Positions 1 through 64,000 of a stretch of DNA of 64,000 nucleotides are shown here, one piece after another. Below the pieces are notes generated by a model, which made no database searches, was not told where the DNA came from, and saw only the letters and a program-made list of their open reading frames with translations. The position numbers and the translations under genes were made by a program. Position 1 is the stretch's first letter, and every line of letters starts with the position of its first letter. Source of the DNA: Planctomycetota bacterium (GTDB taxonomy: Bacteria > Planctomycetota > UBA1135 > GCA-002748355); NCBI GenBank assembly GCA_026984035.1, contig JALSSW010000051.1:2707-66706 (forward strand), written 5' to 3'.

Positions 1-739
1 CCTCCGCGATTCCCCCAAGATCCAAAACTTCATGCGAAGGTATGGGGAATTGAGCCAGGGGATGCAGAAAGCGGTCTTTCTTGAAGGAACTTTCCCGATA
101 AGTCTTTTCACCCGGACCTCGCCACCTGGCACCATCGGCCCGCACTTGGACCCAAGGATCTTGCAAAGCAGTTTGGAGATGGACCTGTTTTGGCAAGCTC
201 TCGAGTTTTCGACTGAAAAGAACCCGCATCGCACGATCGGAAAAACCAAAAACCTGACAATGGATCCCACTCAGGTCTTCAAAGACAAAGCTCAGTGTCT
301 CTCCGGCTCGGTCCATCATGGGGGCAAAGCGAAGAGGAGGGAGACGGCCCCCTACAATCCTCCGACTGTATCCACGAAAAGAAGATCCCTTCTTTCGAAT
401 CACGTGGACCCAAAGATCCTCCCGCACCCCGGCACTGAACAGAAGAAGTCCTCTTCCACCGGGAGGTTCCCAAACTTCAATCCGAGAACAGGAAGAAGGG
501 AAGGGAAAGGCGAAGGGCAACTCGAGGCCCTGGAGAGAGGGAGAGGGTTGCCGAAGCACAAGGCCCACGATCCGCCCCCTACGTCTCAGTAGCTTCAACC
601 GCTCGGGACTCCATTCTTTCTTTTTCAGGGTTAAGAAATCAAGAGCAGCCAAAGATTCCTGAGCAGGCAAGGAGAGCACGGCCCTCAGAGGGAGGCAAAC
701 CGAACAAGCCAGCCAAAGAAGAAGCCGAAAGCCCTTCAT
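1..739 (-). CDS. Hypothetical exported protein, partial (runs off the left edge; not in ORF track)
   Basis: ATG at 739 overlaps the TGA of the upstream gene (ATGA coupling). Manual translation MKGFRLLLWLACSVCLPLRAVLSLPAQES... stays open for 246 codons to the window edge, with a signal-peptide-like N-terminus. Confidence 0.75.
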   Translation of the reverse strand, partial: MKGFRLLLWLACSVCLPLRAVLSLPAQESLAALDFLTLKKKEWSPERLKLLRRRGRIVGLVLRQPSPSLQGLELPFAFPFPSSCSRIEVWEPPGGRGLLLFSAGVREDLWVHVIRKKGSSFRGYSRRIVGGRLPPLRFAPMMDRAGETLSFVFEDLSGIHCQVFGFSDRAMRVLFSRKLESLPKQVHLQTALQDPWVQVRADGARWRGPGEKTYRESSFKKDRFLHPLAQFPIPSHEVLDLGGIAE

Positions 740-2664
740 TTCTTTGCCCCTCCTGCAGCTTTCGCCATCCTCTTTGTAAAGGCCCGCTCCACCCATAGCC
801 TCGCATGAACCAAGTGTCCACCTTCTCGCCAAAACATCTGTAGAGGTTCATCGGGACAAAGGTCAAATGCATTCCAGAGGATCCAAAGGCCCGGGAGGGG
901 TGCTCCTTCTGATCGAATTGGGGTCGTGAGCAATTCCCAAAGGGTCAAACGCGTCCGAGGGCGGGGAGGAAGTCGGAGCAGAAAGGATCCAAGGCTGGTA
1001 CATAGGGCAACCTTTCTCTCAAACTTGGGTCCCAAAGCAAAGCCAGGCCCACGATCACCCAGGACCCGAGCGCGATCTTGGAGGTCCACCCCCAAACGCC
1101 CTCTGAACCCCAAGGCTTGGGCTTCTCGAACAGGCTCGGGCTTCTTGGGGATTAGCTGAACAGCTGTTCCATTCTCGCGAACGCGTACCAAGACTCCTAA
1201 ACCGGCTCCCGCCAGCTTCTCAGGAACAGGGAGAGCACTGGGATGCAAAGTTCGTAAACTAATCACCTGGCGCTGCAGCCCTTCCTCTCGGACAAAGGGG
1301 GACCTTAGCACCGAACCTAGTCCCCAAAGAAAACGCTGAGGATGACAAGCTGCCTCGGCCCTTCCCGAGAGCACCAAGGGAAGATCCTGGCTCTTTCCGC
1401 GCTCCAGCTCTGCGGCCTTACGGAGTAGGCTGACCGTTTGGATGACAAAACGATCATGCACAGCCATCCGTTTCTGCTCACGTTTCTGGGCTGGAACAAG
1501 GCCAAGCAAACCTAGAAGAAGAATCGGAGAAAACATAAACCCTTTTCCCTCTCCACCCATGGGCACAAAAGTCAAAAGGGCAAGCCAAGGGCCCAAACAG
1601 GCCAGATAAGCGTAACGCTGATTAGCGGGATCGCGCATGGAAGGTAAGAGCAAGGCCAAGGGTCCGAACAAGCCGATCCCCACCAAAGCAATGCCCCCCA
1701 TGCGGGAGAAAAACGAGCCTCTTTCCCGGAAGCAAAACCAAAAGAGTCCCAAAAGCAACAGGACAGGAAGGCCCCATTGAAGGAGAGGATTCTGAGTGTC
1801 TCTAGGAACAAGAGACAGCGAAAGGGTGTTGGCAAGGCCCGAAAAAATGGCAGGAACATCCAATCGAGCAGCCTTCAAGAAGCCATAACCGCCAAGAAGC
1901 TGCCCCAAGAAGACCCACCGAAACAGGAGATCCAAGGGAATGAGGACCAGGAGGCCTAAGGAAGGGAAGCGGTTCCAAACATGCGAGCCTTGTTCCCGAA
2001 CTTTGGGAAGCCGGATGGAAGAGTCCAAAAGATCCACACCTAAGAGCAGGAAAGGGATCCCGAATGCTGACTCCTTTGTAAGAAGACCCAAAATGGTGCA
2101 CACCCAGACCGGCCATCGCGCTCCCCCCCGGCGTGCCCGAAGATGAAAAAACACCGCCCCCAAAATCCATGGAACTACGTGGGTGTCCACCCGCCCCACC
2201 ACCCATTCGAGCGAAGCAATCGGAACGGGGTGAAAAAGCCAGAGGAGGGCAAGGACCAGCCCCACCACATCGCCCCGCCATCCACCAAGAAACAGGGCCA
2301 TGATCCGTTGAAGCAACACAAGGGAGAGAACAAAAGCAAGGAGGTTCATGCTGAAGAACCCCAAGGGTTTCACTCCAAAGAGAAAGAAGTCCTGCCAAAG
2401 TGAGAGGGTAATCAGGGGTCGGTGGAAAACAAAAAAGTTGAGATCGTATTGCGGCCCGAAAAAATCATGGAGGACATTTCCCAAATTCCGGGCATATGCG
2501 ATGGTCGGATAATCATCGGCTTTGAAATGCAAGCCTCGCGGATCGTGGATCCACACCGCCAGCAGCAAAAGACCCAGCGCGATCCCTATGGCCCTTAACC
2601 TTGCTGCTATCCCCCCTTGCCCCAGACTTTTCAATCCCACCATTCTTAATCCAGCATTTTTCAA
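736..2664 (-). CDS. Polytopic membrane protein, GT-C/PMT-like glycosyltransferase superfamily
   Basis: DDY motif after TM1, 'FHRPL', 'GFFSMNL', 'LLTKESA' and many hydrophobic helices. ATGA-coupled to both neighbours. Confidence 0.65.
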   Translation of the reverse strand: MKNAGLRMVGLKSLGQGGIAARLRAIGIALGLLLLAVWIHDPRGLHFKADDYPTIAYARNLGNVLHDFFGPQYDLNFFVFHRPLITLSLWQDFFLFGVKPLGFFSMNLLAFVLSLVLLQRIMALFLGGWRGDVVGLVLALLWLFHPVPIASLEWVVGRVDTHVVPWILGAVFFHLRARRGGARWPVWVCTILGLLTKESAFGIPFLLLGVDLLDSSIRLPKVREQGSHVWNRFPSLGLLVLIPLDLLFRWVFLGQLLGGYGFLKAARLDVPAIFSGLANTLSLSLVPRDTQNPLLQWGLPVLLLLGLFWFCFRERGSFFSRMGGIALVGIGLFGPLALLLPSMRDPANQRYAYLACLGPWLALLTFVPMGGEGKGFMFSPILLLGLLGLVPAQKREQKRMAVHDRFVIQTVSLLRKAAELERGKSQDLPLVLSGRAEAACHPQRFLWGLGSVLRSPFVREEGLQRQVISLRTLHPSALPVPEKLAGAGLGVLVRVRENGTAVQLIPKKPEPVREAQALGFRGRLGVDLQDRARVLGDRGPGFALGPKFERKVALCTSLGSFLLRLPPRPRTRLTLWELLTTPIRSEGAPLPGLWILWNAFDLCPDEPLQMFWREGGHLVHARLWVERAFTKRMAKAAGGAKK

Positions 2665-5162
2665 TCTCTTCTGGCCCCCCCCTCAATCCAAGCGCGAAGC
2701 AAAGCACGCCCGCTGGTCCCGAGGGGGGGGAAGCCTAATGGCATCTGCACTCCAAGCACAGGTTGGCGTAGGTCCACTTTTTGGTAGAAGAAACTCGCTC
2801 CGGCATTTCCAGGAACAAGAATGGGTACCTGCCCCCGGAAAGACCCACCTCTGAAGAGGTCTCCATAGGTATCGAGAGCAAAGTCACCTCGCTTGTTCCC
2901 TCCCGCGTGGCAAATCCCGCATTTGTCCAATAGAAGGGGCAAGACATTTCGAGCATAGTGGATCCGACGTTGGGGGAGACCCAAGCCATTGCGGAAATCG
3001 CTGTTTTCCACAGAAAAAGCGAAGAGCGGAGGAACCCCGCCGGTCCCCACCTCCGGAACTCCATCCCTGTCGCTATCGGAGTTGCCATCCCCAAAGGTCT
3101 CCCCCGCCTCTGGCCACTCCGCCAAAATCAACCCAAGGCTCTTGAGCTGCTTGAAAAAAGATTGATAACGAAGAGGAGCCTTGGGATCTGTGCCCACGCG
3201 CGCCTCTACGGCAAGAAGATCCAAAACCCGTGATGCCAAGAGGGGCGTGAGGCGGAAAGCCTCCCCCGTCGCAAAACTCCGCACCATTTGACCTTGGGCA
3301 AAGGCACGACCCCGAAGGCGCGCAGATGCACGGAGTCCTAAATCCCGAAGGTCCTCCCGCCGCAACACGCGTGATGCCTCGAGCAATCCCGTCAGAAGCT
3401 GACTCGCAGGGCCTAAGTCCGCTTCAAGCGCGGCCCCTTTCCCTGTCTGAAGATGATAGCTTTCCAAAACGGCCCCATCTTTTCGAAGCAGATACCGCCC
3501 CGCAAAGGCAGCAGCACGTATAAGCAACGTCCGGGCCAAACTCTCCTCGGGCCGCACCTCGAGGACTTCGGCCAAAGCCTGCATGGCTGCTCCCAATGAG
3601 TCCGCAAAAACGGTGTCCCCCTTACTCTCCACATCTGCCCGGTCCACCAAGGCACCCGAATTCGCATCCCGGAAAAAGGCAGCCATCATCCGCAGGCTCA
3701 CCTGCAAGCTGTCAAGCCCTGGACGAGGCCGGATCTCGCGGGCGCCCGGATCCTTCTCCAGAGCCCCTCCGTCAATCCAGTCTGCGATGAGCTGGATCTC
3801 ACTTGGCTTAAGATAGGGACCAAACTGAGGCATCCGATCAAAGCCTTTGGGGGGAGTCGGAGTCAGGACTTGCCAGAGAAGGCTCTTCCCGTGGTCCTTC
3901 TTGACCACAATAGGATGGGTCTTTTGATGGTTCCCTCCCTTGAGGAGGTTTTTATAGGTCGTGACCGAAAATCCACCATTAGGCCCTGGAGGCGAATGGC
4001 AAGAGAGGCAATAGCCTTGGAGAAGACCCTTGGTATGTTTCTCCCAGGAGATCACTCCGCTGGGAAGGCCCCCACCCCCTTCCCCACTCTGCGGAGAACT
4101 GGAAGAAGCAGAAGCACTGCCGCCGATGGGAGGTTCCCCAAAAGGATCTCCTTCGAACAAGCGCCTCAAAAGGGGGTTTTGCTGCTTGGAGTCCGCCAAC
4201 CATGCGAGGGCAGCCGCTCCCCGAAGGATGGCAGCAAGGTCAGCCAGTTGAGCCCCACGATCGACCGGCACAAATCCCGAAGGTCTCGAAGGAAGACCGG
4301 AACCTGGGTCTTCTTCCGCCCAACGCAGCACAGCAGGAAACACCCGGGGGCTGAGCAAGGGATCAAAACGCTCCGGATCGGCGATCCGGGACAGGGCTTT
4401 CCCGTCAAAAGCACATTGCTCCAGCAAAAGCCGTTCGATGGCAAGAGCCTTTTCCAGGAGGAGCAAACCCAACATGCCCTCCTTGGCTGTCCTCCCGTAA
4501 AGGTCTCCGCGTCCCTTTCCCAAAAGCAGGGCCGCCCCCCGACTTAAGCCCAGGAGGCCAAATCCAAGCTGACCAGGATGAAGCGCATGGCTTTCCTGAG
4601 GCAGATTCTGCAGGCGCAGATGCTCATAGTCCTCCCGCCCTGTCACCCTCGCCCGAAGTTTCGGGAGGAGGCGATCTGGAAGGAGGTAGCCTTGGCCGAG
4701 CCCCTTAGGAGGAAGAGCATTTGTCCGAAAAGCGTATTGCAAACGAAGACCACCGAGCACTTCGTCCAGATTGCCCGCTTTCCCATTCTGATCTTTGGGG
4801 GCGTTCTTGGCACGAGCCTTTCTCTCTAACCAGGAGGACCAGAGGAGAGAACTGCCCTGGCCACTCTCCAGGTAAAGACTTCGGAGAGCCGATTCTCCCA
4901 TTGCCCCCATCTCGCCCCCAAGGATGGAGGCGGGGCCGCGAGTCCACGGCTCTCCTCCCCTCCGCGGATCTGAAGCCAAGAAGGAGGATAGGAGAGCTTC
5001 CTGGCTTTCGACTTGGAGAGCCCCTTGGCCACGCCGCAGCTCGGGGCCTCCTGCACGAGCGCCTGTGCCGCTTTCACCGGTCTTTCCGCAGGATCCCAGG
5101 AGGAAAACAGAGATGGCTCCAAGCAAAATCAGGCACCTGGGGGAGATAGAATTCATCTCCAA
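2661..5162 (-). CDS. Large lipoprotein with two planctomycete-type cytochrome c (PSCyt1-like) domains
   Basis: Lipobox-like LLGSC. CLSCH...LLKGG...MP...WIDGGA and CGICH...LFRGG...MP...WIEGGA. Acidic DSDRDGVPE motif. Confidence 0.8.
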   Translation of the reverse strand: MEMNSISPRCLILLGAISVFLLGSCGKTGESGTGARAGGPELRRGQGALQVESQEALLSSFLASDPRRGGEPWTRGPASILGGEMGAMGESALRSLYLESGQGSSLLWSSWLERKARAKNAPKDQNGKAGNLDEVLGGLRLQYAFRTNALPPKGLGQGYLLPDRLLPKLRARVTGREDYEHLRLQNLPQESHALHPGQLGFGLLGLSRGAALLLGKGRGDLYGRTAKEGMLGLLLLEKALAIERLLLEQCAFDGKALSRIADPERFDPLLSPRVFPAVLRWAEEDPGSGLPSRPSGFVPVDRGAQLADLAAILRGAAALAWLADSKQQNPLLRRLFEGDPFGEPPIGGSASASSSSPQSGEGGGGLPSGVISWEKHTKGLLQGYCLSCHSPPGPNGGFSVTTYKNLLKGGNHQKTHPIVVKKDHGKSLLWQVLTPTPPKGFDRMPQFGPYLKPSEIQLIADWIDGGALEKDPGAREIRPRPGLDSLQVSLRMMAAFFRDANSGALVDRADVESKGDTVFADSLGAAMQALAEVLEVRPEESLARTLLIRAAAFAGRYLLRKDGAVLESYHLQTGKGAALEADLGPASQLLTGLLEASRVLRREDLRDLGLRASARLRGRAFAQGQMVRSFATGEAFRLTPLLASRVLDLLAVEARVGTDPKAPLRYQSFFKQLKSLGLILAEWPEAGETFGDGNSDSDRDGVPEVGTGGVPPLFAFSVENSDFRNGLGLPQRRIHYARNVLPLLLDKCGICHAGGNKRGDFALDTYGDLFRGGSFRGQVPILVPGNAGASFFYQKVDLRQPVLGVQMPLGFPPLGTSGRALLRAWIEGGARRD

Positions 5163-5229
5163 AGGATACCCTTCAATCCAGGAGGGATCTTCCCCTTCTC
5201 GTCAAATCAGGCCAAGACCTTCAGGTAGG

Positions 5230-5847
5230 TCAAAGCTCGTGCTCGGGGATTTCTACCTGCAAAACCCGGTATCCATCGCTCCAAAGCCGCTCGACAAATT
5301 CTTCAACGCGGCTTCCGCGGACCCTCAACGCCGCCATCTTGCGCCCCGGATTGGCCATTCTCCGATGGAGAACAAAGTTGTCGACTTCCAGGCTGAACTC
5401 CTCGACGAGAGCTCCAAGGAGGGTCAGGGCATTTTGGGATCCATCCAGATCAAAAGTAAGCCGAGCAGAATCAGCGCCGGCTTCCATAAAAGTCTCGATG
5501 GCATGGAAAATATCGGAATCGGTGATAATCCCCACGAGCTTTTCTTCATGGACTACCGGGAGGGACCCTACCTTGTGAGATCTCATCTTGTGCACAGCAT
5601 CTTCGAGGGGTTCGTAGGGAGACACTGTGAGAACTGAAGTCACCATGATTCTGGAGACAGACTCCTGGAGACGAGTAGGCGGCAGCACACGAAGGTCCCC
5701 CTCGGTCACCAAACCCAAGAGTTTCCCATCCTGAACAACGGGTATACGTCGGATTTCGTTGAGGTCCATCATCTCTTTGACAGACTTCAAGCTTTCCCTA
5801 GGTCCCACAGTCAAGGGCTTTTCAGTCATCCATAACCGTACGAACAT
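5230..5847 (-). CDS. CBS-pair plus ACT-like domain protein (AcuB-like)
   Basis: MFVRLWMT start with GGAG RBS. Two CBS pairs (IRRIPVV..LLGLVTEGD; VGSLPVV..LVGIITDSD) and a C-terminal ACT-like region. Confidence 0.85.
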   Translation of the reverse strand: MFVRLWMTEKPLTVGPRESLKSVKEMMDLNEIRRIPVVQDGKLLGLVTEGDLRVLPPTRLQESVSRIMVTSVLTVSPYEPLEDAVHKMRSHKVGSLPVVHEEKLVGIITDSDIFHAIETFMEAGADSARLTFDLDGSQNALTLLGALVEEFSLEVDNFVLHRRMANPGRKMAALRVRGSRVEEFVERLWSDGYRVLQVEIPEHEL

Positions 5848-6035
5848 GAGGTCTCCCGCGCCCTCCCCTATGTATTCCACAGCCCACAGAATCCCTGTCG
5901 GCCTCTTCCTTTTCGGCCAAAGTCCCCCTAAGACTGGAATCCCTCTGACTCATTCGCTATCTTCCCGCCCCTGTCGGATTCACGCATGGATTCCAAGAAA
6001 CGACTCCAAGCAGGGACCCCAAGAAAAGACGCCAA

Positions 6036-6112
6036 GCGCCCGTAGCTCAGCAGGATAGAGCATCGGTTTCCTAAACCGAAGGTCACAGGTTCGAGCCCTG
6101 TCGGGCGTACCA
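6036..6112 (+). tRNA. tRNA-Arg(CCT)
   Basis: Acceptor stem GCGCCCG/CGGGCGT, D-arm GCTC/GAGC, anticodon arm TCGGT-TTCCTAA-ACCGA, T-arm ACAGG-TTCGAGC-CCTGT, encoded CCA. Confidence 0.97.
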
Positions 6113-6273
6113 CCTTCTCTGTATTTTCAGGGACAGGAGTCACAGCCAAGCACCGTCCTTCCAATCCACCCTTCCCCTCGGCTTTTCCCCTCTCTTGCCT
6201 CCCTCATGATCATAAGGTTTTTTTCCTGCCCCAATCGGTTCGGAAAACATGCAAAAAAAACCGAAACTTTCTT

Positions 6274-6615
6274 ATGCAAAAAAGATTCAAACCATCCATA
6301 ACTCTTGCCACTCTCCTTCTGCTTGGTGTTCAGAACTCCTGCACGAATGAAGATGGCGTCTATCCCAACCTCTCGGCCCTGACAAAAGAGCTGAGCAAAG
6401 AGGGTTTTCAATTCCTTGGTCAGATTGGAAATGAATGGCCGGCGACCTTGGTCGATTTTAAAGAAGGGAAGGAAAAGATTGACTTCGCAGTTCCAGGGAA
6501 AGCCCCGCAGTCCTACAGTGGCTTTAAAGGGTATCTTCTCCGAGCCTACCTCATGCAAAACAAAGATTCCGGTAAAGAATTTGTGGTGGTCTTCAAGCGC
6601 AAGCTGCAGGGATAG
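6274..6615 (+). CDS. Small hypothetical lipoprotein
   Basis: Basic N-terminus, hydrophobic stretch, then NSC. Fills the gap between the tRNA and the glycosyltransferase. Confidence 0.6.
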   Translation: MQKRFKPSITLATLLLLGVQNSCTNEDGVYPNLSALTKELSKEGFQFLGQIGNEWPATLVDFKEGKEKIDFAVPGKAPQSYSGFKGYLLRAYLMQNKDSGKEFVVVFKRKLQG

Positions 6616-6702
6616 CCGCTTCGCAGTTTCGCCGCAGCTTGAGGTCAAGCCATGATCTGCCCCCAATCGGATCCATTCCAAGCTTCCGTGGATGGAACAA
6701 GA

Positions 6703-9279
6703 TCAAGACTCAAGCAAACTTGGCTCAAGTAAGAGTTCATAGACTTCACAAAGATGGTCCAGGTAAGAGTCGAAACCTCTCGGCCCTTGGATGGCTTCTT
6801 GCATGGAAGGGAGGAGTCCAGGCTCTTGAAGGAACCGCTGCAGCATTTTATGAAGGGTCGGAATCTCTCCAGGTGGAAAGAGCAGGCCTGTGATGCCATC
6901 TTCGATGAAGTCGGGGATGCCTCCAATATGGCTCCCGAGAACGGGAACGCGAGCCGCTAGGGCCTCCGCTACAACAAAGGGAGCACAGTCCTCCCAAAGG
7001 GAGGGGACAACAACCAGGTCTACTTGTTCCAGGATCCGGGGAAGTTCTTCAGGGCGATAGGCCCCATGAAATTGGCAGGATTCGGCAGGGGCCCTCGCCT
7101 GGAGGTAGGTCGCGAAGGGACCCTCAAAATGCCCGAAAAAATGAGCCTCAAGCTCAGTGGGAGAAAAACCTTTTAGGGCTTCGAGGAGAACCTGGGGACC
7201 TTTGTGAGGGAGGAGAGAACCAATAAAGCCGACCCGGAGCGGGCCTTCTCGGCGAGGCGTTTCCATCCGAGTTCGTCCCACTTGCTTCCAGATGGCATCC
7301 AAACTTTTGGGCTGTTGGTGGAGGACGAAAACCTTGCTTGGATCCGCTCCATTTTGTACGTAAATCTCGCGGGCTCTCTCCGAAACAGCAAGGTGAAAAT
7401 CAAGTGCTTCATTGAGGAACATTTGACCCGCGGTCCGTCGCAGAGCAAAGCCCTCTTTCTCTTCAGGGCAATGGCAGCAACTGGCGCAATTGGTCCCCGA
7501 AGGCTCGGGTCCATTGCAGAGCTGCAAGTTTTCATGAAAGAGGTAAATCCTGGGACAGATGGGCCAATAGTTGTTGGAACTGTAGACAACCGTCTTTCCC
7601 CTCTCCTTGGCCGTGGCGGCAAGACTCATTCCCAGGTTGTGGAGATTAAAGCAATGCACCACATCTGGATCCTTCGCATCGAGAACTTCCTCAAAAAGGG
7701 ACAGGATCTTGGGATCGTCTATTTCTCTGGCAGGGTTTTGACCATCCAGGAAAAGACTAGGACGGTTGAAGACACCTATCAGCTCAACCCCCTGTTCGTA
7801 CCGGACCTCGGTTCCATATGGAGGTAAATCCGGCCTTTCGGTCGCCCCTGCATAAAACACCGTAACCTTGTGTCCTCTCTCGGCAAAAGCTAGGGCCACA
7901 TCCCTGGGGAGGATGGTCCCCCCCCCACTCTCCTCCCACCCATACATACAAATCATTATGTTTCGGCCTCCGGGCAAAGGAAGAGGAGCGGAGATCTCCG
8001 AAGCCAGGGATCGAGGCAGGCCCAAGCGGGCGGCTCGGCGCTCGCCTTCACTTATGGGAATCCCATTGGGCCCTTGATACACATCCCAAGGAATCTGCTT
8101 TGGAGCGATTTGAGGGGAAACCCAGGTGTCGCCATCCCAGACCAGGGCATGAGCCTCCCGCGAAGAACTGACCAGCGGACTCTCCAGGGATGCAAAGGCC
8201 AACTGTGGAGGATAAAGCTTGGTACCCTGCTCACGTGCAGCAAGAACCCGCTCCCGGTTGATGGACACTTGGGGAAGCTCCTTGGCCAGGCGAAGGGCCG
8301 CCCAAGCTTCCCGGTCCTTGCCAATGCAAAACAAAAGACAGGCTGAGTTGTTCGCGAAGGCCGATGTCAGCTCCTTTGCCCTGGGATGATCCACAGGAAA
8401 CCCCTCCAGGGCTTTCTGATAAAACTCCAAGGCCAAACCCATATCCGTGTACGGCCCCAAAGCACAAAGATTCCCACTTTCAAAAAAGCAAGCGGCACGA
8501 TCAAAGGGATCCTTGGAGTGCTCCAACCCGGTATAGATATCTTCCACAGACCTCTCGCGCCGGTATTTGGCCAAGACCTTATGAACCTCCCTCAGGGTAG
8601 GCTCTCTTCTCTCTCTCCCACTATTGCTGTCAGGTCTCTCAAGGAACAAACCAAGACTCTCCCGCAAATGCACGGCTCCACTGTTCCAAGCAATGCGAAG
8701 AAACATGTCATGATCCCCGGCAATCACAAGCTCGGGATCAAACAAACCCACCTCCTGATGCACTTTCCTTCGCCAAAGAGGCTGAGCCCCAAACAGGCAA
8801 CAGGACAAACCCACGTTCCAGGTGAAATCGGGCCAGTCATGGCGCTTGAGGGCGGTATTCTCCTCGAAGGTCTCGTTTTCCCCATGCGTTATCAAAGTAT
8901 CCGCATAGACGATCCCATATTCAGGGTGAGCCTCCAGCACCTCTGCCATGCGGGCCAATGCGTCCACACGATGCCTATCATCCGTGTTGGCTGTTGTTAG
9001 ATATTTGCCTCTCGCCAGGAGGATGGCCCGATTAAAGGCTTCGTGTGAGTTTTCTCGAAACTCCGTCCGATAGTATCGCAACACGGGTTGCCCTTCTTGG
9101 CGGGCCTCTTGAAACCCACGAACGATCTCCCCCTCCTTCCCTGGAGATGCACTGTCAATCACGAGGATTTCAAGGCGCTCCCCCAAGCTTTGCCGCAAAA
9201 GATCTTCCATGCAGCCCCTCATGAAACGCTCGGCGTTCCATGTGGACACAATTGCGGTTACCAAGATTTTTTCTTCCAT
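6703..9279 (-). CDS. Fused glycosyltransferase: GT2 + TPR-like linker + GT4 (GT-B)
   Basis: N-terminal GT2 (ILVIDSAS, ANTDD), helical middle region, C-terminal GT4 (HKGPQVLLEA; VPSLWEDCAPFVVAEALA). Start placed at MEEKILV (alternative 9300). Confidence 0.88.
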   Translation of the reverse strand: MEEKILVTAIVSTWNAERFMRGCMEDLLRQSLGERLEILVIDSASPGKEGEIVRGFQEARQEGQPVLRYYRTEFRENSHEAFNRAILLARGKYLTTANTDDRHRVDALARMAEVLEAHPEYGIVYADTLITHGENETFEENTALKRHDWPDFTWNVGLSCCLFGAQPLWRRKVHQEVGLFDPELVIAGDHDMFLRIAWNSGAVHLRESLGLFLERPDSNSGRERREPTLREVHKVLAKYRRERSVEDIYTGLEHSKDPFDRAACFFESGNLCALGPYTDMGLALEFYQKALEGFPVDHPRAKELTSAFANNSACLLFCIGKDREAWAALRLAKELPQVSINRERVLAAREQGTKLYPPQLAFASLESPLVSSSREAHALVWDGDTWVSPQIAPKQIPWDVYQGPNGIPISEGERRAARLGLPRSLASEISAPLPLPGGRNIMICMYGWEESGGGTILPRDVALAFAERGHKVTVFYAGATERPDLPPYGTEVRYEQGVELIGVFNRPSLFLDGQNPAREIDDPKILSLFEEVLDAKDPDVVHCFNLHNLGMSLAATAKERGKTVVYSSNNYWPICPRIYLFHENLQLCNGPEPSGTNCASCCHCPEEKEGFALRRTAGQMFLNEALDFHLAVSERAREIYVQNGADPSKVFVLHQQPKSLDAIWKQVGRTRMETPRREGPLRVGFIGSLLPHKGPQVLLEALKGFSPTELEAHFFGHFEGPFATYLQARAPAESCQFHGAYRPEELPRILEQVDLVVVPSLWEDCAPFVVAEALAARVPVLGSHIGGIPDFIEDGITGLLFPPGEIPTLHKMLQRFLQEPGLLPSMQEAIQGPRGFDSYLDHLCEVYELLLEPSLLES

Positions 9280-9452
9280 ACGATCAATCTCCGATCCCAT
9301 GGAGCTTATCGACGCATCCGGGCTCGTCCCTAAGCCCTGAGGACAACAAGGCAGACCGAAAAAGCACTTCTTTGCTAGAATCAAAGCAGTTCAGCTCTCG
9401 GCATAGGCGATTCTTCTTCCAGACCACAAAGCTCTCTTCCTCAAGGATCCTG

Positions 9453-10226
9453 ATGTTCCGATCCTCCTCCATCCCCAAAAGCGTCCTTCTTCTCCTCCTG
9501 GGTGACCTCTTCCTCCTTTTCGGGATGGTTGTCATCTACTGGCACCAACATCTTGGAGACTTCCTCAGTCGCATCCTTAACCTGGGCGAAGAAGCCAGCA
9601 TTGGCACTTGGTTCTCCTCGGTTCAATGGACCCTCGTCGGAATCCTGGCATGGCGGTACTTCCAAAACCAAATGCAGAGAAAGGCCAAAGGAGCCTTTTT
9701 CCTCATAGGCTTTCCTTTCATTTTTTTTGCTTTCTCCCTCGATGAAGTCGCCCAGATTCATGAATCGTTGGGACAAATCGCTGACCAACGGTTCTTAGGT
9801 GCTTCCTATCAAGATTCCTGGTTCCACCTTACCGGGATTTGGATGTTGGCCCTGGGCATTCCCGTCGTTCTCGGCCTGGGGGTCCTATTCTTTTTCCTCA
9901 GACGTTTTTTCCCCCTCAAGCAAGGAGGGAGACTTGTCCTATTAGGTTTCGCGGTCTTTTTTTTGGGGGCCCTGGGAATGGAGACGATCTCCAACCTTTT
10001 TCAATCCTCACAGGATTGGGGGATTGTTGTCGAAACCGCAATCGAAGAAGAAATGGAAATGTTGGGGGTGACTCTTCTCTTTTGGGGCTTCCACAGGCTC
10101 CTCTCCTCAAACGAATCACAGGGGGCTCTTTTTTTTGCCCCGGTTCCCCCAACCACTCATCTCCGGACTCCCCCGCCACAATCCCCCCTGAAAAGGGAAG
10201 ATTCCAAACGCAAAAGAACTGGTTAG
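9453..10226 (+). CDS. Hypothetical multi-pass membrane protein
   Basis: About 7 hydrophobic helices with SLDEVAQIHE and IEEEMEMLG acidic motifs. ATG at 9453 avoids overlap with the divergent GT gene. Confidence 0.7.
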   Translation: MFRSSSIPKSVLLLLLGDLFLLFGMVVIYWHQHLGDFLSRILNLGEEASIGTWFSSVQWTLVGILAWRYFQNQMQRKAKGAFFLIGFPFIFFAFSLDEVAQIHESLGQIADQRFLGASYQDSWFHLTGIWMLALGIPVVLGLGVLFFFLRRFFPLKQGGRLVLLGFAVFFLGALGMETISNLFQSSQDWGIVVETAIEEEMEMLGVTLLFWGFHRLLSSNESQGALFFAPVPPTTHLRTPPPQSPLKREDSKRKRTG

Positions 10227-10239
10227 AATCCTTTCCAAA

Positions 10240-11934
10240 ATGGAGCAAGCTTTCGACTTTTCTTTTCTGCGGCAGGAATGCATCGGCATCGACGCCTTCT
10301 TTGAAACCCCATTCGGGAAACGGATGCTCGTGTATTGCGACTACACGGCTTCGGGGAGATGCCTTCGGTTCATCGAGCGATATCTTATGGATATCCAACG
10401 AAGCTATGCCAATACGCACACAGAGGATGATGTCTCCGGGCGCAGCATGACCCTTCTCCTCCACCAGGCCGAGCAGATGATCAAGGATGCGGTCAACGCG
10501 GGCCCCGATGGGAGGCTGATTGCTGTGGGAGCCGGATCCACAGCCGCTATCGACAAGTGTCAACAGATGCTGGGAGTTCAGCTCCCCCCCGCCACCCGGA
10601 GACTTTTGAGTACCATTCTGGGCTTGGACCCTCTGTTCCCCAGACAGGCTGCGCCTGTAGTTTTTGTGGGTCCTTATGAGCACCATTCCAATGAAGTCAC
10701 CTGGCGACAGGGAGTGGCCGAGGTTCACGAAGTCGGACTCTCCGAAGACGGCGGGATTGACCTGGCCCACCTCGAGGCTCTCCTCCAACGCCCTGAAAAC
10801 GAAGGTCGCCGATTGATCGGATCCTTTTCGGCAGCGTCCAATGTAACAGGAATGATTTCCCCCGTGCACGACATCGCCGCCCTTCTCCATCGCTATGGGG
10901 CCATTGCCTGCTTCGACTACGCGGCCAGTAGTCCCTACGTCAAAATCGACATGTGCCCCGATCCTGCAAAGAACCGGAACCCCGAAGAGGATCGTAGCTT
11001 AGACGCCATTTTTCTCTCACCCCACAAGCTCTTGGGAGGACCGGGGTCGGCGGGGATCCTTGTTTTCAAGAAGAGTCTCTACGATTGCAGCCTGGATCCA
11101 ACAGTGGGTGGCGGGGGCACCGTGGACTATGTAGGGCCTCATGGCCACGACTTTGTCAAAGATATCGAACAACGGGAAAAGGCCGGTACCCCTGGGGTCC
11201 TACAAACGATGAAAGCGGCTCTGGCTTATGAAGTAAAGGAGCGAATTGGGACCGAGCGATTGGAGGCAAGAGAACAAGATTTGCTCCAACGAGCCTTTAA
11301 AACATGGAAATCCAATCCCAACATCGAGATTCTTGGAAACCCTGACCCCGAAAAAAGAGTCGCGATCGTCTCCTTCAATATCAGAGACCCAAGAGGTGGC
11401 TACCTCCATCCCCGCTTGGTCACAGTACTCCTCAATGATCTCTTTGGAATCCAATCCAGGGCGGGTTGTTCTTGTGCGGGTCCTTATGGACATCGACTCT
11501 TGAACATCAACCAGGACCTTGCAGAACGCTACCGGCAACAAGTCCTCATGGGTCATGAGGGAATCAAACCTGGATGGTGTCGCGTCGGTTTCCACTTCAT
11601 CATGGATGATCTTGAGGCGGACTATGTGATCAAGGCAGTAGATTTTCTCGGCCACAAGGGCTGGCTCTTTGTTTCCGCCTATGAGTTGGAACTGGATTCC
11701 GGGACATGGACACATCATTTAGGGCAGGATTTAGTGGAGGATTTTTCCTTAGATGCTGCCCTTTCCACTGGCCCTCTCCAGCATGATCCACTCCCACAAG
11801 AAAGACGAGCAAAACTCTATGAACAATTTCTTTCCGAAGCTGAAGCTTCAGCCAAATCTCTGGAACAACAAGCTCTCCCCTCCTCCCCGAAACTCCCCGG
11901 AGAACTGGGTGAACTCCAATTCTTCTCGTTGTAA
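10240..11934 (+). CDS. Aminotransferase class V, cysteine desulfurase/selenocysteine lyase-like PLP enzyme
   Basis: YCDYTASG, EHHSN, SPHK (PLP Lys), GTPG, RAGCSCAGPY. Confidence 0.9.
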   Translation: MEQAFDFSFLRQECIGIDAFFETPFGKRMLVYCDYTASGRCLRFIERYLMDIQRSYANTHTEDDVSGRSMTLLLHQAEQMIKDAVNAGPDGRLIAVGAGSTAAIDKCQQMLGVQLPPATRRLLSTILGLDPLFPRQAAPVVFVGPYEHHSNEVTWRQGVAEVHEVGLSEDGGIDLAHLEALLQRPENEGRRLIGSFSAASNVTGMISPVHDIAALLHRYGAIACFDYAASSPYVKIDMCPDPAKNRNPEEDRSLDAIFLSPHKLLGGPGSAGILVFKKSLYDCSLDPTVGGGGTVDYVGPHGHDFVKDIEQREKAGTPGVLQTMKAALAYEVKERIGTERLEAREQDLLQRAFKTWKSNPNIEILGNPDPEKRVAIVSFNIRDPRGGYLHPRLVTVLLNDLFGIQSRAGCSCAGPYGHRLLNINQDLAERYRQQVLMGHEGIKPGWCRVGFHFIMDDLEADYVIKAVDFLGHKGWLFVSAYELELDSGTWTHHLGQDLVEDFSLDAALSTGPLQHDPLPQERRAKLYEQFLSEAEASAKSLEQQALPSSPKLPGELGELQFFSL

Positions 11935-12137
11935 CCCCCTTTTCTCTTGATCTCCTTCAACTTATAGAGTGCTTTGGGTTCAAGACCAAACATTTCGAAT
12001 CCTTTAGACTTTTTCTGAGCTGCGAGAACTCGAAAACCTCATGGATCTTGAAAAAAAACCTCCAGATGTGGGCAGATCCGGAAAAAAACGGGTCCCTACT
12101 TATGAATCACAAGAGTTAAACCAATTGCGAAACGAAA

Positions 12138-13688
12138 TTGTCAGAAATCGATCCAACCAAAGAAGACTTTCCCAAAAATTTCTATGCCGAAACACTTCAA
12201 CTCGCCGGAATGGCCTGCTTCGGCCGAGATCTGATCACAGGAAAGGGTTTTTGGTCTGATGAGCAGTTCCGTCTCTTCGGATTCGAACCGGGAGAAATCC
12301 AACCCGACTTCCCTTTCGTAGTCTCTCGCATTCATCCGGAAGATAAGTCCCTTTTTCTACAATGGAACAAAGAGCTTCTTGAGGAAGACGCAGCCTACGA
12401 TCACGTATTCCGAATCATCCAAAAGGATGGGAACATCCTAAAGGTACGCTCTCGGATCCGGATCGAAAGGGCTTCCAATGGGACCCCTCTTAGAGCTTTT
12501 GGGATCCTCCAGGATCTCAGTCGAGAAACCGAATTCGACACCAAACTCCGGGCGAGCGAAGCTGCTCTCCGCGAGGCGCAAAGAATCGCCAAAATCGGAA
12601 GTTGGTCCCACAATATCGAAACAGAAGAGTACGAGTGGTCAGATGAAATGTTCCGGATTGCAGGAATTCCCCGACAAAAAATCACTCGTGACCTTCTTCG
12701 TGCAACGGTCTACCCCGAAGACATCCCAAGGTTGGAAGATGCCTCCAGAGCATCCAGAGAGGGGGAAGAATTCATCAACCTCGAACTTCGAATTCGGCGG
12801 CCTGATGGCGAGATTCGCTTCATTCAGGATCGATGGAAAAGTATCAAAGATGCGAATGGAAAAGAGATCAGCCGTTTTGGCACCATTCAAGACATCACGG
12901 AAAAAAAGCAGGCTGAACGCGAACGCCTGCGCCTCGAACGAAAAATCCTCGAAGCCGAGAAGCTCGAAAGCCTTGGCCTTCTTGCAGGAGGCATTGCCCA
13001 CGATTTTAATAACCTCCTGGCCGGAGTTCTGGGACATACCGAGCTTCTGCTCTCAGTCCTTCCCGAAGGAACCCAACAGAGAGAATGGGCTGAAGGAATC
13101 CTTAGGAATACCGAAGCCGCCGCAGAGTTGGTGAAAAATCTTCTTAATTTCGCTGGAAAACGGAAGGGGAGAAAACGCCCGCTCAACATGTTGGAAGTCA
13201 TCGAAAATACTATCTCCCTTGTCAAGCCTTTGGTCCCCTCCCAAATCAAATTACATTTCCAAAGAAAGGCACCTGTCCCCAATATCCTGGGAGATCCTTT
13301 AAGGATGCGACAAGCCATCATGAATCTTCTTCTCAACAGCGTGGATGCGATGTCCTCAGCACCCGGGAACCTTTGGATCCGGATCCGACAAAGATCTTCA
13401 AAAGAAAAAGAAAAACCTCAAAGGAATTGGACCAAATGCATTTGCTGGGGTGAAGACCTCTCCCTCAAAGACTCCCTTGTGATTGAAGTTGAGGATGAAG
13501 GAGAGGGCATGAGCTCCGACACTCTAGACAAGATCTTTGACCCCTTCTTCACAACCAAGTTCACCGGCCATGGCCTGGGACTTGCTTCTACCCTTGATAT
13601 CATTCGGAGCCACGGCGGACAAATTTGTGTCCAGAGCGGGAGGGGAGAAGGCAGTCTCTTTCGTATTCTCCTTCCTACTTGTTCATGA
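12138..13688 (+). CDS. Cytoplasmic PAS-PAS sensor histidine kinase without receiver domain
   Basis: Two PAS_3-like repeats, H-box AGGIAHDFNNLL, N box NLLLNSVDAM, DEGEGM, FFTTKFTGHGLGL. Confidence 0.92.
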   Translation: MSEIDPTKEDFPKNFYAETLQLAGMACFGRDLITGKGFWSDEQFRLFGFEPGEIQPDFPFVVSRIHPEDKSLFLQWNKELLEEDAAYDHVFRIIQKDGNILKVRSRIRIERASNGTPLRAFGILQDLSRETEFDTKLRASEAALREAQRIAKIGSWSHNIETEEYEWSDEMFRIAGIPRQKITRDLLRATVYPEDIPRLEDASRASREGEEFINLELRIRRPDGEIRFIQDRWKSIKDANGKEISRFGTIQDITEKKQAERERLRLERKILEAEKLESLGLLAGGIAHDFNNLLAGVLGHTELLLSVLPEGTQQREWAEGILRNTEAAAELVKNLLNFAGKRKGRKRPLNMLEVIENTISLVKPLVPSQIKLHFQRKAPVPNILGDPLRMRQAIMNLLLNSVDAMSSAPGNLWIRIRQRSSKEKEKPQRNWTKCICWGEDLSLKDSLVIEVEDEGEGMSSDTLDKIFDPFFTTKFTGHGLGLASTLDIIRSHGGQICVQSGRGEGSLFRILLPTCS

Positions 13689-15342
13689 CATCTTCGATTC
13701 CAAAAGAAGCAAAGTCGTTCTTTGCAAAGTTCGCATGGAACATCTCTTTCAGCCTCAGCGCCTGGCGATCATAAGCCTCTTTATCCTTCCAAGTATTTCT
13801 TGGATTCAAAATTTCCGCAGGAACATCGGGACAGGTCTTCGGCATAAGGAGCCCAAAGACGGGGTGTTTTTCAAATTCGACTTTGCCCTCATCCAAATCA
13901 CCTCTTAGGGCTGCGTTCAGAAGGGCGCGCGTATGCTTGATGGAAATCCGATGGCCGGTTCCATAGGGGCCTCCTGACCAACCGGTATTGAGAAGAATGC
14001 ATCGTGTCTTATGGGCTTGCATCTTTTCGGCGAGTAGTTTTGCATATACCGAGGGAAAATGAGCCATAAAGGGTGCTCCAAAACAAGCACTGAAAGCTGC
14101 TACCGGCTCGGTGATACCAACCTCCGTCCCGGCCAACTTAGAGGTAAAGCCTGAGACAAAATGATACATCACCTCTTTCTGAGTCAAAACCGATACAGGA
14201 GGTAGCACACCAAAAGCATCCGCCGTCAATAGGACAATCGTTTGGGGATGAGGACCGCGAGCCCCGGGCATAACATTGGGGTTAGCATCAAGCGGATAGG
14301 AAAAGCGGGTGTTTTCGGTAATGGACCTGTCCGTGAGATCCAACTCCTGAGGATCGGTTTCATCAAGGGGTTTGCCAGGAAGCGCTGGGACGTTTTCTAT
14401 CAAAGTCCCGGGCATGGAAAGAGCAGAGGCAATGACCGGCTCAGCCTCCTTATTAAGGTCTATGAGCTTTGCATAACAGCCATCTTCCAGGTTAAACACG
14501 CCACCCTTGGTCCAGGCATGTTCATCATCCCCGATCAACCTTCTATTGGGATCTGCCGAAAGAGTCGTCTTTCCTGTTCCCGAAAGACCAAAGAGAATAG
14601 CGCAATCATTGGCTCGCCCAACATTGGCAGAGCAGTGCATCGAAAGTTCATTCTGTTCAGGGAGTAGATAATTAAACACCGTAAATAAGGATTTTTTGTT
14701 TACGCCACAATAATCCGCGCGTCCACAAACGAGGACAACCCTGTCCTTGAAGTCCAAAATGACGACCCTTTCAGATTTACTTCCATCTCTTTTGGGGTCG
14801 CAGTGGAAAGAGGGAACATTCAATAAGGTCCAACGCTTCCCATCTTCATCGGAAACCCCTTCGACTCCCTTAGGGAACATATTATGTGTGAAGAGCGCGT
14901 GGGATGCGTATTCTCCGACAAAACGAACAGGGATGGCAAATTCCGGATCGACTCCACAGTAAACATCTTTGACATAGAGCCTCGTATTGTTGGCGTTTAG
15001 GTAGTCAACAACCCGCCGCCGGAGAGCCAGGTAAGCCTGGGGATCGTATTTTTGGAAATCGGGCTTCCACCAAATTTTATCCTCAAACTCAGGCCAAGCA
15101 GCAGCAAAGGTGTCTTTTACAGGCCTGCCGGTGCAAGTGGGATCGGTGTAAAAGACGAGAGGGCCTTCCAAGCCCAATTTCGTTTGATAAGCCTTATGGT
15201 CATCATCAGGTCCACCCTCCCGGATCCGCCCCCTGTCGTGGATTAAGGCTTCCTTGAAAAGAGCCTCTTTGGACAAATTCGGATGGTAATCGACCGAACT
15301 GAGGCCGAGTTTCTCTTGGAGCTGGGACCGAAAATCACTCAT
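13675..15342 (-). CDS. pckA: Phosphoenolpyruvate carboxykinase (ATP)
   Basis: MHCSAN, FGLSGTGKTTLS, LIGDDEH, GCYAK, ENTR, FSACFGAPF, NTGWSGG. Confidence 0.96.
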   Translation of the reverse strand: MSDFRSQLQEKLGLSSVDYHPNLSKEALFKEALIHDRGRIREGGPDDDHKAYQTKLGLEGPLVFYTDPTCTGRPVKDTFAAAWPEFEDKIWWKPDFQKYDPQAYLALRRRVVDYLNANNTRLYVKDVYCGVDPEFAIPVRFVGEYASHALFTHNMFPKGVEGVSDEDGKRWTLLNVPSFHCDPKRDGSKSERVVILDFKDRVVLVCGRADYCGVNKKSLFTVFNYLLPEQNELSMHCSANVGRANDCAILFGLSGTGKTTLSADPNRRLIGDDEHAWTKGGVFNLEDGCYAKLIDLNKEAEPVIASALSMPGTLIENVPALPGKPLDETDPQELDLTDRSITENTRFSYPLDANPNVMPGARGPHPQTIVLLTADAFGVLPPVSVLTQKEVMYHFVSGFTSKLAGTEVGITEPVAAFSACFGAPFMAHFPSVYAKLLAEKMQAHKTRCILLNTGWSGGPYGTGHRISIKHTRALLNAALRGDLDEGKVEFEKHPVFGLLMPKTCPDVPAEILNPRNTWKDKEAYDRQALRLKEMFHANFAKNDFASFGIEDVMNK

Positions 15343-15876
15343 TGTTGGGACTCGCTTTTCCTTGTGTTATGGATGTTTGAAAACCAGATTGACCATTGCC
15401 GGACCTTAAGCATCCGGACCATCAATGGTTCCCCCGGATAGGTCAAGCTTTTGGCTCCTTCAGACTGAACGCGCAAAAGAAAAAGAATTGGACCGCTTGA
15501 TTCAAGAGATCACTTCAAGTGCATGCAAAACCCTTGAGGAGTGTTGCATAAACGGTCTACAAGGAGGGATTTGCTCCGGAAAAGCTTGTCAATGAGGGAC
15601 CCTTATTCTTTTTCTTTGCGGTCCTTCCCGCTTAGACAAAGGCCAGGAGAATCCATTCAAGCATGATCCTGAGGTAAATAACACCTTGTAAAGAGAGCGA
15701 GGCGATGAATAAAGCGGGTTCGTGGAACATTCAAGCCATTCCCCCTCATGGATACAAGGTTTGGGCTGAGAAGAAAACCGCCCCCAGCCCCCCTATTCTA
15801 TTCGGATGGAACCCGCTTTCTTTTTGCCTCGCGCAAAAAAGAACCCGAGACCCTCCTTTGTCGGGAGGGAAGGACC

Positions 15877-17136
15877 TCAAGAAGGCTTGTCCAGATGAAC
15901 ATCCATCTGGGGATAGGGGATTGAAATCCCTTCGGCATCGAAGCGCTTTTTGACTTCTCGGGTAATATCCCAGTAAACAGCCCAGTAGTCACTTGTTTTG
16001 CACCAAGGACGCACAACAAAGTTGACAGAAGAATCAGCAAGTTCGTGCATCTTGACGACCGGAGCGGGGTCCTTCAAAACCAAGGAATGCGCCTTAACAA
16101 TCTCCTCCAAGACCTTGGCGGCCTTGTCAGGGTTATCGTCGTACCCAATTCCGAAGACCATATCCACGCGACGAGTATCACTTCCTGTGATGTTCTTTAT
16201 CGTTCCCCCCCAAATGGAGTTGTTCGGGATCACAAGAACTTGGTTGTCAGGGGTCTTTATGGTTGTCGAAACCAAGCTCATTGCGCTGACTCCCCCCACC
16301 GATCCAGCAACCTCAACAACATCGCCGAGATCGTAAGGGCGATAGAGGAGAATCATGATACCCGAGGCAAAGTTGCTCAAAGTACCCTGTAAAGCGAAGC
16401 CTACGATGAAGCCGACGGCTCCAATGGCTGCCAAGAGGGGTCCAATGTCGATCCCCAACATAGAGAGGGCAACAACAAGCCCAACAAAGAAGATCAATTT
16501 TCGGACGGTATTCGTAAAAAAGTCTCGGAGTAAATCGGAGGTTCTTCCAAACTTTTTTAAGGCCCTTGCAGTCACACCCGCTGCAATCCGTCCAGCAATG
16601 GAAAAGACAAACAGGACGATAAGGAAAAGGATAATATTGATTCCCAAGGCAATACCACCCGTTTCGCTCAAAAGCCAATCTTTGGCAGTGGTGATAAACC
16701 CCGAGGCATTACTTGTATCTAAACTCAGACCTGAAACTTCGTCCAAATACTTTTGGTAGTCTCCGGTGTCCCCCCCTTTTGCTTTATACGCTTTCAGTGC
16801 TACCTTCAGAAGAGCAACCTTGTTTGCCTTCTCGACCCCCAATTCCGCAAGGGTTTTTCTTAGGGCGTCTTTATTCGAAGCTTTTGGATTTTGAAGATCA
16901 ATTTGTGTCTGACTTTCCTTCTCTACAGTCTTTTTTAACTCATTGAGCCATGCCTCGGCTTCAACCTTGAGATCATCCTTAAACATAGGCCGAAGTTTAA
17001 GTTCCAAAACTTTGGCATTTTGGATAGAGATGGTCTGGGGGCTAGGAGGAGTTTTTTGGTCCTGTGCCACAAGAGAGAAGGATAGAAAAAGAGCAAAGAG
17101 CAAGCCCTGGAGAAGGCTTTTAACGAGAGAATGCAT
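15877..17136 (-). CDS. MscS-family small-conductance mechanosensitive channel with exported N-terminal domain
   Basis: GFALQGTLSNFASG..RPYDLGD..IPNN..RRVDMVFGIGY..ELADSSVNF..IPYPQ. Signal-like N-terminus; start uncertain (17136 or 17151). Confidence 0.92.
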   Translation of the reverse strand: MHSLVKSLLQGLLFALFLSFSLVAQDQKTPPSPQTISIQNAKVLELKLRPMFKDDLKVEAEAWLNELKKTVEKESQTQIDLQNPKASNKDALRKTLAELGVEKANKVALLKVALKAYKAKGGDTGDYQKYLDEVSGLSLDTSNASGFITTAKDWLLSETGGIALGINIILFLIVLFVFSIAGRIAAGVTARALKKFGRTSDLLRDFFTNTVRKLIFFVGLVVALSMLGIDIGPLLAAIGAVGFIVGFALQGTLSNFASGIMILLYRPYDLGDVVEVAGSVGGVSAMSLVSTTIKTPDNQVLVIPNNSIWGGTIKNITGSDTRRVDMVFGIGYDDNPDKAAKVLEEIVKAHSLVLKDPAPVVKMHELADSSVNFVVRPWCKTSDYWAVYWDITREVKKRFDAEGISIPYPQMDVHLDKPS

Positions 17137-17319
17137 TGCGATGATCTCCAAGAATGGACAAAGGTCAAAACACAGTTCGTGAAATTTGGGCGATAAGAAT
17201 ATGAGCGTTCCCCAAAATTTCTACTCTTAAGTGAGAAAAACTCACATCCAGGGTTCAGCCAAACATCGAGATCTTAAGGCGTCATCCATGTTTATTCACT
17301 GGGCGGATAAGAATGCACA

Positions 17320-17700
17320 CTACCGCCCTATCAGGTGAAACGTTTCAAAAACGAATTTCCCGTCTTTGACATTCCCTTTTACTTTTGCCTTTAAACCAGT
17401 TTTGTGACAAAAGGGCATGGGACCTAAGTTTAAATCTCCAAGGATCGGAATATATCGGCCATCGATTTCGATAAATTCGCCACACTTTCCAATGCCCTTA
17501 ATCGCGCATCCACACTTCACCTTATGAACGCTCTCAGGTACATGCAGGACGTTCCCCGTCTTATCCCCCGTCGTCATTCCAACCGCTTGCTTCGTTTGCT
17601 TGGGCTGATCAGCTTCCCGGACCTTCCCCCCACAAGCAAAGAGAAGGGAGAATAGGAGATAAGCAAGCTGAGAGGATTGAAACTCTTTCTTTTTTTCCAT
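17320..17700 (-). CDS. Small Cys-containing lipoprotein (resembles DUF6370-like proteins)
   Basis: LFAC lipobox; KCGC...KC...FC and a beta-rich C-terminus. Confidence 0.6.
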   Translation of the reverse strand: MEKKKEFQSSQLAYLLFSLLFACGGKVREADQPKQTKQAVGMTTGDKTGNVLHVPESVHKVKCGCAIKGIGKCGEFIEIDGRYIPILGDLNLGPMPFCHKTGLKAKVKGNVKDGKFVFETFHLIGR

Positions 17701-17785
17701 GAATGAATCCCTTTTTATCTGGACTTAGCCCAAGGCCTTCATGCCCTCCCCCTACCGGAAGAAAGTTTTTGTTCCTTGATCATGA

Positions 17786-18238
17786 CTATAGCTTGGGAAT
17801 CGCATCAGCAAGAGCGCAGACTTTTTGGTAGTAATCTTCCGTTTCCAATCCCAGAAGGGCGGCCCCAAAAGCTTCGGCATCCTCATGGGTCGCGACATCT
17901 CCATAGTTGATTCTCACAAGCTGATAAGAGACCAAAAAAGGAAGAGCTTCGGGTTTGTCTTGGAAATAGGGGTGCACAAAAAGGCAAAAACCTTCACTCG
18001 GAGTCTCTCCCAGGGGAGCAGAAAACGCAAACTCACCGGGCTCGAGGGGTTCAGAGTCAAACCGAAGGATCGTTGGAAAACGTACAAGGGAAGGGTCCTT
18101 GAGGAGAGCCAGAATCTCCTCCGCCCCAATATCCCCATACCTATGCCTCGCTTCCATCGCTCGAAGAATCGCATGCTCCCTGAGGGCAAGCTTCCCATCC
18201 TCTTCGGTGGGTTGATATCGATTGTCAGACTCGCTCAT
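17786..18238 (-). CDS. Hypothetical acidic protein
   Basis: 150 aa globular-looking ORF with AGGA RBS, same strand as the upstream operon. Confidence 0.7.
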   Translation of the reverse strand: MSESDNRYQPTEEDGKLALREHAILRAMEARHRYGDIGAEEILALLKDPSLVRFPTILRFDSEPLEPGEFAFSAPLGETPSEGFCLFVHPYFQDKPEALPFLVSYQLVRINYGDVATHEDAEAFGAALLGLETEDYYQKVCALADAIPKL

Positions 18239-18396
18239 TCCTGAAAACTACCTTAGTCATCCTCTCGCGTTCTCTGAAGAGTATTTTGCCCAAAGACCAG
18301 AATCTAGGAATGCTTTGGCTTTTTCCAAGCTGAAGCAATCCAAAGGGATTGACGACAGCTTGGAAAAGCCATGGGATAAAACCCATTTCCTGAGAT

Positions 18397-18430
18397 CTTT
18401 CATGCAAAGGCCTAGGCCTTTGCATGAAAG
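18397..18430. repeat. Perfect 34-bp palindrome (probable terminator or stabilising hairpin after the hao-like gene)
   Basis: CTTTCATGCAAAGGCCT|AGGCCTTTGCATGAAAG, with smaller hairpins at 18371-18386 and 18441-18463. Confidence 0.85.
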
Positions 18431-18484
18431 GAAAACAAGCTCATGAACAAAGCGAGTTCATGAAGCAAGGAGAAAAGGGATGCC

Positions 18485-19957
18485 TCAGTTCTTGTAACGT
18501 TTTTTGAACTCTTCCCGAGCTTTCTTCCTCCTTGCAGCCTCTTCCGGACTCATCTTGTCCAGGAACCACTGATGGTCTTTTGAGTTGAGAACCTCATCAA
18601 TCTTGGCAAGCAGTTTCTTCCCGCCGGCAATCTTTTTCGGATCCCCTGAAGCGATGGCATCTTTCGCCAGCTTCTTCAAAATGGGAATGTAGTTGGCATA
18701 GAAATGCTGGGCAACCTCATAGGTCCCGTGCCAGTGCGTGTAATCGGGTCCCATCATCGAAGCGCCATGGCGTGCCCTGCGCCCCTCATGGTGCCAAATT
18801 TCAAACCAAACCCAGTCGACCTTATGGGAGAAAGGGGCCTTGTGAGGACGCAAAGGTTTTGCAAGAGCATAAAGAGCTTTTCCAGGAGCTCCGAACTTGG
18901 TGTTGTACAGGTTCACCAATCCGTCATATTGGACATAGAAATTTTCTACCCAATTCTTGTTGTGGCAAGCACTGCAAACATCCTTCATGTTCTGCCGACG
19001 AACTTGCCAAGGCACATTCGCACTGGGCAAACCCATTTTGGCATCAGCAATTTCGGGACGAACCGAAGTAATCGGACGATTGTTCCAACTGATCCTCATA
19101 CCAATGTCATGAGTCACCTTTTGGTTTTTGGTGGCGGACATATGGCAGGTAGCACAAGTCGGAGCAGCCCAATAGTCTTCACCTGCGATCCATTTCGCCG
19201 AACTCATGTTCATCTTATCTTCATTTGCGAAGAAATTGATGCCATGCTTGGACTCTTCATAGATCTCCTTTTGGGGATGATCGGGACCAAGGTGGCACTT
19301 ACCACAGGTGTTCGGATGTCGCGCTTGGGCCACAGAGAAGGAATGCCTTGTATGGCAAGCATTGCAAGAACCTTGCGTACCATCCGGATTCAAGCGGCCA
19401 ATCCCACTGTTGGGGTAAGTCGCTGGATCCAACTTGCCGTTGGCCAAGACCTTCACCGGGGCACCATGGCACTGCCAACACCCATTGACCGCTGCCGCGG
19501 AGACACCCATCGGAAAGGCTGGGGTTATCAACCCCTTGTTTCCCTCGACCACTTCGGCGAGGACATTGTCGAGAGAACCAAGAATCTTCCCCGCACTCGC
19601 GTGGTGAGAATCTTGAAACTCTTTGACTTCCTGACTATGGCACCTTGAACAATCCTTAGGACTCACAATCACTGCAATCGTGTAGTCATAATGATTGAAA
19701 GCATCCTTGTCGGATTTTTCAGCCTGATGGCATTCATAGCAGCCCACGTTCGCACGATAGTGCTTACTGCTCCCCCATTGCTGGTAGAGCCCGCGGTTCT
19801 GCTTCCTATGGCACTGGATGCACTCCTTACTCTCAGGACTGATCTGCGGCAACCCAATCGCTTGGGCCTCCAATGCGGTCGTGGTTCCAAGAACCATGGC
19901 CGGACCAGCTAAGAGAAGCAAGCAAGCGCGCCTCAATGCGGCGATCGATCGAAGCAT
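18485..19957 (-). CDS. Octaheme hydroxylamine oxidoreductase-family cytochrome c (epsilon-Hao-like)
   Basis: Sec signal; 8 CxxCH motifs (CIQCH, CYECH, CSRCH, CWQCH, CNACH, CGKCH, CATCH, CSACH); CHLGPDHPQKEIYEESKHG; WHHEGRRARHGASMMGPDYTHWHG. Confidence 0.92.
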   Translation of the reverse strand: MLRSIAALRRACLLLLAGPAMVLGTTTALEAQAIGLPQISPESKECIQCHRKQNRGLYQQWGSSKHYRANVGCYECHQAEKSDKDAFNHYDYTIAVIVSPKDCSRCHSQEVKEFQDSHHASAGKILGSLDNVLAEVVEGNKGLITPAFPMGVSAAAVNGCWQCHGAPVKVLANGKLDPATYPNSGIGRLNPDGTQGSCNACHTRHSFSVAQARHPNTCGKCHLGPDHPQKEIYEESKHGINFFANEDKMNMSSAKWIAGEDYWAAPTCATCHMSATKNQKVTHDIGMRISWNNRPITSVRPEIADAKMGLPSANVPWQVRRQNMKDVCSACHNKNWVENFYVQYDGLVNLYNTKFGAPGKALYALAKPLRPHKAPFSHKVDWVWFEIWHHEGRRARHGASMMGPDYTHWHGTYEVAQHFYANYIPILKKLAKDAIASGDPKKIAGGKKLLAKIDEVLNSKDHQWFLDKMSPEEAARRKKAREEFKKRYKN

Positions 19958-19969
19958 CGAACCTACTCC

Positions 19970-21214
19970 TTAGTTAAAGGTTTTGGTGGAAAAGGCGTTT
20001 GGCAATTCAGCCGGATGGACCGAATCAATTGTCAAGCGCCCGGAAAGTACAGGAATCGTGATCCTTACCAGGATCGTAAAAACCAGAAGACCAAAGGCCC
20101 ATATCCCAAGGCTGACCAAGATCTCATTCGTCGTTGGCTTGTATTCCACCATCTCTCCCAGGGGGCTGGGAATGAAAGCGGGAACGATCAAACCCATCCC
20201 TTTTTCAATCCAGATCCCGACAATCATTAAGGCACAGGAAAGATTGAGCCATTTCAGAGATTTGGAAATGGGAAAGAATAGAAGGACAAGGGCAAGGGAG
20301 TTCATCCCAATAGCCGTCCAAATCCAGGGAACAAGAGCATGTTTTCCCGCAAGTCCGAAGAACAGGTATTGGGCAGAGGCAGAGTGTTCGGCCTGGGTAT
20401 AGAACTCAGTAAACATCTCGGAACCTAAGAGAAACATGTTAATCGACAAGGCTACCGTGATGATCTTCCGCAGCATCTGAAGAGCACCGTCGGGGACTTT
20501 GTAATCGGAGAAACGACGAATGACCTGCAAGGCCAAAACCAAAAAGGCCGGTCCCGCAGAAAAGGCAGATGCTAAGAAACGTGGGGCAAGAACAGCGGAA
20601 TTCCAAAGAGGCCGACTCCCCAAACCGCTATAGAGAAAGGCCGTTACTGTGTGGATAGAAATGGCCCAAAAAATCGCAACAAAGACAAAGGGTATATAGA
20701 ACCATTTCCCCGGTCGAGTTCTCCGGTAGGCACAATAGATCAGGTAACCGCAGATATGGAGGTTCAAAAGAAGGTAACCATTGAGAACCAACACGTCCCA
20801 GGTCAGCATGGAGATCGGCCAATTGAACCGCAGGAATAAGTGAATGAACCGGTCGGGGCGTCCAAGATCAACGGTCACGAAAAGGAGACACATCAGGATT
20901 GAGGCAACAGCGAAGAGTTCCCCAAAAATCACTAAATCGTGAAGATCCTTGTTCTTGTAGATGTAAACCGGAATCACCAGCATGACCGCAGCAGCTGCCA
21001 TCCCCACTAGATAGGTAAAGTTGGCGATATAAAGCCCCCATGAAACCTGGTCTGTCATCCCCGTAGTCTGTAAACCATGGACAAGCTGTTGCGAATAAGC
21101 GTTGAGACCAAAAAGGGCCACCACGCTCAAAAGGAACATCCAAAGGTAGTAACGCCAATCTCCGACAAAGCTGATTCGGAAACAACGTCGCAAAAAACGG
21201 AGATAGTCTTTCAT
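19970..21214 (-). CDS. NrfD/PsrC-family membrane quinone/quinol oxidoreductase subunit
   Basis: WGLYIANFTYLVG, DLGRPDR, SIHTVTAF, WIEK; about 10 TM helices. Confidence 0.92.
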   Translation of the reverse strand: MKDYLRFLRRCFRISFVGDWRYYLWMFLLSVVALFGLNAYSQQLVHGLQTTGMTDQVSWGLYIANFTYLVGMAAAAVMLVIPVYIYKNKDLHDLVIFGELFAVASILMCLLFVTVDLGRPDRFIHLFLRFNWPISMLTWDVLVLNGYLLLNLHICGYLIYCAYRRTRPGKWFYIPFVFVAIFWAISIHTVTAFLYSGLGSRPLWNSAVLAPRFLASAFSAGPAFLVLALQVIRRFSDYKVPDGALQMLRKIITVALSINMFLLGSEMFTEFYTQAEHSASAQYLFFGLAGKHALVPWIWTAIGMNSLALVLLFFPISKSLKWLNLSCALMIVGIWIEKGMGLIVPAFIPSPLGEMVEYKPTTNEILVSLGIWAFGLLVFTILVRITIPVLSGRLTIDSVHPAELPNAFSTKTFN

Positions 21215-21226
21215 TGTGCAAGCCCC

Positions 21227-22165
21227 TCAATCACCGAAGCCATAATCTTCGTCGAAGTAATAGAAGAACCGGGGCTTGGTCCCGACCTCCTGCTTAAGGA
21301 TGAAGATTCGTTTCGTCTTCAAAATTTGAACGACCTCACTATTGGGATCATTGATGTTCCCGAACTTGCGGGCCCCTACCGGGCAGACCTCCAAACAGGC
21401 TGGGAGCTTGCCTTCACGGGTCCGATGAAGGCAAAAATGACACTTTTCCATCACCCCCTTGTGCCTTGGGCGATTGGACAGATATCCCATCTTGGGATTC
21501 AGATCTTTCTTGGGAATCTCCGGTTCGGCAAAATTGAACCGCCTTGCCCAATAAGGGCAGGCGGCTTCGCAATACCGACATCCAATACACCAGTCATAAT
21601 CGATGACAACGATCCCATCGTCTTCTTTCCATGTAGCCTCAACCGGACAAACCTTGACACATGGCGGGTTATCACACTGATGGCACTGCACAGGCATATA
21701 GAAATGGTCCTTTGAAGGAACCTTTTTATCTCCATAGTGATGATTGCTGTGTTCGAGATTGACACTTCCGCGGGGCATCTCAAGAACACGGATATACTGA
21801 ATTTCCGGACTCCGACTCTGGTTGTTCTCGGCCACACAAGCATGCACACATTTGCGGCAACCAATACAGCGACCCAAATTCAGGAGGTAGGTAAACTCCA
21901 CCCCATCCATGGGCTTCACGTCCTTAAGCTCGGGCCTAAGGTCGTAACGCTCCTCCACTTCCTTGCTGATCCGTTCAATGACTTGGTCGATTTCCTTCGG
22001 ACTCATTTCCTTGTAGTGCTTCTGTAAGAAATGGTCGACCGTCATCTCACTGAGGTCTAAATCCTTGAGGGGAGTCAGCGCTGCTGCCACTGCGGCCATC
22101 CCTCCCGCCGCTCCAAGGCTTCCACGCAGGAAGCTTCTTCGGTTCATTTTTTGTTCGCCGCTCAT
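21227..22165 (-). CDS. Tat-exported 4x[4Fe-4S] ferredoxin (NrfC/PsrB-like)
   Basis: RRSFL Tat motif; CIGCRKCVHAC, CHQCDNPPCVKVCP, CIGCRYCEAACP, CHFC..PACLEVCP. Confidence 0.93.
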   Translation of the reverse strand: MSGEQKMNRRSFLRGSLGAAGGMAAVAAALTPLKDLDLSEMTVDHFLQKHYKEMSPKEIDQVIERISKEVEERYDLRPELKDVKPMDGVEFTYLLNLGRCIGCRKCVHACVAENNQSRSPEIQYIRVLEMPRGSVNLEHSNHHYGDKKVPSKDHFYMPVQCHQCDNPPCVKVCPVEATWKEDDGIVVIDYDWCIGCRYCEAACPYWARRFNFAEPEIPKKDLNPKMGYLSNRPRHKGVMEKCHFCLHRTREGKLPACLEVCPVGARKFGNINDPNSEVVQILKTKRIFILKQEVGTKPRFFYYFDEDYGFGD

Positions 22166-22911
22166 CGCTTCTCCTTCTTGCCTGCTTTGGGGCCAAAGCC
22201 CCCGGATCCATTTTTCTTCAAGAGATAAAGAACATCCTCGCTCTCTTCCTCCCTCGGCTCTGTTTGCTCCCCCATGCGGAGCGTGTGAGGACCCGGGAGA
22301 GGTTTCAGAGGATCCATCGCGGGATGCCTGGGTTGGTGAGGGTCATGACATTGTGTACACTTCAGACGTTTCATGGGCCCCTTTCGGGTATCCCAATATC
22401 CGTTACTCCGTCCATGACTTCCTTTGACCCAATCACGATGTATTCGGACATGACATTGGGCACAGAGATTCACCACTGCTGGGTATTCGATTTTTTCTCC
22501 CTTAAGAGAAATTAAATAGTTTCGATCTTTTTGGTCATGACAAGAGAAACAAGAAGTGTTAATAGCATGCTCCAAGATTATCTCTTTGTGCTGGAGTCGT
22601 CCTTTGATTTTAGGGGTCTCGGACTTGAATGAATTATGACAGTCGTTGCAAGTCCGGTCGAAACCATTGATATGAATCTTGGGGGGTTGGACTCCAATCA
22701 TTTTTCTGCGGGGAGCTGTGCTTATTGCAGACTGATTAATTGGATATAGTTTTTTTGGGGGAAGATCAGGGGATTTCATACCCAGAAAAAACCATGCCGC
22801 AACTCCGAGAAATAAAGGCCCTAATAGCCAGGAACCTGAGCCATATTGCAAGGGTCTCTTCTCGGGAGAATCCATCTTCGGTAATTCATTCTGTTCAGGT
22901 GCCATGTGCAC
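22162..22911 (-). CDS. Membrane-anchored tetraheme cytochrome c
   Basis: One N-terminal TM helix; CNDCH, CFSCH, CAQCH, CTQCH. Confidence 0.88.
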   Translation of the reverse strand: MHMAPEQNELPKMDSPEKRPLQYGSGSWLLGPLFLGVAAWFFLGMKSPDLPPKKLYPINQSAISTAPRRKMIGVQPPKIHINGFDRTCNDCHNSFKSETPKIKGRLQHKEIILEHAINTSCFSCHDQKDRNYLISLKGEKIEYPAVVNLCAQCHVRIHRDWVKGSHGRSNGYWDTRKGPMKRLKCTQCHDPHQPRHPAMDPLKPLPGPHTLRMGEQTEPREEESEDVLYLLKKNGSGGFGPKAGKKEKR

Positions 22912-23833
22912 CTCCTGAAAGGCAGGATTCGTTTTTCTTAAAGGACGATTCCCGGCAAGGTAAAGCAGGCCCCAATTCCTGGGTCAAAGGCTTACCTTTT
23001 CCGCAGAACCCTAGTGTTAAAACTGTTTTAGGGCAAACATCGATGCATGCCCCACACCGAGTGCAACGTGAATCGGCGATACTTCCAAAACCCTTAGTCG
23101 TAAAGTTTTCCATGACCTGAATCCCCATAGGGCAATGGGTCGTGCAAAGCCCGCAAAGTGTCTTTCCCGCCCTGGATTTGGAAATACATATACGGAAAGG
23201 GGCAGCCTTCCCTAGAAGACTGTAAAACCCACCAAGGGGACAAAGCGATCGGCACCAAAACCGGGGAAGAACCCACTCCAAGATGCAAAGAATAAGGAGA
23301 ACAAGAAGCCCCCCCCAAACTCCAAAAACGATTCCCCATCCAAGAAAATTAATGGGTGAGAATGTCTGAAAAAGGGGAAATCCAGCGAAGAGACTGAAGG
23401 ACAGAACAAAGAGAAGGAGAGGGAAACGCAAGCCATCTGGAGGTTCCAAAAGGGGTAACCCTTTTCTGCCCTTAAGGTGTATGCGGTGCCGAACCTTTCG
23501 ACTCAAGGTTTCATTCAAATCCAGGACAAAGCCTAGGGGACAAATCCACCCACAGAACACAGGCCCAAGAAGCAAAGCAAGAAGGACGAGCAATCCCGCC
23601 CCAATCCAAATCAAGGGTTTTGTCACACCTCCGGCAAGAAGGACCTCCAACGAAGCCAAGGGATCGGTGAAAGGAACAATCCCAAAAATTCTTGTTCCGG
23701 TCGTCCCCCCTCGGAACCAGGAAATCCAATCTAAAGCCCCAAGAACAAGCAAAACCAAGAACAGAAAAGCCGTGGTCCGCCGCAAAATAGTATGGATCTT
23801 CAGATGTTTCCTCTTTGGGCTCTTGGCGTTCAT
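22895..23833 (-). CDS. napH: Quinol dehydrogenase membrane ferredoxin subunit NapH
   Basis: DPLA, FCGWICPLG, WCRSLCPLG, CGLCTTHCP, CTRCGACIDVCP; follows napG. Confidence 0.9.
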   Translation of the reverse strand: MNAKSPKRKHLKIHTILRRTTAFLFLVLLVLGALDWISWFRGGTTGTRIFGIVPFTDPLASLEVLLAGGVTKPLIWIGAGLLVLLALLLGPVFCGWICPLGFVLDLNETLSRKVRHRIHLKGRKGLPLLEPPDGLRFPLLLFVLSFSLFAGFPLFQTFSPINFLGWGIVFGVWGGLLVLLILCILEWVLPRFWCRSLCPLGGFYSLLGKAAPFRICISKSRAGKTLCGLCTTHCPMGIQVMENFTTKGFGSIADSRCTRCGACIDVCPKTVLTLGFCGKGKPLTQELGPALPCRESSFKKNESCLSGGAHGT

Positions 23834-23835
23834 CC

Positions 23836-24423
23836 TTAACCAACTCCCTCATTCGAATTCGCGGGACGAACAACGATGGAACTCTTTTCTGTAATGCACG
23901 CTTCCTCACAGATCCCGCAACCCACACAAGCTTTTGGATCTATGGTTGGCCGCATGCGTTTGTCATAGACAAGTGCCGTTCCCTGAAAGGGGCAAACGCG
24001 CCAACAAACCCGGCAGGTCACTCCATTGAAGGCAAAACAAGTTTTGTGATTGATAACAGCTGTCCCCATTCGAACCTTGGAACGGTCCTCAACTGGCTCC
24101 AGTGCTCCTGAAGGACAAGCTCCAATGCATTTGAGTTCGTCCTCATTTGTGCAGAGGTAGCAGGGAACTTTCCTGGCCTCAACATGGGGGGTTCCCATCG
24201 CAAGCCCGCCCCCAAGACCAAACAACTTAAGGCTGTCATAGGGGCAGGCTTCGACACATTGGCCGCAACGAATACATGTGGCGAGGAATTCCTTTCCTTC
24301 CCTCGCTCCTGGAGGACGCAAAGCGACGGGACCACTCCCGGAAAGCAGAGAGCTTATGAACCCTGAGCTTCCTCCCAAGAGAAGGCCGCAACCCCCTAAA
24401 AATTTTCGTCGGCTGATGTTCAT
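23836..24423 (-). CDS. napG: Periplasmic ferredoxin-type protein NapG
   Basis: SRRKFL Tat motif; LRPPGA; CIRCGQCVEACP, PCYLC..C..ACP, C..CRVCWRVCP, CVGCGICEEAC. Confidence 0.92.
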   Translation of the reverse strand: MNISRRKFLGGCGLLLGGSSGFISSLLSGSGPVALRPPGAREGKEFLATCIRCGQCVEACPYDSLKLFGLGGGLAMGTPHVEARKVPCYLCTNEDELKCIGACPSGALEPVEDRSKVRMGTAVINHKTCFAFNGVTCRVCWRVCPFQGTALVYDKRMRPTIDPKACVGCGICEEACITEKSSIVVRPANSNEGVG

Positions 24424-24448
24424 TCTTCAAATGGGATCCGGGGAAGGA

Positions 24449-25111
24449 TTAGTGTCCCTCCTTTTTGACATCAATGACACGGACTTGCACATGGCAAGAA
24501 CGGCACTTGGCTTTGAGAAGGATTCTGGGCATCTCCTTGTGCTTCACGATAGGAGCCCCTCGAATCCCGGAATCATGGCAAAGGAGGCAGCGGTTATTCC
24601 CCCATACTCCCTTATGCGAAGGAGAGTTGGGAATCATCGGAGGAAAAGCATTCCCAAGAAACCCTTTTGGGTCTTTTTTAATGACCTTGGCCTTGGAACC
24701 GGGGATTCTCACATGACAGGAGCGACACTTTGCAGTCAAGAGACGTTTGGGCATCCCCTTATGATGAACCTCGGGGGCTTTCCCCACACCAGTTTCATGG
24801 CAGCGAAGACAATCATTCTTTTTCCAACCCTTCTGATGATAAGGGAGATCCGACAAGGTGGGTGGGAATGCATTGCCTTCGAAAGGCCCCGGTTTCCTTT
24901 TCGTCACCTGGACCTTTCCTTTGCGATCCTTTTTAGAAACAACCTTGCCCTGTTTTGTTGGAACTACCAGCTTGGATGCTTTCGTCCGTTTTTTCTGGAC
25001 CACAGGCTTAGACTGGGATTTCTGCGTAGCGGGAAGGAGAGCATCTCCCCCTGAAGCTGCGCAACCAATCACAAGGATGCCTAGGAAGGCGATGGGGATT
25101 CTCGCTTTCAT
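24449..25111 (-). CDS. napB: NapB-like cytochrome c, lipoprotein, with tandemly duplicated diheme domain (4 hemes)
   Basis: Directly after napA; VIGC lipobox; two PP..H..N.CL.CH..AP...H...CRSCHV units. Confidence 0.78.
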   Translation of the reverse strand: MKARIPIAFLGILVIGCAASGGDALLPATQKSQSKPVVQKKRTKASKLVVPTKQGKVVSKKDRKGKVQVTKRKPGPFEGNAFPPTLSDLPYHQKGWKKNDCLRCHETGVGKAPEVHHKGMPKRLLTAKCRSCHVRIPGSKAKVIKKDPKGFLGNAFPPMIPNSPSHKGVWGNNRCLLCHDSGIRGAPIVKHKEMPRILLKAKCRSCHVQVRVIDVKKEGH

Positions 25112-25128
25112 GATATCGTCCTCCAGGA

Positions 25129-27444
25129 TTAGGCCTTTGCCAGTTTGACAGCGCAGATCTTGAATTCAGGCTGTTTCGAACCTGGGTCATAAGCGTCAAT
25201 GGTCACTCGATTGATGAGAGAGTTCGTGTCTTCCCAACACCAGGGAACAAACACCATCCCTACTCGGGGCATCCCTGTAATGCGGGCCTTGATCAACGCC
25301 TCTCCACGGCGCGAGGTGATCCGAACCATATCTCGATTTCGCAGACCTAACTTCTTTGCATCGACGGGATTGATCTCGATATAGGCTTCGGGATATGCCC
25401 GCTTTAGCTCAGGAGCGCGCATGGTCATGGTTCCCGTGTGCCAATGCTCCAGGACACGACCGGTGGAGAGGATGTAGGGATATTCCTTATCCACAGGTTC
25501 AGCCGGCCCCAAGGCCGGTCTCAGCCAAACGGTAGCCCGATAGTCTTTGGCTGCATAGAATTTGATATCCCCTTCATTCAAAGAGTCATCCGCATAGGGG
25601 CCGTGATCCAAGATCGGATCTTCGCCCTTAACAAAGCGACGGGCGGTTCCGGGATGGTCGATGGTCGGGGCAGGCCAACGGATGCCCCGCTCTTTTTTCA
25701 GACGGTCCCTGGTCATCCCCATAAAATCATAGGCGGTATTCTTAGACGCATGGCGCATCTCATTCCAAACATCATCGCATGTCTTCAATTTGGAAGAGAC
25801 ATAGCCTTTCGGAATGACCCCCCTTTCCTCGAGCAACCCGGCGAAATCGAGAAGGATTTCTAAATCAGGCCGGGCTTCACCCGGAGGAGTAACAAGGGCG
25901 GGCTGATACTGATAGCGCCGTTCGGACATGCCAAAGACCCCGAGTTTCTCCGACCACATTGCAGCAGGAAGAATGACGTCCGCGAGTTCTGTCGTCCGTG
26001 TGGGGAAGATATCAAGGACCACAATAAATGGCTTACCCGGCCTGGCTTTCCCCATTGCATCCCTATAAGGAGTCAAATTGGGTAAAGACTGCCCCGGGTT
26101 GGTGGTCAGAATCAGCATGGCCTTGATTTCATTACGACCCAGGGCTCGGAACATCTCAATCGTATTTTTGCCGGGCTTAGGCTTGATCGTGCCTGGTTTG
26201 GCCCCCCAGATCTTCTCCATCTCAGCCCGATGCTTCGCTTTTTTTACCGATCTCCCATAGGGAAGAATATGGCAAAGGGAACCAGTGTCGCGAACCCCGC
26301 CACAGGCATTGGGTTGGCCGGTCAAAGAGAAAGGTGTCATCCCCGGCTTCCCGATCTGACCAGTAATCAGATGGAGATTGTGCATCAAGTTGTTGGCCCA
26401 GACTCCACGAGTTCTTTGATTTAAACCCATGGTCCAAAAGGTCATGGTCGGACCATTGGCAAAGAGTCGAGCCGCCTCCACAATTTTTTGTGCAGGGACG
26501 CCCGAGATGAGCTCCGCTTGTTCCGGGCTGTACTGGTCCAAGAATTTGACATAGCCCTCAAAGTCGACCTTTTTGGGGCGACCGTTCTCTACGATTTTGA
26601 ACTGGCATTGCTTAGCAATAAAATCGGCGTCATATTTTTTCTCTTTGACGATCACATGCGCCATCGCATGGAACACTGCTAAGTCATACCCGGGAACCGG
26701 GTCCAAATGGATATCCGCAATGGATGTCACCGGACTCTTTCTGGGGTCACAAACAATGACCAAGACATCGTTATGGGCCTCTTTGCGGGCAAGAATCTGG
26801 TCAAAAATCACGGGGTGACACTCAGCTGTGTTGGAACCGACCAGGAAAAAGACCTTCGCATGATCGATATCGTCATAACAACCCATAGGTTCATCTTTCC
26901 CAAAGGTCGAAACATAGCCCCCCACCGCAGAAGCCATGCAAAGCCTCGGATTCCCCTCTACATTGTTTGTGCCAATCCCCCCCTTAAAGATCCGATTCGC
27001 CAAATAACTTTCCTCAGAAAGTGCTTGTCCCGAACCGTAATAAGCGACCGAATCAGGTCCATGTTTCCGAATCGAATCAGCAAATCGATCCCCGATCAGC
27101 TTCATGGCTTCATCCCATGAAGCCTGAACGAATTTCCCATTCTTCCGGATCATGGGGTGCTTCAGGCGGTCGGGCGCGTGAACAATCTTGGGAAGGAAGA
27201 GAGACTTAGCGCAAACTAAGCCTTTGGTTGTTGGATGCTTGGGATCGCCCCTCAGGGCTACCAACTTTTTGTCTCGAATCCCAAGCATGACACCACAGCC
27301 TGTCCCACAAAAGCGGCAAACTGATTTGTGCCAAGTGACCTCCGAGGATTCCAGGGTCGAGGAGGCTAGAGCTTTACCTTCCGCGACAGATGCGACGGCC
27401 GCCATGGCGGACGTTCTAAGAAAGTCTCGACGATTCATTGCCAT
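25129..27444 (-). CDS. napA: Periplasmic nitrate reductase catalytic subunit (Mo-bisPGD, 4Fe-4S)
   Basis: RRDFL Tat motif; CRFCGTGC..C; RLCMASA Mo ligand; FSLTGQPNACG; TGRVLEHWHTGTMT; KQPEFKICAV. Confidence 0.95.
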   Translation of the reverse strand: MAMNRRDFLRTSAMAAVASVAEGKALASSTLESSEVTWHKSVCRFCGTGCGVMLGIRDKKLVALRGDPKHPTTKGLVCAKSLFLPKIVHAPDRLKHPMIRKNGKFVQASWDEAMKLIGDRFADSIRKHGPDSVAYYGSGQALSEESYLANRIFKGGIGTNNVEGNPRLCMASAVGGYVSTFGKDEPMGCYDDIDHAKVFFLVGSNTAECHPVIFDQILARKEAHNDVLVIVCDPRKSPVTSIADIHLDPVPGYDLAVFHAMAHVIVKEKKYDADFIAKQCQFKIVENGRPKKVDFEGYVKFLDQYSPEQAELISGVPAQKIVEAARLFANGPTMTFWTMGLNQRTRGVWANNLMHNLHLITGQIGKPGMTPFSLTGQPNACGGVRDTGSLCHILPYGRSVKKAKHRAEMEKIWGAKPGTIKPKPGKNTIEMFRALGRNEIKAMLILTTNPGQSLPNLTPYRDAMGKARPGKPFIVVLDIFPTRTTELADVILPAAMWSEKLGVFGMSERRYQYQPALVTPPGEARPDLEILLDFAGLLEERGVIPKGYVSSKLKTCDDVWNEMRHASKNTAYDFMGMTRDRLKKERGIRWPAPTIDHPGTARRFVKGEDPILDHGPYADDSLNEGDIKFYAAKDYRATVWLRPALGPAEPVDKEYPYILSTGRVLEHWHTGTMTMRAPELKRAYPEAYIEINPVDAKKLGLRNRDMVRITSRRGEALIKARITGMPRVGMVFVPWCWEDTNSLINRVTIDAYDPGSKQPEFKICAVKLAKA

Positions 27445-27581
27445 TTTTCATTCTCCGAAGGGGTCCTTCCATTTTTGGGATCGAGAAAACCTCCAGCTCC
27501 CAAAGTTCTTGCAGCTTGTTCCAATAAAGAGATCTCAACTTGTGCCTTAAAAAACTTCATGTGGCCTCAGGGCCTCGCCTC

Positions 27582-28010
27582 CTATTCCCATTGGGTCGAG
27601 ATAGGCCAAGCGGCTTGCACTCCCTCCACTTGAAGGAGTTCTTCTTGGAGCCTCTGATGGGCCTGGTCAAAGCTCCCCGCTTCAATCAGCACCCCCACTC
27701 TCCCCCTTTCACCGAGAGAAAAGGATTCCATTCCTGGAAGAGAATCGATGCACTCACAAACCTCCCCCATCAATGGAGGAAAAACTCGGCACAGGACCCC
27801 AACGACCACATAGCTTGGCTTGGTCGAGGCATCCACATCTTTGCGGGGATCCCTTCTGGAGGAAGTTTCCTGGCCGACCCTCTCCTCGAATAGAATCCCG
27901 CCTTCTGTTTTGGGCTGAGCTTGCATTGCTTTTTCTTCCTTCTTTTCCACCGGATTTTTACATCTCCATTCTTCCCGGAATGGAAAGATCTCTTCTCTTG
28001 GATCGGCCAC
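27582..28010 (-). CDS. napD: NapD-like chaperone (start uncertain)
   Basis: Upstream of napA; ferredoxin-like pattern VVGVLCRV..LPGME..GRVGVLIEA..LLQVEGVQAA. The N-terminal ~60 aa may not be translated. Confidence 0.75.
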   Translation of the reverse strand: MADPREEIFPFREEWRCKNPVEKKEEKAMQAQPKTEGGILFEERVGQETSSRRDPRKDVDASTKPSYVVVGVLCRVFPPLMGEVCECIDSLPGMESFSLGERGRVGVLIEAGSFDQAHQRLQEELLQVEGVQAAWPISTQWE

Positions 28011-28123
28011 TATCTACCTCAAAAGAAGACCTTCAAGACCCATCCAGGTGCCCTTTTGTCGCAGTTCCCCCTTGACCAAATCCAGGGCCTTCCTAGGCTC
28101 CTTTTTCGTCCTATCTTTCCCCT

Positions 28124-29485
28124 TTGAGCTTTCATATGCGCGGATTTGTCACAGGCCTGAGCCTCCTTTCCTCTCTCGTATTCCCCCGCCTTTCTCCCTC
28201 CCAAGCTCTCCCAAACGCAGCAACTTCAGACCAAGGTCCCCCCCCTCCCAGCCTCTCTGGGGCGAGCAAACTCTTTGATGGGAAATCCCTTCGGGGATGG
28301 ACCACGCAGGGAGGACGTTATGACGGCAAGGCTCTTTGGTCAGTGGAGAGGGGATGCATCGTCGGACAAGTGGGCCCCAAAGGAGAAGGAGGCTTGCTCT
28401 ATACTCAACGGGCCTATGCCAACTTTGTATTTGCTTGCGATGTTCAAATCGACTACCCCTTCGATTCAGGCATTTTTATTGGAATGGAATCACGAAGCCT
28501 GGGCCGTAAGGGCTGGCAGGTCACCTTGGACCATCGCCCAGGAGGCGAAATCGGCGGCATCTATTCAGACGGTTGGTTACAACACAACTCAAAAGGATGG
28601 AAGCTGTTCCAAAAAAACAAATGGAACAGAGTGATCATTCGATCGCGTGGGTTTCCTCCTCGTATTGAAACCTGGGTGAGAGGAAGAAAAATAGGTGATT
28701 ATCAACAGAAAAGTAGTCAAGGCTTTTCCCCTCTGGGGAAGATCGGCCTCCAGGTTCATGGAGCAAAAAAAACCTGGTGGCAGAATAAAGTTCGTTTCAA
28801 AAACATCCAAGTCCTTGAGCTTCCTCCTGATTCCCTCAATCTTTTTCAGCGGGATCAGGCAGGAAGACTCTCGCCCACCCCTAAAGCCATTTCACTTGGT
28901 TGGCGGCCCATGCTGACTAACCTTGATGACTGGACTCGTGAAGGCAAAGGCCCCAAGCCTTACAAGCTGAACCGGGGGCTTCTTACTCTTTCAGCGGAAG
29001 GAGCGGGAAACAAACTATGGACCAAACACAGGTATAAAAACTTCGAATTACGACTGGATTTCAAATTAAGCCCCTCCGCGAATTCGGGTCTCCTCCTATT
29101 TGGAAACCCCGGCCCCAAAGGAGCTTTTTCATATGCATATGAACTTCAGATTCTCGATGATTGGAACTGGGAGAAGAGCCATAAGACCAAGTTAAAACCT
29201 TGGCAGCATTGTGGAAGCCTCTATGGCCTTGCCCCCCCGCTCCTCTCTGCTCTCCTTCCTCCCGGATCCTGGAACAGCTTGCAGCTCTCAATAAAGGGCA
29301 ACAGATTGAAAGCCAACTTAAACGGAAGGATTCTCCAAGACCTGGATCTCAAAGCCCTCCCGCAAACCATCCTCAAAAAAAGACCCAAGGAAGGAAGTAT
29401 TGGCCTCCAATTCCATGGTGGAGGGGAAATCAAAAAAGGCCCCTACCTTTGGATTCGTAACTTCTTCCTTAGAAAAATCGAGTGA
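28124..29485 (+). CDS. Exported protein with two DUF1080 (3-keto-glycoside lyase/hydratase-like) domains
   Basis: Signal peptide; LFDGKSLRGW, DSGIF, GKIGLQVH, FKNI; second copy NSGL, ELQILD, GSLYG, IGLQFH. Confidence 0.9.
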   Translation: MSFHMRGFVTGLSLLSSLVFPRLSPSQALPNAATSDQGPPPPSLSGASKLFDGKSLRGWTTQGGRYDGKALWSVERGCIVGQVGPKGEGGLLYTQRAYANFVFACDVQIDYPFDSGIFIGMESRSLGRKGWQVTLDHRPGGEIGGIYSDGWLQHNSKGWKLFQKNKWNRVIIRSRGFPPRIETWVRGRKIGDYQQKSSQGFSPLGKIGLQVHGAKKTWWQNKVRFKNIQVLELPPDSLNLFQRDQAGRLSPTPKAISLGWRPMLTNLDDWTREGKGPKPYKLNRGLLTLSAEGAGNKLWTKHRYKNFELRLDFKLSPSANSGLLLFGNPGPKGAFSYAYELQILDDWNWEKSHKTKLKPWQHCGSLYGLAPPLLSALLPPGSWNSLQLSIKGNRLKANLNGRILQDLDLKALPQTILKKRPKEGSIGLQFHGGGEIKKGPYLWIRNFFLRKIE

Positions 29486-30785
29486 TACCGGGGCGAGCCA
29501 CCGGTTTCGGTTTGAAAGGCCCCCATTCATAAGTTTCCGGTCCCAACCGCTCCTTTGAATTCCAAGCATCATCCCACGAAATCACCTTGCCGGTATAAGC
29601 AGCCATCCGGCCCATGATGGCCATGAGGGTGCTCTTTACCATGTAATCTCCATTATTGATGGGATCTCCCTTCCGAATACTCGCAAACAGGGCGTCATGT
29701 TCCGCCTGGTACATAGAGTTGTGTTTACCTTTAAACTTCCATGGATGCTTGCCCACAATCTGGTGCTGAAAAATATGGCAAATACCCTCAGTTCCATAAA
29801 CATGGTCTGAGACGTCATTCGCCGCCCCGTTCCATTGGCGGCAGGAAGCGAAGCCTTTTACTCCATTTTTAAACTCATAAACCGTATTGAAGTGGTCATA
29901 CACATTTCCATATTTCGGGTCCGTCCTGACCTGCCTTCCTCCACTCGCAGTAACCCTGACCGGATACTCGTCTTTCATGGCCCAAGCGATCTTGTCCAGA
30001 CTGTGAATATGCTGCTCAGCAATATGATCTCCGGATAGCCAAGTATAATAAATCCAATTGCGGACCATATTCTCCATCTCGGACCATTCTTTTTTGAAGC
30101 CCCGGTGCCAAAGCCCGCTCGTGTTATAAGTAGCCTGAATGGTTCGGATCTCTCCGATAGCACCCTCATGGATCTTGTCAAAAGTCGCCCGCATCCCATT
30201 GTGGTAGCGCCAACAAAGCCCCGAAACGAGTGAGAGTCCTTTTTCCTTTGCCTTCCGACAGGACTCAAAGACAGAGCGAACCCCTGGAGCATCCACAGCA
30301 ACAGGCTTTTCACAGAAAATATGTTTTCCCGCAGCAACGGCCGCCGCCAAATGCTCAGGTCTAAAATGAGGAGGAGATGTAAGAATGACCACATCCACCA
30401 GCTCCAAAACCTTTTTATAGCCATCAAAACCAGTGAAGCGGTGTTCTTTTGGGACTTGAATGCGATCCTTGACATTCGTTTGAAGAAGGTATTTGAGGCT
30501 TCGTTCCAAGCGATCTGAAAAAGCATCTGCCATCGCGACCAACTTCGTTCCTTTGTCCGCCCTCAAGGCTTGAACCGAAGCCCCACTCCCCCTTCCACCA
30601 CAGCCAATCAACCCAACTTTGAGTTCTTCCGATCCGTCCGAAAAGCTCTTAGCCGCCAAGAGAGAGGAAGGAAGGAGGCTCCCCGAAGCCAACACCCCAA
30701 GAGACCCTCGGAGAAAACTTCGACGCCCAAACCCTGGGGTTTGCTCAGAATGAGAATCCATATTCGAGGGAGCAGAGTGGTTCAT
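29469..30785 (-). CDS. Tat-exported Gfo/Idh/MocA NAD(P)-dependent oxidoreductase
   Basis: GRRSFL; GLIGCGGRG; CEKP; EQHIHSLD. Start placed at MNHSAP (30785). Confidence 0.92.
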   Translation of the reverse strand: MNHSAPSNMDSHSEQTPGFGRRSFLRGSLGVLASGSLLPSSLLAAKSFSDGSEELKVGLIGCGGRGSGASVQALRADKGTKLVAMADAFSDRLERSLKYLLQTNVKDRIQVPKEHRFTGFDGYKKVLELVDVVILTSPPHFRPEHLAAAVAAGKHIFCEKPVAVDAPGVRSVFESCRKAKEKGLSLVSGLCWRYHNGMRATFDKIHEGAIGEIRTIQATYNTSGLWHRGFKKEWSEMENMVRNWIYYTWLSGDHIAEQHIHSLDKIAWAMKDEYPVRVTASGGRQVRTDPKYGNVYDHFNTVYEFKNGVKGFASCRQWNGAANDVSDHVYGTEGICHIFQHQIVGKHPWKFKGKHNSMYQAEHDALFASIRKGDPINNGDYMVKSTLMAIMGRMAAYTGKVISWDDAWNSKERLGPETYEWGPFKPKPVARPGITRFF

Positions 30786-30880
30786 GATTCTTTCTCCAAA
30801 CAGTTTAAAGCGGCATGATAAAGACGAACGAGGCGAAGCCTCTCCTCGAGAAATCATAACATCACCCCCTGGAGGAATAG

Positions 30881-31795
30881 ATGGAAACCCCCTTGACTCG
30901 CAGAGAACTTCTCCAAAAGTTCAGCGGCTTTGCCGTATTTCCCCTTGCTTCCACTCTCCCCTTTCGAAATCGGATTCAACAGAAAGACAAAACCCAAGCT
31001 CCCCATTCAAAGAGTGGTCCTCGTTATAAGGCCTGCAAACTTTCCATGGTTCAAGAAGGAAAAACTCTCGAAGACAAGTTCCGCCTCCTCCGGGACATTG
31101 GTTTTGATGCAACCGAATTGGACAGCCCCAACCCATACTCCACTTCGGAAGTCCTCGCAGCTAAAAAAGCTTCAGGGTTACGAATCCATGGGACGATCGA
31201 CTCTGTTCATTGGCGTCATACCCTCTCCGATCCAGACCCGAAGGTCCGGGCCAAGGGGCTCCAAGCACTCCGAACAGGATTGCAAGACGCCCATGATTAT
31301 GGAGCCACAACCTGCCTCTTGGTTCCGGGGATCGTTCGTAAAAACATCCCCTATGACCTGGTCTATAAGCGCTCCCAGAAGGAAATCCGTAAAGCCCTTC
31401 CCCTCGCCGAAAAACTCGGCGTAAAAATCGCCATTGAAAATGTTTGGAACGGCTTCCTCCAAAGCCCTTTGGAGTTCAGAAACTATCTTGATGAGTTTCG
31501 AAGCCCTTGGATCGGGGCTTATCTCGACATCGGAAATATGCGCAAATTCGGATGGCCAACCCACTGGATCCGGATCCTTGGGAAACGCATTGTAAAAGTG
31601 GACATCAAGGGTTGGAGCTTCAAGAAAGGTTTTGGGGTGGAGATCCTTCAAGGAGACATCGACTGGAAAGCCTGCATGCGCGAACTTGCAAAAGTTGGCT
31701 ATCAAGACGTGATCACGGCGGAGGTCCAGGGAGGAAACAGGGAGCGTCTCACCAAAATCGCAAAGGATCTCGATCACATTCTCGCCTTTTCTTAA
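30881..31795 (+). CDS. Tat-exported sugar-phosphate isomerase/epimerase (xylose-isomerase-like TIM barrel)
   Basis: TRRELL; IAIENVWN; YLDIGN; DIK; TAEV. Confidence 0.9.
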   Translation: METPLTRRELLQKFSGFAVFPLASTLPFRNRIQQKDKTQAPHSKSGPRYKACKLSMVQEGKTLEDKFRLLRDIGFDATELDSPNPYSTSEVLAAKKASGLRIHGTIDSVHWRHTLSDPDPKVRAKGLQALRTGLQDAHDYGATTCLLVPGIVRKNIPYDLVYKRSQKEIRKALPLAEKLGVKIAIENVWNGFLQSPLEFRNYLDEFRSPWIGAYLDIGNMRKFGWPTHWIRILGKRIVKVDIKGWSFKKGFGVEILQGDIDWKACMRELAKVGYQDVITAEVQGGNRERLTKIAKDLDHILAFS

Positions 31796-31954
31796 ACCGA
31801 TGGCATCACAAGCCCGTTCTTACGTAGGAAAACTTGGATCAAAAACCAAGGATCTCTCGATCCTAATCCAATAAAAAAGTTTGAATCACCATCCTAGAGA
31901 AGAATTGAAAGGAACTCTTACGAAGAACGAGGGCTCTCTCAAGGCAGAGATGAG

Positions 31955-32932
31955 CTATTTTCTGATTTTTTGAGGATGGGGATAAGGACGGATAACCCGA
32001 AACCCTACAAAAGGTGCATCCGTGTGATACCACTCACTCTGGGGGATCTGGGGGTCTTGAATTTTCCAATCAGGATCTGACCCTCGGCGGGCTGCGGATC
32101 GGAGAAGTAGAGGTCCATCCGCCCAGGACCCTCCCCGGACAACCCGAGGATAAAGAGTTTTGGGAGCGACAAAGGGATTGACCAAAATCTCGCCTTTTTT
32201 CGTTTTGGGATATCCTTTGGGGAGATATTGGTCGAGACACCATTCGGCCACATTCCCATGCATGTCATACAAGCCCCAAGGGTTGGGCTTCTTCAATCCA
32301 CCCTTGTGATAGGCTTCCTTGCTGTTTCCTTCAAACCATGCATAGTCTCCAAGCTTTTTGGGATCTGAGCCAAAGCTCCAAACACTCTGGGTTCCGGCTC
32401 TGCAAGCATATTCCCATTCGGCTTCAGTAGGCAAACGATAGGTTTTCCCTGTTTTCGCACTCAACCATTGACAAAAGGTCTTCGCAGCCTTTTGGGTCAT
32501 ACAAACTGCCGGAAAACCCTTCTTTCCCATCCCAAAACTCATATCGACATAGGGTTTGCTGGGCCGAGTCACGGCATCCGCCTTTTGATTCGCTCTAGTT
32601 TTACCCGTCCCCTTTTCTCGGTTCTGTCGATCCAAATCGAGGGACCATTGCTCGTACAGATCCCAGGTGATCTCCAACTTTGCCATCCAGAAAGGAGAGA
32701 TTCTTACTTTGTGCAGCGGCATTTCATCGGGTTGATGGCCTTTCTCTTTTTTGGAACTCCCCATAAAAAACGTCCCTCCCGGGATGGGAACCATGTCGAA
32801 GGACAAGCGAGTTCCGGGTATCTCTTGTCGGTATGGTTGAAAGTTTTTCACCACAACCGTTTTCGAAGGTTTAGATTCCTGAGGGGCCACAACAACCCCC
32901 AAAAGGCAACAAAGGACTTTCCATCTGATCAT
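31955..32932 (-). CDS. Formylglycine-generating-enzyme (FGE-sulfatase) fold protein lacking catalytic Cys
   Basis: GGTFFMGS, RLPTEAEWEYACRAG, PNPWGLYDMHGNVAEW, RGGSW, VGFR. Confidence 0.9.
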   Translation of the reverse strand: MIRWKVLCCLLGVVVAPQESKPSKTVVVKNFQPYRQEIPGTRLSFDMVPIPGGTFFMGSSKKEKGHQPDEMPLHKVRISPFWMAKLEITWDLYEQWSLDLDRQNREKGTGKTRANQKADAVTRPSKPYVDMSFGMGKKGFPAVCMTQKAAKTFCQWLSAKTGKTYRLPTEAEWEYACRAGTQSVWSFGSDPKKLGDYAWFEGNSKEAYHKGGLKKPNPWGLYDMHGNVAEWCLDQYLPKGYPKTKKGEILVNPFVAPKTLYPRVVRGGSWADGPLLLRSAARRGSDPDWKIQDPQIPQSEWYHTDAPFVGFRVIRPYPHPQKIRK

Positions 32933-34049
32933 GATCCACCCCAAAAGCGATCTCGCAAAAACGGCTCTTTTGATCCTTTCCTTCTCCTGCATTTACCCAG
33001 GAGAAGCCCCCCCCAAACCCCAGCCTAAACGATATGAGTTTGCCCAAAAATCCATGGGGATGGAATTCCGGATCGTTCTTTTTTCCCTGGACTCCAAAAA
33101 AGCGCGCGTAGCCGCAAGGCGTGCTTTCCAAAGAATTGCCGTGATCGACCATGCTCTCAGTAACTATCGAGTCGATTCCGAGCTCATGAGGCTCTGCAGA
33201 CTTGCCGAACCCGGACTTCCCCTTCCCGTGAGCAACGATCTTTTTCAAATCCTAGCGATCTCGAAAAAAATGCATCGGTTGAGTGGAGGGGCTTTTGAAA
33301 TCAGCATCGGCCCTCTCAGCGGGCTTTGGAAGCGTAGCCGCAGAAGTCACAGACTTCCCACAGAAAAGGCCCTTGCTGAAGCTAAGGCCCGAGTGGGATC
33401 CGAATGGATCCGACTCGACCATGCCCGGCACACCGTTGAGTTCCTAAAAAAAGGGATTCTGCTCGACCCCGGTGGAATCGCCAAAGGCTATGCAGTAGAC
33501 CAAGCTCTTCTCGTCCTTCGGGAAAACGGAATCGATTCCGCCCTAGTGGACGGGAGCGGAGACATTGCAGCCTCCGCCCCTCCACCAGGAGCTCCGGGAT
33601 GGAAGATCGGCATCTCAGCTAGAGAAAAAACCATCAGCAAGAGGATCTACCTCGCTCAAGGAGCCGTAGCAACCTCCGGGGATAGATTTGGTCACGTAAT
33701 CATTGGTGGAAAATCTTATTCCCATATCGTTAACCCAAAGACAGGCTTGGGCCTCGTAGACTCCAAAGCGGTCACGGTGTTCCATCGGAATTGCACCTAC
33801 GCAGACGCTCTGGCAACAAGCTTGAGTGTCTTATCAGTGGACCAAGGAAAAGCCCTCATTGGAAGGCTGGAGCATACCGGCGCCATTTGGGACCTTGGCC
33901 GCAAAGGAAAGATTCAAACCCCCATTCCTTTAAGCATCCTTCCCTACATTATGGAGGAACCCAAGGAGCACCTGACAACGAAACAACAAACCACGAATCC
34001 TCAAAAAGATCCGATTTTTAAGAAGAATCCTACTGGAGAAAAAAAATGA
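32931..34049 (+). CDS. apbE: FAD:protein FMN transferase (ApbE family)
   Basis: MG, SEL, GAFEISIGPL, LDPGGIAKGYAVD, ATSGD, SHIVNPKTG, ADALAT. Confidence 0.93.
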   Translation: MIHPKSDLAKTALLILSFSCIYPGEAPPKPQPKRYEFAQKSMGMEFRIVLFSLDSKKARVAARRAFQRIAVIDHALSNYRVDSELMRLCRLAEPGLPLPVSNDLFQILAISKKMHRLSGGAFEISIGPLSGLWKRSRRSHRLPTEKALAEAKARVGSEWIRLDHARHTVEFLKKGILLDPGGIAKGYAVDQALLVLRENGIDSALVDGSGDIAASAPPPGAPGWKIGISAREKTISKRIYLAQGAVATSGDRFGHVIIGGKSYSHIVNPKTGLGLVDSKAVTVFHRNCTYADALATSLSVLSVDQGKALIGRLEHTGAIWDLGRKGKIQTPIPLSILPYIMEEPKEHLTTKQQTTNPQKDPIFKKNPTGEKK

Positions 34050-35083
34050 AGTCACAGTCATTCGGGATTGGGATCATCGGGACAGGTTGGGTCGCCGGGG
34101 CCCACATCGAAAACTTTAAAAAGATCGAAGGCTGCGAAATCAAAGGGATCCTCTCTCGCTCCCAAAAACGGGCAGCCCAGAAAATCATCGAGCATGAGCT
34201 TACAGGGGCCGTCCCTTATGGAAACCAGAAGGCCTTTCTCGAAGATCCAAAGATCGACATTGTGGTCATTTGCACCCCTCACCCAATGCACCCCAAGGAA
34301 TGCATAGCCGCAGCAAAGGCAGGGAAACACATCGTGATCGAAAAACCTGTCGCCCTTTGCCGTCAGGAGCTTTACGAAATGTTAGAAGAGGTCGAAAAAG
34401 CCCAAGTCCAGACTTCGGTTTGCTTTGAACTCCGCTGGATCGGTCTCTTCAAAAACATCAAAGCCATTCTTTCCCAAGGCTTGATCGGTGAGGTTTTTTA
34501 TGGGGAAACCGCCTATTTCCACGGCATCGGCCCCTGGTACCCGCAATACCCTTGGAATCGGACCAAAAAAATGGGCGGTGATGCTTTTTTAACAGCAGGC
34601 TGTCATGCCCTGGACGGGCTTTTATGGTTCATGGACAAAAGAGTCGTCCGCGTCATGGCAATGGCAAACACCAGCCCTAACAATCCTTTAAACTACGAGT
34701 ATGAACCCAACGTTTCGGTTCTTCTCGAGTTTGAAAATGGAGCCATCGGGAAGGTCTCCACCAGCATCGAATGCAGGCAACCTTATACCTTTCCAGTACT
34801 CCTCCAAGGTGAACGAGGAAGTATCATGGGTGACAAGGTCTCGAGCCTCGATTGGCCGGGGCTCAAAGCCGGAACATGGGCCACCCTTCCCACCGCCATG
34901 CCAGATTCCGGGGATGTCTCCGATCACCCCTACATGGATCAACTTCAATACTTTGTAAACTGTATCCGCAGCGGTAATCGCCCCCACAATGACCTTCGAG
35001 CTTGCAGCCACGTGCACGAAGTCATGTTTGCCATTCAAGACTCTCTTGCCCAAAAAAGCTCGATTGAGATCCCATCATCCTAG
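34046..35083 (+). CDS. Cytoplasmic Gfo/Idh/MocA oxidoreductase
   Basis: GIIGTG, IEKP, GCHALD; ATGA-coupled to apbE. Confidence 0.9.
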   Translation: MKSQSFGIGIIGTGWVAGAHIENFKKIEGCEIKGILSRSQKRAAQKIIEHELTGAVPYGNQKAFLEDPKIDIVVICTPHPMHPKECIAAAKAGKHIVIEKPVALCRQELYEMLEEVEKAQVQTSVCFELRWIGLFKNIKAILSQGLIGEVFYGETAYFHGIGPWYPQYPWNRTKKMGGDAFLTAGCHALDGLLWFMDKRVVRVMAMANTSPNNPLNYEYEPNVSVLLEFENGAIGKVSTSIECRQPYTFPVLLQGERGSIMGDKVSSLDWPGLKAGTWATLPTAMPDSGDVSDHPYMDQLQYFVNCIRSGNRPHNDLRACSHVHEVMFAIQDSLAQKSSIEIPSS

Positions 35084-35096
35084 GATAGCGGGGGTC

Positions 35097-36185
35097 TTAT
35101 CCCCCACGGAGTTTTTTAACCAATTCTCCCGCCCGAACGGCCGCCTTGGAAAGGAGGCTGCCTCCCCATTCGAAGGTCCCGGGATACACGATCTCTTGGC
35201 CTCTAAACCCCTTTTTGAAACGATATCCCCCCGGATCCTTCTCAGGATCGATCCCACAAAGGTCATAATAGCGAAGGCCACGCACCTTACATTCTTCGAT
35301 CGCCTTCCAATGCAAAAGCCGCGATCCATTATGGTTGGGAAACTCCTTCAAAATTCGAGTCGCCCCCAGGAGATAAATCCCCATGTCCCCCATCGCCGAA
35401 AGGACAAGCCCACCAATATCGGTTCCCTCAAAGGTGGCCAAGAAAACTCGCATTCGATCCTTCCCTCGAAGGAATTCTTGTGCCCGTGCAAAGGTCGAAA
35501 CACGAAGGTTGGAGTGAAATGCTTTCCTGGCTACCATCTCGTCATATAGGGCCTCAAATCGTTCGAAGTAAGAGGAATCCTCACCCACTTCGACCTGGAT
35601 CCCTTGCTTCAGGGCCTTATTGATCATGGTTCGGGATCGAGAGCGGAACCCCCCTTTGATGACATCCAAATCAGGCCGGAGGTCCACAAGGATTGTCCGG
35701 TAAGGCCTCGTTTCCAAGGGTCGAAACCCCAAATCCTTCAGAATTTTCCCCACACCGGGATAAAGATCTTCGGGAAGATGCGACACAAGCCTAAGCAGAA
35801 GGCCTTGAGGCCGAATCCATCCTTCAATTAGCCCTCGAAGAGCCGCTTGATACCGAAGCAAAGTCTCTTCTGGGGAATCCTCTGAAGAATTGCGAACTAC
35901 GGGGCCAAAATAACTATGGGCAAGCCCGGCTTTGAGACCGGGCAGGGTTTTCTGGCGCAACTGAACCAGGCCCAGGCACTGGCCTCCATCTTCAATTCTC
36001 AGGCGAACAGCTTGGGTCTCAGAACCTCGCCCTTCTCCATATCCCCAAGTCTGGTAGACACTGGCATCCAGGAAGGAAGACAATTGTTCATCCCACTCCC
36101 TAGAATGTTCACTGATGATGATCTCTGGCAAAGGAACCCTCTTCGTTCTGGGATGCCATAAAAACCGGTCCGAGGAAACCGACAC
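35097..36185 (-). CDS. FemAB-like/GNAT family acyl- or aminoacyl-transferase
   Basis: YQTWGY, TILVDL, LLHWKAI, YDLCG, FKKGF. Confidence 0.8.
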   Translation of the reverse strand: MSVSSDRFLWHPRTKRVPLPEIIISEHSREWDEQLSSFLDASVYQTWGYGEGRGSETQAVRLRIEDGGQCLGLVQLRQKTLPGLKAGLAHSYFGPVVRNSSEDSPEETLLRYQAALRGLIEGWIRPQGLLLRLVSHLPEDLYPGVGKILKDLGFRPLETRPYRTILVDLRPDLDVIKGGFRSRSRTMINKALKQGIQVEVGEDSSYFERFEALYDEMVARKAFHSNLRVSTFARAQEFLRGKDRMRVFLATFEGTDIGGLVLSAMGDMGIYLLGATRILKEFPNHNGSRLLHWKAIEECKVRGLRYYDLCGIDPEKDPGGYRFKKGFRGQEIVYPGTFEWGGSLLSKAAVRAGELVKKLRGG

Positions 36186-36713
36186 CTAAAAGATAGCGGC
36201 CCCCCCTAACTCATCTTTCGAAAAGACACAGCTCCCCCTCAAGAGATTTCACCACCCTCAAAAAACCATGGTCTCCGACCCGCTTAAGAAAGAGATTTTA
36301 TGCGAGAAAACCACGCTTTTCTTTATATTCTTCTTCTGTTTTCAGCGGTCCAGTCACAAGGAGGCTTTGGCCCCCCTGAACCCTATTTTTTTTCATGAGA
36401 TGGTACAAAGAAAATGCAAAGTCCTAGAAGGCCCCTATTTGAAGGGTCTGAAGAAAAGAATTGGCTCAAAGAAGTTTTTTCCAAGATGCAATCCCCTCCT
36501 TGAAGTCCTTGCGACCTGGAAAATGCCCAAGGATTCAAACCATTTCAGTCTTGGTAAAAAAAAATTTCAGGTGACGCTGAAGCATGAAAACTGAAGGTGA
36601 TTGATGATCCCTGAAGGTTTTAACTCCACCAGCTCTTACAACCGATGATAAGGTCAAGTCTCCCCTCACCCACCACGGGTTAGGTCCCATGTGGATGCTG
36701 GGGTTTCAAAATT

Positions 36714-37397
36714 ATGAAACAGAAAAACCCGAAGATCGACATTGTCCTCGTGTTTCATGGCATCGGAACACCCCCAGCCGACTGCCCGAAGGAAGATCTT
36801 CCCTTTTGGGTCAAGAGGGAGAAGTTTCTTCAAACCCTCGATATTGCGAAAGAACGGGGGGACACCTTGATTACTTTTGATGATGGGATTGACTCGGATT
36901 TTCATATCGCCCTACCAGCCCTCCTTGAGAGGAAGCTCCCTGGAATTTTCTTCCCCTTAACAGGAATGCTGGGAAAACCTGGGTTCCTCACAAGGGACCA
37001 GCTTCGTATTCTCTCCGAAGAAGGAATGGAGATCGGCAGTCATGGACACAACCATCTAGACTGGGCCAAGGTTGACCAAGCGACTCGAGAAAAGGATATA
37101 AAAGAATCCTTCGAAATTTTAGAAAGCATTCAAGGGTCCTCCTGTCGCCAAGCAGCCTTCCCCTTCGGATCCTTCGATCGCCGTGTCCTTGCCTCCTTAA
37201 AAAAATTAGGCGTCCAGAAGGCTTATTCTTGCAGCCGAGGAAAAACCAATCTGAACAACTTTCTCATCCATCGAACTTCCATTCGGGAGGTCACGGATTT
37301 GAACTGGATGTTCCAACGTCTGGATGAAGAAAAGGGCCTCACTAGAATCAAACGCGGAGTCAAAAGGTTCCTTCGAGCTCATTTCCCCCCGTTTTAA
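36714..37397 (+). CDS. Polysaccharide deacetylase (CE4/NodB-like)
   Basis: TFDDG, GSHGHNH, FPFG motifs. Confidence 0.88.
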   Translation: MKQKNPKIDIVLVFHGIGTPPADCPKEDLPFWVKREKFLQTLDIAKERGDTLITFDDGIDSDFHIALPALLERKLPGIFFPLTGMLGKPGFLTRDQLRILSEEGMEIGSHGHNHLDWAKVDQATREKDIKESFEILESIQGSSCRQAAFPFGSFDRRVLASLKKLGVQKAYSCSRGKTNLNNFLIHRTSIREVTDLNWMFQRLDEEKGLTRIKRGVKRFLRAHFPPF

Positions 37398-37744
37398 CTC
37401 TCTTGAATTTTGAATTCGCTTAAGTTCGTCCAGAGGATTGGGGACCAGGGGGATCATGGCATCTCAAACGGCTATGTTTCAAGAGGGAGGTCTCTAAGAG
37501 GGAATCTTGCCACTGGGACCCACTCATAAGGAAAAAGAGGAGTCCCAAAAACCTCGAACAAACAATCTTGGGCCCACAGGATTTTTCAAAGGGCAAAGAA
37601 TCGGTAGAAAAAACGATTCACTCCCCGAGACTCCTGTTCGGATCCGGGTCGCACCCAAGCGACATTCCACCACAGGAGTTGACGCTCGGAAAAGAGTGAT
37701 TCACCGTTAGGATCCATCTTCGACCCCGCTTTTGGAGGAGTAAA

Positions 37745-39130
37745 ATGGAAACGATTATCGAGCCATTTCGGATTCGGACTGTCGAAGCTTTGCATATATC
37801 GACGGAAAAGGAAAGAAAAGAGGCCTTAGAACGCGCCCACTTCAATCTTTTCTCCCTGCATGCAAAAGAAGTTTTGATCGACCTTCTCACAGATTCGGGT
37901 ACAGGGGCCATGAGCACCAGACAATGGGCGGCTCTGATGATGGGAGATGAAAGCTATGCAGGGAGTGAATCGTTCTACGATTTAGAAAAAACCGTCCAAA
38001 AGCTTACTGGTTATAAGCATGTTATCCCGGTGCACCAAGGAAGAGCCGCTGAGCGTATCCTGTTTCAAACTCTTTGCGCTGAAGGAAAAAAAATACCCAA
38101 CAACACCCACTTTGACACAACGCGTGCGAACATTGAGTTTACTGGGGCCGAAGCGATCGACCTCCCTGTCGAGGGAGCACTGGATCCGGGAAAGGAAGAG
38201 CCCTTTAAAGGAAACATGGATCTTGAAAAGTTGGACGGTTTCTTAGAAGAAACCCCTGCCGCAGACATCCCCTTGGGCCTTCTCACAATCACCAACAATA
38301 CAACCGGGGGCCAACCTGTTTCGATGGAAAACATCAGGGAAGTTGCAAAAAGGTACAAGGCGAAAGGGATTCCCTTTTTTCTCGATGCAGCTCGTTTCGC
38401 CGAAAACGCCTTTTTTATTAAAAAGCGGGAACCTGGCTACAAAGAGATCCCTCTCGATGAGATAGCCCATGAAATGTTCAGTTATGCGGACGGATGTCTC
38501 ATTTCTGCGAAAAAAGATGGACTCGTCAACATCGGAGGTCTCCTTGTCCTCAACAACGACGATCTTGCGTCCAGAGCAAAAAACCTCCTGATCCTCACCG
38601 AAGGTTTCCCCACTTATGGGGGTCTCGCTGGAAGAGATATGGCAGCACTTGCCCAAGGCCTTCGTGAAGTCCTTGATGAAGACTACCTCGAATACCGCCT
38701 CGCGAGCGCACAATATCTGGGACGCGCCTTAACCTTTCTCGGCATCCCCATTGTGAAACCCTGCGGAATCCATGCAATCTATGTGGATGCTCGAGCCTGG
38801 CTCCCCCAAATCCCCCCCGAAGAACTCCCCGGGCAAGCTCTCTGCTGCGAGCTTTACCTAAGGGGAGGGATCCGGGCAGTCGAAATCGGAACTCTCATGT
38901 TTGGAGGGACCGACCAAAAAACCGGAAAACCCACTCCCGCAGCCCTTGACCTGGTCCGCCTTACTCTTCCCCGCCGTGTGTACACCCAAAGCCATTTTGA
39001 CTGGGTGATTGAGGTCTTTTCCGGAATCGCCCGAACTCGGAAAGAGCTGAAGGGATACAAGATTCTCGAAGAAGCCCCCTTCCTCCGAGCCTTTACTGCC
39101 AAACTGGCTCCCCTCCAATCTTCTGATTGA
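37745..39130 (+). CDS. tnaA: Tryptophanase (beta-eliminating lyase family)
   Basis: DLLTDSGT, GDESY, HQGR, HFDTT, SAKKD (PLP Lys), TYGG, IRAVEIG, PRRVYT. Asp and Ile at these sites favour tryptophanase over tyrosine phenol-lyase. GGAGG RBS. Confidence 0.85.
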   Translation: METIIEPFRIRTVEALHISTEKERKEALERAHFNLFSLHAKEVLIDLLTDSGTGAMSTRQWAALMMGDESYAGSESFYDLEKTVQKLTGYKHVIPVHQGRAAERILFQTLCAEGKKIPNNTHFDTTRANIEFTGAEAIDLPVEGALDPGKEEPFKGNMDLEKLDGFLEETPAADIPLGLLTITNNTTGGQPVSMENIREVAKRYKAKGIPFFLDAARFAENAFFIKKREPGYKEIPLDEIAHEMFSYADGCLISAKKDGLVNIGGLLVLNNDDLASRAKNLLILTEGFPTYGGLAGRDMAALAQGLREVLDEDYLEYRLASAQYLGRALTFLGIPIVKPCGIHAIYVDARAWLPQIPPEELPGQALCCELYLRGGIRAVEIGTLMFGGTDQKTGKPTPAALDLVRLTLPRRVYTQSHFDWVIEVFSGIARTRKELKGYKILEEAPFLRAFTAKLAPLQSSD

Positions 39131-39360
39131 CCACCTTCCGGCGGACTCTGGATTTCGTATCTCCCCCTAGAGGGATGGATTCCCAAGATGGTGGTCAATA
39201 AATGCAAAGTCCTAAAAAAACTCTCCAGCAAGGCAAGAAGGGTGAGGTTTCGTTCCTCAAGGGCTTTTCCAAGATGCCATCAATACCCTGAGACCCTTGG
39301 AGCTTGGAAAAAAACGAAAGATGGCAGAACTTTTCCTTTATGATAAATCTTCTCAAAGGC

Positions 39361-39388
39361 TTGCAAACCAAGTTCTCAAAGGTAATTT
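39361..39388 (+). promoter_or_regulatory. Candidate sigma70-type promoter
   Basis: TTGCAA (39361-66), 16 nt spacer, TAATTT (39383-88); about 85 nt upstream of a strong terminator. Confidence 0.4.
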
Positions 39389-39394
39389 CTGTTC

Positions 39395-39526
39395 CAGTTT
39401 TGACGTGACTTGAGGGTCGTGATTGGGCATTCTTGGGATCTAAAGAACTACATTGAATGATGATATTCCCCTGATCCCGCCGGACACTCCCCCCATTCCC
39501 CCCCGTTCGGCGGGATCATTTTTTTT
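39395..39526 (+). ncRNA. Candidate small regulatory RNA with C-rich loop
   Basis: Promoter-like site, no meaningful ORF, ends in a 14-bp hairpin with a 19-nt C-rich loop and T8. The 5' end is approximate. Confidence 0.45.
39472..39526 (+). terminator. Rho-independent terminator
   Basis: TGATCCCGCCGGAC / GTTCGGCGGGATCA stem (one G-U pair) followed by TTTTTTTT. Confidence 0.85.
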
Positions 39527-39738
39527 CAGTATCGTTGGCTGCCTTCAATACATAGAGTCTTCAAGGCACGGGAATGCGGCAAAAGAGCCGCCAAAACTCC
39601 TCCTGGATTTCGACTGAGACACCCCGACCGATGTTGCGGATGTCTACCAAGAATGGAATCAAGGAGGTAGGTCAAGGTAGGCTGCAGGACCTTTAAGAAT
39701 TTCCTTTATCCAATTTCTTTCATCAAACAGGAATGACA

Positions 39739-40242
39739 ATGATCCAAATCGGAGAAAAAGGCCCCACCTTCAAACTGGAGGACCACTTGGGCCGAACCGT
39801 TGACCTCCAGGACCTCCTGGGCAAGGGAAACGTCATGCTTCTTTTCTATCCACTCGACTTCACCCCTACCTGAAGCAAAGAAATCCCCGGAGCAGAGGCG
39901 ATCAAAGATCGTTTTGCTGCGGCTCACACCTACGTGCTAGGTGTGTCTGTGGATTCCAAGTTTTGCCACAAGGCCTGGGCTGATAGCTTGGGTGGAATTA
40001 GCTATCCGCTTCTCGCGGACTTCAACCCCAAGGGAGCAGTAGGTAAAGCCTACGGACTCTACCTTGAGGATGCTGGCATAGACGATCGGGCTACCGTCAT
40101 CCTCGATAAAGATGGAATCGTCCGGTATGCCGTCTCCGTCACCCCCTCGGGCGAGCGGGATATTCCCGGCCTTGCCGCTGAGTGTGAAAAAATCGACAAG
40201 GAGTACAGCGCCGGGCTCGGCGATCTGCCTCCGATCGAATAA
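39739..40242 (+). CDS. Peroxiredoxin (AhpE/AhpC-TSA-like) with in-frame UGA at the peroxidatic position; probable selenoprotein
   Basis: MIQIGEKAPTFKLEDHLGRTVDLQDLLGKGNVMLLFYPLDFTPT-TGA(39871-73)-SKEIPG...VLGVSVDS...YPLLADF. One continuous frame; UGA sits at the C of PxxxTxxC. Alternative ATG at 39733. Confidence 0.88.
39883..39902 (+). promoter_or_regulatory. Candidate bacterial SECIS hairpin
   Basis: ATCCCC-GGAGCA-GAGGCGAT can form a short bulged stem with a G-initiated apical loop, starting 10 nt after the UGA. Confidence 0.45.
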
Positions 40243-40702
40243 GCCAAAGGGCTCCACTCGCTTCCTCTTTGGGAATTTGCGGGTGGAGCCGCCCCTTTCC
40301 CATGTTTCCCAAAATCATCCTTTCGAGACGTCTCTCCAGAACCCAGACTGGACGCGAGTCCTCTCCCAAGAGTTCGCTCCCTCCCCGAAGGACCCGAATC
40401 GCAAAATCTTTCCCACATTGATGAACGCATTCTTCTCGAAAGCGAAAAAGGGCAAGCGCAGCCAAGACTTTCCATCGCTCCCACCCACTTCCCCTAAAAA
40501 CACTGGGAACCCGCCCCTCCGCGACGTATTCCAATACCCCCAAGCCCCAAATACCCCCTTTCTTTTGGAACATTCCTCCTCCTTTTCCCACATGCATCAT
40601 CCCTTCGATTCATTCGGATAGCCTTTTTGCTCCGGGATCGAGTCAGCCCAAACCCGAGCCCCAAGGCTTCTGTGAATAAAGGAAGAGAGAAAAAGAATCC
40701 TT

Positions 40703-42604
40703 TCAAATTTCTTCCAGATACGTCTGCCCACGAAGAGATTCTTTGAACAAACGGAGAAAGGATTGGACTCCTCCTTTTTCGATGAGCCCTTCCTTTAAGG
40801 CCCTTTCCGCAGCACGCCGGACTCGAAGAACCAAGTCCTCCGGATCATATTGTACGTAGCTCAAAACCTCAGCGAGGGTATCCCCCTCCACAACCTTCCC
40901 CAAATCAACATCCCCTTCCTCATCCAGCTGCACATGAACAACATTGGTATCCCCAAAGAGGTTGTGCAAATCTCCCAACACTTCCTGATATGCGCCCACA
41001 AGAAAAGCAGCGAGGAAATAGGGTTGTCCCTCTTCCAGTGGATGAATAGGAAGGCTATTCGCTACACCATGTGTTTCAATGAAACGATCGATTTTTCCAT
41101 CCGAATCACAGGTCAAGTCAGCCACAGTAACCCGTTGGCTTGGCTCCTCCCCCAACCTTTGAATGGGCATGATGGGAAAAAGTTGCTTGACTGCCCAATG
41201 ATCCGGTAAGGATTGGAACACTGAAAAGTTCCCAAAACAGGTGGCTCCCAGGCTTCTCCGCAAGGGTTCAAGCTCTTCGGCGAGGACCTCTTCTTCGCTT
41301 GCCCACTGAAACACCCGTCGACAAACAGCCCAAAAAAGGTTTTCGCAACGAGCCCGCCCCTTGAGGCCCAAAAACCCGAGATTAAACAGGCTGTTCGCCT
41401 CTCCTTTGAATTGAACGGCATCGTGATAAGTCTCGAGGTAATTCTTGGGACTCACCTCCAAAAGGAGTTCGTAAAACTTGTGGAGGATTTCAGGATCCCC
41501 TTCCTCTGGGCGTGGGCCGGCGTCCTCCCCCAGACCCTTCGACATCCCCACCACGTCAAAAACCAAGACAGCATGATGGGCAACAAGCGCCCTCCCTGAT
41601 TCACTCACAATATGGGGATGGGGAAGATCTTCCCTGTCACAAGCCTCCTCGATCGCAAAAACCACATCGTTTGCATATTCCTGAAGGCTGTAATTCATCG
41701 ATGAGTGGAAATTGCTTTGGGAACCGTCATAGTCCACCCCAAGCCCGCCTCCCACATCGAACCATCCCATGGGAGCTCCCAGTTTTTTTAACTCGACATA
41801 GATCCGACTCGCCTCCTTAAGGGCTGCTTTGATGGCCCGGATATCCGTAATCTGGGACCCCACATGGAAATGAAGAAGCTTAACCCCGTCCAGATAGCCT
41901 TCCCGCCGGCAGGTTTCCAAAACTTGAAGCAATTCCGAAGCCGCCAATCCGAACTTGGATTGATCTCCCGAAGATTCGTTCCACTTACCCGCTCCCTTTG
42001 AATTGAGTTTGGCCCGAACTCCCAAATAGGGCATCACTCCAAGGCGTTTTGCGATATCCAGGCAGGGCCGAAGCTCAGCAAGGCGATCAAGGACGAGAAT
42101 GATTTTTTTTCCAAGTTGCCGACCACGGAGAGCCATCTCGATATAATCCGCATCCTTGAACCCATTACAGATAATCAGAGATTCTGGATCCCCATGCATC
42201 GCAAGGGCAATCAAAAGCTCGGGCTTGCTCCCCACCTCGAGGCCCAGACTCAAGGAACGGCCAAACTGAACCACCTCCTCCACAACATGCCTCTGTTGAT
42301 TGACTTTTATCGGAAAGACAGCCCGATACCCTCCCTGGAAGCCATACTCCGAGATGGCAACCTGAAAAGCCTTACTCACGCGAAGAATCCGATCCTCGAG
42401 GATGTCCCCAAAACGCAGTAAAAGAGGAGGGGTGAGCCCCCTCTCCACAAGATCCATGGTGAGTTCATAAAGGTCGATAGGCTGCGTGCCTCCCTTTCCG
42501 ACCCGCACCTCCAGGTTTCCTCGAGCTGAGATCCCGAAGTACCCTTTCCCCCAGTCGGAGACAAGGTAAAGTTTTTCGCTGTCCTGGATCGTCCAGGAGT
42601 TCAT
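40703..42604 (-). CDS. speA: Biosynthetic arginine decarboxylase
   Basis: WGKGYF, FPIKVNQ (PLP Lys), EVGSKPEL, HFHVGSQ, GGGLGVDY, SESGRA, DLTCDSDG, HNLFG. Start 42604 (or 42637); the track's N-terminal extension overlaps the divergent gene. Confidence 0.95.
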   Translation of the reverse strand: MNSWTIQDSEKLYLVSDWGKGYFGISARGNLEVRVGKGGTQPIDLYELTMDLVERGLTPPLLLRFGDILEDRILRVSKAFQVAISEYGFQGGYRAVFPIKVNQQRHVVEEVVQFGRSLSLGLEVGSKPELLIALAMHGDPESLIICNGFKDADYIEMALRGRQLGKKIILVLDRLAELRPCLDIAKRLGVMPYLGVRAKLNSKGAGKWNESSGDQSKFGLAASELLQVLETCRREGYLDGVKLLHFHVGSQITDIRAIKAALKEASRIYVELKKLGAPMGWFDVGGGLGVDYDGSQSNFHSSMNYSLQEYANDVVFAIEEACDREDLPHPHIVSESGRALVAHHAVLVFDVVGMSKGLGEDAGPRPEEGDPEILHKFYELLLEVSPKNYLETYHDAVQFKGEANSLFNLGFLGLKGRARCENLFWAVCRRVFQWASEEEVLAEELEPLRRSLGATCFGNFSVFQSLPDHWAVKQLFPIMPIQRLGEEPSQRVTVADLTCDSDGKIDRFIETHGVANSLPIHPLEEGQPYFLAAFLVGAYQEVLGDLHNLFGDTNVVHVQLDEEGDVDLGKVVEGDTLAEVLSYVQYDPEDLVLRVRRAAERALKEGLIEKGGVQSFLRLFKESLRGQTYLEEI

Positions 42605-42683
42605 GGAAAGAATCGGTTTGCGCACAGGTTTTCCCATCTCTTCTCCTCGTGCGATAATTTTGGAACGAAAACAGTAACAAGCA

Positions 42684-43481
42684 ATGATCGAAGATGCCAT
42701 GGGGGAAGCCTTGCTCGGCGTTTTAATGGAACCGGAGATTGATCGGAAACTCCGTCTCGCCGAAGAGGTATGCAAGGTCCGGAATTTCAAGGTTGTAGAT
42801 GGGGATTCCCCCTCCATTCCCCCAAAGCCCGGCCGCCCCAAATCCTGGAAGGTCCTTGCAACCGAAGAGATCGGAGAGCGCCCTAAACTCACCCAACTCG
42901 AAGGACGCCGAGCCCTTCTCCATTCCCTTGCGAATATCGAACTCTCCGCGATCGAACTGCCGATCCTCGCCATCCTCGAATTCCCGGGGAAGGATGCGTC
43001 CTACTATCGGGACATGCTTTTTATCGCCGAAGAAGAGGTCCGCCATGCGCGAAGCCTCATCCATAGGCTTGAAAAACTTGGGGAGGAATTTGGCACTCGC
43101 TCCGTTCACCTTGGACTCTGGCATACCGCTCGTGCCTACCCAGATCTCTGTGATCGCCTCGCCGTTGTTCCCCGGATCCTCGAAGCTAAAGGGCTCGACG
43201 TCAGTCATAAGATCCGCAGACAGCTCATCGGTGCCGGAGATCAAGAATCTGCAAGGATCCTTGAAGGCATCTATTATGACGAAATCAAACATGTCGCCCT
43301 TGGGACCAAATGGTTTCGGCGGGTCTGTCGGGAACGGGATCTCTCCCCCGCCTCCCATTTCCTTTCCATCTCCCGTAAGTTTCAACCGAGTCGTCCCGTC
43401 GCAATCGACCGAGAGGGGAGGCGCCGTGCCGGTTTTACGGAAACAGAACTCCAGTTTGTTAAAGGGAAACACCAGAAATGA
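42684..43481 (+). CDS. Ferritin-like DUF455-family protein
   Basis: PGRP, LHSLANIELSAI, EEVRH, LEAKGLD, DEIKHV, R..AGF diiron ExxH motifs. Confidence 0.88.
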   Translation: MIEDAMGEALLGVLMEPEIDRKLRLAEEVCKVRNFKVVDGDSPSIPPKPGRPKSWKVLATEEIGERPKLTQLEGRRALLHSLANIELSAIELPILAILEFPGKDASYYRDMLFIAEEEVRHARSLIHRLEKLGEEFGTRSVHLGLWHTARAYPDLCDRLAVVPRILEAKGLDVSHKIRRQLIGAGDQESARILEGIYYDEIKHVALGTKWFRRVCRERDLSPASHFLSISRKFQPSRPVAIDREGRRRAGFTETELQFVKGKHQK

Positions 43482-44998
43482 TCTATGCATTGTTGGCCAT
43501 CCTCGCCTTCCTCCCCTTCCGGGCAAACGCCCAAGTTCTCAAACAGGGCGCTCTCCTGGGTGAGGTCCGTTCCCCGGAAGGTCAAAGACTTCAAGGAATC
43601 GAAATCCAGGCAACTGTGGACCTGAGCAGAGTGGCCAGCTACGAATTTTGGAGAGAATATAAGCTCCCCAAGCTCCCCTCCTGGACCACCAAAAGCGACA
43701 AAAACGGAAGGTTTCGTATTCCTGTCCCCCGAGGTTGGGAGTTCCTGGTCACGGCGAAAGCCAAGGGTTTTCTCCCCTTCAAAACGATCACCTATGCAAA
43801 CCGGCCCTTCCTGATCCAAATGGACCCTGGAAAGGAACCCCCGGTCGAAAAGCCCAAGCTGGCCTTCGGAAAGGGCTTCCTCAAGGTTCATGTTCAAGAC
43901 CCCAAAGGCCAACCCATCCCGGGTGCCATCGTCCGCAAACCCTGGACCTTTGAGAATCTCGGAAAAACCGATGCAAAAGGGGATGTCCGCATCTTCTATC
44001 GGAAGGACCTGGCCGAAAACCCACTCATCCTCATCAAAAAGGGCTTTATCCTTGGGGCCACGCCCCGAAACAGCCTCGAAAAGGACAAGGAGAATAGCAC
44101 CAAACTGACCCTTCTCCCGGGTCACAAGGTCACGGGGCGCATCCTGGACAAACAGGGAAAACCTTTGGCGCACCTTCGTATCCTCTGCGAAACGGATCTA
44201 CCCGCCTCGAGAGAAGAGACTTTGGGAGGTATCCCTTGGGAAACCACCACAGACGCAGAAGGACGATTCGAGATTGCCGAGCTTGGAGAGAGGTGGCGCT
44301 ATTGGATCCGGACCCTACTCCCCAATGGGACACCCGTCGAAATCGCACAGGGAATCGCAGACAAAGGAGAGCGCAAAATCCCCGATCTCAAAGCCGGCCC
44401 CTTCTCTTCGGTCTCGGGTCTCGTTCGGCTTCAAAAGGGCGGCAACGCCGAGGGGGGCCGGGTCCATGTCCTCCGGCTCTGGCCCGAAAAGGTCTGGCAA
44501 CTCCTCGTTGCCCGCGAAACCCCTTCTTGGCCCATCGATCAAGGGGGAGAATACCGCATCCCGGCTCTCATTCCCGGACGCTACGAACTCTGCTTCGCCT
44601 TTCCTGGCATGGAACCCTTGGTCCGTGTTCTCGAAGTCCCTCCAGAGTCCAAGGACCTGGAACTCAGCGTCGTCCTCGGGCCAGGCAGAGCCATCCATGG
44701 GAAGGTTATGGATGAGGAAGGAAAACCCATCGGTGGCGCCCTCCTCCGAGGGATTCCGGACGCAAAAAATGAATTCTTCCCCATCGTCCCCAATGGACAA
44801 ATGAACCACAATGGGCGTTTTCTTTTCGGCAATGTCCGAGTTCTCACTCGCAAGGATGGAACCTATCTCCTGGAACGGCTCCGAACAAAGATCCCTCTCC
44901 TTATCCTGATCATCAAGGAAGGGTATCAAACCAAAAAAATCCACCTAGGAGCCAATGACAGCAACCTCCTCAACGTGGTCCTCAAACGAAACGAGTAG
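43478..44998 (+). CDS. Exported protein with repeated carboxypeptidase-regulatory-like (beta-sandwich) domains
   Basis: Repeated G.V.D..G.PI.GA...TD..G.F motifs; signal peptide. Confidence 0.8.
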   Translation: MIYALLAILAFLPFRANAQVLKQGALLGEVRSPEGQRLQGIEIQATVDLSRVASYEFWREYKLPKLPSWTTKSDKNGRFRIPVPRGWEFLVTAKAKGFLPFKTITYANRPFLIQMDPGKEPPVEKPKLAFGKGFLKVHVQDPKGQPIPGAIVRKPWTFENLGKTDAKGDVRIFYRKDLAENPLILIKKGFILGATPRNSLEKDKENSTKLTLLPGHKVTGRILDKQGKPLAHLRILCETDLPASREETLGGIPWETTTDAEGRFEIAELGERWRYWIRTLLPNGTPVEIAQGIADKGERKIPDLKAGPFSSVSGLVRLQKGGNAEGGRVHVLRLWPEKVWQLLVARETPSWPIDQGGEYRIPALIPGRYELCFAFPGMEPLVRVLEVPPESKDLELSVVLGPGRAIHGKVMDEEGKPIGGALLRGIPDAKNEFFPIVPNGQMNHNGRFLFGNVRVLTRKDGTYLLERLRTKIPLLILIIKEGYQTKKIHLGANDSNLLNVVLKRNE

Positions 44999-45027
44999 CC
45001 CTTTCGCAGCATCCTCGGAGGATCCTT

Positions 45028-46212
45028 CTAACGATGGATCCGAAAAGCATCAATCCGTTCTCCATCGATAGAAAAGGCCTCAAAAGAAAACTCCTGCGGT
45101 CCTGCGTTCACCAGAACGAAGCTAAAACAACGGCAACTCTTTTTGAGTAGGGGATCAGGATGGAGCTGATAGAGGCTCTTTCCTCCACCACCGACAACGG
45201 CATACTGGACTCCCGACTTTGGAGAATAGCGCTCGTAGACATGGTCATGCCCGGAGAGAACAAGTGTCACTCCCATCTCTCCAAAAAGGGGATCCAGCAA
45301 GGTTCTGAGTTGATCATTCTCAGAGTCCTTTCTCGAACGCGAAGCCGTAAAGAAGGGACGATGAAGGTAAACAACCTTCCATGCTTCATGGGATTCCCTG
45401 AGTGTCTGCTTCATCCAAGCAAACTGGACACTCTCCCGACCGATGGGACTCGAAAAAGCATCGAGGCAAAGAAATCGGACAGGCCCCCTTACAAAAGAGT
45501 AATAGCGATGTTTTTCAGTAGGTTGAAGAAATGCTCGGAAAAGCGGTCCCCCCCTCTCGGTGATTAAATCATGATTCCCCAGGGTGGGCCGAAAATCCGC
45601 ACGCGCAAGCAATCTGCGAAATGGATCGAACACCGCAAGGGCGTAGTGCTCCCAACGCCCCCAGGGATAAACAAGATCCCCCAGGTGCAGCACCAAGTCA
45701 GGTTTCATCTGCAAAACCCGTCTCGCTAAAATTCCCTGCGAACCCTTTCCAGGCCAGATTTTTTGAAGCCACGAGGAAGGCTGTACTCCAGCGCTGTCCC
45801 TTACAAAGGCCCAACCTGGAATCTTCCCCGAATCGCCAAAAGCTGCAAAACGAACCCGCCCCTCCCCGGGTAAAGGAGCTGATCGAAAGCTCCCATAGCC
45901 CAAGAGTTTGCTGCCATTCTCCGAAGAGACCAAATAATGATACTCAGTGGAGGGGCGAAGGCCCTGAAGCCGAAATTCCCATCGACCTCCAAGGCCATGC
46001 TTCCCTCCAACTTGGATGGGGGGATTCTCCCCTTCTCGATACAGCTCCAACTTAGGAGCCTTTTCCCCTGGACGATGGAGCAAAACCACGGCCCCATGGG
46101 GTCCAACTCCTTGAAGTATGGGACCGGAACGAGGAACAGGATCCCCCGGACGAAGGCATAAAAAAACCAGTAGCAGAAGGGAAGGAGGAATCATCCGGGA
46201 GATGCGAATCAT
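45028..46212 (-). CDS. Purple-acid-phosphatase-like metallophosphoesterase with N-terminal FN3-like domain
   Basis: GDSG, GDLVY, GNHD, HRP, GHDH. Confidence 0.88.
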   Translation of the reverse strand: MIRISRMIPPSLLLLVFLCLRPGDPVPRSGPILQGVGPHGAVVLLHRPGEKAPKLELYREGENPPIQVGGKHGLGGRWEFRLQGLRPSTEYHYLVSSENGSKLLGYGSFRSAPLPGEGRVRFAAFGDSGKIPGWAFVRDSAGVQPSSWLQKIWPGKGSQGILARRVLQMKPDLVLHLGDLVYPWGRWEHYALAVFDPFRRLLARADFRPTLGNHDLITERGGPLFRAFLQPTEKHRYYSFVRGPVRFLCLDAFSSPIGRESVQFAWMKQTLRESHEAWKVVYLHRPFFTASRSRKDSENDQLRTLLDPLFGEMGVTLVLSGHDHVYERYSPKSGVQYAVVGGGGKSLYQLHPDPLLKKSCRCFSFVLVNAGPQEFSFEAFSIDGERIDAFRIHR

Positions 46213-46295
46213 AGGTCTATCCTCTCCTTCCAGCCGCAATGGGGAAAGGATTTTGCTATGCTTTTCCCTTCCAGTTTCTCAAACCTTGGGTGTTT

Positions 46296-48017
46296 ATGAA
46301 GTTCTTTCCCTTTTCGCTCCTCACCTCCCATCTCTTGCTCTTGGTCCTTTTCTTTTCAGGGCAAAGAGCAAGTGCCCAGACAGTTCCCACCTCTAAGGAT
46401 TCGGCCATGGGTGTTTGGCCCTGGCTCTTTGGAAACATCGACGGAGCCTATACCGACGAGATCATTGCCAAGACCGTCAATGCAGGCTTAGACACTATTT
46501 ACATCAGCGTCTGGAATACGACAGGTTCGAAAAAAGGGATCCTCCACATTTATGACGAAGTGGGGACTTGGAAAACCCAATACGGAAGCATTCGCCCTCG
46601 TGTCCACCTGAAAACCTTTGTCCAAAAAGCCCACAAAGCCCATCTTCAGGTCATCGGAGTGATCACGGTCTTCAATAGCAAAGGCCCCTACCCCAGTGAC
46701 CGGAACCACCAAGATTTCTTGGCACATACACTTCTCCGCTACCTCTTTAACAGCTTTGATCGCCAGGGGAAGCCATTCTATGGAATGGACGGCCTCGCAC
46801 TGGATTACATTCGCTGGTTCGGAGGAAACCACAACCAAAGTGAAATTAACCGTTTTCTCGACCTTGCCCGAAAGGAGATCGGGCCAAGGCAACTCCACGC
46901 CTTCGTCATCGCAGGAGCCTATGCATTGGATGGAGGGAGCTATAACAACACCTTCCGGACCTATTCCCAAACCCTCTCCTATCTCACTAAGAATTATGGA
47001 CAAAACTGGGAAGATATGGCTAAGCGCCTCGATTGCTTGTTGCCCATGACCTATACCGCAAACGGGCATGTCTATGGGAATAACCTGAAATACATGGAAG
47101 GTTATGTCCAAGCCGCAGCAGGCTATGCGGTAACCGCTGTCAACAAAGTTCGAAGCAGATGTCGAGTCATCCCCGCGATCCGAACATGGAACAGCAAGGG
47201 GCAGACGACCACTCGGGCAACTGTGGAAGCTTGTGCCAGAGGTGCCATGAAAGGTGGTGCGGATGGCTACATGGCCTTTCGCTACTTCACGGCTCGAAGT
47301 CACACAGATTGGTTCCAAGGACTTGCACGCTATGCAAGCAAAGGACCCGACCTCCCCCTCGCCGACCTGATTGGACAAACCCAAGGAATGCTGGGAACTG
47401 TTGATTCAAGGGGATCAGGACACGCCTCCCTTCCCCCCTCTCAGCTTTTTGCCCGTTATGATTTGGACGGAGATGGGCGTTTCGAGACAAGTTTCTCCAA
47501 CCCCGGCATCAAAACTTGGATCCTAAAAAGCCCTCAAAAAGTCAGGGTGAATCTGGAAATCCGGGATAGCGCCGGACATATCACCTTTACAACCCTCGAG
47601 CTCGGGGGGGCATCCACTCTCACCCCGACTCAGTCCAGTCTTTCTGCCGCAAAGGGAGGTGTCGTCCGGATGGCCTATGGGCCAGGAGCCAAATTTGCCG
47701 GAAGCTACTACATCACCTTTATCGGAATGTCAGGCACGACTCCTGGGACCCCCTTTTCCAATGGCGTCCGCCTGCCTCTCAACTTTGACCTTCTCAGCAC
47801 CCAAGCCTTAGGCCTGATCAATCAAGCTCCCTTTTTCTCTTTCTTTGGGAAGGTGGGTTTCTTCGGGTTTGCAGCCCCGACCCTCGGAATTCCGGCAGGT
47901 CTACTCCCAAGCTCACTGGTGGGAAAAAACCTCTCCATGGCCGTTCTGGACTTGGGAGGACCCGGCCTTACAACTCGCTTTGCCAGCAACCCGGTACAGG
48001 TGCGAATCCTACCCTAG
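46296..48017 (+). CDS. Secreted glycoside-hydrolase-like TIM barrel (GHL10-like) + PKD-like + C-terminal beta domain
   Basis: Signal peptide ..ASAQ; DGLALDYIRW; GQNW; LPMTY; YDLDGDGRFE. Start placed at ATG 46296. Confidence 0.72.
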   Translation: MKFFPFSLLTSHLLLLVLFFSGQRASAQTVPTSKDSAMGVWPWLFGNIDGAYTDEIIAKTVNAGLDTIYISVWNTTGSKKGILHIYDEVGTWKTQYGSIRPRVHLKTFVQKAHKAHLQVIGVITVFNSKGPYPSDRNHQDFLAHTLLRYLFNSFDRQGKPFYGMDGLALDYIRWFGGNHNQSEINRFLDLARKEIGPRQLHAFVIAGAYALDGGSYNNTFRTYSQTLSYLTKNYGQNWEDMAKRLDCLLPMTYTANGHVYGNNLKYMEGYVQAAAGYAVTAVNKVRSRCRVIPAIRTWNSKGQTTTRATVEACARGAMKGGADGYMAFRYFTARSHTDWFQGLARYASKGPDLPLADLIGQTQGMLGTVDSRGSGHASLPPSQLFARYDLDGDGRFETSFSNPGIKTWILKSPQKVRVNLEIRDSAGHITFTTLELGGASTLTPTQSSLSAAKGGVVRMAYGPGAKFAGSYYITFIGMSGTTPGTPFSNGVRLPLNFDLLSTQALGLINQAPFFSFFGKVGFFGFAAPTLGIPAGLLPSSLVGKNLSMAVLDLGGPGLTTRFASNPVQVRILP

Positions 48018-48057
48018 GAAGGCAATGGGGCAGCGAGCCCCCGTGGGAAAACCCGTG

Positions 48058-48216
48058 GAAAACCCCGTGGAAAACCCGTCCGCGGGTTTTTTGGTCGAAA
48101 GCCCTCCGGGCTTTTGAGAAGGCCCAAGGTTTCAAAGCGCTAAACCTCTGAATGTTCCAAAACGCTGGAAGCGTTTTTACCAAAAAACCCGCAGACGGGG
48201 TTTCCAGGCGGTTTTC
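48058..48216. repeat. Imperfect long inverted repeat with nested hairpins between convergent genes
   Basis: Arms ~48058-48120 and ~48155-48216. Core GGAAAACCCGTCCGCGGGTTTTTTGGT matches the reverse complement of ACCAAAAAACCCGCAGACGGGGTTTCC at 25/27. Confidence 0.8.
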
Positions 48217-49142
48217 TACTTTTTCTTTTCTGCGTTGCGGAGCCGATCGAGAGTCGCCCGGATCGTGGCCGAGGCAATGGGATCCTCCATAATGTCCTGA
48301 AACTTTCCTTTCCCTAAACTCGATTCCGAAAAAATCTGCTTTTCAAATTTGGGATTCGGAACAAAACTCCGAACCGTCAAGGTAAACAAATCTTTCCCTC
48401 GAAGGGTTTGGATCATCTTCCGCAAAATGAAATTCTTCGCATCGAAATAGAGGTCCATGTCGCTTGCAGCCGAAGGGAGGACAGGCCTTTCCCCCTTGGT
48501 CGAACTCTCCTTAGGAGTCGCGTGAACAACCCAACAGGAAACCCCCATCAGATCCATTTTGGATTTGAGACTGAGGTCATGAGTCCTCGCCAAGGCTTCT
48601 AAGAAAGAGATCTTAAAGAAGTTTCCAATACCCCCTCCCCCAGGAGAACTCTGATCTTTACCTAAGACCTTCTTGGCATGATCCAACTTGGCCATAAGTT
48701 CCGGGCCAATCTTGTACCATTGCTCGCCTCGATTCTCGCTGGCTTGATGGATGAACACCCCCTTGGAATTACGGAGAGTTTCCACGCTCATCGTCCCTAG
48801 AGGGGTTTTGAGTTGTGAGAGCACCCGGGAACGTTCTTTTCCCTGAGCGTCCCGATCGAAACGAATCCGGGCTTTCCCAAGAGTCTCCTCCAGCTTTTTC
48901 CGACCCGGAATCGGCATCCGAAGAAGAATCTCTGCGCGCAAATCATACCCAAGGAGTTTTTTTTGAGCCTTTTTGGCGATCTCGACCAAGTCACGAACGG
49001 TCTTCGGCTCGATGGGCTTGATAGAAGGGTTCTGTGCTCGGATCCCCCCCAGGCCCAAAAAGAAACAAAGGCCCATCATCCCCCCCAAATGCGCAAAACT
49101 GCCACCCCTTAGGGCGGAAAACCTCAATGTTTTCATCGTCAT
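48216..49142 (-). CDS. Exported LolA-like (lipoprotein-carrier fold) protein
   Basis: GGAGG RBS before ATG 49142; signal peptide; CWVVHATP..MDLYFDAKNFILRKM..PNPKF..F pattern. Confidence 0.6.
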   Translation of the reverse strand: MTMKTLRFSALRGGSFAHLGGMMGLCFFLGLGGIRAQNPSIKPIEPKTVRDLVEIAKKAQKKLLGYDLRAEILLRMPIPGRKKLEETLGKARIRFDRDAQGKERSRVLSQLKTPLGTMSVETLRNSKGVFIHQASENRGEQWYKIGPELMAKLDHAKKVLGKDQSSPGGGGIGNFFKISFLEALARTHDLSLKSKMDLMGVSCWVVHATPKESSTKGERPVLPSAASDMDLYFDAKNFILRKMIQTLRGKDLFTLTVRSFVPNPKFEKQIFSESSLGKGKFQDIMEDPIASATIRATLDRLRNAEKKK

Positions 49143-49270
49143 CGACCTCCCTCCCGGGAAAGATTGTTCCGGAAATCTGCCCATGGAGAGTTCCATGAAC
49201 ACAGCCGGAGCTTCGATAGTGTATCCTGGCTTTCTATTGTCCCCAAGCTTCTGTATCCGATGGAAGAAAA

Positions 49271-50380
49271 ATGAAAAGGATCCCCATCGTGGCCATTCCC
49301 CTTTTTCTGAGCGGAGTTCTTCCCGGACAAAGCTCCTCCCAAGCCAAAGCCGCCCAAGCCATCCTCAGCCTTGAGAAAGCGAGTCAGGCTCCCGCGAGCT
49401 TCCGCCAACTCCAAAGCATTCTCCTCCTTTTCGAGAAAGGCTTGGATCGAAATGGTTGGGATCAACTCGGCCGCTTTTACCGAGATCACCCTCAGGTCAA
49501 AAACCGAAAACTCTTAGACCGGGTCGAGGCTCTGGCCATTCACTCCCTTATGGACCCAAGTAACAAAAATGTGGATCCCGTAAAGCGGGCCCGCGCCCTA
49601 TTGATCGGGCTGCGACCCAGCTTGAAAAATACCCGAAGAGAAGCCATCAACCACTTGGTCCCTCGCGCGCTTGGCAAACTTCTCCAAATGGAAGCCAAGA
49701 CTGCAAAACAAAGAAAAGAAAGAAAAGAAAGAAAAAGAGCCAAGACAAGCATGTTCAAGAAAACCCTCCGGCCCATCCTCGCCGTCCTTGCAAAAAACGC
49801 AGGAAATGGGCTATCACGACAAAAGGATGCAGCCCAACGTGCCCTGCTCCTCGGAGATGAAGAAGCCAGAAGGGCCTGCTACAGGCTCGCCCTCAAATAC
49901 CCCCAGGGTCCAACACGCAGAAGGATCCTCAACTTGGTGCGAAAAAAGGGCCTTGGAGCCGAAGCTGTCCCAGTGATCGGCCAAGGATTTCACTCCCAGT
50001 ATCCTCTTCTTCATATTCGCGCAGCCCGAGCCTTGAGAGAACTGGGAGCCAAGGAGGCCCTCCCTCTTCTGAAAAAAGAGAGTTTCCACCTGGCAAAGCT
50101 CCTTGCGAAACTGCGAAGGGCAGGAAATGGAGGCGCGGGGCCACGGGGCAATCTTTCGGTGATCAAACAACAAGCGATCATTCGAGACTATAACGTCGAG
50201 GTCGCACAAAATGCTGCCATCGCCGACCCCATTGTGGATGTCATCAGCGAAGGAGTCGTGTTGGACGTGAAGGTATTAGGTGTTTCCGTCTTTCGACACA
50301 TCCTGCTAGCAAAGCGCGAAGTCGATAAGGCTTATCACGCCCTCAAACCACCTTCTTCGGTGAAACGAAGTCACAATTAG
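49271..50380 (+). CDS. Exported HEAT-repeat protein
   Basis: Signal peptide; helical repeats (IRAARALRELGAKEALPLL). Confidence 0.7.
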   Translation: MKRIPIVAIPLFLSGVLPGQSSSQAKAAQAILSLEKASQAPASFRQLQSILLLFEKGLDRNGWDQLGRFYRDHPQVKNRKLLDRVEALAIHSLMDPSNKNVDPVKRARALLIGLRPSLKNTRREAINHLVPRALGKLLQMEAKTAKQRKERKERKRAKTSMFKKTLRPILAVLAKNAGNGLSRQKDAAQRALLLGDEEARRACYRLALKYPQGPTRRRILNLVRKKGLGAEAVPVIGQGFHSQYPLLHIRAARALRELGAKEALPLLKKESFHLAKLLAKLRRAGNGGAGPRGNLSVIKQQAIIRDYNVEVAQNAAIADPIVDVISEGVVLDVKVLGVSVFRHILLAKREVDKAYHALKPPSSVKRSHN

Positions 50381-50458
50381 ACCCAGCCGGGGATCGGCCC
50401 GAAAAAAAACCTACGCGGAGGTCGCGCAGAAAACCTTCTCTAGGTTGTCTCTCCGGAA

Positions 50459-53400
50459 TTATTTAGTCCTTCTGAGCTCAACCCCCTTCTGCTTGTTGCG
50501 GAACAGCGATTTGAGACTTTCACCACCCTTTTCTTGCAAACGCTGTAGCTGGATGTTGTTCATCTGAAGAAGATCTGTCTGCACCGGTTTTACCTTCGAT
50601 TTGGCACGGATAGGGACCTGCCCCGTGGGACTCGGTAACGGCAATCCAAAGCTCTGCTTGCTCCGATAAAAGGCATACGTCTTCCCCGACTCAACAAGGG
50701 CGGTTACATGACCCGCCAAAGCATCGGCGACAAACACTCCCCGAAGGTCTGTCTTACCAGACTGGATTTTTGGAGAGCCACTCCCCAAGACTTTCACTCG
50801 AGCACCAGAAAGTCTTTGGCCGGCCTGAGTCACGTTGAGCCTTAATCTTCCCTGCCTTGGAAATTCTTGAGCTTCGATTCGGATCCCGGTGCGAAGCAAA
50901 AGCCCGGAACTCTTGAGGGAACCAGTCCGTGCAATCACCAAGAACGCACCCTTGGATCCCAAGGGCAGGGAAACCTTTTTTTCGAAATCCAAATAAGGTC
51001 TCGCCCCTTCCAAAAGAATTTTCAACTGCAATGTCGGCTTGATTCCAAAAAGTCGGACATTGCCTATATCCGACAACGAGCGCCGGAGCAGGTAAAGGCG
51101 CATGAGATCCACCTTGTAAACAAGGATTTCTACTTTGCTGAGATTGCGAGTCTGCAGCTTAATCGAAGGATTCTCATCTGGAGCAACCACAGTGGTTTCG
51201 GGAAGATGCAATTTCTTTCTCTCGAAATAAGCAGCCGCCTCCTTGGCTTCTACAAAATCCTTGTCGACCTTATGGTAAAAGGGAAGGGCTAAAGCAGGAT
51301 CCCCCTCAGCGTGGTAACATTGGGCCTCCAAGAATAGGGCCAGCTTACGGTTGGGGCTGGGCCCTTTCCGCCCACCGCTCAAGAGAAACTTCGCATGGAT
51401 GACAGGATCCAAAACCTTTCTGGCCTGAGCAAAGTCTCGTTGCAGGAAACGGGCATAACCCTCCAGGTATAGGAAATCGTCAAACCAAGGCGAACTCGCA
51501 TAGGTTTTGGTCGCCCGCTTTAAGAGGGCGAGAGCCTCCTTCCACTGCTGGGCTTCGAGGGCAATATTGACCAGAGAATAGCAGACCTCATCCGCATCTC
51601 CATCGGAGGGAAAACGTAGGAGAAACTCATAGCAAAGGTCCCGCGCCTGTTTTTTTAGTAACATCGCGCTGCCGATTTTCGGATCCAAGCGTCCTGCCTG
51701 TTTCCGCTTTTCGGCCAAAGCATTCATACCCTGTGCAAGCGAATACATGGCCCGACGAATCTCCGAAAGCCCCGGAAACTCAAGGAAAAGTCGGCCCATA
51801 ACCATTAGTGCATCTTGGACGCGACCTCGGTTTTTGAGGGTCCCCGCCACCTGAACCTCTCGTAGAAACAGCGTCTCCGCCACGGCCTGAAAAACGTAAA
51901 GGGACCGCTCAAACTCGCCAGCTTTGAAGTAAGCGTTTCCAATTGCTGCCATATCATCAAAGCCCAGCACAAAGTCCGGATTGCGATCCTTGAGAGCTTC
52001 AAACAGTTCGAGGATGGGTTTGCCCTTTCCTCGGATGAGGCGCACCGTCAGCAAGCGTTTGGCGATTTCGAGAAATGGCCCCTTTTTCATCTCCTTGCCG
52101 AACTGCTTCATACAGGCTTCCAGAGGTTCCTCGACGCCAGGAAGAGTTGAGGGGTTTTTCCGAAGCCCTTCTCGTCCCAGAGCATCAAACCGTCTCAAGC
52201 CCAGGTTGAAGAGCTCATCCGGAGTGGCTTTGCGAGGAACCCTGGATGCTTTGCCGTCCTTGACCACCTTCAGTGCAAGGGGACTTCCGAAGCGAGGCTT
52301 GCCGTTGCCTCTAAGGCTCACGACTCGAGTGGGAAGAATATGATAGGTACCTGAATAAACTCCTCGCAGGGCGAAACGAAAAACAAAATTGCTCTTTCCT
52401 TGGGCTCGACAGAAGAAGCGTATGCTTCCCCCTCTCATCTCCACGAACTGGAAAGGCCCCTGAATCTCTTCGCGCCGAACCATGGCCCCCCCAGGCAGAT
52501 TCTCTTCCACAATAAAATAGCGAAACTCTTCGCGTTTGTTTTCGGGAAGGTTGATCTCCAATTCTTCTATAATCTGCCGTCCCGCTTCCACACGATCAGT
52601 TTTGTTTTCCCAAGTTTGAAAACCTTCCCCCATGATGGAAAAACCCTCCCTCAGAACTGCGCCATCTACGATCGGAGGGGCTTGGAGGTAGGCCCGCTTG
52701 ATATGAGGATCTCCCATGCGATCTTTGGGCATCCCCACAGTCCAAGCCGAAAGCTGGGCGGACCATGCGACTTTGCCCAAACCCGAGCTTACGAAATCCA
52801 CGAGGACCTCGCCACCTTTCAAAAACTTGGATGGGACTTCAAAGACCTTGCCTTGGGGGTGATCGCGAAGAGACAAACTCTGAGTCCAGACTCCATGTCC
52901 GAGATTGATTTCAACCCGGGCAGCCGCCTGGCCCAGTTTCTTGTATCGAGAAGCTAGGAACTCACTCACAAGGGCCGCAACCACACGATCTTCCCTGTTG
53001 ATCGCCGCTGTTTTCGAAAAGGCCCAGGACTCGCCTCTTGCCCTAAGTTCGGGATTCGCTTCGGCCTCCTCAAGGGCCAGATAAGCCCAAGCCAGAGATC
53101 GGTCCCCGCCTGTCCCCCCATCCTTGGGGGTTCTCCCGACTTTCTGTTCGAGCAGGGGCAACAACTCTTTAGCCAGCCCCGGCCGACGCATCCGAAGGGC
53201 AGCCAGAACTAAGCGCCCCAACGCACCAGCACTCATCCCCTGGCGCCCTCGCCTAAGCTGATTGAATTTCGCAAAGTCCGCCATTCCCCCTTCGGCCATA
53301 GCCAAAAAAGCTAGGGTCGCTTGTTCCAAAGAAGAGGAACGAAGCCATGCCATTCCCCGATTGCGAACACGCCCGAAAACCAGGGGATCCACGGCAAAAC

Positions 53401-56400
53401 CAGCCTTAAAAGCCTTCTCAAAAAACAACCAGGGATACAGGTTGGTTTCGGGCAGGTCCCCTAAGCTCCGGTTGCCGATCCAAGCGAAGTTCCCCCCTCG
53501 CTCCGCGCTGATCAAGGAAGCAAGAGTATTTCGAACCTGATCACTAAGCGCTCGCGAGAGGAGGGCATCACTCCGCTCCCCTCCCAGCTTTTGCCAGAGC
53601 CCGAGGGCTCCCAAACCCATCGCAGCCCGATCCGTCGTCAAGGCAAGCGGAGCAATCCGACTCGAGAAGAGAAAATCTCTAACGATAACTTCGATCGAAG
53701 GTGGTGAAACACGAATCACCAACCTTCTGTCTCGATGCGGCCCCTTTCCTAAGTTGAGGCGGACTCTCCGGGAACCAGAGAAAATTCCTGCTTTCGCAAT
53801 CTGATCGGGCAAGGCCCAGGGATACACGAAAAAGGGATGGGTCACGCTCTCCTCCCCCACCCGAATCTGTAGGGCGTGGGAGCCGACTTGGAGAGCTCCA
53901 TCCCCAAGGCCCAGAGCCTTGGGATCCACAAAGACACTGGCCATGGAGCCAGCGGGAATTCGCAGGGCCTTCCTCCGCAAAGACCCTCCATCAAGAGTAA
54001 AGAGAAGTTCTCCTCGGATTTCCTCCTCGCTGCGGTTGTGCACTTCAATTTCGCCCTCGAAGCTGTCCTTTTCAGTGAGGATTCGAGGTAAACGAGCACG
54101 CAACACGATGGGGTTGCGCGTTTGAACTTCCGCCTTTGCTTCGCCAAAGAGGCTTCCTTTATCCACCCCTCGGAGACGAAGAGACCATTTTCCAGCCCGT
54201 TTGGGGAGCATACATTCGAGGCGTGCTCTCCCCTTGGCATCGGTCCGGACCACGGCCCGCCAAACCGAAAGATCCGAAGGAAGAACTCGGTTCGGGTCTT
54301 CCTGTGTGAACCTTCCCAAAAACTGAGATCCGAACCTCGACCCAAGGCTCGAAAGTTGTTCGGACCCAAGACCGTTGCCTGCTCCCCAATTTGAGCCGGG
54401 ACGCATCCCTTGGCTTAGATTGCCAAAATTCTGGGCTTCCTTATCAAGCTTCCGGTCCTCCCCCATTTTCTTGGCTGCCCCCCTCCTTTGAGCTGTTCTC
54501 CTTCCAGCCCTTACCCTCAGGCCTGGGGAAGAGGGTCCATAAGAGCCCCCAAAAGCATCGGCGGGGCCCCAGGGTTTATCCCCCGACTTCGCTTTCTCCC
54601 TCTCTTCTCGATGGAGATTGAGGTTGACCAAGCGGGTGGGAGGATTGAGTTGGAACGTACAGGAGCTCTTCGTCAGAACCTTCGTATCCCTACGAACATT
54701 GGGACCGAAGAAAACCTGATAGAGGCCCGGACTGTGATCCTTGAAGCGTTGCAAAACAGCTGCGTCCACTGCAGCGAGCGAGAACTCAGCCTCTACGGGT
54801 CGACCCTGGCTGTCTCGAACTTGGATGTCCACCCCCAGTTTCTTGCCTGGAGCAAGAACTTTGGCACCCAGCTTCATCTCTACATCCATGGGAACAGAGA
54901 CCGTAAACTCCTTGCGAGCCGCATGCAGCTTGGATTTGTCAACCATAGCTAAGGCATAGGCGAAGTTGGGAGCATGGCGCTGCTCGATCTTGAGGCGAAT
55001 CGTTGTGACGCCCGAAGCAATGACCCGAGGCTCAAAGTCCAAAACTCCGCCTGCCTCGGTCGTCAACAGGCATAACCTGGGTTGACTGCGATTGACGATA
55101 CGCAGTTCAACTTGGTCCCCCACCCGCGCGTGCTGGGTTCGCGCAAGAAGCCGCAGCTTGATCTTGTCTTCCTTGCCTGAGACAAAAAACTCCTTGCGAG
55201 CCTCGACCCGATGTCCAAAACGATCCCTGCCTGCGACGACAAGACGGTAGTTTCCCCCCTCCCCCAGATTGAAGCTTGCAAAAGCAATCCCCCGCCCTGA
55301 CACCGTCTTGAGGCTTTGGCGTGCAGCCACCCGCGTTTCCACTCGTCCTTCAACGGTAAGCAAGCGCATGAGGGTAAACTCAAGTTCTCGAACCAGCGGC
55401 TTTCCCTCGAAGTCTGTTGCTTTCGCAACCGCTTCCAGGAACTCCCCCGCAAGGAAGATCCCCTGGGGAATTTTTAGATCCAACTGAAATCCGGTCTGTT
55501 TCACAGGAACGATTTTTTGACCGAAAGCTTCCTCCTCGGGTATAGAGGCAATCAGAACGATGTCTCTAAGGGGACGCCTTGGGTCCGTCTCAAAGCGGAA
55601 GCTGAACTCCCCCGCTCCATTGGTCACGCCTTCATAGACTTTCTGCCCTTCTAGCAGAGTAGAACGAACCTGAATCTTGCGACCACGAACCGGTCCACCA
55701 AAGAAATAGCGCGCCCGAACCTTTCCCTTAAGAGGCTCGCCACGAGTGATCGAACGATGCGGCAATACGATCTCCAGCGACACCTTGGGAGGGTGAAAAT
55801 CAAGGACCTCAACCCTGTAAGAAGCAAGAAAGCGGCGATCCTTCTTCCGAAACAGCTTAAGGATCCAAGTTCCAAGGTTAAGATCTTTTGGTAAACGAAA
55901 GCGGGTATGGAGAGTCCCAAACTCCGAAAGCTTGAGCTCATGCACAAAGAGACTGCGGGAGCCAGGATCTACCAGAGCAAGTCGATATTCTTTCTCCTCC
56001 GGTAATACGTAGCTTCCATTCATGACATCGCGCAAAACAGCTTTGACCCCAATCCAATCCCCCGGTCGATAGCTGGGGCGGTCGGTGTATATCACACTGG
56101 TCGGAACAAAACTCCGCGCTTGGCCACTCGTCCCCAAAGGGTGCAGGTCACTGAAAGCCACGCCGTCTTTGCCGACAACCAGGACACTCCAGTTTTTCCC
56201 TCGCTGCTCGGGTTTCAGGGGAAAGTGGCAGCCTCCCTTTGCATCCGTCCTAGCCTCGGCGACGATTTGCTTTCCATTGGAAAGAAGGACACGAACACCT
56301 GGGGCCGGGTCCAGTGTCCTGGTATTTTCTACGAAAGCAAAGACCTCATTTGTGCTCACTTTTTGGATCAAAGCAAGGTCCGAGACAAGCACAAGAGAGG

Positions 56401-58198
56401 TGGCCTCGCGTTCCCCGTCATCTACTTTAACAACCCAAGTGCCCGGTTTTCCGGCAGGCATCTCAATCTTGTTTTCGAACTCCCGGTAGGCCTGGTAGTT
56501 TTTGACCCTCCACTCAAAGGAGCGGTCAGGAGAAATGGCTTCGATGGCTAAAGAAGAGATCCCCGAGGATCCAAGCGTCCCGCGAAAATAGTCTTCAAAA
56601 TCCAAGTGATACAAACGCAGCCGAAGCTTTTCGACATTTCGGCTACGGACAAGCAAGTGGGGTTTTTCGTCGGTTTGAAAAACCCTCTCGGTTTTGACCA
56701 CGAGGGTTTTCCGGCGCAAGGCAGAAAGCCGCTGACGGGCCAAACGGCGATAAGCCCCACCCACCTTCTGGTAGGCTCTGGCAGCGTCAACAAGTTTGAA
56801 CTCTTTGGTTTCGAGAATCAGGGCATAATAATAGGAAGCGGCTGACGCTTCCTTGCTTCCATGGAATCTGCGCTCGCAATCTCGGTAAAGCCTCTTCGCA
56901 GCCTCGAACTGCTTACGCTCTTCCTCCATTTTTCCGAGGAGAATGTAAATGCTCGGATTCCGGCGGTCCAAGGGATGGCTCTGGACAAAGGTCAGAAAAA
57001 GGGATTTGGCCTTGTCAAAGCTTTTTGGGCCAGCGCGGCGTGCGGCGAGAGCCTTGGCATATTCGAGGTTCATAATGGCGCGTTGACCCTCTCGCCATTT
57101 GGGGTGAGAGGGAAAGCGTTGGAGGAAGGTTTTCCAGGCGGCGATGGCTTCGTCGTAGCGACCCAGGGATTCGAGCCAACGCCCCCTGAGGGCGGCGGCG
57201 TCCGCGATCAAGCCGGAGGCATGGTCGCCGAAGGACTCAAAGAGGCGGGACAGGGCTCGTAAGGCTTCGGAGATGCGACCAGCGGAGGCACGTGCGCGTG
57301 CAGCCTTCAACAGGGCTGCGGAAGCACGCTTGTCCTTTGGAAAGCTCTGGACAAAGGTTGTGAACTCTTCATCTGCCAGGTTCCAAAGCCCGAGTTTTTC
57401 AAGGACCAAGCCCAGCTCAAAGTGGAGATCAGATTGGGGTTCTGCCCCTTCACGCAACAGGGTTTCTAGGGTAAGCCGTGCGCGCTGGAGGTCACGCCCC
57501 CCACGGATCCGACTCTTGGCAAATTGAAGGCGTTCATATTGAGCGCTTTTTTTCCCTTCGCGCCGTTGGATTCTTTGGAAAAGTTCCAAGTAACGGTCCC
57601 CCGCCTGGCCATATTTCTTGGCTTCAAAGGCCAGAGCAGCCGCACGCCTTTGGAAGGCAAGAGTGTCCTGGGCAGAGAGACCGAGGCCTCGAGCAAGATC
57701 CAAAAATTGAATTGCTGTTAAATAATCCTTGGGAATGCGCCCCAATGCCCGATCCACAAAACCTAAATAAACCTTGGCCAAGTCCATCCGGCGAGAGGGG
57801 TTGAGGAGTCTTTGCAACTCCTGCTGATAGATGCGGGCTGCAGGCTCAAAGGATCGACTCCGTTCCAAGGCGGCCGCTTTGCCAAAGCGAGCCAAAGCAG
57901 AATAACGCCCATTTGGGCTTTGCCGAAGGAGAGCATCAAAACGCTGGATTGCAGTCCCATAACGACCGGCTTCGAGCAAAGCATTCGCCGCTAAAAAGCG
58001 GAAGCGCTGGACCTTGGTCTCACTTCCTTTCTGGCCCTTGGCTTTGGACAAAGCGGCGTCCAAAAGCCGAATCGCCGCATCGTAATCCCGCCCGATCAAG
58101 GAATACACAGCCTCCTGCCAAGGATTTTGCTGGGAGCTGGGAAAGAGGAGGAGGGGAAGGAGCGCAAGCCCATTCCATAAAGCTTTTCCAAACGACAT
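50459..58198 (-). CDS. Giant TPR + alpha-2-macroglobulin-family protein
   Basis: N-terminal TPR array; MG domains (YTDRPSYRPGD, LSEFG, ARYFFGGPV, SLAAVD, LPRILT, VEENLPGG); C-terminal TPR and MG-like repeat. Start placed at ATG 58198. Confidence 0.88.
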   Translation of the reverse strand: MSFGKALWNGLALLPLLLFPSSQQNPWQEAVYSLIGRDYDAAIRLLDAALSKAKGQKGSETKVQRFRFLAANALLEAGRYGTAIQRFDALLRQSPNGRYSALARFGKAAALERSRSFEPAARIYQQELQRLLNPSRRMDLAKVYLGFVDRALGRIPKDYLTAIQFLDLARGLGLSAQDTLAFQRRAAALAFEAKKYGQAGDRYLELFQRIQRREGKKSAQYERLQFAKSRIRGGRDLQRARLTLETLLREGAEPQSDLHFELGLVLEKLGLWNLADEEFTTFVQSFPKDKRASAALLKAARARASAGRISEALRALSRLFESFGDHASGLIADAAALRGRWLESLGRYDEAIAAWKTFLQRFPSHPKWREGQRAIMNLEYAKALAARRAGPKSFDKAKSLFLTFVQSHPLDRRNPSIYILLGKMEEERKQFEAAKRLYRDCERRFHGSKEASAASYYYALILETKEFKLVDAARAYQKVGGAYRRLARQRLSALRRKTLVVKTERVFQTDEKPHLLVRSRNVEKLRLRLYHLDFEDYFRGTLGSSGISSLAIEAISPDRSFEWRVKNYQAYREFENKIEMPAGKPGTWVVKVDDGEREATSLVLVSDLALIQKVSTNEVFAFVENTRTLDPAPGVRVLLSNGKQIVAEARTDAKGGCHFPLKPEQRGKNWSVLVVGKDGVAFSDLHPLGTSGQARSFVPTSVIYTDRPSYRPGDWIGVKAVLRDVMNGSYVLPEEKEYRLALVDPGSRSLFVHELKLSEFGTLHTRFRLPKDLNLGTWILKLFRKKDRRFLASYRVEVLDFHPPKVSLEIVLPHRSITRGEPLKGKVRARYFFGGPVRGRKIQVRSTLLEGQKVYEGVTNGAGEFSFRFETDPRRPLRDIVLIASIPEEEAFGQKIVPVKQTGFQLDLKIPQGIFLAGEFLEAVAKATDFEGKPLVRELEFTLMRLLTVEGRVETRVAARQSLKTVSGRGIAFASFNLGEGGNYRLVVAGRDRFGHRVEARKEFFVSGKEDKIKLRLLARTQHARVGDQVELRIVNRSQPRLCLLTTEAGGVLDFEPRVIASGVTTIRLKIEQRHAPNFAYALAMVDKSKLHAARKEFTVSVPMDVEMKLGAKVLAPGKKLGVDIQVRDSQGRPVEAEFSLAAVDAAVLQRFKDHSPGLYQVFFGPNVRRDTKVLTKSSCTFQLNPPTRLVNLNLHREEREKAKSGDKPWGPADAFGGSYGPSSPGLRVRAGRRTAQRRGAAKKMGEDRKLDKEAQNFGNLSQGMRPGSNWGAGNGLGSEQLSSLGSRFGSQFLGRFTQEDPNRVLPSDLSVWRAVVRTDAKGRARLECMLPKRAGKWSLRLRGVDKGSLFGEAKAEVQTRNPIVLRARLPRILTEKDSFEGEIEVHNRSEEEIRGELLFTLDGGSLRRKALRIPAGSMASVFVDPKALGLGDGALQVGSHALQIRVGEESVTHPFFVYPWALPDQIAKAGIFSGSRRVRLNLGKGPHRDRRLVIRVSPPSIEVIVRDFLFSSRIAPLALTTDRAAMGLGALGLWQKLGGERSDALLSRALSDQVRNTLASLISAERGGNFAWIGNRSLGDLPETNLYPWLFFEKAFKAGFAVDPLVFGRVRNRGMAWLRSSSLEQATLAFLAMAEGGMADFAKFNQLRRGRQGMSAGALGRLVLAALRMRRPGLAKELLPLLEQKVGRTPKDGGTGGDRSLAWAYLALEEAEANPELRARGESWAFSKTAAINREDRVVAALVSEFLASRYKKLGQAAARVEINLGHGVWTQSLSLRDHPQGKVFEVPSKFLKGGEVLVDFVSSGLGKVAWSAQLSAWTVGMPKDRMGDPHIKRAYLQAPPIVDGAVLREGFSIMGEGFQTWENKTDRVEAGRQIIEELEINLPENKREEFRYFIVEENLPGGAMVRREEIQGPFQFVEMRGGSIRFFCRAQGKSNFVFRFALRGVYSGTYHILPTRVVSLRGNGKPRFGSPLALKVVKDGKASRVPRKATPDELFNLGLRRFDALGREGLRKNPSTLPGVEEPLEACMKQFGKEMKKGPFLEIAKRLLTVRLIRGKGKPILELFEALKDRNPDFVLGFDDMAAIGNAYFKAGEFERSLYVFQAVAETLFLREVQVAGTLKNRGRVQDALMVMGRLFLEFPGLSEIRRAMYSLAQGMNALAEKRKQAGRLDPKIGSAMLLKKQARDLCYEFLLRFPSDGDADEVCYSLVNIALEAQQWKEALALLKRATKTYASSPWFDDFLYLEGYARFLQRDFAQARKVLDPVIHAKFLLSGGRKGPSPNRKLALFLEAQCYHAEGDPALALPFYHKVDKDFVEAKEAAAYFERKKLHLPETTVVAPDENPSIKLQTRNLSKVEILVYKVDLMRLYLLRRSLSDIGNVRLFGIKPTLQLKILLEGARPYLDFEKKVSLPLGSKGAFLVIARTGSLKSSGLLLRTGIRIEAQEFPRQGRLRLNVTQAGQRLSGARVKVLGSGSPKIQSGKTDLRGVFVADALAGHVTALVESGKTYAFYRSKQSFGLPLPSPTGQVPIRAKSKVKPVQTDLLQMNNIQLQRLQEKGGESLKSLFRNKQKGVELRRTK

Positions 58199-58514
58199 TG
58201 CATCCTCGGGAATCAAGAGTGAGAGGGGGCCGGAGACCAAGAATCAGGATACAACGGATCCTTTCCAAAACGGTTCCCAAGAAGAAAACCTAAAACCGAA
58301 AAAGCTCCCTATGATCCTATATGACTGAAGGCCTCGCCCATCAGTGGGGGGTAGGGAAGAAAAATCGCCCGGTGGATGGAGCGAAATGATGGATCCAAAA
58401 GGCAGAAACGTAAAAAAACAATGACAAGCAAGAAGACACCTTGTCATTGGAAAGAAAATGATAGAATAGGAAGGATTCTCAAATCCCTTCCCTCATCCCC
58501 AGAGTCATTCCAAT

Positions 58515-59501
58515 ATGCGAAATCTAAAAAAGAGTCTCTCTCTCTCCTTTCTTCTGGTCGGATCCGGCTTTCTGCTCGTCTCCTTTCTTCAGGGAAGAGG
58601 TAAGGGCGTGATCGAAGGCGAATTCCAAATCCCGAAGAATGTCACCAAAGCCTTTCCTGCCTGCGGCCAAGCCTCCTGCCATGGAACCGGATTCCCCAAT
58701 GAGAGAGGGGTCGTGACCCCTGTCATAAAAACGAACATTTCCATTCAGCTCGGAGCCAAATCCCCTATGACTGTTACTCTCCTGGGGGGAGTGAAAAACA
58801 GCACTCGTGGCGGATTCAGCATGGACACGGACCTCGGAACCTTCACTCCGGGAACCAGCACGCGAACAGGAAACGCAAACAAATCGATCACGCACAACAC
58901 GAGCCTAAACCGAAGCTGGACTTTCAGTTTCAGCTCCAAGAAAACCGGACTGGCAAAGATCACCATGGTTGGAAACACTGTGGATGGAAATGGACGGAAT
59001 TCGGGAGACTCCTGGGCTTGGTATGGACCCAACACGAACCTTCCCGGAACTCCTTTCCGAATCTTCGTGAACGATTCCAAGATCTTTCCCTATGGAAGCT
59101 CCTGCAAAGGAACGAAAGGCTTTGCTCCTCTTATTGGGAGCGCAAAGAACGCTGCCCTGGGCCAAACCACCACGATTGAAGCCTACAACCTCCCACCAGC
59201 CGTGGCGGTCATGAACATCCTCGGATTCTCCAACACCAGCTTTGGTGCCATCCCCCTCCCCCTGGACCTCAGCTTCCTGGGGGCCAAGGGATGCTCCCTC
59301 CGAGCTTCCTTGGACCTCAGCCAAGTCGCTCTCAGCAAGGGGACCGGAGCCGGGAACGGCAGCGCAAACTTTGCCTGGCCCATCCCCAATCTAAGTTCTT
59401 TACGAGGCATCAATCTCTACTTCCAGGCCCTGGTGTTTGACAAAGGAGCCAATGGACTTGGAATAACGACAACGATGGGACTCAAGATCACCATCCAATA
59501 A
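58515..59501 (+). CDS. Secreted protein with Reeler-like domain and C-terminal beta-rich domain
   Basis: Signal peptide; CGQASCH..GGF..ITH..W.F....GN.VDG.G..SGD; C-terminal PLDL..GC.L..LYFQ. Confidence 0.7.
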   Translation: MRNLKKSLSLSFLLVGSGFLLVSFLQGRGKGVIEGEFQIPKNVTKAFPACGQASCHGTGFPNERGVVTPVIKTNISIQLGAKSPMTVTLLGGVKNSTRGGFSMDTDLGTFTPGTSTRTGNANKSITHNTSLNRSWTFSFSSKKTGLAKITMVGNTVDGNGRNSGDSWAWYGPNTNLPGTPFRIFVNDSKIFPYGSSCKGTKGFAPLIGSAKNAALGQTTTIEAYNLPPAVAVMNILGFSNTSFGAIPLPLDLSFLGAKGCSLRASLDLSQVALSKGTGAGNGSANFAWPIPNLSSLRGINLYFQALVFDKGANGLGITTTMGLKITIQ

Positions 59502-59510
59502 CGCAGGAAC

Positions 59511-59882
59511 TTACTCGGAAGGGATCTGGGGAGAAGGATAGGTCACTCGAACAAGGGTCCTGATTCCTCCCCGGACCTTAAAGTGGCCTTCGAGAACAAG
59601 CCGCCTAGGGTGAAGGGCGGCGATCAAATCATCCGCAATCTGATTGGAGACTGCCTCATGAAAAGCCCCTTCATTCCGGAAGGACCAGAGGTAGAGCTTC
59701 AAACTTTTGAGCTCCACGCAGAGCTGATCAGGAATGTAGCGAATCTCGATCCTTGCAAAATCAGGCTGCCCAGTCTTCGGACAGAGACAGGTGAACTCAG
59801 GACAGTCAAGCTGAATCTCATAGGAACGATTTGGATTGGGGTTTGGAAAAACCTCCAGTTCCTTGCTAGGTTTCGTCGTCAT
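59511..59882 (-). CDS. queF: NADPH-dependent preQ0 reductase (type I)
   Basis: [31 protein letters not shown]. Confidence 0.96.
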
Positions 59883-60076
59883 TGAAGGTAATCTAACTCG
59901 CGTGATTCATGAACTCGAGTTCCTTTAAGCCTGTTTCTTTATGAGATCACGTCCTAAGCAAGAAGACGCCTCATGAAACGCGGCTTGATCAGGACCAGAT
60001 TCATAGAACTTTCGGAGTTTACAAAAACAAAAAAGGGGGAGGAATGCTTTCTCCCCAATCCAATGGAGGAATTGCC

Positions 60077-60556
60077 ATGGGAGTCCTCACCGCAAAGGAC
60101 TTGATGCAAAAAGACGTCGCCTACGTCCGTCCCAACATGACGGTCAAAGACCTAATCCAGTTCCTGAATGAAGAGGGAATTCACGGAGCTCCGGTTGTGG
60201 ATGGCGAAGGAACGGTAGTCGGTGTCGTTTCCCGTTCGGATATCTTTCAGATCTGGACGGATGAAGACTACGATGCCTGCGCACCCACTTATCACACGAT
60301 GACGGAGGACGGGGAATACATGGATCTTCCTACAGATCTTTCAGAAGGGCATAAGGCCGAAGAGACTGAAATCATTGAAATCATGAGCAAATCCCCTCTG
60401 ACGGCCTCTCCCGACACCAGTGTGGGGGAATTGGCCCAGCGTATGCTCAAAGAAAAGGTTCACAGGGTGATCATCACTGAAGACAACAAGGTGGTTGGGA
60501 TTATTACTTCCACCGACCTCCTAAAGGCCGTATCCGCTTATGAAAAAGAGCTGTAG
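60077..60556 (+). CDS. CBS-domain protein
   Basis: IHGAPVVD..VGVVSRSD; VHRVII..VGIITSTD; GGAGG RBS before ATG 60077. Confidence 0.9.
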   Translation: MGVLTAKDLMQKDVAYVRPNMTVKDLIQFLNEEGIHGAPVVDGEGTVVGVVSRSDIFQIWTDEDYDACAPTYHTMTEDGEYMDLPTDLSEGHKAEETEIIEIMSKSPLTASPDTSVGELAQRMLKEKVHRVIITEDNKVVGIITSTDLLKAVSAYEKEL

Positions 60557-60734
60557 GAGGCCTCGTTTCTTTTGGGAATTTTGAGAAACCGAGTTCCTAT
60601 CGCATATGACCAAATGACAGGGGCTTGCTCGGGAACTCACGGACCTCTCCTTCTCACACTTCGTCCCCAATGAGTACCGCCCCCAACCCCAAAGGATAAC
60701 CCCCGGGCAAAAAGACCCGGGAGCTACAACTGGA

Positions 60735-61607
60735 TCAATTGTGGGAAGTCGGAACCACCAAAACCGGGGATTCGACCATTCTGACCGTTTTCTCTGCGAC
60801 AGAACCCATGAAGAAGCGGTCAAGGCCTCGATACCCATGAGTCCCCAGGACCAGCAGATCGATCTCATTTCTTTTGAGGAAGGAGGAAAGAGCCGTCCAG
60901 GGTTGTCCACTCAGAAGTTTCCCTTCCACTTTCAATTTTTCTGAGCGGAGCCCTTGGAGAAGTTCCGCCATCTGGGCTTTCCGGTGTTCCCTAAGTTTGA
61001 TCCAATTTTCCTCCACGGCTGCCGTGGGAATTGCGAAATCAGCCATCCAGGCAGAGTCTTCCAATACATGAAGAACAAAGCCTTTTGCACCCGATTCGTG
61101 GACAAGATGCCTGAATGTCTCAAAGGCAATAAAAGAAGCATCACTAAAATCCGTAGCGAAAGCGATTTTGGAGATCTTCCGCCCCTTGGGGAGAGTAGAC
61201 TTGACCACACAGACCGGAACAGGAGCTCCCCGAACCAAACGCTCGGCAACCGAACCTAGAAGAAGTCGGCGCAGCCCTTTGCGCCCGTGGCTCCCAACAA
61301 CGCAGAGGTCGCAATGATTCTCTCGGAGATCTTTGAAGACTGCTTCATGGACAGTCCCTTCCTTCAATGCGATCTCAATCTTACATTTGCCGCGGGAGTG
61401 CTTCTTCTTCAGTTTTTCGAGGCTGTCCATCGCGGAGGATTCGAGATCTCCCACATCTAAAACCCCATCAAAGGGAAGGACGACCCCTTCATCCAAAACA
61501 TAGAGGAGCCGGATGGTTCCTTTTGGGCTGGCCATTCTTTTTGCGAACCCAATAGCCAACTCGGAGCAAGGACCAAAATCCGTAGGAACAAGGATTTTCC
61601 TGAACAT
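60735..61607 (-). CDS. Tandem universal stress protein (USP)
   Basis: KILVPTDF..GSHG..LGSVAE twice; AGGAGG RBS. Confidence 0.94.
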   Translation of the reverse strand: MFRKILVPTDFGPCSELAIGFAKRMASPKGTIRLLYVLDEGVVLPFDGVLDVGDLESSAMDSLEKLKKKHSRGKCKIEIALKEGTVHEAVFKDLRENHCDLCVVGSHGRKGLRRLLLGSVAERLVRGAPVPVCVVKSTLPKGRKISKIAFATDFSDASFIAFETFRHLVHESGAKGFVLHVLEDSAWMADFAIPTAAVEENWIKLREHRKAQMAELLQGLRSEKLKVEGKLLSGQPWTALSSFLKRNEIDLLVLGTHGYRGLDRFFMGSVAEKTVRMVESPVLVVPTSHN

Positions 61608-61704
61608 GATCGACCTCCTGGCCGAAGGTTTCTTCAGATGATTTGCCTCAAACATTGAGATTGCCCGCAGAGAAGGGACAGTGCAAGAAGAACCTATTTA
61701 GAGA

Positions 61705-62739
61705 TCACTCGACCCCTTCCTTCGAGTCCTTCTTTTTTGGGAAGCTCCTGGGCGCACCCAGGAAGGCCAGGACTTGCTCAACCGTAATCCCCTCCATGCA
61801 AATGGGACCACTCTCAAGGGCACATTGCCGCTTCAGGCAAGGTCTGCAGGGAAGATCATCCTTGCTCACAAGCACATCCCCACCCCTTGGCCCCGTCCTC
61901 CTTGGGTCCTGTGGACCAAAGAGAAAAAGGGTCGAAGCCCCCGTAGCATGCAGAACATGCATGGCTCCCCCATCATGTCCGATTGCCTTTCCACCGGTTT
62001 TTCGAAGATGTGCCCCCAGAGCGACCAGGTCCTCAAGCCCCCGCGACCCACGCTGCCGTAAGCAGGGAACCCAAGGGGGAAGAACCAAGGCATCTTCTCT
62101 GGGTCCCAGGAGCACTAGGCTGGGGTTCTCCAATCTTGAAAAGAGGGAGAGGACCTGAGAAAGAGGCCAAACACGAGGGTCCTCCAATGCGCCGGCGACG
62201 AGGACATAAAGGGGAGCAGAGGGAGAGATGCCCTTCTCCACAAGAATCGCCCGCAAACGTTTTTCCATCTCGGGAGTCGGAACCAAGTGGGGCGGGGGAG
62301 AAAGAGGGGGAAGAGTTTTTCCCAGGGCAAAACAAGCCAACTCCCACCCCCTCTCCGCCATATGCAAGCTTGAAGAAGGAGGGAGACGCTCCTGGCGAAA
62401 CATCCCGGCAAGGGATTCTCTCAGCTCATTCCGAGCAAACCCAAAGATTGGTTTCAGGCCAAGGATCCTTCCCAAAAAGGCACTCTTGAAGTTGCCCTGG
62501 AGGTCCAAGGCCAGATCAAACCGGTTTTGCCCTTGGCCCCTTAATTTCCACGCCCCCCTCCATCCCCTCTTCCAAATCATCGGAAGGACTCCAGCGCGCA
62601 AGAGAGGCCCCAAACCGGCAAAGCGATCCTCCAGAAGCCAAGAGACCTGATGCCCCGCCTCCTCCAAAGTCCCCGCCAAGGGGAGAGCCTGAACGATGTC
62701 TCCAAGGCTGGAGAGCCGAAGGATCAGAATGCGGCTCAA
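61705..62739 (-). CDS. Glycosyltransferase family 9 (heptosyltransferase-like)
   Basis: ILRLSSLGDIV, DLQG..KSA, DGGAMH, LFGP, CRPC..C..C. Confidence 0.88.
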   Translation of the reverse strand: MSRILILRLSSLGDIVQALPLAGTLEEAGHQVSWLLEDRFAGLGPLLRAGVLPMIWKRGWRGAWKLRGQGQNRFDLALDLQGNFKSAFLGRILGLKPIFGFARNELRESLAGMFRQERLPPSSSLHMAERGWELACFALGKTLPPLSPPPHLVPTPEMEKRLRAILVEKGISPSAPLYVLVAGALEDPRVWPLSQVLSLFSRLENPSLVLLGPREDALVLPPWVPCLRQRGSRGLEDLVALGAHLRKTGGKAIGHDGGAMHVLHATGASTLFLFGPQDPRRTGPRGGDVLVSKDDLPCRPCLKRQCALESGPICMEGITVEQVLAFLGAPRSFPKKKDSKEGVE

Positions 62740-64000
62740 TGGGGAGTCCTTTTGGAAAGAACAAGAGTTTTGCGGGCCACCCGAAAACGTTCCATCTTTT
62801 GGACCTTTTCGGGAAAGGGATGCTCACCCACCACACCCTCCTCCCAGAGGATCCAGGGTTCTCCTCGATAAGGAGAAACAAAAAACTCACTTTGCCGAAC
62901 ACGGGAACCCAACTTCCATAGAATCCAAGGGGGAACATGACCCCATGCAAAAACGGGCTGCTTGCCGACGATCCGGGACAGGTGCTGGACGCCCCCCACC
63001 GGGCTCCGCTTGGGAACGGCTGACCATGCCTTGCGGTCCACTCCCAAAAAAAGCACTGCGCAGATCCCGAGGGCGAGAACAACAGCGTTGGGACCCCGGA
63101 AAAGGGCAGCCAAGGGCAAAAGAAATAAGACCCAGGGAAGAACCTGCATCCAAGGAGGAGCTGCAAAGAGAAGGACAACTCCTCCCAAGAAGCCCAAGCC
63201 TCCCAAGCTCAGACGAAGAGGGAGCGCCGAGTCAGGGGTTGACGAGGGGATTCGCCCTCTTTTCCATACATCCAAGAGAGCAATCAAGCCCGGAAGCAAG
63301 GCGGGGAGGACATAGCGGGTTGGGCGGTGGGGCATAAAAAGGATGGCTCCGATTCCGATCCCAAAGGATAGGGCCAAAGATTTCACCCGAGGATCTGCTC
63401 CCGACAATGGGCGTTTCCATCCACCAAGAAACAGGAGCAATGGAGGCAGCCCCATGGCAAGCACCCCCAACAGGAAGAGGGGAATGGTCTTCAAAAAATG
63501 CCAAAGAGGAAAACCACGATTCCTGCCCAAAGTCTCCCTCTCCCAAATGGCGAGGAGTTGCCCTCCGTCCATCCCCCTTGTGAAGAGAAAAACCAACCAG
63601 AGGAAAAGGGGAAAACAAAGACCTGCCATCCAAAGCGCAAGGCCAGTGAACCTTTTCCTTCTGAAGAGAAATATGACGGGGCCAAGAAAAACAATGGGAG
63701 CCATCGGCCCCTTAATCATGACAGCAAGTCCACCCACCAGACCTGCCGCAAGAAAAGAAAGGCTCTTCGCCTTTTCTCCTGACTTGCCCAGCAGGGAGGC
63801 TAACAAAAGCAAGGCAAGCCCCGAAAGAGCCGTAAAGCTTCCATCCATCTCGGCGGAGATCCCGAATTTGAAGAGGAGGGGATGGAAGAGAAGGAAGGCA
63901 AAGACCCACCAACGGTCCCGACGCTGGTAACCAAGCTCTGCCAAGAACCTCGAAAGAAGGGCAAAAAAAAGTCCAAAGAGCAACAGGGATGGAAGCCGCG
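62736..64000 (-). CDS. ArnT/GT39-like membrane glycosyltransferase, partial (5' end outside window)
   Basis: Frame stays open to the right edge (RLPSL motif); AEMD, KGP, RYVLP; many TM helices. Confidence 0.8.
   Translation of the reverse strand, partial: RLPSLLLFGLFFALLSRFLAELGYQRRDRWWVFAFLLFHPLLFKFGISAEMDGSFTALSGLALLLLASLLGKSGEKAKSLSFLAAGLVGGLAVMIKGPMAPIVFLGPVIFLFRRKRFTGLALWMAGLCFPLFLWLVFLFTRGMDGGQLLAIWERETLGRNRGFPLWHFLKTIPLFLLGVLAMGLPPLLLFLGGWKRPLSGADPRVKSLALSFGIGIGAILFMPHRPTRYVLPALLPGLIALLDVWKRGRIPSSTPDSALPLRLSLGGLGFLGGVVLLFAAPPWMQVLPWVLFLLPLAALFRGPNAVVLALGICAVLFLGVDRKAWSAVPKRSPVGGVQHLSRIVGKQPVFAWGHVPPWILWKLGSRVRQSEFFVSPYRGEPWILWEEGVVGEHPFPEKVQKMERFRVARKTLVLSKRTPH

Follow-up and report, generated by a model that had tools for sequence, protein, structure and literature searches.

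A nap–NrfD–hao gene cluster as a candidate for NrfA-independent nitrate ammonification in a planctomycete

Can a planctomycete reduce nitrate to ammonium in its periplasm without NrfA? This question was raised by nine genes of the same direction (minus strand, 28010..18485), which were delimited from the list of open reading frames and by family searches in a stretch of 64,000 nucleotides, here called the window. These genes and the adjoining segment, with the predicted products, are:

27582..28010, minus strand: napD-like chaperone gene (listed ORF of 142 aa)
25129..27444, minus strand: napA, periplasmic nitrate reductase catalytic subunit, short 'monomeric' class (Pfam, NCBIfam, solved relative)
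24449..25111, minus strand: lipoprotein-type tetrahaem c cytochrome with two NapB-like halves (4 CxxCH; signal ..VIGC)
23836..24423, minus strand: napG, periplasmic poly-ferredoxin with twin-arginine signal (NCBIfam)
22895..23833, minus strand: napH, membrane quinol dehydrogenase subunit (NCBIfam, Pfam Fer4_5, hydropathy)
22162..22911, minus strand: membrane-anchored tetrahaem cytochrome c, haem subunit of the NrfD-type module (4 CxxCH)
21227..22165, minus strand: periplasmic four-cluster [4Fe-4S] protein of the NrfC/PsrB/DsrO kind (Pfam Fer4_11)
19970..21214, minus strand: NrfD-family integral membrane quinol-interacting subunit, DsrP-like (Pfam, NCBIfam, hydropathy)
18485..19957, minus strand: periplasmic octahaem cytochrome c of the HAO family (8 CxxCH; Pfam Multi-haem_cyto 87.6 bits)
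18239..18484, minus strand: hao–orf150 spacer, 246 bp; weak hairpin resembling a terminator at 18464-18440
17786..18238, minus strand: orf150, predicted cytoplasmic, conserved 3' of hao

The gap between napD and napA is 137 bp. From napA onward the successive gaps are 17, 25, 2, -17, -4, 12 and 12 bp (range -17 to 25), the membrane-anchored tetrahaem gene overlapping napH by 17 bp. Such close packing points to a common transcript reaching from napA through hao; a search for RNA runs covering the locus returned none. The cluster encodes 16 CxxCH motifs (4 + 4 + 8) and no CxxCK. Coordinates and motif count thus confirmed the preliminary description, which had reported nine co-oriented genes with 16 CxxCH motifs and, from napA onward, gaps below 30 bp or overlaps; its nine-gene extent omitted, however, the conserved tenth gene orf150, which belongs to the unit. 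The planctomycete origin that it had proposed was supported. The source is a MAG of 3.8 Mb in 210 contigs, 90% complete. Since contigs of the independent run X2 span the boundary between napH and the tetrahaem gene (record 13, 22844-22983) as well as that between the NrfD-like gene and hao (record 11, 18632-21717), and the identical gene order is present in the MAGs L006 and L010, the adjacency of the genes is no assembly artefact.

Family matches agreed with the gene labels given earlier, except that the 'NapB-like' protein is a tetrahaem cytochrome, the NrfD-like subunit is DsrP-like, NapA is of the monomeric class and the napD match is weak. NapA carries a twin-arginine signal (NRRDFL) and the Pfam domains Molybdop_Fe4S4, Molybdopterin and Molydop_binding. 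Its top NCBIfam family was NapA (681 bits, cut-off 904) and its best solved relative the Desulfovibrio desulfuricans enzyme (2JIO/2NAP, E 1e-243, residues 37-771); it belongs to the monomeric Desulfovibrio type. The napD-like gene probably starts at the ATG at 27926, which is preceded by a purine-rich stretch. Its match to Pfam NapD (E 1.2e-3, 19.4 bits, residues 69-135) was under the 28-bit cut-off, and homologues (31-42% identity) are located immediately 5' of napA in 8 related loci. The cytochrome encoded 3' of napA, in NapM/NapB position, consists of a NapB-like dihaem unit duplicated in tandem. Its halves are 55% identical to each other (E 3e-24), and it aligned distantly (E 9e-8) with the L046 tetrahaem, which matches Pfam NapB and adjoins a canonical NapA. 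It is kept beside napA in 6 loci; a sequence search of the structure database found no solved relative. The top families of NapG and NapH were NapG (179.7 bits, cut-off 269; MauM/NapG subfamily 141 bits, cut-off 178.85) and NapH/MauN (180.6 bits, cut-off 213), NapH having about 4 transmembrane segments and a cytoplasmic 2x[4Fe-4S] domain as judged from hydropathy and Pfam Fer4_5. That NapA, NapG, NapH and NapD all stay below the curated NCBIfam/Pfam cut-offs counts against the explanation favoured below.

Two separate quinol-oxidising inputs had been postulated, and the gene content, with NapGH and a NrfD/FeS/tetrahaem module, supported this. The membrane-anchored tetrahaem cytochrome has a single N-terminal transmembrane helix (residues 27-45, hydropathy) and matches Pfam Paired_CXXCH_1 and Cytochrome_C7; no match to the NapC/NrfH family was found in the Pfam search. 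The FeS protein has a twin-arginine signal (RRSFLR) and 16 Cys in four cluster motifs, invariant or nearly so among 21 aligned sequences. Its best NCBIfam matches were DsrO (179.4, cut-off 200), QrcC and TtrB, with a score of 120 for the NrfC model (cut-off 378). The NrfD-like subunit, with 8 strongly hydrophobic segments in a crude hydropathy scan, scored 151 bits with Pfam NrfD, 427.5 bits with NCBIfam DsrP (above the 350 cut-off) and 29.9 with the NrfD equivalog, and is 61-79% identical among 57 of the best 80 related loci.

Among solved structures the octahaem cytochrome was closest to 4QO5 from Ignicoccus (E 4e-52 in a single-sequence search, 2e-65 in a profile search); the match to Kuenenia 6H5L was far weaker (E 4e-18). 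D226/H227 align with residues 267/268 of the NeHAO chain. The cross-link column was located by alignment with HAO paralogues of one anammox genome. This column, occupied here by Trp409, holds Tyr in L093 (the orthologue of HDH, almost identical to 6HIF), in a HOX-like paralogue and in the NeHAO-like L086, whose Tyr corresponds to position 467 of NeHAO chain 4FAS. In L087, which is orthologous and near-identical to the nitrite-reducing, Tyr-less HAO 6H5L, the column holds Trp. M401, W409, D226 and H227 are kept in 79-80 of the best 80 sequences (M401 80/80, W409 79/80), and Met401 plus Trp409 (Met-8-Trp pair) fit the signature of epsilon-Hao in the paraphrase given by PMC8940962. Since Trp takes the place of the cross-linking Tyr467 of nitrifier HAO, the octahaem appears to be of the reductive (epsilon-Hao/IhOCC-like) HAO-family type and is a probable nitrite/hydroxylamine reductase.

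The absence of napC/nrfH and nrfA, noted before for the window, extends to the whole 90%-complete genome, in which NapC/NrfH (PF03264) gave no match and NrfA (PF02335) none above cut-off. The check for nrfA, nirS and nirK that had been recommended likewise returned none above cut-off: NirS, Hcp and sirohaem NIR_SIR were not found in this genome, and NirK gave no match above cut-off. NOR was not found there either, the only haem-copper oxidases being cbb3 and aa3, which indicate that the host is not an obligate anaerobe. NosZ gave no match, but the same query was silent in control genomes too. As a MAG of 90% completeness was searched, these absences are provisional.

The synteny search that had also been recommended was run on the best 80 related hao loci, napA being sought within 10 kb. 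The tetrahaem–FeS–NrfD–Hao core recurs (tetrahaem in 52, FeS in 55, NrfD in 57 of the 80), the tetrahaem gene lying 5' of the FeS gene in 52. NapA, in two subtypes, was within 10 kb of hao in 18 loci, 8 of the 80 having the short type (73-76% identical). When 11 other neighbouring NapA-like ORFs were tested, canonical NapA was the best family for 10, 7 of them scoring more than the cut-off of 904 bits and the remaining 3 between 790 and 904. The nap genes are 5' of hao in some related loci and 3' in others, and regulators near hao were of the Rrf2 family in 10 and of the Crp/Fnr family in 4 of the 80. As 62 of the 80 loci had no napA within 10 kb, the Hao module is not bound to Nap, which counts against the explanation favoured below. 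Among 201 Planctomycetota genomes, NrfA was present in 0/10 carriers of a close Hao orthologue versus 53/191 others; this complementarity, drawn from related genomes, is statistically weak.

The tenth gene, orf150, is on the same strand 3' of hao in 42 of the best 80 related loci. The spacer is mostly 30-120 bp in other loci, and the weak hairpin within the 246 bp that separate hao from orf150 here counts against a ten-gene unit. Neither a signal peptide nor a Pfam family was found for orf150. Its invariant residues include H22, D48, Y105, N111, E122, C141 and D145, and its AlphaFold2 model (pLDDT 94.8) gave VIA-align matches to minimal zinc metallopeptidase folds (Z 8.9-6.0); the predicted fold is zincin-like, but the HExxH motif is lacking. 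The gene occurs in 8/201 Planctomycetota genomes, 7 of these 8 having a Hao orthologue on the same contig. Judged from these data, orf150 would be a conserved cytoplasmic accessory partner specific to the present Hao clade.

We consider it reasonably probable that the ten genes form a respiratory unit for NrfA-independent periplasmic reduction of nitrate to ammonium in this planctomycete. Conversion of nitrate via nitrite to ammonium appears to be the best reading because the Hao lacks the cross-linking Tyr, NapA is found beside hao in 18/80 loci and the genome yielded no other nitrite reductase. Also in favour of the unit are the content, order and spacing of the genes, the haem counts, the NapA class, the reductive-type Hao, the lack of alternative enzymes and the NrfA complementarity. 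In the first step nitrate would be reduced to nitrite by the Desulfovibrio-type monomeric Mo-bisPGD NapA (an activity deduced from the family assignment), exported by Tat with the aid of the NapD-like chaperone. Electrons would pass from menaquinol to NapH in the membrane, to the periplasmic FeS protein NapG and, probably via the lipid-anchored tetrahaem of two NapB-like units, to NapA. In the second step a separate quinol dehydrogenase, built like NrfBCD or DsrJOP from the DsrP-like NrfD subunit, the Tat-exported four-cluster FeS protein and the membrane-anchored tetrahaem, would feed electrons to the soluble HAO-family octahaem. Since the octahaem keeps the Asp-His pair and Trp replaces the cross-linking Tyr, it would work reductively, and most likely it converts nitrite, plus any hydroxylamine or NO, to ammonium. 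Cultured NrfA-less nitrate ammonifiers with nap-hao are described as precedent (PMC5276818, PMC6896113, PMC5317091). Against ammonification count Deferribacter desulfuricans, which has nap-hao and stops at nitrite (PMC6896113, Table 2), and the Tyr-less HAO of Kuenenia, which is reported to yield NO from nitrite, the products of Tyr-less HAOs being different.

If the octahaem formed NO like the Kuenenia enzyme, the operon would cover the initial two steps, from nitrate via nitrite to NO, of a denitrification that is truncated or shared within a community, and NO would be cleared by other enzymes, e.g. the cbb3 oxidase, or by neighbouring cells. L087 shares the Trp column with the octahaem, neither NirS nor NirK turned up in the 90%-complete genome, and a Phycisphaerae octahaem replacing NirK/NirS, with NO or ammonium as product, is considered in PMC11266412. 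We regard NO formation as unlikely, however, in view of the lack of a NOR or NosZ match in the genome (the NosZ control being silent), the much closer relation to the Ignicoccus octahaem than to 6H5L, the Met-8-Trp pair reported for ammonium-forming epsilon-Hao and the ammonium described as the product of cultured NrfA-less nap-hao carriers (PMC5276818, PMC6896113, PMC5317091). A similarly low probability was assigned to a Hao module that mainly detoxifies nitrite, hydroxylamine or NO from Nap or neighbours and is not energy-conserving, the nap link being protective. Consistent with detoxification are the Rrf2 regulators (a family that includes the NO sensor NsrR) next to hao in 10 of the best 80 loci, the aa3 and cbb3 oxidases of a host that is no obligate anaerobe, and the 62 of 80 loci without nearby napA. 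Against it, a dedicated three-subunit NrfD-type quinol dehydrogenase, 61-79% conserved across phyla, would be a heavy investment, and the genome gave no further nitrite reductase, whether dissimilatory or assimilatory. Multihaem enzymes are promiscuous, and DsrP and DsrO were the top scores of the NrfD and FeS subunits. Action of the module on sulfite, tetrathionate, polysulfide or metal beside an incidental nap neighbourhood, sulfur compounds being named as an alternative for a similar four-gene locus (Slobodkina et al. 2017, PMC5276818), is nevertheless very improbable, as two independent NapA subtypes recur beside hao, with nap on either side of it, the catalytic Asp-His pair of the HAO family does not vary and genes for DsrM, DsrK and DsrJ are absent from the operon.

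The architecture on which the ammonification reading rests is already known: it was proposed for a few cultured bacteria, in none of which it has been characterised biochemically. The preliminary description had not recognised it, missing the precedents in Slobodkina et al. 2017, Caldithrix and Deferribacter; its phrase 'not a characterised operon' is literally true, since no described nap-hao cluster has been characterised biochemically. Thermosulfurimonas dismutans and Dissulfuribacter thermophilus are described as having an 11-gene cluster of napMADGH and a four-gene locus (Hao-homologous multihaem cytochrome, NrfD-family protein, periplasmic 4Fe-4S protein, membrane cytochrome c) proposed as nitrite-reducing in these two NrfA-less nitrate ammonifiers (PMC5276818). 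Compared by description, both clusters have Nap without NapC beside Hao/NrfD/4Fe-4S/cytochrome c genes in NrfA-less hosts. They differ in order (napMADGH versus napD-A-tetrahaem-G-H), in two unknown periplasmic genes that lie between nap and the four-gene locus of the 11-gene cluster, whose description has no mention of orf150, and in host (thermophilic Thermodesulfobacteria/Deltaproteobacteria versus Planctomycetota). Clusters of nap and εHao are also on record for Caldithrix, Deferribacter and Campylobacterota. Caldithrix abyssi (PMC5317091) and Deferribacter (PMC6896113), likewise NrfA-less ammonifiers, join a Desulfovibrio-type Nap without NapB/NapC to epsilon-Hao, but the electron input proposed is a Rieske/cytochrome b complex or ACIII in the former and a decahaem cytochrome plus Hcp in the latter, instead of the NrfD module found here, where Hcp was not found.

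Escherichia coli NrfABCD follows the same logic as the present module: NrfD-type subunit, Tat-exported four-cluster FeS protein, small multihaem cytochrome, periplasmic multihaem nitrite reductase. Its terminal enzyme is, however, pentahaem NrfA with CxxCK rather than an HAO-family octahaem with eight CxxCH, its relay is soluble pentahaem NrfB rather than a membrane-anchored tetrahaem, and the present subunits score far under the cut-offs of the E. coli-type NrfC and NrfD equivalog models. Another close known system is the Campylobacterota epsilon-Hao, together with the 'reverse-HURM' proposal (PMC3701875). Epsilon-Hao of Nautilia, Campylobacter and Caminibacter is described as a Tyr-less HAO octahaem with Trp in that position and Met eight residues before, like the present Hao (Haase et al. 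2017); it is often co-located with nap and taken as a nitrite and hydroxylamine reducer. Its proposed partner is a NapC/NrfH-type tetrahaem (CycB in PMC5276818), in contrast to the NrfD/FeS/tetrahaem module. The archaeal Ignicoccus hospitalis 4QO5, alignable to the present Hao in three stretches only, also lacks the cross-link Tyr and has Phe in the column (alignment) instead of Trp; its partners and physiological role are described as not established (PMC4429474).

In Planctomycetota, Hao/'Onr' genes were noted in Phycisphaerae (PMC11266412, PMC10732223). Suarez et al. 2023 (PMC10732223) describe two MAGs in which a multihaem cytochrome + 4Fe-4S + NrfD cluster lies 3' of nap, and put forward as a hypothesis a new type of nitrite reductase bound to the membrane; for many MAGs they also list hao along with napAB. 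The principal cluster of that study resembles ACIII (pentahaem, molybdopterin-like fusion, ActD, CcoP), and its description makes no link to hao, whereas the present module is hao-linked. What is new here is the wide spread of the module and the conserved cytoplasmic orf150.

The ORF listing showed nine ORFs in succession on the minus strand between positions 28010 and 18485, with a tenth (orf150) downstream on the same strand.

napD-like, 27582-28010 (-): Pfam NapD at E 1.2e-3, below the cut-off
napA, 25129-27444 (-): three molybdopterin-oxidoreductase Pfam domains; Tat signal, N-terminal 4Fe-4S domain and Mo-bisPGD domains
NapB-like tetrahaem, 24449-25111 (-): 220 aa, four haems, lipoprotein-type signal read from the sequence
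napG, 23836-24423 (-): NCBIfam NapG the best family, 179.7 bits versus a cut-off of 269
napH, 22895-23833 (-): NapH the best family, 180.6 bits versus a cut-off of 213
anchored tetrahaem, 22162-22911 (-): 249 aa, one N-terminal membrane helix; generic multihaem profile matches only
FeS protein, 21227-22165 (-): Tat signal, four clusters; closest family DsrO, 179.4 bits versus a cut-off of 200
NrfD-like, 19970-21214 (-): membrane protein; Pfam NrfD 151 bits, NCBIfam DsrP 427.5 bits versus a cut-off of 350
hao, 18485-19957 (-): octahaem of 490 aa with 8 CxxCH; HAO family PF13447, 87.6 bits versus a cut-off of 21.9
orf150, 17786-18238 (-): 150 aa

The intergenic gaps from napD to hao are 137, 17, 25, 2, -17, -4, 12 and 12 bp, so that from napA onward the genes overlap or are almost contiguous; they would presumably be transcribed together. 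The unit encodes 16 CxxCH motifs (4 + 4 + 8), and CxxCK is absent from all operon proteins. The ORF listing and the motif counts thus bore out the preliminary description, which had reported nine co-oriented genes, 16 CxxCH and near-contiguity from napA. That the genes truly adjoin one another was confirmed by contigs of an independent run (X2), which span the napH/tetrahaem and NrfD/hao junctions, and by the order napD-A-tetrahaem-G-H-tetrahaem-FeS-NrfD-hao-orf150, which was also found in other MAGs (loci L006 and L010). Positions 17000-28500, including the 137-bp napD-napA and the 246-bp hao-orf150 spacers, contained no Rfam match at E<=1. In a promoter/terminator scan promoter-like sites did not exceed the shuffles (5 versus 7.8) and only weak hairpins were detected.

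A 126-aa ORF (17320-17700, minus strand) separates orf150 from an MscS channel gene. Its N-terminus resembles that of a lipoprotein, it matches DUF6370 weakly (E 2.9e-3), and L082, the nearest relative, is the only locus in which it is conserved (53%). Farther away the window contains a 2593-aa ORF (50459-58240, minus strand) with TPR repeats and the bacterial alpha-2-macroglobulin domains MG2, bMG3 and A2M, and a protein (2661-5162) with the PSCyt1 'planctomycete cytochrome C' domain. Such genes are usual in planctomycetes, and neither is related to the nap-hao unit.

The solved structure nearest to the napA product is Desulfovibrio desulfuricans NapA (E 1e-243, full length). NapA was also its best NCBIfam family, and the score of 681 bits against a cut-off of 904 is explained by its belonging to the short 'monomeric' class; the catalytic subunit can be assigned, as judged from its sequence, to the Desulfovibrio-type monomeric NapA proteins. 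The names napD, napG and napH appear to be supported by gene order and by conservation beside napA in related loci. The label 'NapB-like' in the preliminary description fits the halves of the 220-aa protein but not the whole, which is a tetrahaem tandem duplicate: the halves are 55% identical to each other (E 3e-24), and the protein seems to have arisen by tandem duplication of a NapB-like half. It aligns distantly with a tetrahaem of locus L046, which matches Pfam NapB and adjoins a canonical NapA, and it occupies the position described for NapM of Desulfovibrio-type nap operons in the available portions of PMC5276818, PMC6896113 and PMC5317091.

By profile search the anchored tetrahaem falls outside the NapC/NrfH family. 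The NrfD-like protein passed the DsrP model, and the Nrf equivalogs failed (TIGR03149, NrfC, 120 bits versus 378; TIGR03148, NrfD, 29.9 bits versus 348). No gene for DsrM or DsrK is present in or beside the operon, and the cytochrome, with its four haems, gave no DsrJ match; therefore the trio is DsrJOP/NrfBCD-like and not a Dsr complex. Compared with DsrMKJOP, the DsrP model was passed, DsrO fell short of its cut-off, and DsrM, DsrK and a trihaem DsrJ are missing. In contrast to E. coli NrfABCD there is neither a pentahaem NrfA nor its CxxCK, and only the broad Pfam NrfD family is shared. In automatic annotations the NrfD-like gene would probably be called DsrP by mistake; such DsrP or sulfate-reduction misnaming is likely here and in many related genomes, though no dsrM, dsrK or dsrJ is nearby. 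In the FeS subunits of two related loci (L037:7624-8637 and L044:7096-8127) the first cluster motif reads C-x-G-N-x-x-C instead of C-x-x-C-x-x-C, and that cluster is probably lost or altered.

The solved structure nearest to the octahaem is that of Ignicoccus hospitalis (4QO5, E 4e-52), followed by the Kuenenia Tyr-less HAO (6H5L), Nitrosomonas HAO (NeHAO), HOX and HDH (E 1e-9 to 1e-18). Eight CxxCH motifs were also present in all 79 orthologues examined. Asp226 and His227 align without gaps with chain residues 267 and 268 of 4FAS, the NeHAO structure, where Asp267/His268 form the catalytic Asp-His pair above the active-site haem. The C-terminal region could not be aligned with NeHAO by single-sequence or profile search of solved structures, and the question of the cross-linking Tyr was bridged by way of an anammox genome (G032), whose HAO paralogues were aligned with the octahaem and 20 orthologues. 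In the column of Trp409, Tyr is found in L093 (an HDH orthologue nearly identical to 6HIF), L089 (HOX-like) and L086 (NeHAO-like), and the Tyr of L086 aligns with chain residue 467 of 4FAS. Trp, as in the window octahaem, is found in L087, the orthologue of the Tyr-less, nitrite-reducing 6H5L. Met401 lies eight residues ahead of Trp409, and among 80 sequences M401, D226 and H227 are conserved in 80 and W409 in 79. A Met/Trp pair eight residues apart is typical of epsilon-Hao, according to a passage of PMC8940962 that cites Haase et al. Taken together, the residues and haem motifs indicate a reductive-type HAO-family enzyme: the octahaem has Trp in place of the cross-linking Tyr (Tyr467 of NeHAO) and is epsilon-Hao-like. 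It is a predicted nitrite/hydroxylamine reductase whose product would most likely be ammonium. The anammox genome also encodes a 554-aa octahaem (L096, G032:C1:283862-287188), which is separate from the HDH, HOX and HAOr paralogues, 53-55% identical to the window octahaem and identical to it in the cross-link region (MMGPDYTHW).

The source genome, a MAG estimated to be 90% complete, consists of 210 contigs totalling 3.8 Mb, and absences from it are provisional. The preliminary description had found neither nrfA nor napC/nrfH in the window, and this could be extended to the whole 90% complete genome: NrfA (PF02335) gave no match above cut-off, and none of 28 candidates scored for NapC/NrfH (PF03264) reached E<=1e-3. 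In the same assembly no NirS was found and no NirK above cut-off, so that the check for nrfA, nirS and nirK suggested in the preliminary description was negative for all three; Hcp and sirohaem nitrite/sulfite reductase were not found either. The window octahaem is the sole HAO-family gene of this 90% complete genome. The blank obtained with a NosZ propeller query is uninformative because the query matched none of the control genomes either. The genome encodes a fused cbb3 subunit I/II, CcoNO, of 783 aa (L085, G000:C14:224-2575) and a separate aa3 oxidase, and the bacterium is probably not a strict anaerobe but a facultative or micro-aerobic organism.

When about 186,000 species genomes were scanned, one genome per species, at least 594 stretches matched the pattern, and octahaem relatives were confirmed in at least 591 of these. 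For comparison the 80 best of these were taken, which are 60-76% identical, apart from one at 93%. They come mostly from Planctomycetota (Phycisphaerae and others), also from Verrucomicrobiota, and from MAGs labelled Gammaproteobacteria, Deltaproteobacteria, Calditrichaeota, Cloacimonadota, Omnitrophota, Lentisphaerae and Neomarinimicrobiota. All ORFs of the 80 loci were clustered, with antisense shadow ORFs flagged; many loci are truncated, and the following neighbour counts are therefore lower bounds.

NrfD-like gene beside hao: at least 57 of 80 loci
FeS protein gene beside hao: at least 55 of 80 loci
anchored tetrahaem gene beside hao: at least 52 of 80 loci
orf150 beside hao (150-aa ORF, downstream, same strand): at least 42 of 80 loci

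The synteny search proposed in the preliminary description was also positive, with napA within 10 kb of hao in 18 of the best 80 loci and the full order retained in L006 and L010. Short-type napA, 73-76% identical to that of the window, was present in eight of the 80 loci. Eleven other NapA-like ORFs were tested: canonical NapA was the best family for ten, seven above 904 bits and three at 790-904 (one of them truncated), and the ORF of L069 had no family match. The nap genes are upstream of the tetrahaem-FeS-NrfD-Hao module in L006, L008 and L010 and downstream of it in L004, L009, L011, L012 and L016. Two NapA subtypes in two arrangements argue for a functional nap-hao link and against inherited synteny.

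Other neighbours in the 80 loci included sigma-54 response regulators (11), Crp/Fnr regulators (4) and Rrf2-family regulators, which stand beside the module in ten loci (for example L065:15753-16232, L011:6497-6967 and L046:10985-11377); the window has no Rrf2-family regulator. An Alginate_exp-like outer-membrane beta-barrel (representative E 2e-36) lies a few kb from hao in 17 loci, such as L077:8485-9891, L007:12100-13557 and L070:8726-9937, often directly upstream where the NrfD module is missing. Its function may be that of an anion porin or cytochrome conduit.

In a sample of 201 Planctomycetota genomes an HAO-family match at E<=1e-30 was found in 56, and a close full-length Hao orthologue (>=62% identity) in ten. 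Many of the 56 carry a second, larger Hao subfamily (for example G113:C24, G066:C1 and G200:C4), with frames mostly of about 530-720 aa, matching the window octahaem in two pieces at about 50-56% identity around an insertion near residue 172. NrfA was present in 53 of the 201 genomes. None of the ten carriers of the Hao orthologue had NrfA versus 53 of the other 191, a complementarity that can only be suggestive, since the genomes are related and hence not independent of one another. orf150 was detected in eight of the 201 genomes. Seven of these carry the Hao orthologue on the same contig, adjacent or within about 4 kb, and the eighth genome is 69% complete. No orf150 was detected in the sampled genomes having more distant Hao paralogues alone.

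The orf150 product has neither signal peptide nor membrane segment, and no Pfam family matched it at E<=10. In the protein atlas it fell into 'hypothetical protein' clusters only, and the peptidase leads (0.82-0.83) were at chance level. H22, D48, Y105, N111, G113, E122, F124, G125, Y137, C141 and D145 are invariant among 26 aligned sequences. Its AlphaFold2 model has a pLDDT of 94.8. Foldseek found nothing in the PDB at E<=1e-3, and the top ranks of VIA-align 2 were minimal zinc-metallopeptidase folds: the ImmA-like domain of a mycobacterial regulator (Z 8.9), PprI (8.3), abylysin (7.8), CapP (6.9) and selecase (6.8). These Z values fall where VIA-align 2 warns of a mere common arrangement; the zincin theme is nonetheless consistent. 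The HExxH zinc motif is missing from the 26-sequence alignment, the matching helix reading ..Y-[HQ]-L-V-x-I-N-Y-G... A predicted complex of the NrfD-like protein, the FeS protein and orf150 scored 0.00 and, as it was run without controls, speaks neither for nor against binding. Roles as a Tat-signal chaperone, as a cytoplasmic subunit of the NrfD complex or as a degenerate ImmA-like regulator were considered, and none was supported. As modelled, orf150 would be a conserved, unannotated, clade-specific cytoplasmic partner with a zincin-like fold.

The following scheme would account for the unit. Menaquinol would be oxidised by NapGH, and electrons would pass, probably via the lipid-anchored double-NapB tetrahaem, to NapA, which would reduce nitrate to nitrite on the periplasmic side. 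The soluble octahaem would be supplied by another quinol dehydrogenase, made up of the DsrP-like NrfD, the Tat-exported FeS protein and the anchored tetrahaem, and would convert nitrite, together with any NO or hydroxylamine, to ammonium as the most likely product. This would be the logic of E. coli NrfABCD with Hao replacing NrfA. The sequence of reactions put forward in the preliminary description, nitrate to nitrite to ammonium, seems the best reading available, and we consider an ammonium-forming, respiratory role of the unit rather probable. Formation of NO by the octahaem is unlikely. Octahaems of Planctomycetota positive with the Hao HMM may replace NirK/NirS, according to the available part of PMC11266412, which also names a planctomycete in culture, Poriferisphaera corsica, as having an octahaem of this sort; in the 90% complete genome studied here no NOR was found, both COX1 matches being oxidases (the fused cbb3 CcoNO and the aa3 enzyme). 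A mainly detoxifying role of the Hao module has a similarly low probability. That the module acts on a non-nitrogen substrate, such as the sulfur compounds named as the alternative in the work of Slobodkina et al. discussed below, is very improbable.

The architecture, which the preliminary description did not recognise as a characterised operon, turned out to be of a kind already proposed in print (PMC5276818, PMC5317091, PMC6896113, each in its available portions). In the consulted sections of Slobodkina et al. 2017 (PMC5276818) an 11-gene cluster is described from two NrfA-less nitrate ammonifiers, T. dismutans and D. thermophilus. Besides napMADGH and two unknown genes it contains a locus of four genes, encoding a Hao-homologous multihaem cytochrome, an NrfD-family protein, a periplasmic 4Fe-4S protein and a membrane cytochrome c, for which nitrite reduction was hypothesised. 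Compared at the level of this description, the gene kinds are the same as here and both genomes are NrfA-less. A Caldithrix nap-epsilonHao cluster, and earlier co-location in Epsilonproteobacteria and Denitrovibrio, are mentioned in an excerpt of Kublanov et al. 2017 (PMC5317091), and a 'nap-hao gene cluster' is named for Deferribacter in one of Slobodkin et al. 2019 (PMC6896113). In the accessible text of PMC10732223 hao is listed with napAB, and two MAGs have a multihaem/4Fe-4S/NrfD cluster downstream of nap; in that of PMC8940962 a Tyr-less hao is the most abundant nitrogen-cycle gene of a microbial mat. The system of Campylobacterota differs in using a NapC/NrfH-type tetrahaem (PF03264), whereas none was found in the 90% complete genome. 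Neither the ten-gene planctomycete unit nor orf150 was found described in the literature searched, though the per-MAG tables of PMC10732223 and Fig. S6 of PMC8940962 may list such genes. The present analysis adds a test showing that the cross-linking Tyr is lacking; it shows how widespread and modular the tetrahaem-FeS-NrfD-Hao unit is and that the unit is repeatedly paired with NapA of two subtypes; and it adds the complementarity with NrfA in the phylum sample and a conserved, unannotated cytoplasmic partner.

The fate of nitrate, retained as ammonium or lost as gas, is usually read from marker genes, nrfA being the marker of ammonification. To our knowledge, the nap-hao kind of system has been proposed from the genomes of a few cultured thermophiles and has never been purified or knocked out. 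The finding opens no new category, and orf150 is a small new lead. The tight operon of Nap, a dedicated NrfD-type quinol dehydrogenase and an octahaem offers a clean target for purification and knockout tests. We tentatively suggest, as a possibility short of an even chance, that the anchored tetrahaem, FeS protein, DsrP-like NrfD, Tyr-less octahaem and orf150 together form a quinol:nitrite oxidoreductase complex of a distinct type, which is laterally mobile and may conserve energy; that nitrite ammonification without NrfA proceeds mainly by this route in Planctomycetota, Verrucomicrobiota and several other phyla; and that orf150, zincin-like with HExxH lost, serves this complex specifically as a cytoplasmic factor of a new kind, for maturation or control. 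The module could ammonify without nrfA and is common, relatives of its octahaem being confirmed in at least 591 places with one genome per species. With such relatives in no fewer than 591 of the roughly 186,000 species genomes, surveys based on nrfA would, if this is true, systematically miss the route.

Follow-up and report, generated by a model that had tools for sequence, protein, structure and literature searches.

An in-frame UGA at the peroxidatic position of a very probable selenocysteine-containing AhpE-type peroxiredoxin gene in a Planctomycetota genome

The 64,000-nucleotide stretch of Planctomycetota DNA analysed here (the window) carries a locus at 39739..40242 on the forward strand that is very probably one gene for a selenocysteine (Sec)-containing AhpE-type peroxiredoxin (Prx), with the UGA at 39871 read as Sec. 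The sequence-only reading of this DNA had proposed such a gene, and its description of a 44-codon peroxiredoxin N-terminus, a TGA at the Cys of FYPLDFTPT-C, an intact in-frame remainder and a downstream hairpin was exact, coordinates included. From the ATG at 39739, 44 sense codons ending in ...LLFYPLDFTPT lead up to TGA at 39871-39873; behind this codon the frame continues for another 122 in-frame codons and is closed by TAA at 40240-40242. Read through, the coding sequence (39739..40242, stop codon included, + strand) would give a protein of 167 residues ending in the linker-like tail GLGDLPPIE, in which codon 45 (39871..39873, + strand) would encode Sec as the peroxidatic residue of a PxxxTxxU motif. 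The assignment as an AhpE-like peroxiredoxin draws on the read-through translation, the Pfam and PDB matches and a structure model.

An earlier in-frame ATG is present at 39733 and would extend the product to 169 residues. A possible Shine-Dalgarno box, AGGA at 39729..39732 (+ strand), lies 6 nt upstream of ATG 39739, a spacing that suits this start and not ATG 39733, and the orthologues start with a Met that matches ATG 39739 (MI..). We number residues from ATG 39739; Sec45, Cys76, Arg117 and Cys149 correspond to U47, C78, R119 and C151 when numbered from ATG 39733. Under translation table 11, the locus is divided into an ORF of 46 aa (39733-39873) and one of 102 aa starting at GTG 39934.

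The read-through product matches the Pfam AhpC-TSA domain (PF00578) over residues 6-132 with an E-value of 5.8e-32, and this domain spans the UGA. Its best PDB relative by sequence is AhpE of Mycobacterium tuberculosis (E 9.6e-26), whose peroxidatic Cys aligns with the TGA, in agreement with the earlier proposal that the UGA occupies the peroxidatic position; the AhpE type is preferred over the Prx1 type by a modest margin (93.8 versus 77.1 bits). Modelled with an 87-row alignment, the product forms a single compact domain (pLDDT 96.6, pTM 0.92) with residue 47, as numbered from ATG 39733, placed where helix 45-56 begins, as is usual for a peroxidatic residue. All of the ten best Foldseek matches were AhpE structures (TM 0.91-0.95, rmsd 1.2-1.6 Å, 34-36% identity), which bears out the label 'AhpE-like' given from the sequence, and the window protein is closest to AhpE in both sequence and fold. 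It resembles AhpE (Rv2238c, a 1-Cys peroxiredoxin) in size, in the PxxxTxxC/U motif, in the conserved Arg and in fold; it differs by the limited identity of 34-36%, by the Sec in place of Cys, by its Cys149, which lies outside the stretch aligned with the AhpE sequence, and by having relatives most of which are fused to a glutaredoxin (Grx).

Related loci were collected by a scan of one genome per species with a search pattern that excluded the Cys/Sec column; 599 stretches matched, 584 of these encode relatives, and the best 80 were kept. The peroxidatic column holds TGA in 79 of the best 80 loci and GGA in the remaining one, and because the codon is kept in 79 of 80, its presence in this column is not a matter of chance. 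As labelled, the best 80 loci belong to Planctomycetota, Acidobacteriota, Myxococcota/'Deltaproteobacteria', Binatia, SAR324, Verrucomicrobiota, Bdellovibrionota and other groups, and among them is one from Enhygromyxa salina DSM 15201, a cultured organism; the nearest locus is labelled Planctomycetota and shares 95% identity with the window protein. Within the window's own order, 9 of 41 genomes have an orthologue (55-95% identity), each with one TGA. Cys homologues of the kind anticipated by the sequence-only reading exist as well: AhpE, five full-length relatives (56-63% identity) and eight paralogues in the order have a Cys at the UGA column.

We also compared the gene with the copy in another genome of the same genus. 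Synonymous differences outnumber nonsynonymous ones by 9:1 over the 44 codons that precede the TGA and by 46:6 after it, the latter comprising 5:0 in the 20 codons from the TGA to GTG 39934 and 41:6 in the rest; purifying selection is thus seen on both sides of the TGA. These ratios bear on the possibility that the TGA is a true stop, the locus being a pseudogene formed by a nonsense mutation or a pair of small ORFs (44 and 102 residues). Table 11 does read the locus in this way and the 102-aa fragment stands in public databases as a called protein, yet synonymous changes dominate upstream, downstream and in the 20 codons that neither table 11 ORF includes; the TGA recurs in the same column of 79 of the best 80 loci from many phyla; and neither fragment alone would make up a peroxiredoxin fold, whereas the read-through product is modelled as one domain. 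The single locus in which the codon was lost to GGA shows that the site can mutate, and the complete Sec machinery of the genome, described below, speaks for decoding. Taken with these observations, a true stop is extremely unlikely.

The GGA (Gly) codon, the sole non-TGA of the 80, is at L111:3136-3138 in a Planctomycetota metagenome-assembled genome, where the called protein (P0006) is annotated as a full-length redoxin. The hairpin of this gene at +12 is still its strongest, with -22.7 kcal/mol, and the GGA reflects either an error in base calling or an inactivation of recent date. Another orthologue, L029 (G002:C8:48443-48883) in a 70% complete genome, keeps the TGA and has two stretches of its translation out of register, which suggests frameshifts or assembly errors.

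The division of the gene under table 11 is mirrored in the databases, as had been expected from its sequence. Among the 120 nearest database proteins, 114 span just 57-70% of the query's length and go by the name 'hypothetical protein' or 'glutaredoxin', and the product of the same-genus copy is stored as a 102-aa fragment. Only six of the 120 span the full length, with Cys at the position in question in five of them and Gly in the sixth; since the partial entries make up 114 of 120 and the few complete ones have Cys or Gly, Sec is the rule in this clade. Relatives with a fused Grx domain are likewise found mostly as N-truncated 'glutaredoxin' or 'hypothetical' entries of about 200 aa. The window gene and more than 100 database relatives are thus stored as N-terminally truncated fragments. 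At its cut-off, no NCBIfam model covers the window protein or any of three long-form relatives tested, and the active-site half of these proteins is therefore systematically missed.

The source assembly is a metagenome-assembled genome in 210 contigs, 90% complete, and a fragmented assembly of this kind could in principle carry a TGA in error for TGC or TGT. We searched Logan contigs of sequencing runs for the region 39689-40246. Contigs of run X1, perhaps the source sample itself, and of run X2, from an independent study, showed no difference over this interval (word depth 16.1 and 14.4, respectively); run X3 did not extend to the TGA, and no RNA run was listed among the holders of this DNA. 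The TGA is not an assembly error, given that the X2 contig is letter-identical across 39689-40246 and the X1 contig likewise; TGA is likewise read in the genome of the same genus and at 78 further loci. An error for TGC or TGT, the outcome that the sequence-only reading had named as fatal to its proposal, is therefore vanishingly improbable and, to the extent that contigs are informative, has been refuted.

The inference that the organism decodes Sec was borne out by its genome, in which selA, selB, selC and selD all score over curated cut-offs. The tRNA-Sec gene scored 74.6 bits, was called by ARAGORN as tRNA-SeC(tca) and is 99 nt long with an encoded CCA end. SelB was found with 305.9 bits and SelA with 297.9 bits, the latter in two pieces at contig ends. 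SelD (340.4 bits) has its own in-frame TGA within AGCAGUAAK and is itself a selenoprotein. The selA and selD genes are located at G000:C100:12-1607 and G000:C141:7-822 (L009, L010, L019), with selD directly 3' of a selA piece. Of the 41 genomes of the order, 40 have SelB above the cut-off, among them every one of the nine with a TGA orthologue of the window gene; the one genome without SelB at cut-off is 66% complete. A general reassignment of TGA was considered and ruled out, because TGA serves as an ordinary stop in the window, closing 23 of its 43 long open frames.

These data describe a Planctomycetota lineage that decodes Sec and would spend that capacity on peroxide defence. In genomes G001-G040 of the order, many further matches with a peroxiredoxin or thioredoxin fold bear the mark '1 TGA', and selenoproteins with a thioredoxin fold look abundant across the order. 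With the peroxiredoxin query, a single match was obtained in the window's own genome.

Directly downstream of the UGA, and inside the coding region, the mRNA can form a SECIS-like hairpin (39887..39922, + strand), identified by folding, by synonymous-codon shuffles and by a family-wide peak of stability. It begins 16 nt past the U of UGA. Its stem runs in three blocks of 3, 7 and 5 bp, the first two separated by one unpaired G and the last two by a bulged G, and is capped by the apical loop AAA (39904-39906), 30 nt past the UGA. A 75-nt stretch folds with -29.4 kcal/mol (z -4.26), and none of 200 shuffles was equally stable. The most stable 42-nt window of the gene is the one at +12, with -19.5 kcal/mol, and the same position stands out in the 79 Sec orthologues, where the mean minimum free energy (MFE) over 42 nt is -19.8 kcal/mol at +12 and about -5 to -16 kcal/mol elsewhere. 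A weaker dip in the family profile is seen at about +42, and in the window a second small hairpin (39925-39945) directly 3' of the SECIS-like one spans GTG 39934, the start used by gene callers for the 102-aa product. At the matching place, the eight Cys paralogues have -7.4 to -13.4 kcal/mol, being distant proteins (33-43% identity) and not Cys forms of the same clade.

To separate RNA structure from coding constraint, codons were shuffled synonymously within each gene, leaving the protein and the codon usage unchanged. Only 9 of 1000 such shuffles were as stable as the window hairpin. Across the 79 orthologues, the mean z was -1.95 and 50 of the 79 had at most 5 equally stable shuffles in 100, versus a z of -0.1 to -0.3 and 6-9 of 79 genes at three control offsets treated with the same shuffles. 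The hairpin is thus kept in position, and its stability exceeds what the encoded protein would demand. The same-genus copy differs from it at five nucleotides in this stretch: two of these form a single compensatory change of an A-U pair to G-C, another turns G.U into A-U, and the remaining two fall in the loop and in the spacer. When the window structure was imposed on nine close relatives, 76.3% of the cells were paired, against 28.9-51.9% in slid controls.

Over the wide family, the same imposed structure gave 60.2% paired cells against 37.1-50.2% in slid controls, with a covariation score of 0.128 that was not above the 0.144 of a +1 slide. RNAalifold found no consensus pairs (0) among 83 in-register sequences and a weak consensus of 8 pairs (-1.18 kcal/mol) among the nine close ones. 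One column-fixed structure is accordingly not conserved family-wide, and clear covariation in fixed columns is confined to the close relatives. The register of the hairpin varies among sub-lineages, and for this reason positional MFE and synonymous shuffles were used in place of RNAalifold. A search of Rfam over 39000-40800 gave no match at E <= 1.

Bacterial SECIS (bSECIS) elements are described in PMC13188914, after the bSECISearch model, by a distance from UGA to loop of 16-37 nt, a loop of 3-9 nt, an upper stem of 4-16 bp and an MFE of -7.5 kcal/mol or lower. The window hairpin falls within these ranges, with a spacing of 30 nt, a loop of 3 nt, an upper stem of 5 bp (15 bp in total) and -19.5 kcal/mol over 42 nt. 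The consensus drawn in the Fig. 2 legend of the same paper also has a G among the opening two nucleotides of the apical loop, and here the window hairpin, with its AAA loop, departs from it. The SECIS element sought after the sequence-only reading is therefore present in one respect, as a hairpin at the right distance that is kept in position, and off in another, the missing apical-loop G. A strict scan with four constraints found no passing hairpin in the window and passed 21 of 79 orthologues compared with 49 of 632 control anchors. According to PMC13188914, a subset of predicted bacterial SECIS elements fails the consensus model.

The departure from the loop rule leaves some room for read-through of the UGA by means other than Sec, either by near-cognate Trp or Cys or by Cys carried on tRNA-Sec when selenium is scarce, and enzyme forms with Cys exist and are presumably active. 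This explanation does not account for a hairpin under RNA-level selection at the distance of a SECIS element, nor for the complete selA, selB, selC and selD set that the genome keeps along with a SelD that is itself a selenoprotein; moreover, a single change from TGA to TGC or TGT would give Cys, yet 79 of 80 loci keep TGA. We consider it very unlikely, if somewhat less so than a true stop. Under decoding as Sec, we infer that the hairpin 16-52 nt past UGA 39871 most likely recruits SelB-GTP-Sec-tRNA(Sec) during translation, by binding of SelB to 39887-39922; the UGA would then be decoded as Sec and not as a stop, yielding a single-domain enzyme of 167 residues.

In the proposed mechanism, Sec45 would sit at the first turn of helix alpha2, within the PxxxTxxU motif and together with the conserved Arg117, and would attack peroxides to form a selenenic acid. 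For the catalytic motif, Pro, Thr, Sec and Arg were each scored in 80 of 80 alignment rows, Cys149 in the C-terminal helix in 72 of 80 and Cys76 in 50 of 80. The enzyme might be recycled through Cys149 by way of a selenenylsulfide, or directly by an external thiol reductase; we give the route through Cys149 a chance somewhat short of even.

A likely difference between the window protein and its relatives is the source of the reductant. The 80 rows comprise 62 long forms (246-258 aa), 17 short forms (156-169 aa) and one gene cut by a contig end, and the window gene is a short form that lacks a C-terminal glutaredoxin domain. The 62 long forms have such a domain, and each of three tested gave a C-terminal PF00462 match (22.9-29.4 bits with a cut-off of 22.9). 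In long forms such as L065:3001-3744, L042:3001-3753 and L097:3001-3753, which join a Sec-peroxiredoxin to a C-terminal glutaredoxin, a C-[GM]-x-S motif with a single Cys marks the Grx part, and a conserved APCL comes further on. In most relatives, the reductant may thus be supplied in cis by the fused Grx domain, which the window copy does without. With one query, no stand-alone Grx domain of the fused type was detected at E <= 1 in the window's own genome, which is 90% complete.

In a FastTree phylogeny of the Prx domain, the window gene groups with the same-genus copy and one Planctomycetota short form (support 89), and this group adjoins the long forms; apart from it stands another clade of short forms, with 14 rows (support 99). 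Natural pairs of Sec and Cys enzymes, and of forms with and without a fused Grx, offer a testbed for what Sec buys a peroxiredoxin.

Prx-Grx hybrid enzymes are known as Prx5-type fusions in Haemophilus, Neisseria and Vibrio. The long-form relatives of the window gene share with them the domain order, Prx and then Grx (PF00578 + PF00462), and this order suggests recycling of a glutathione type. They differ from these hybrids in that the Prx part is AhpE-like with Sec and the Grx part has the single-Cys C-[GM]-x-S motif, and the window gene differs further in having no Grx part.

The first Sec-containing peroxiredoxin is said to be PrxU of Eubacterium acidaminophilum, described by Sohling et al. 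in 2001. Sec peroxiredoxins with a TxxU motif are by now established; a 2026 review (PMC13188914) lists the family and gives Sohling 2001 as its founding reference. Counts reported for Sec peroxiredoxins are 12 in genomes (PMC1794560), 253 Sec forms versus 7,348 Cys homologues in GOS (PMC2398784) and 91 proteins in 78 organisms (PMC5029168). A Prx-PP2C fusion is reported in section 9 of PMC2398784. The window protein resembles this known family in its AhpC/TSA domain, in the Sec at the peroxidatic position of TxxU and in the single Sec per protein. Because TxxU Sec-peroxiredoxins are long known and have been catalogued in the hundreds, the window gene adds to a known family, and the finding of a Sec-peroxiredoxin overturns no current knowledge.

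The window protein and its clade differ from the members described so far in several respects. At 167 aa, compared with the 233 positions of the PrxU model, and with its AhpE structural type, the protein is not an equivalog of PrxU: it scored 90.5 bits with the PrxU equivalog model NF040737, under the cut-off of 270, as did three long-form relatives (76.6-88 bits). Unlike in the known family, Sec is the rule in this clade and not the exception. In the literature searched, we came across neither a Sec-AhpE nor a Prx-Grx fusion with Sec; supplementary tables may list such forms. It is conceivable, although we think it rather unlikely, that the window gene is the short form of an uncatalogued clade of AhpE-type peroxiredoxins that have Sec by default, are usually fused to a monothiol Grx, occur in at least eight phyla as labelled, and use hairpins mostly lacking the loop G that form a distinct SECIS class. 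Such a class would, if real, imply a different rule of SelB-RNA recognition, and the hairpins of the clade with their off-consensus loops can be used to test the specificity of SelB.

The genes on either side of the locus are unrelated to it: the upstream one encodes a beta-eliminating lyase, and the downstream one, which is convergent, an arginine decarboxylase. A strong hairpin at 40250..40290 (+ strand), 8 nt 3' of the stop codon, folds with -29.2 kcal/mol (z -2.9) and is possibly a transcription terminator lacking a clean U-run; it was not called in a consensus terminator scan of 39100-40750. In the consensus promoter and terminator scan of this region, counts were not above those of shuffles and a promoter-like site for the Prx gene was not found. 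Upstream of the gene, a 600-nt gap (39131-39738) free of long ORFs contains a terminator-like hairpin and T-run at 39502-39524. The arginine decarboxylase frame (40703-42973, - strand) has 756 codons with Pfam matches that begin at residue 211, and translation probably starts at a site far downstream from the first ATG.
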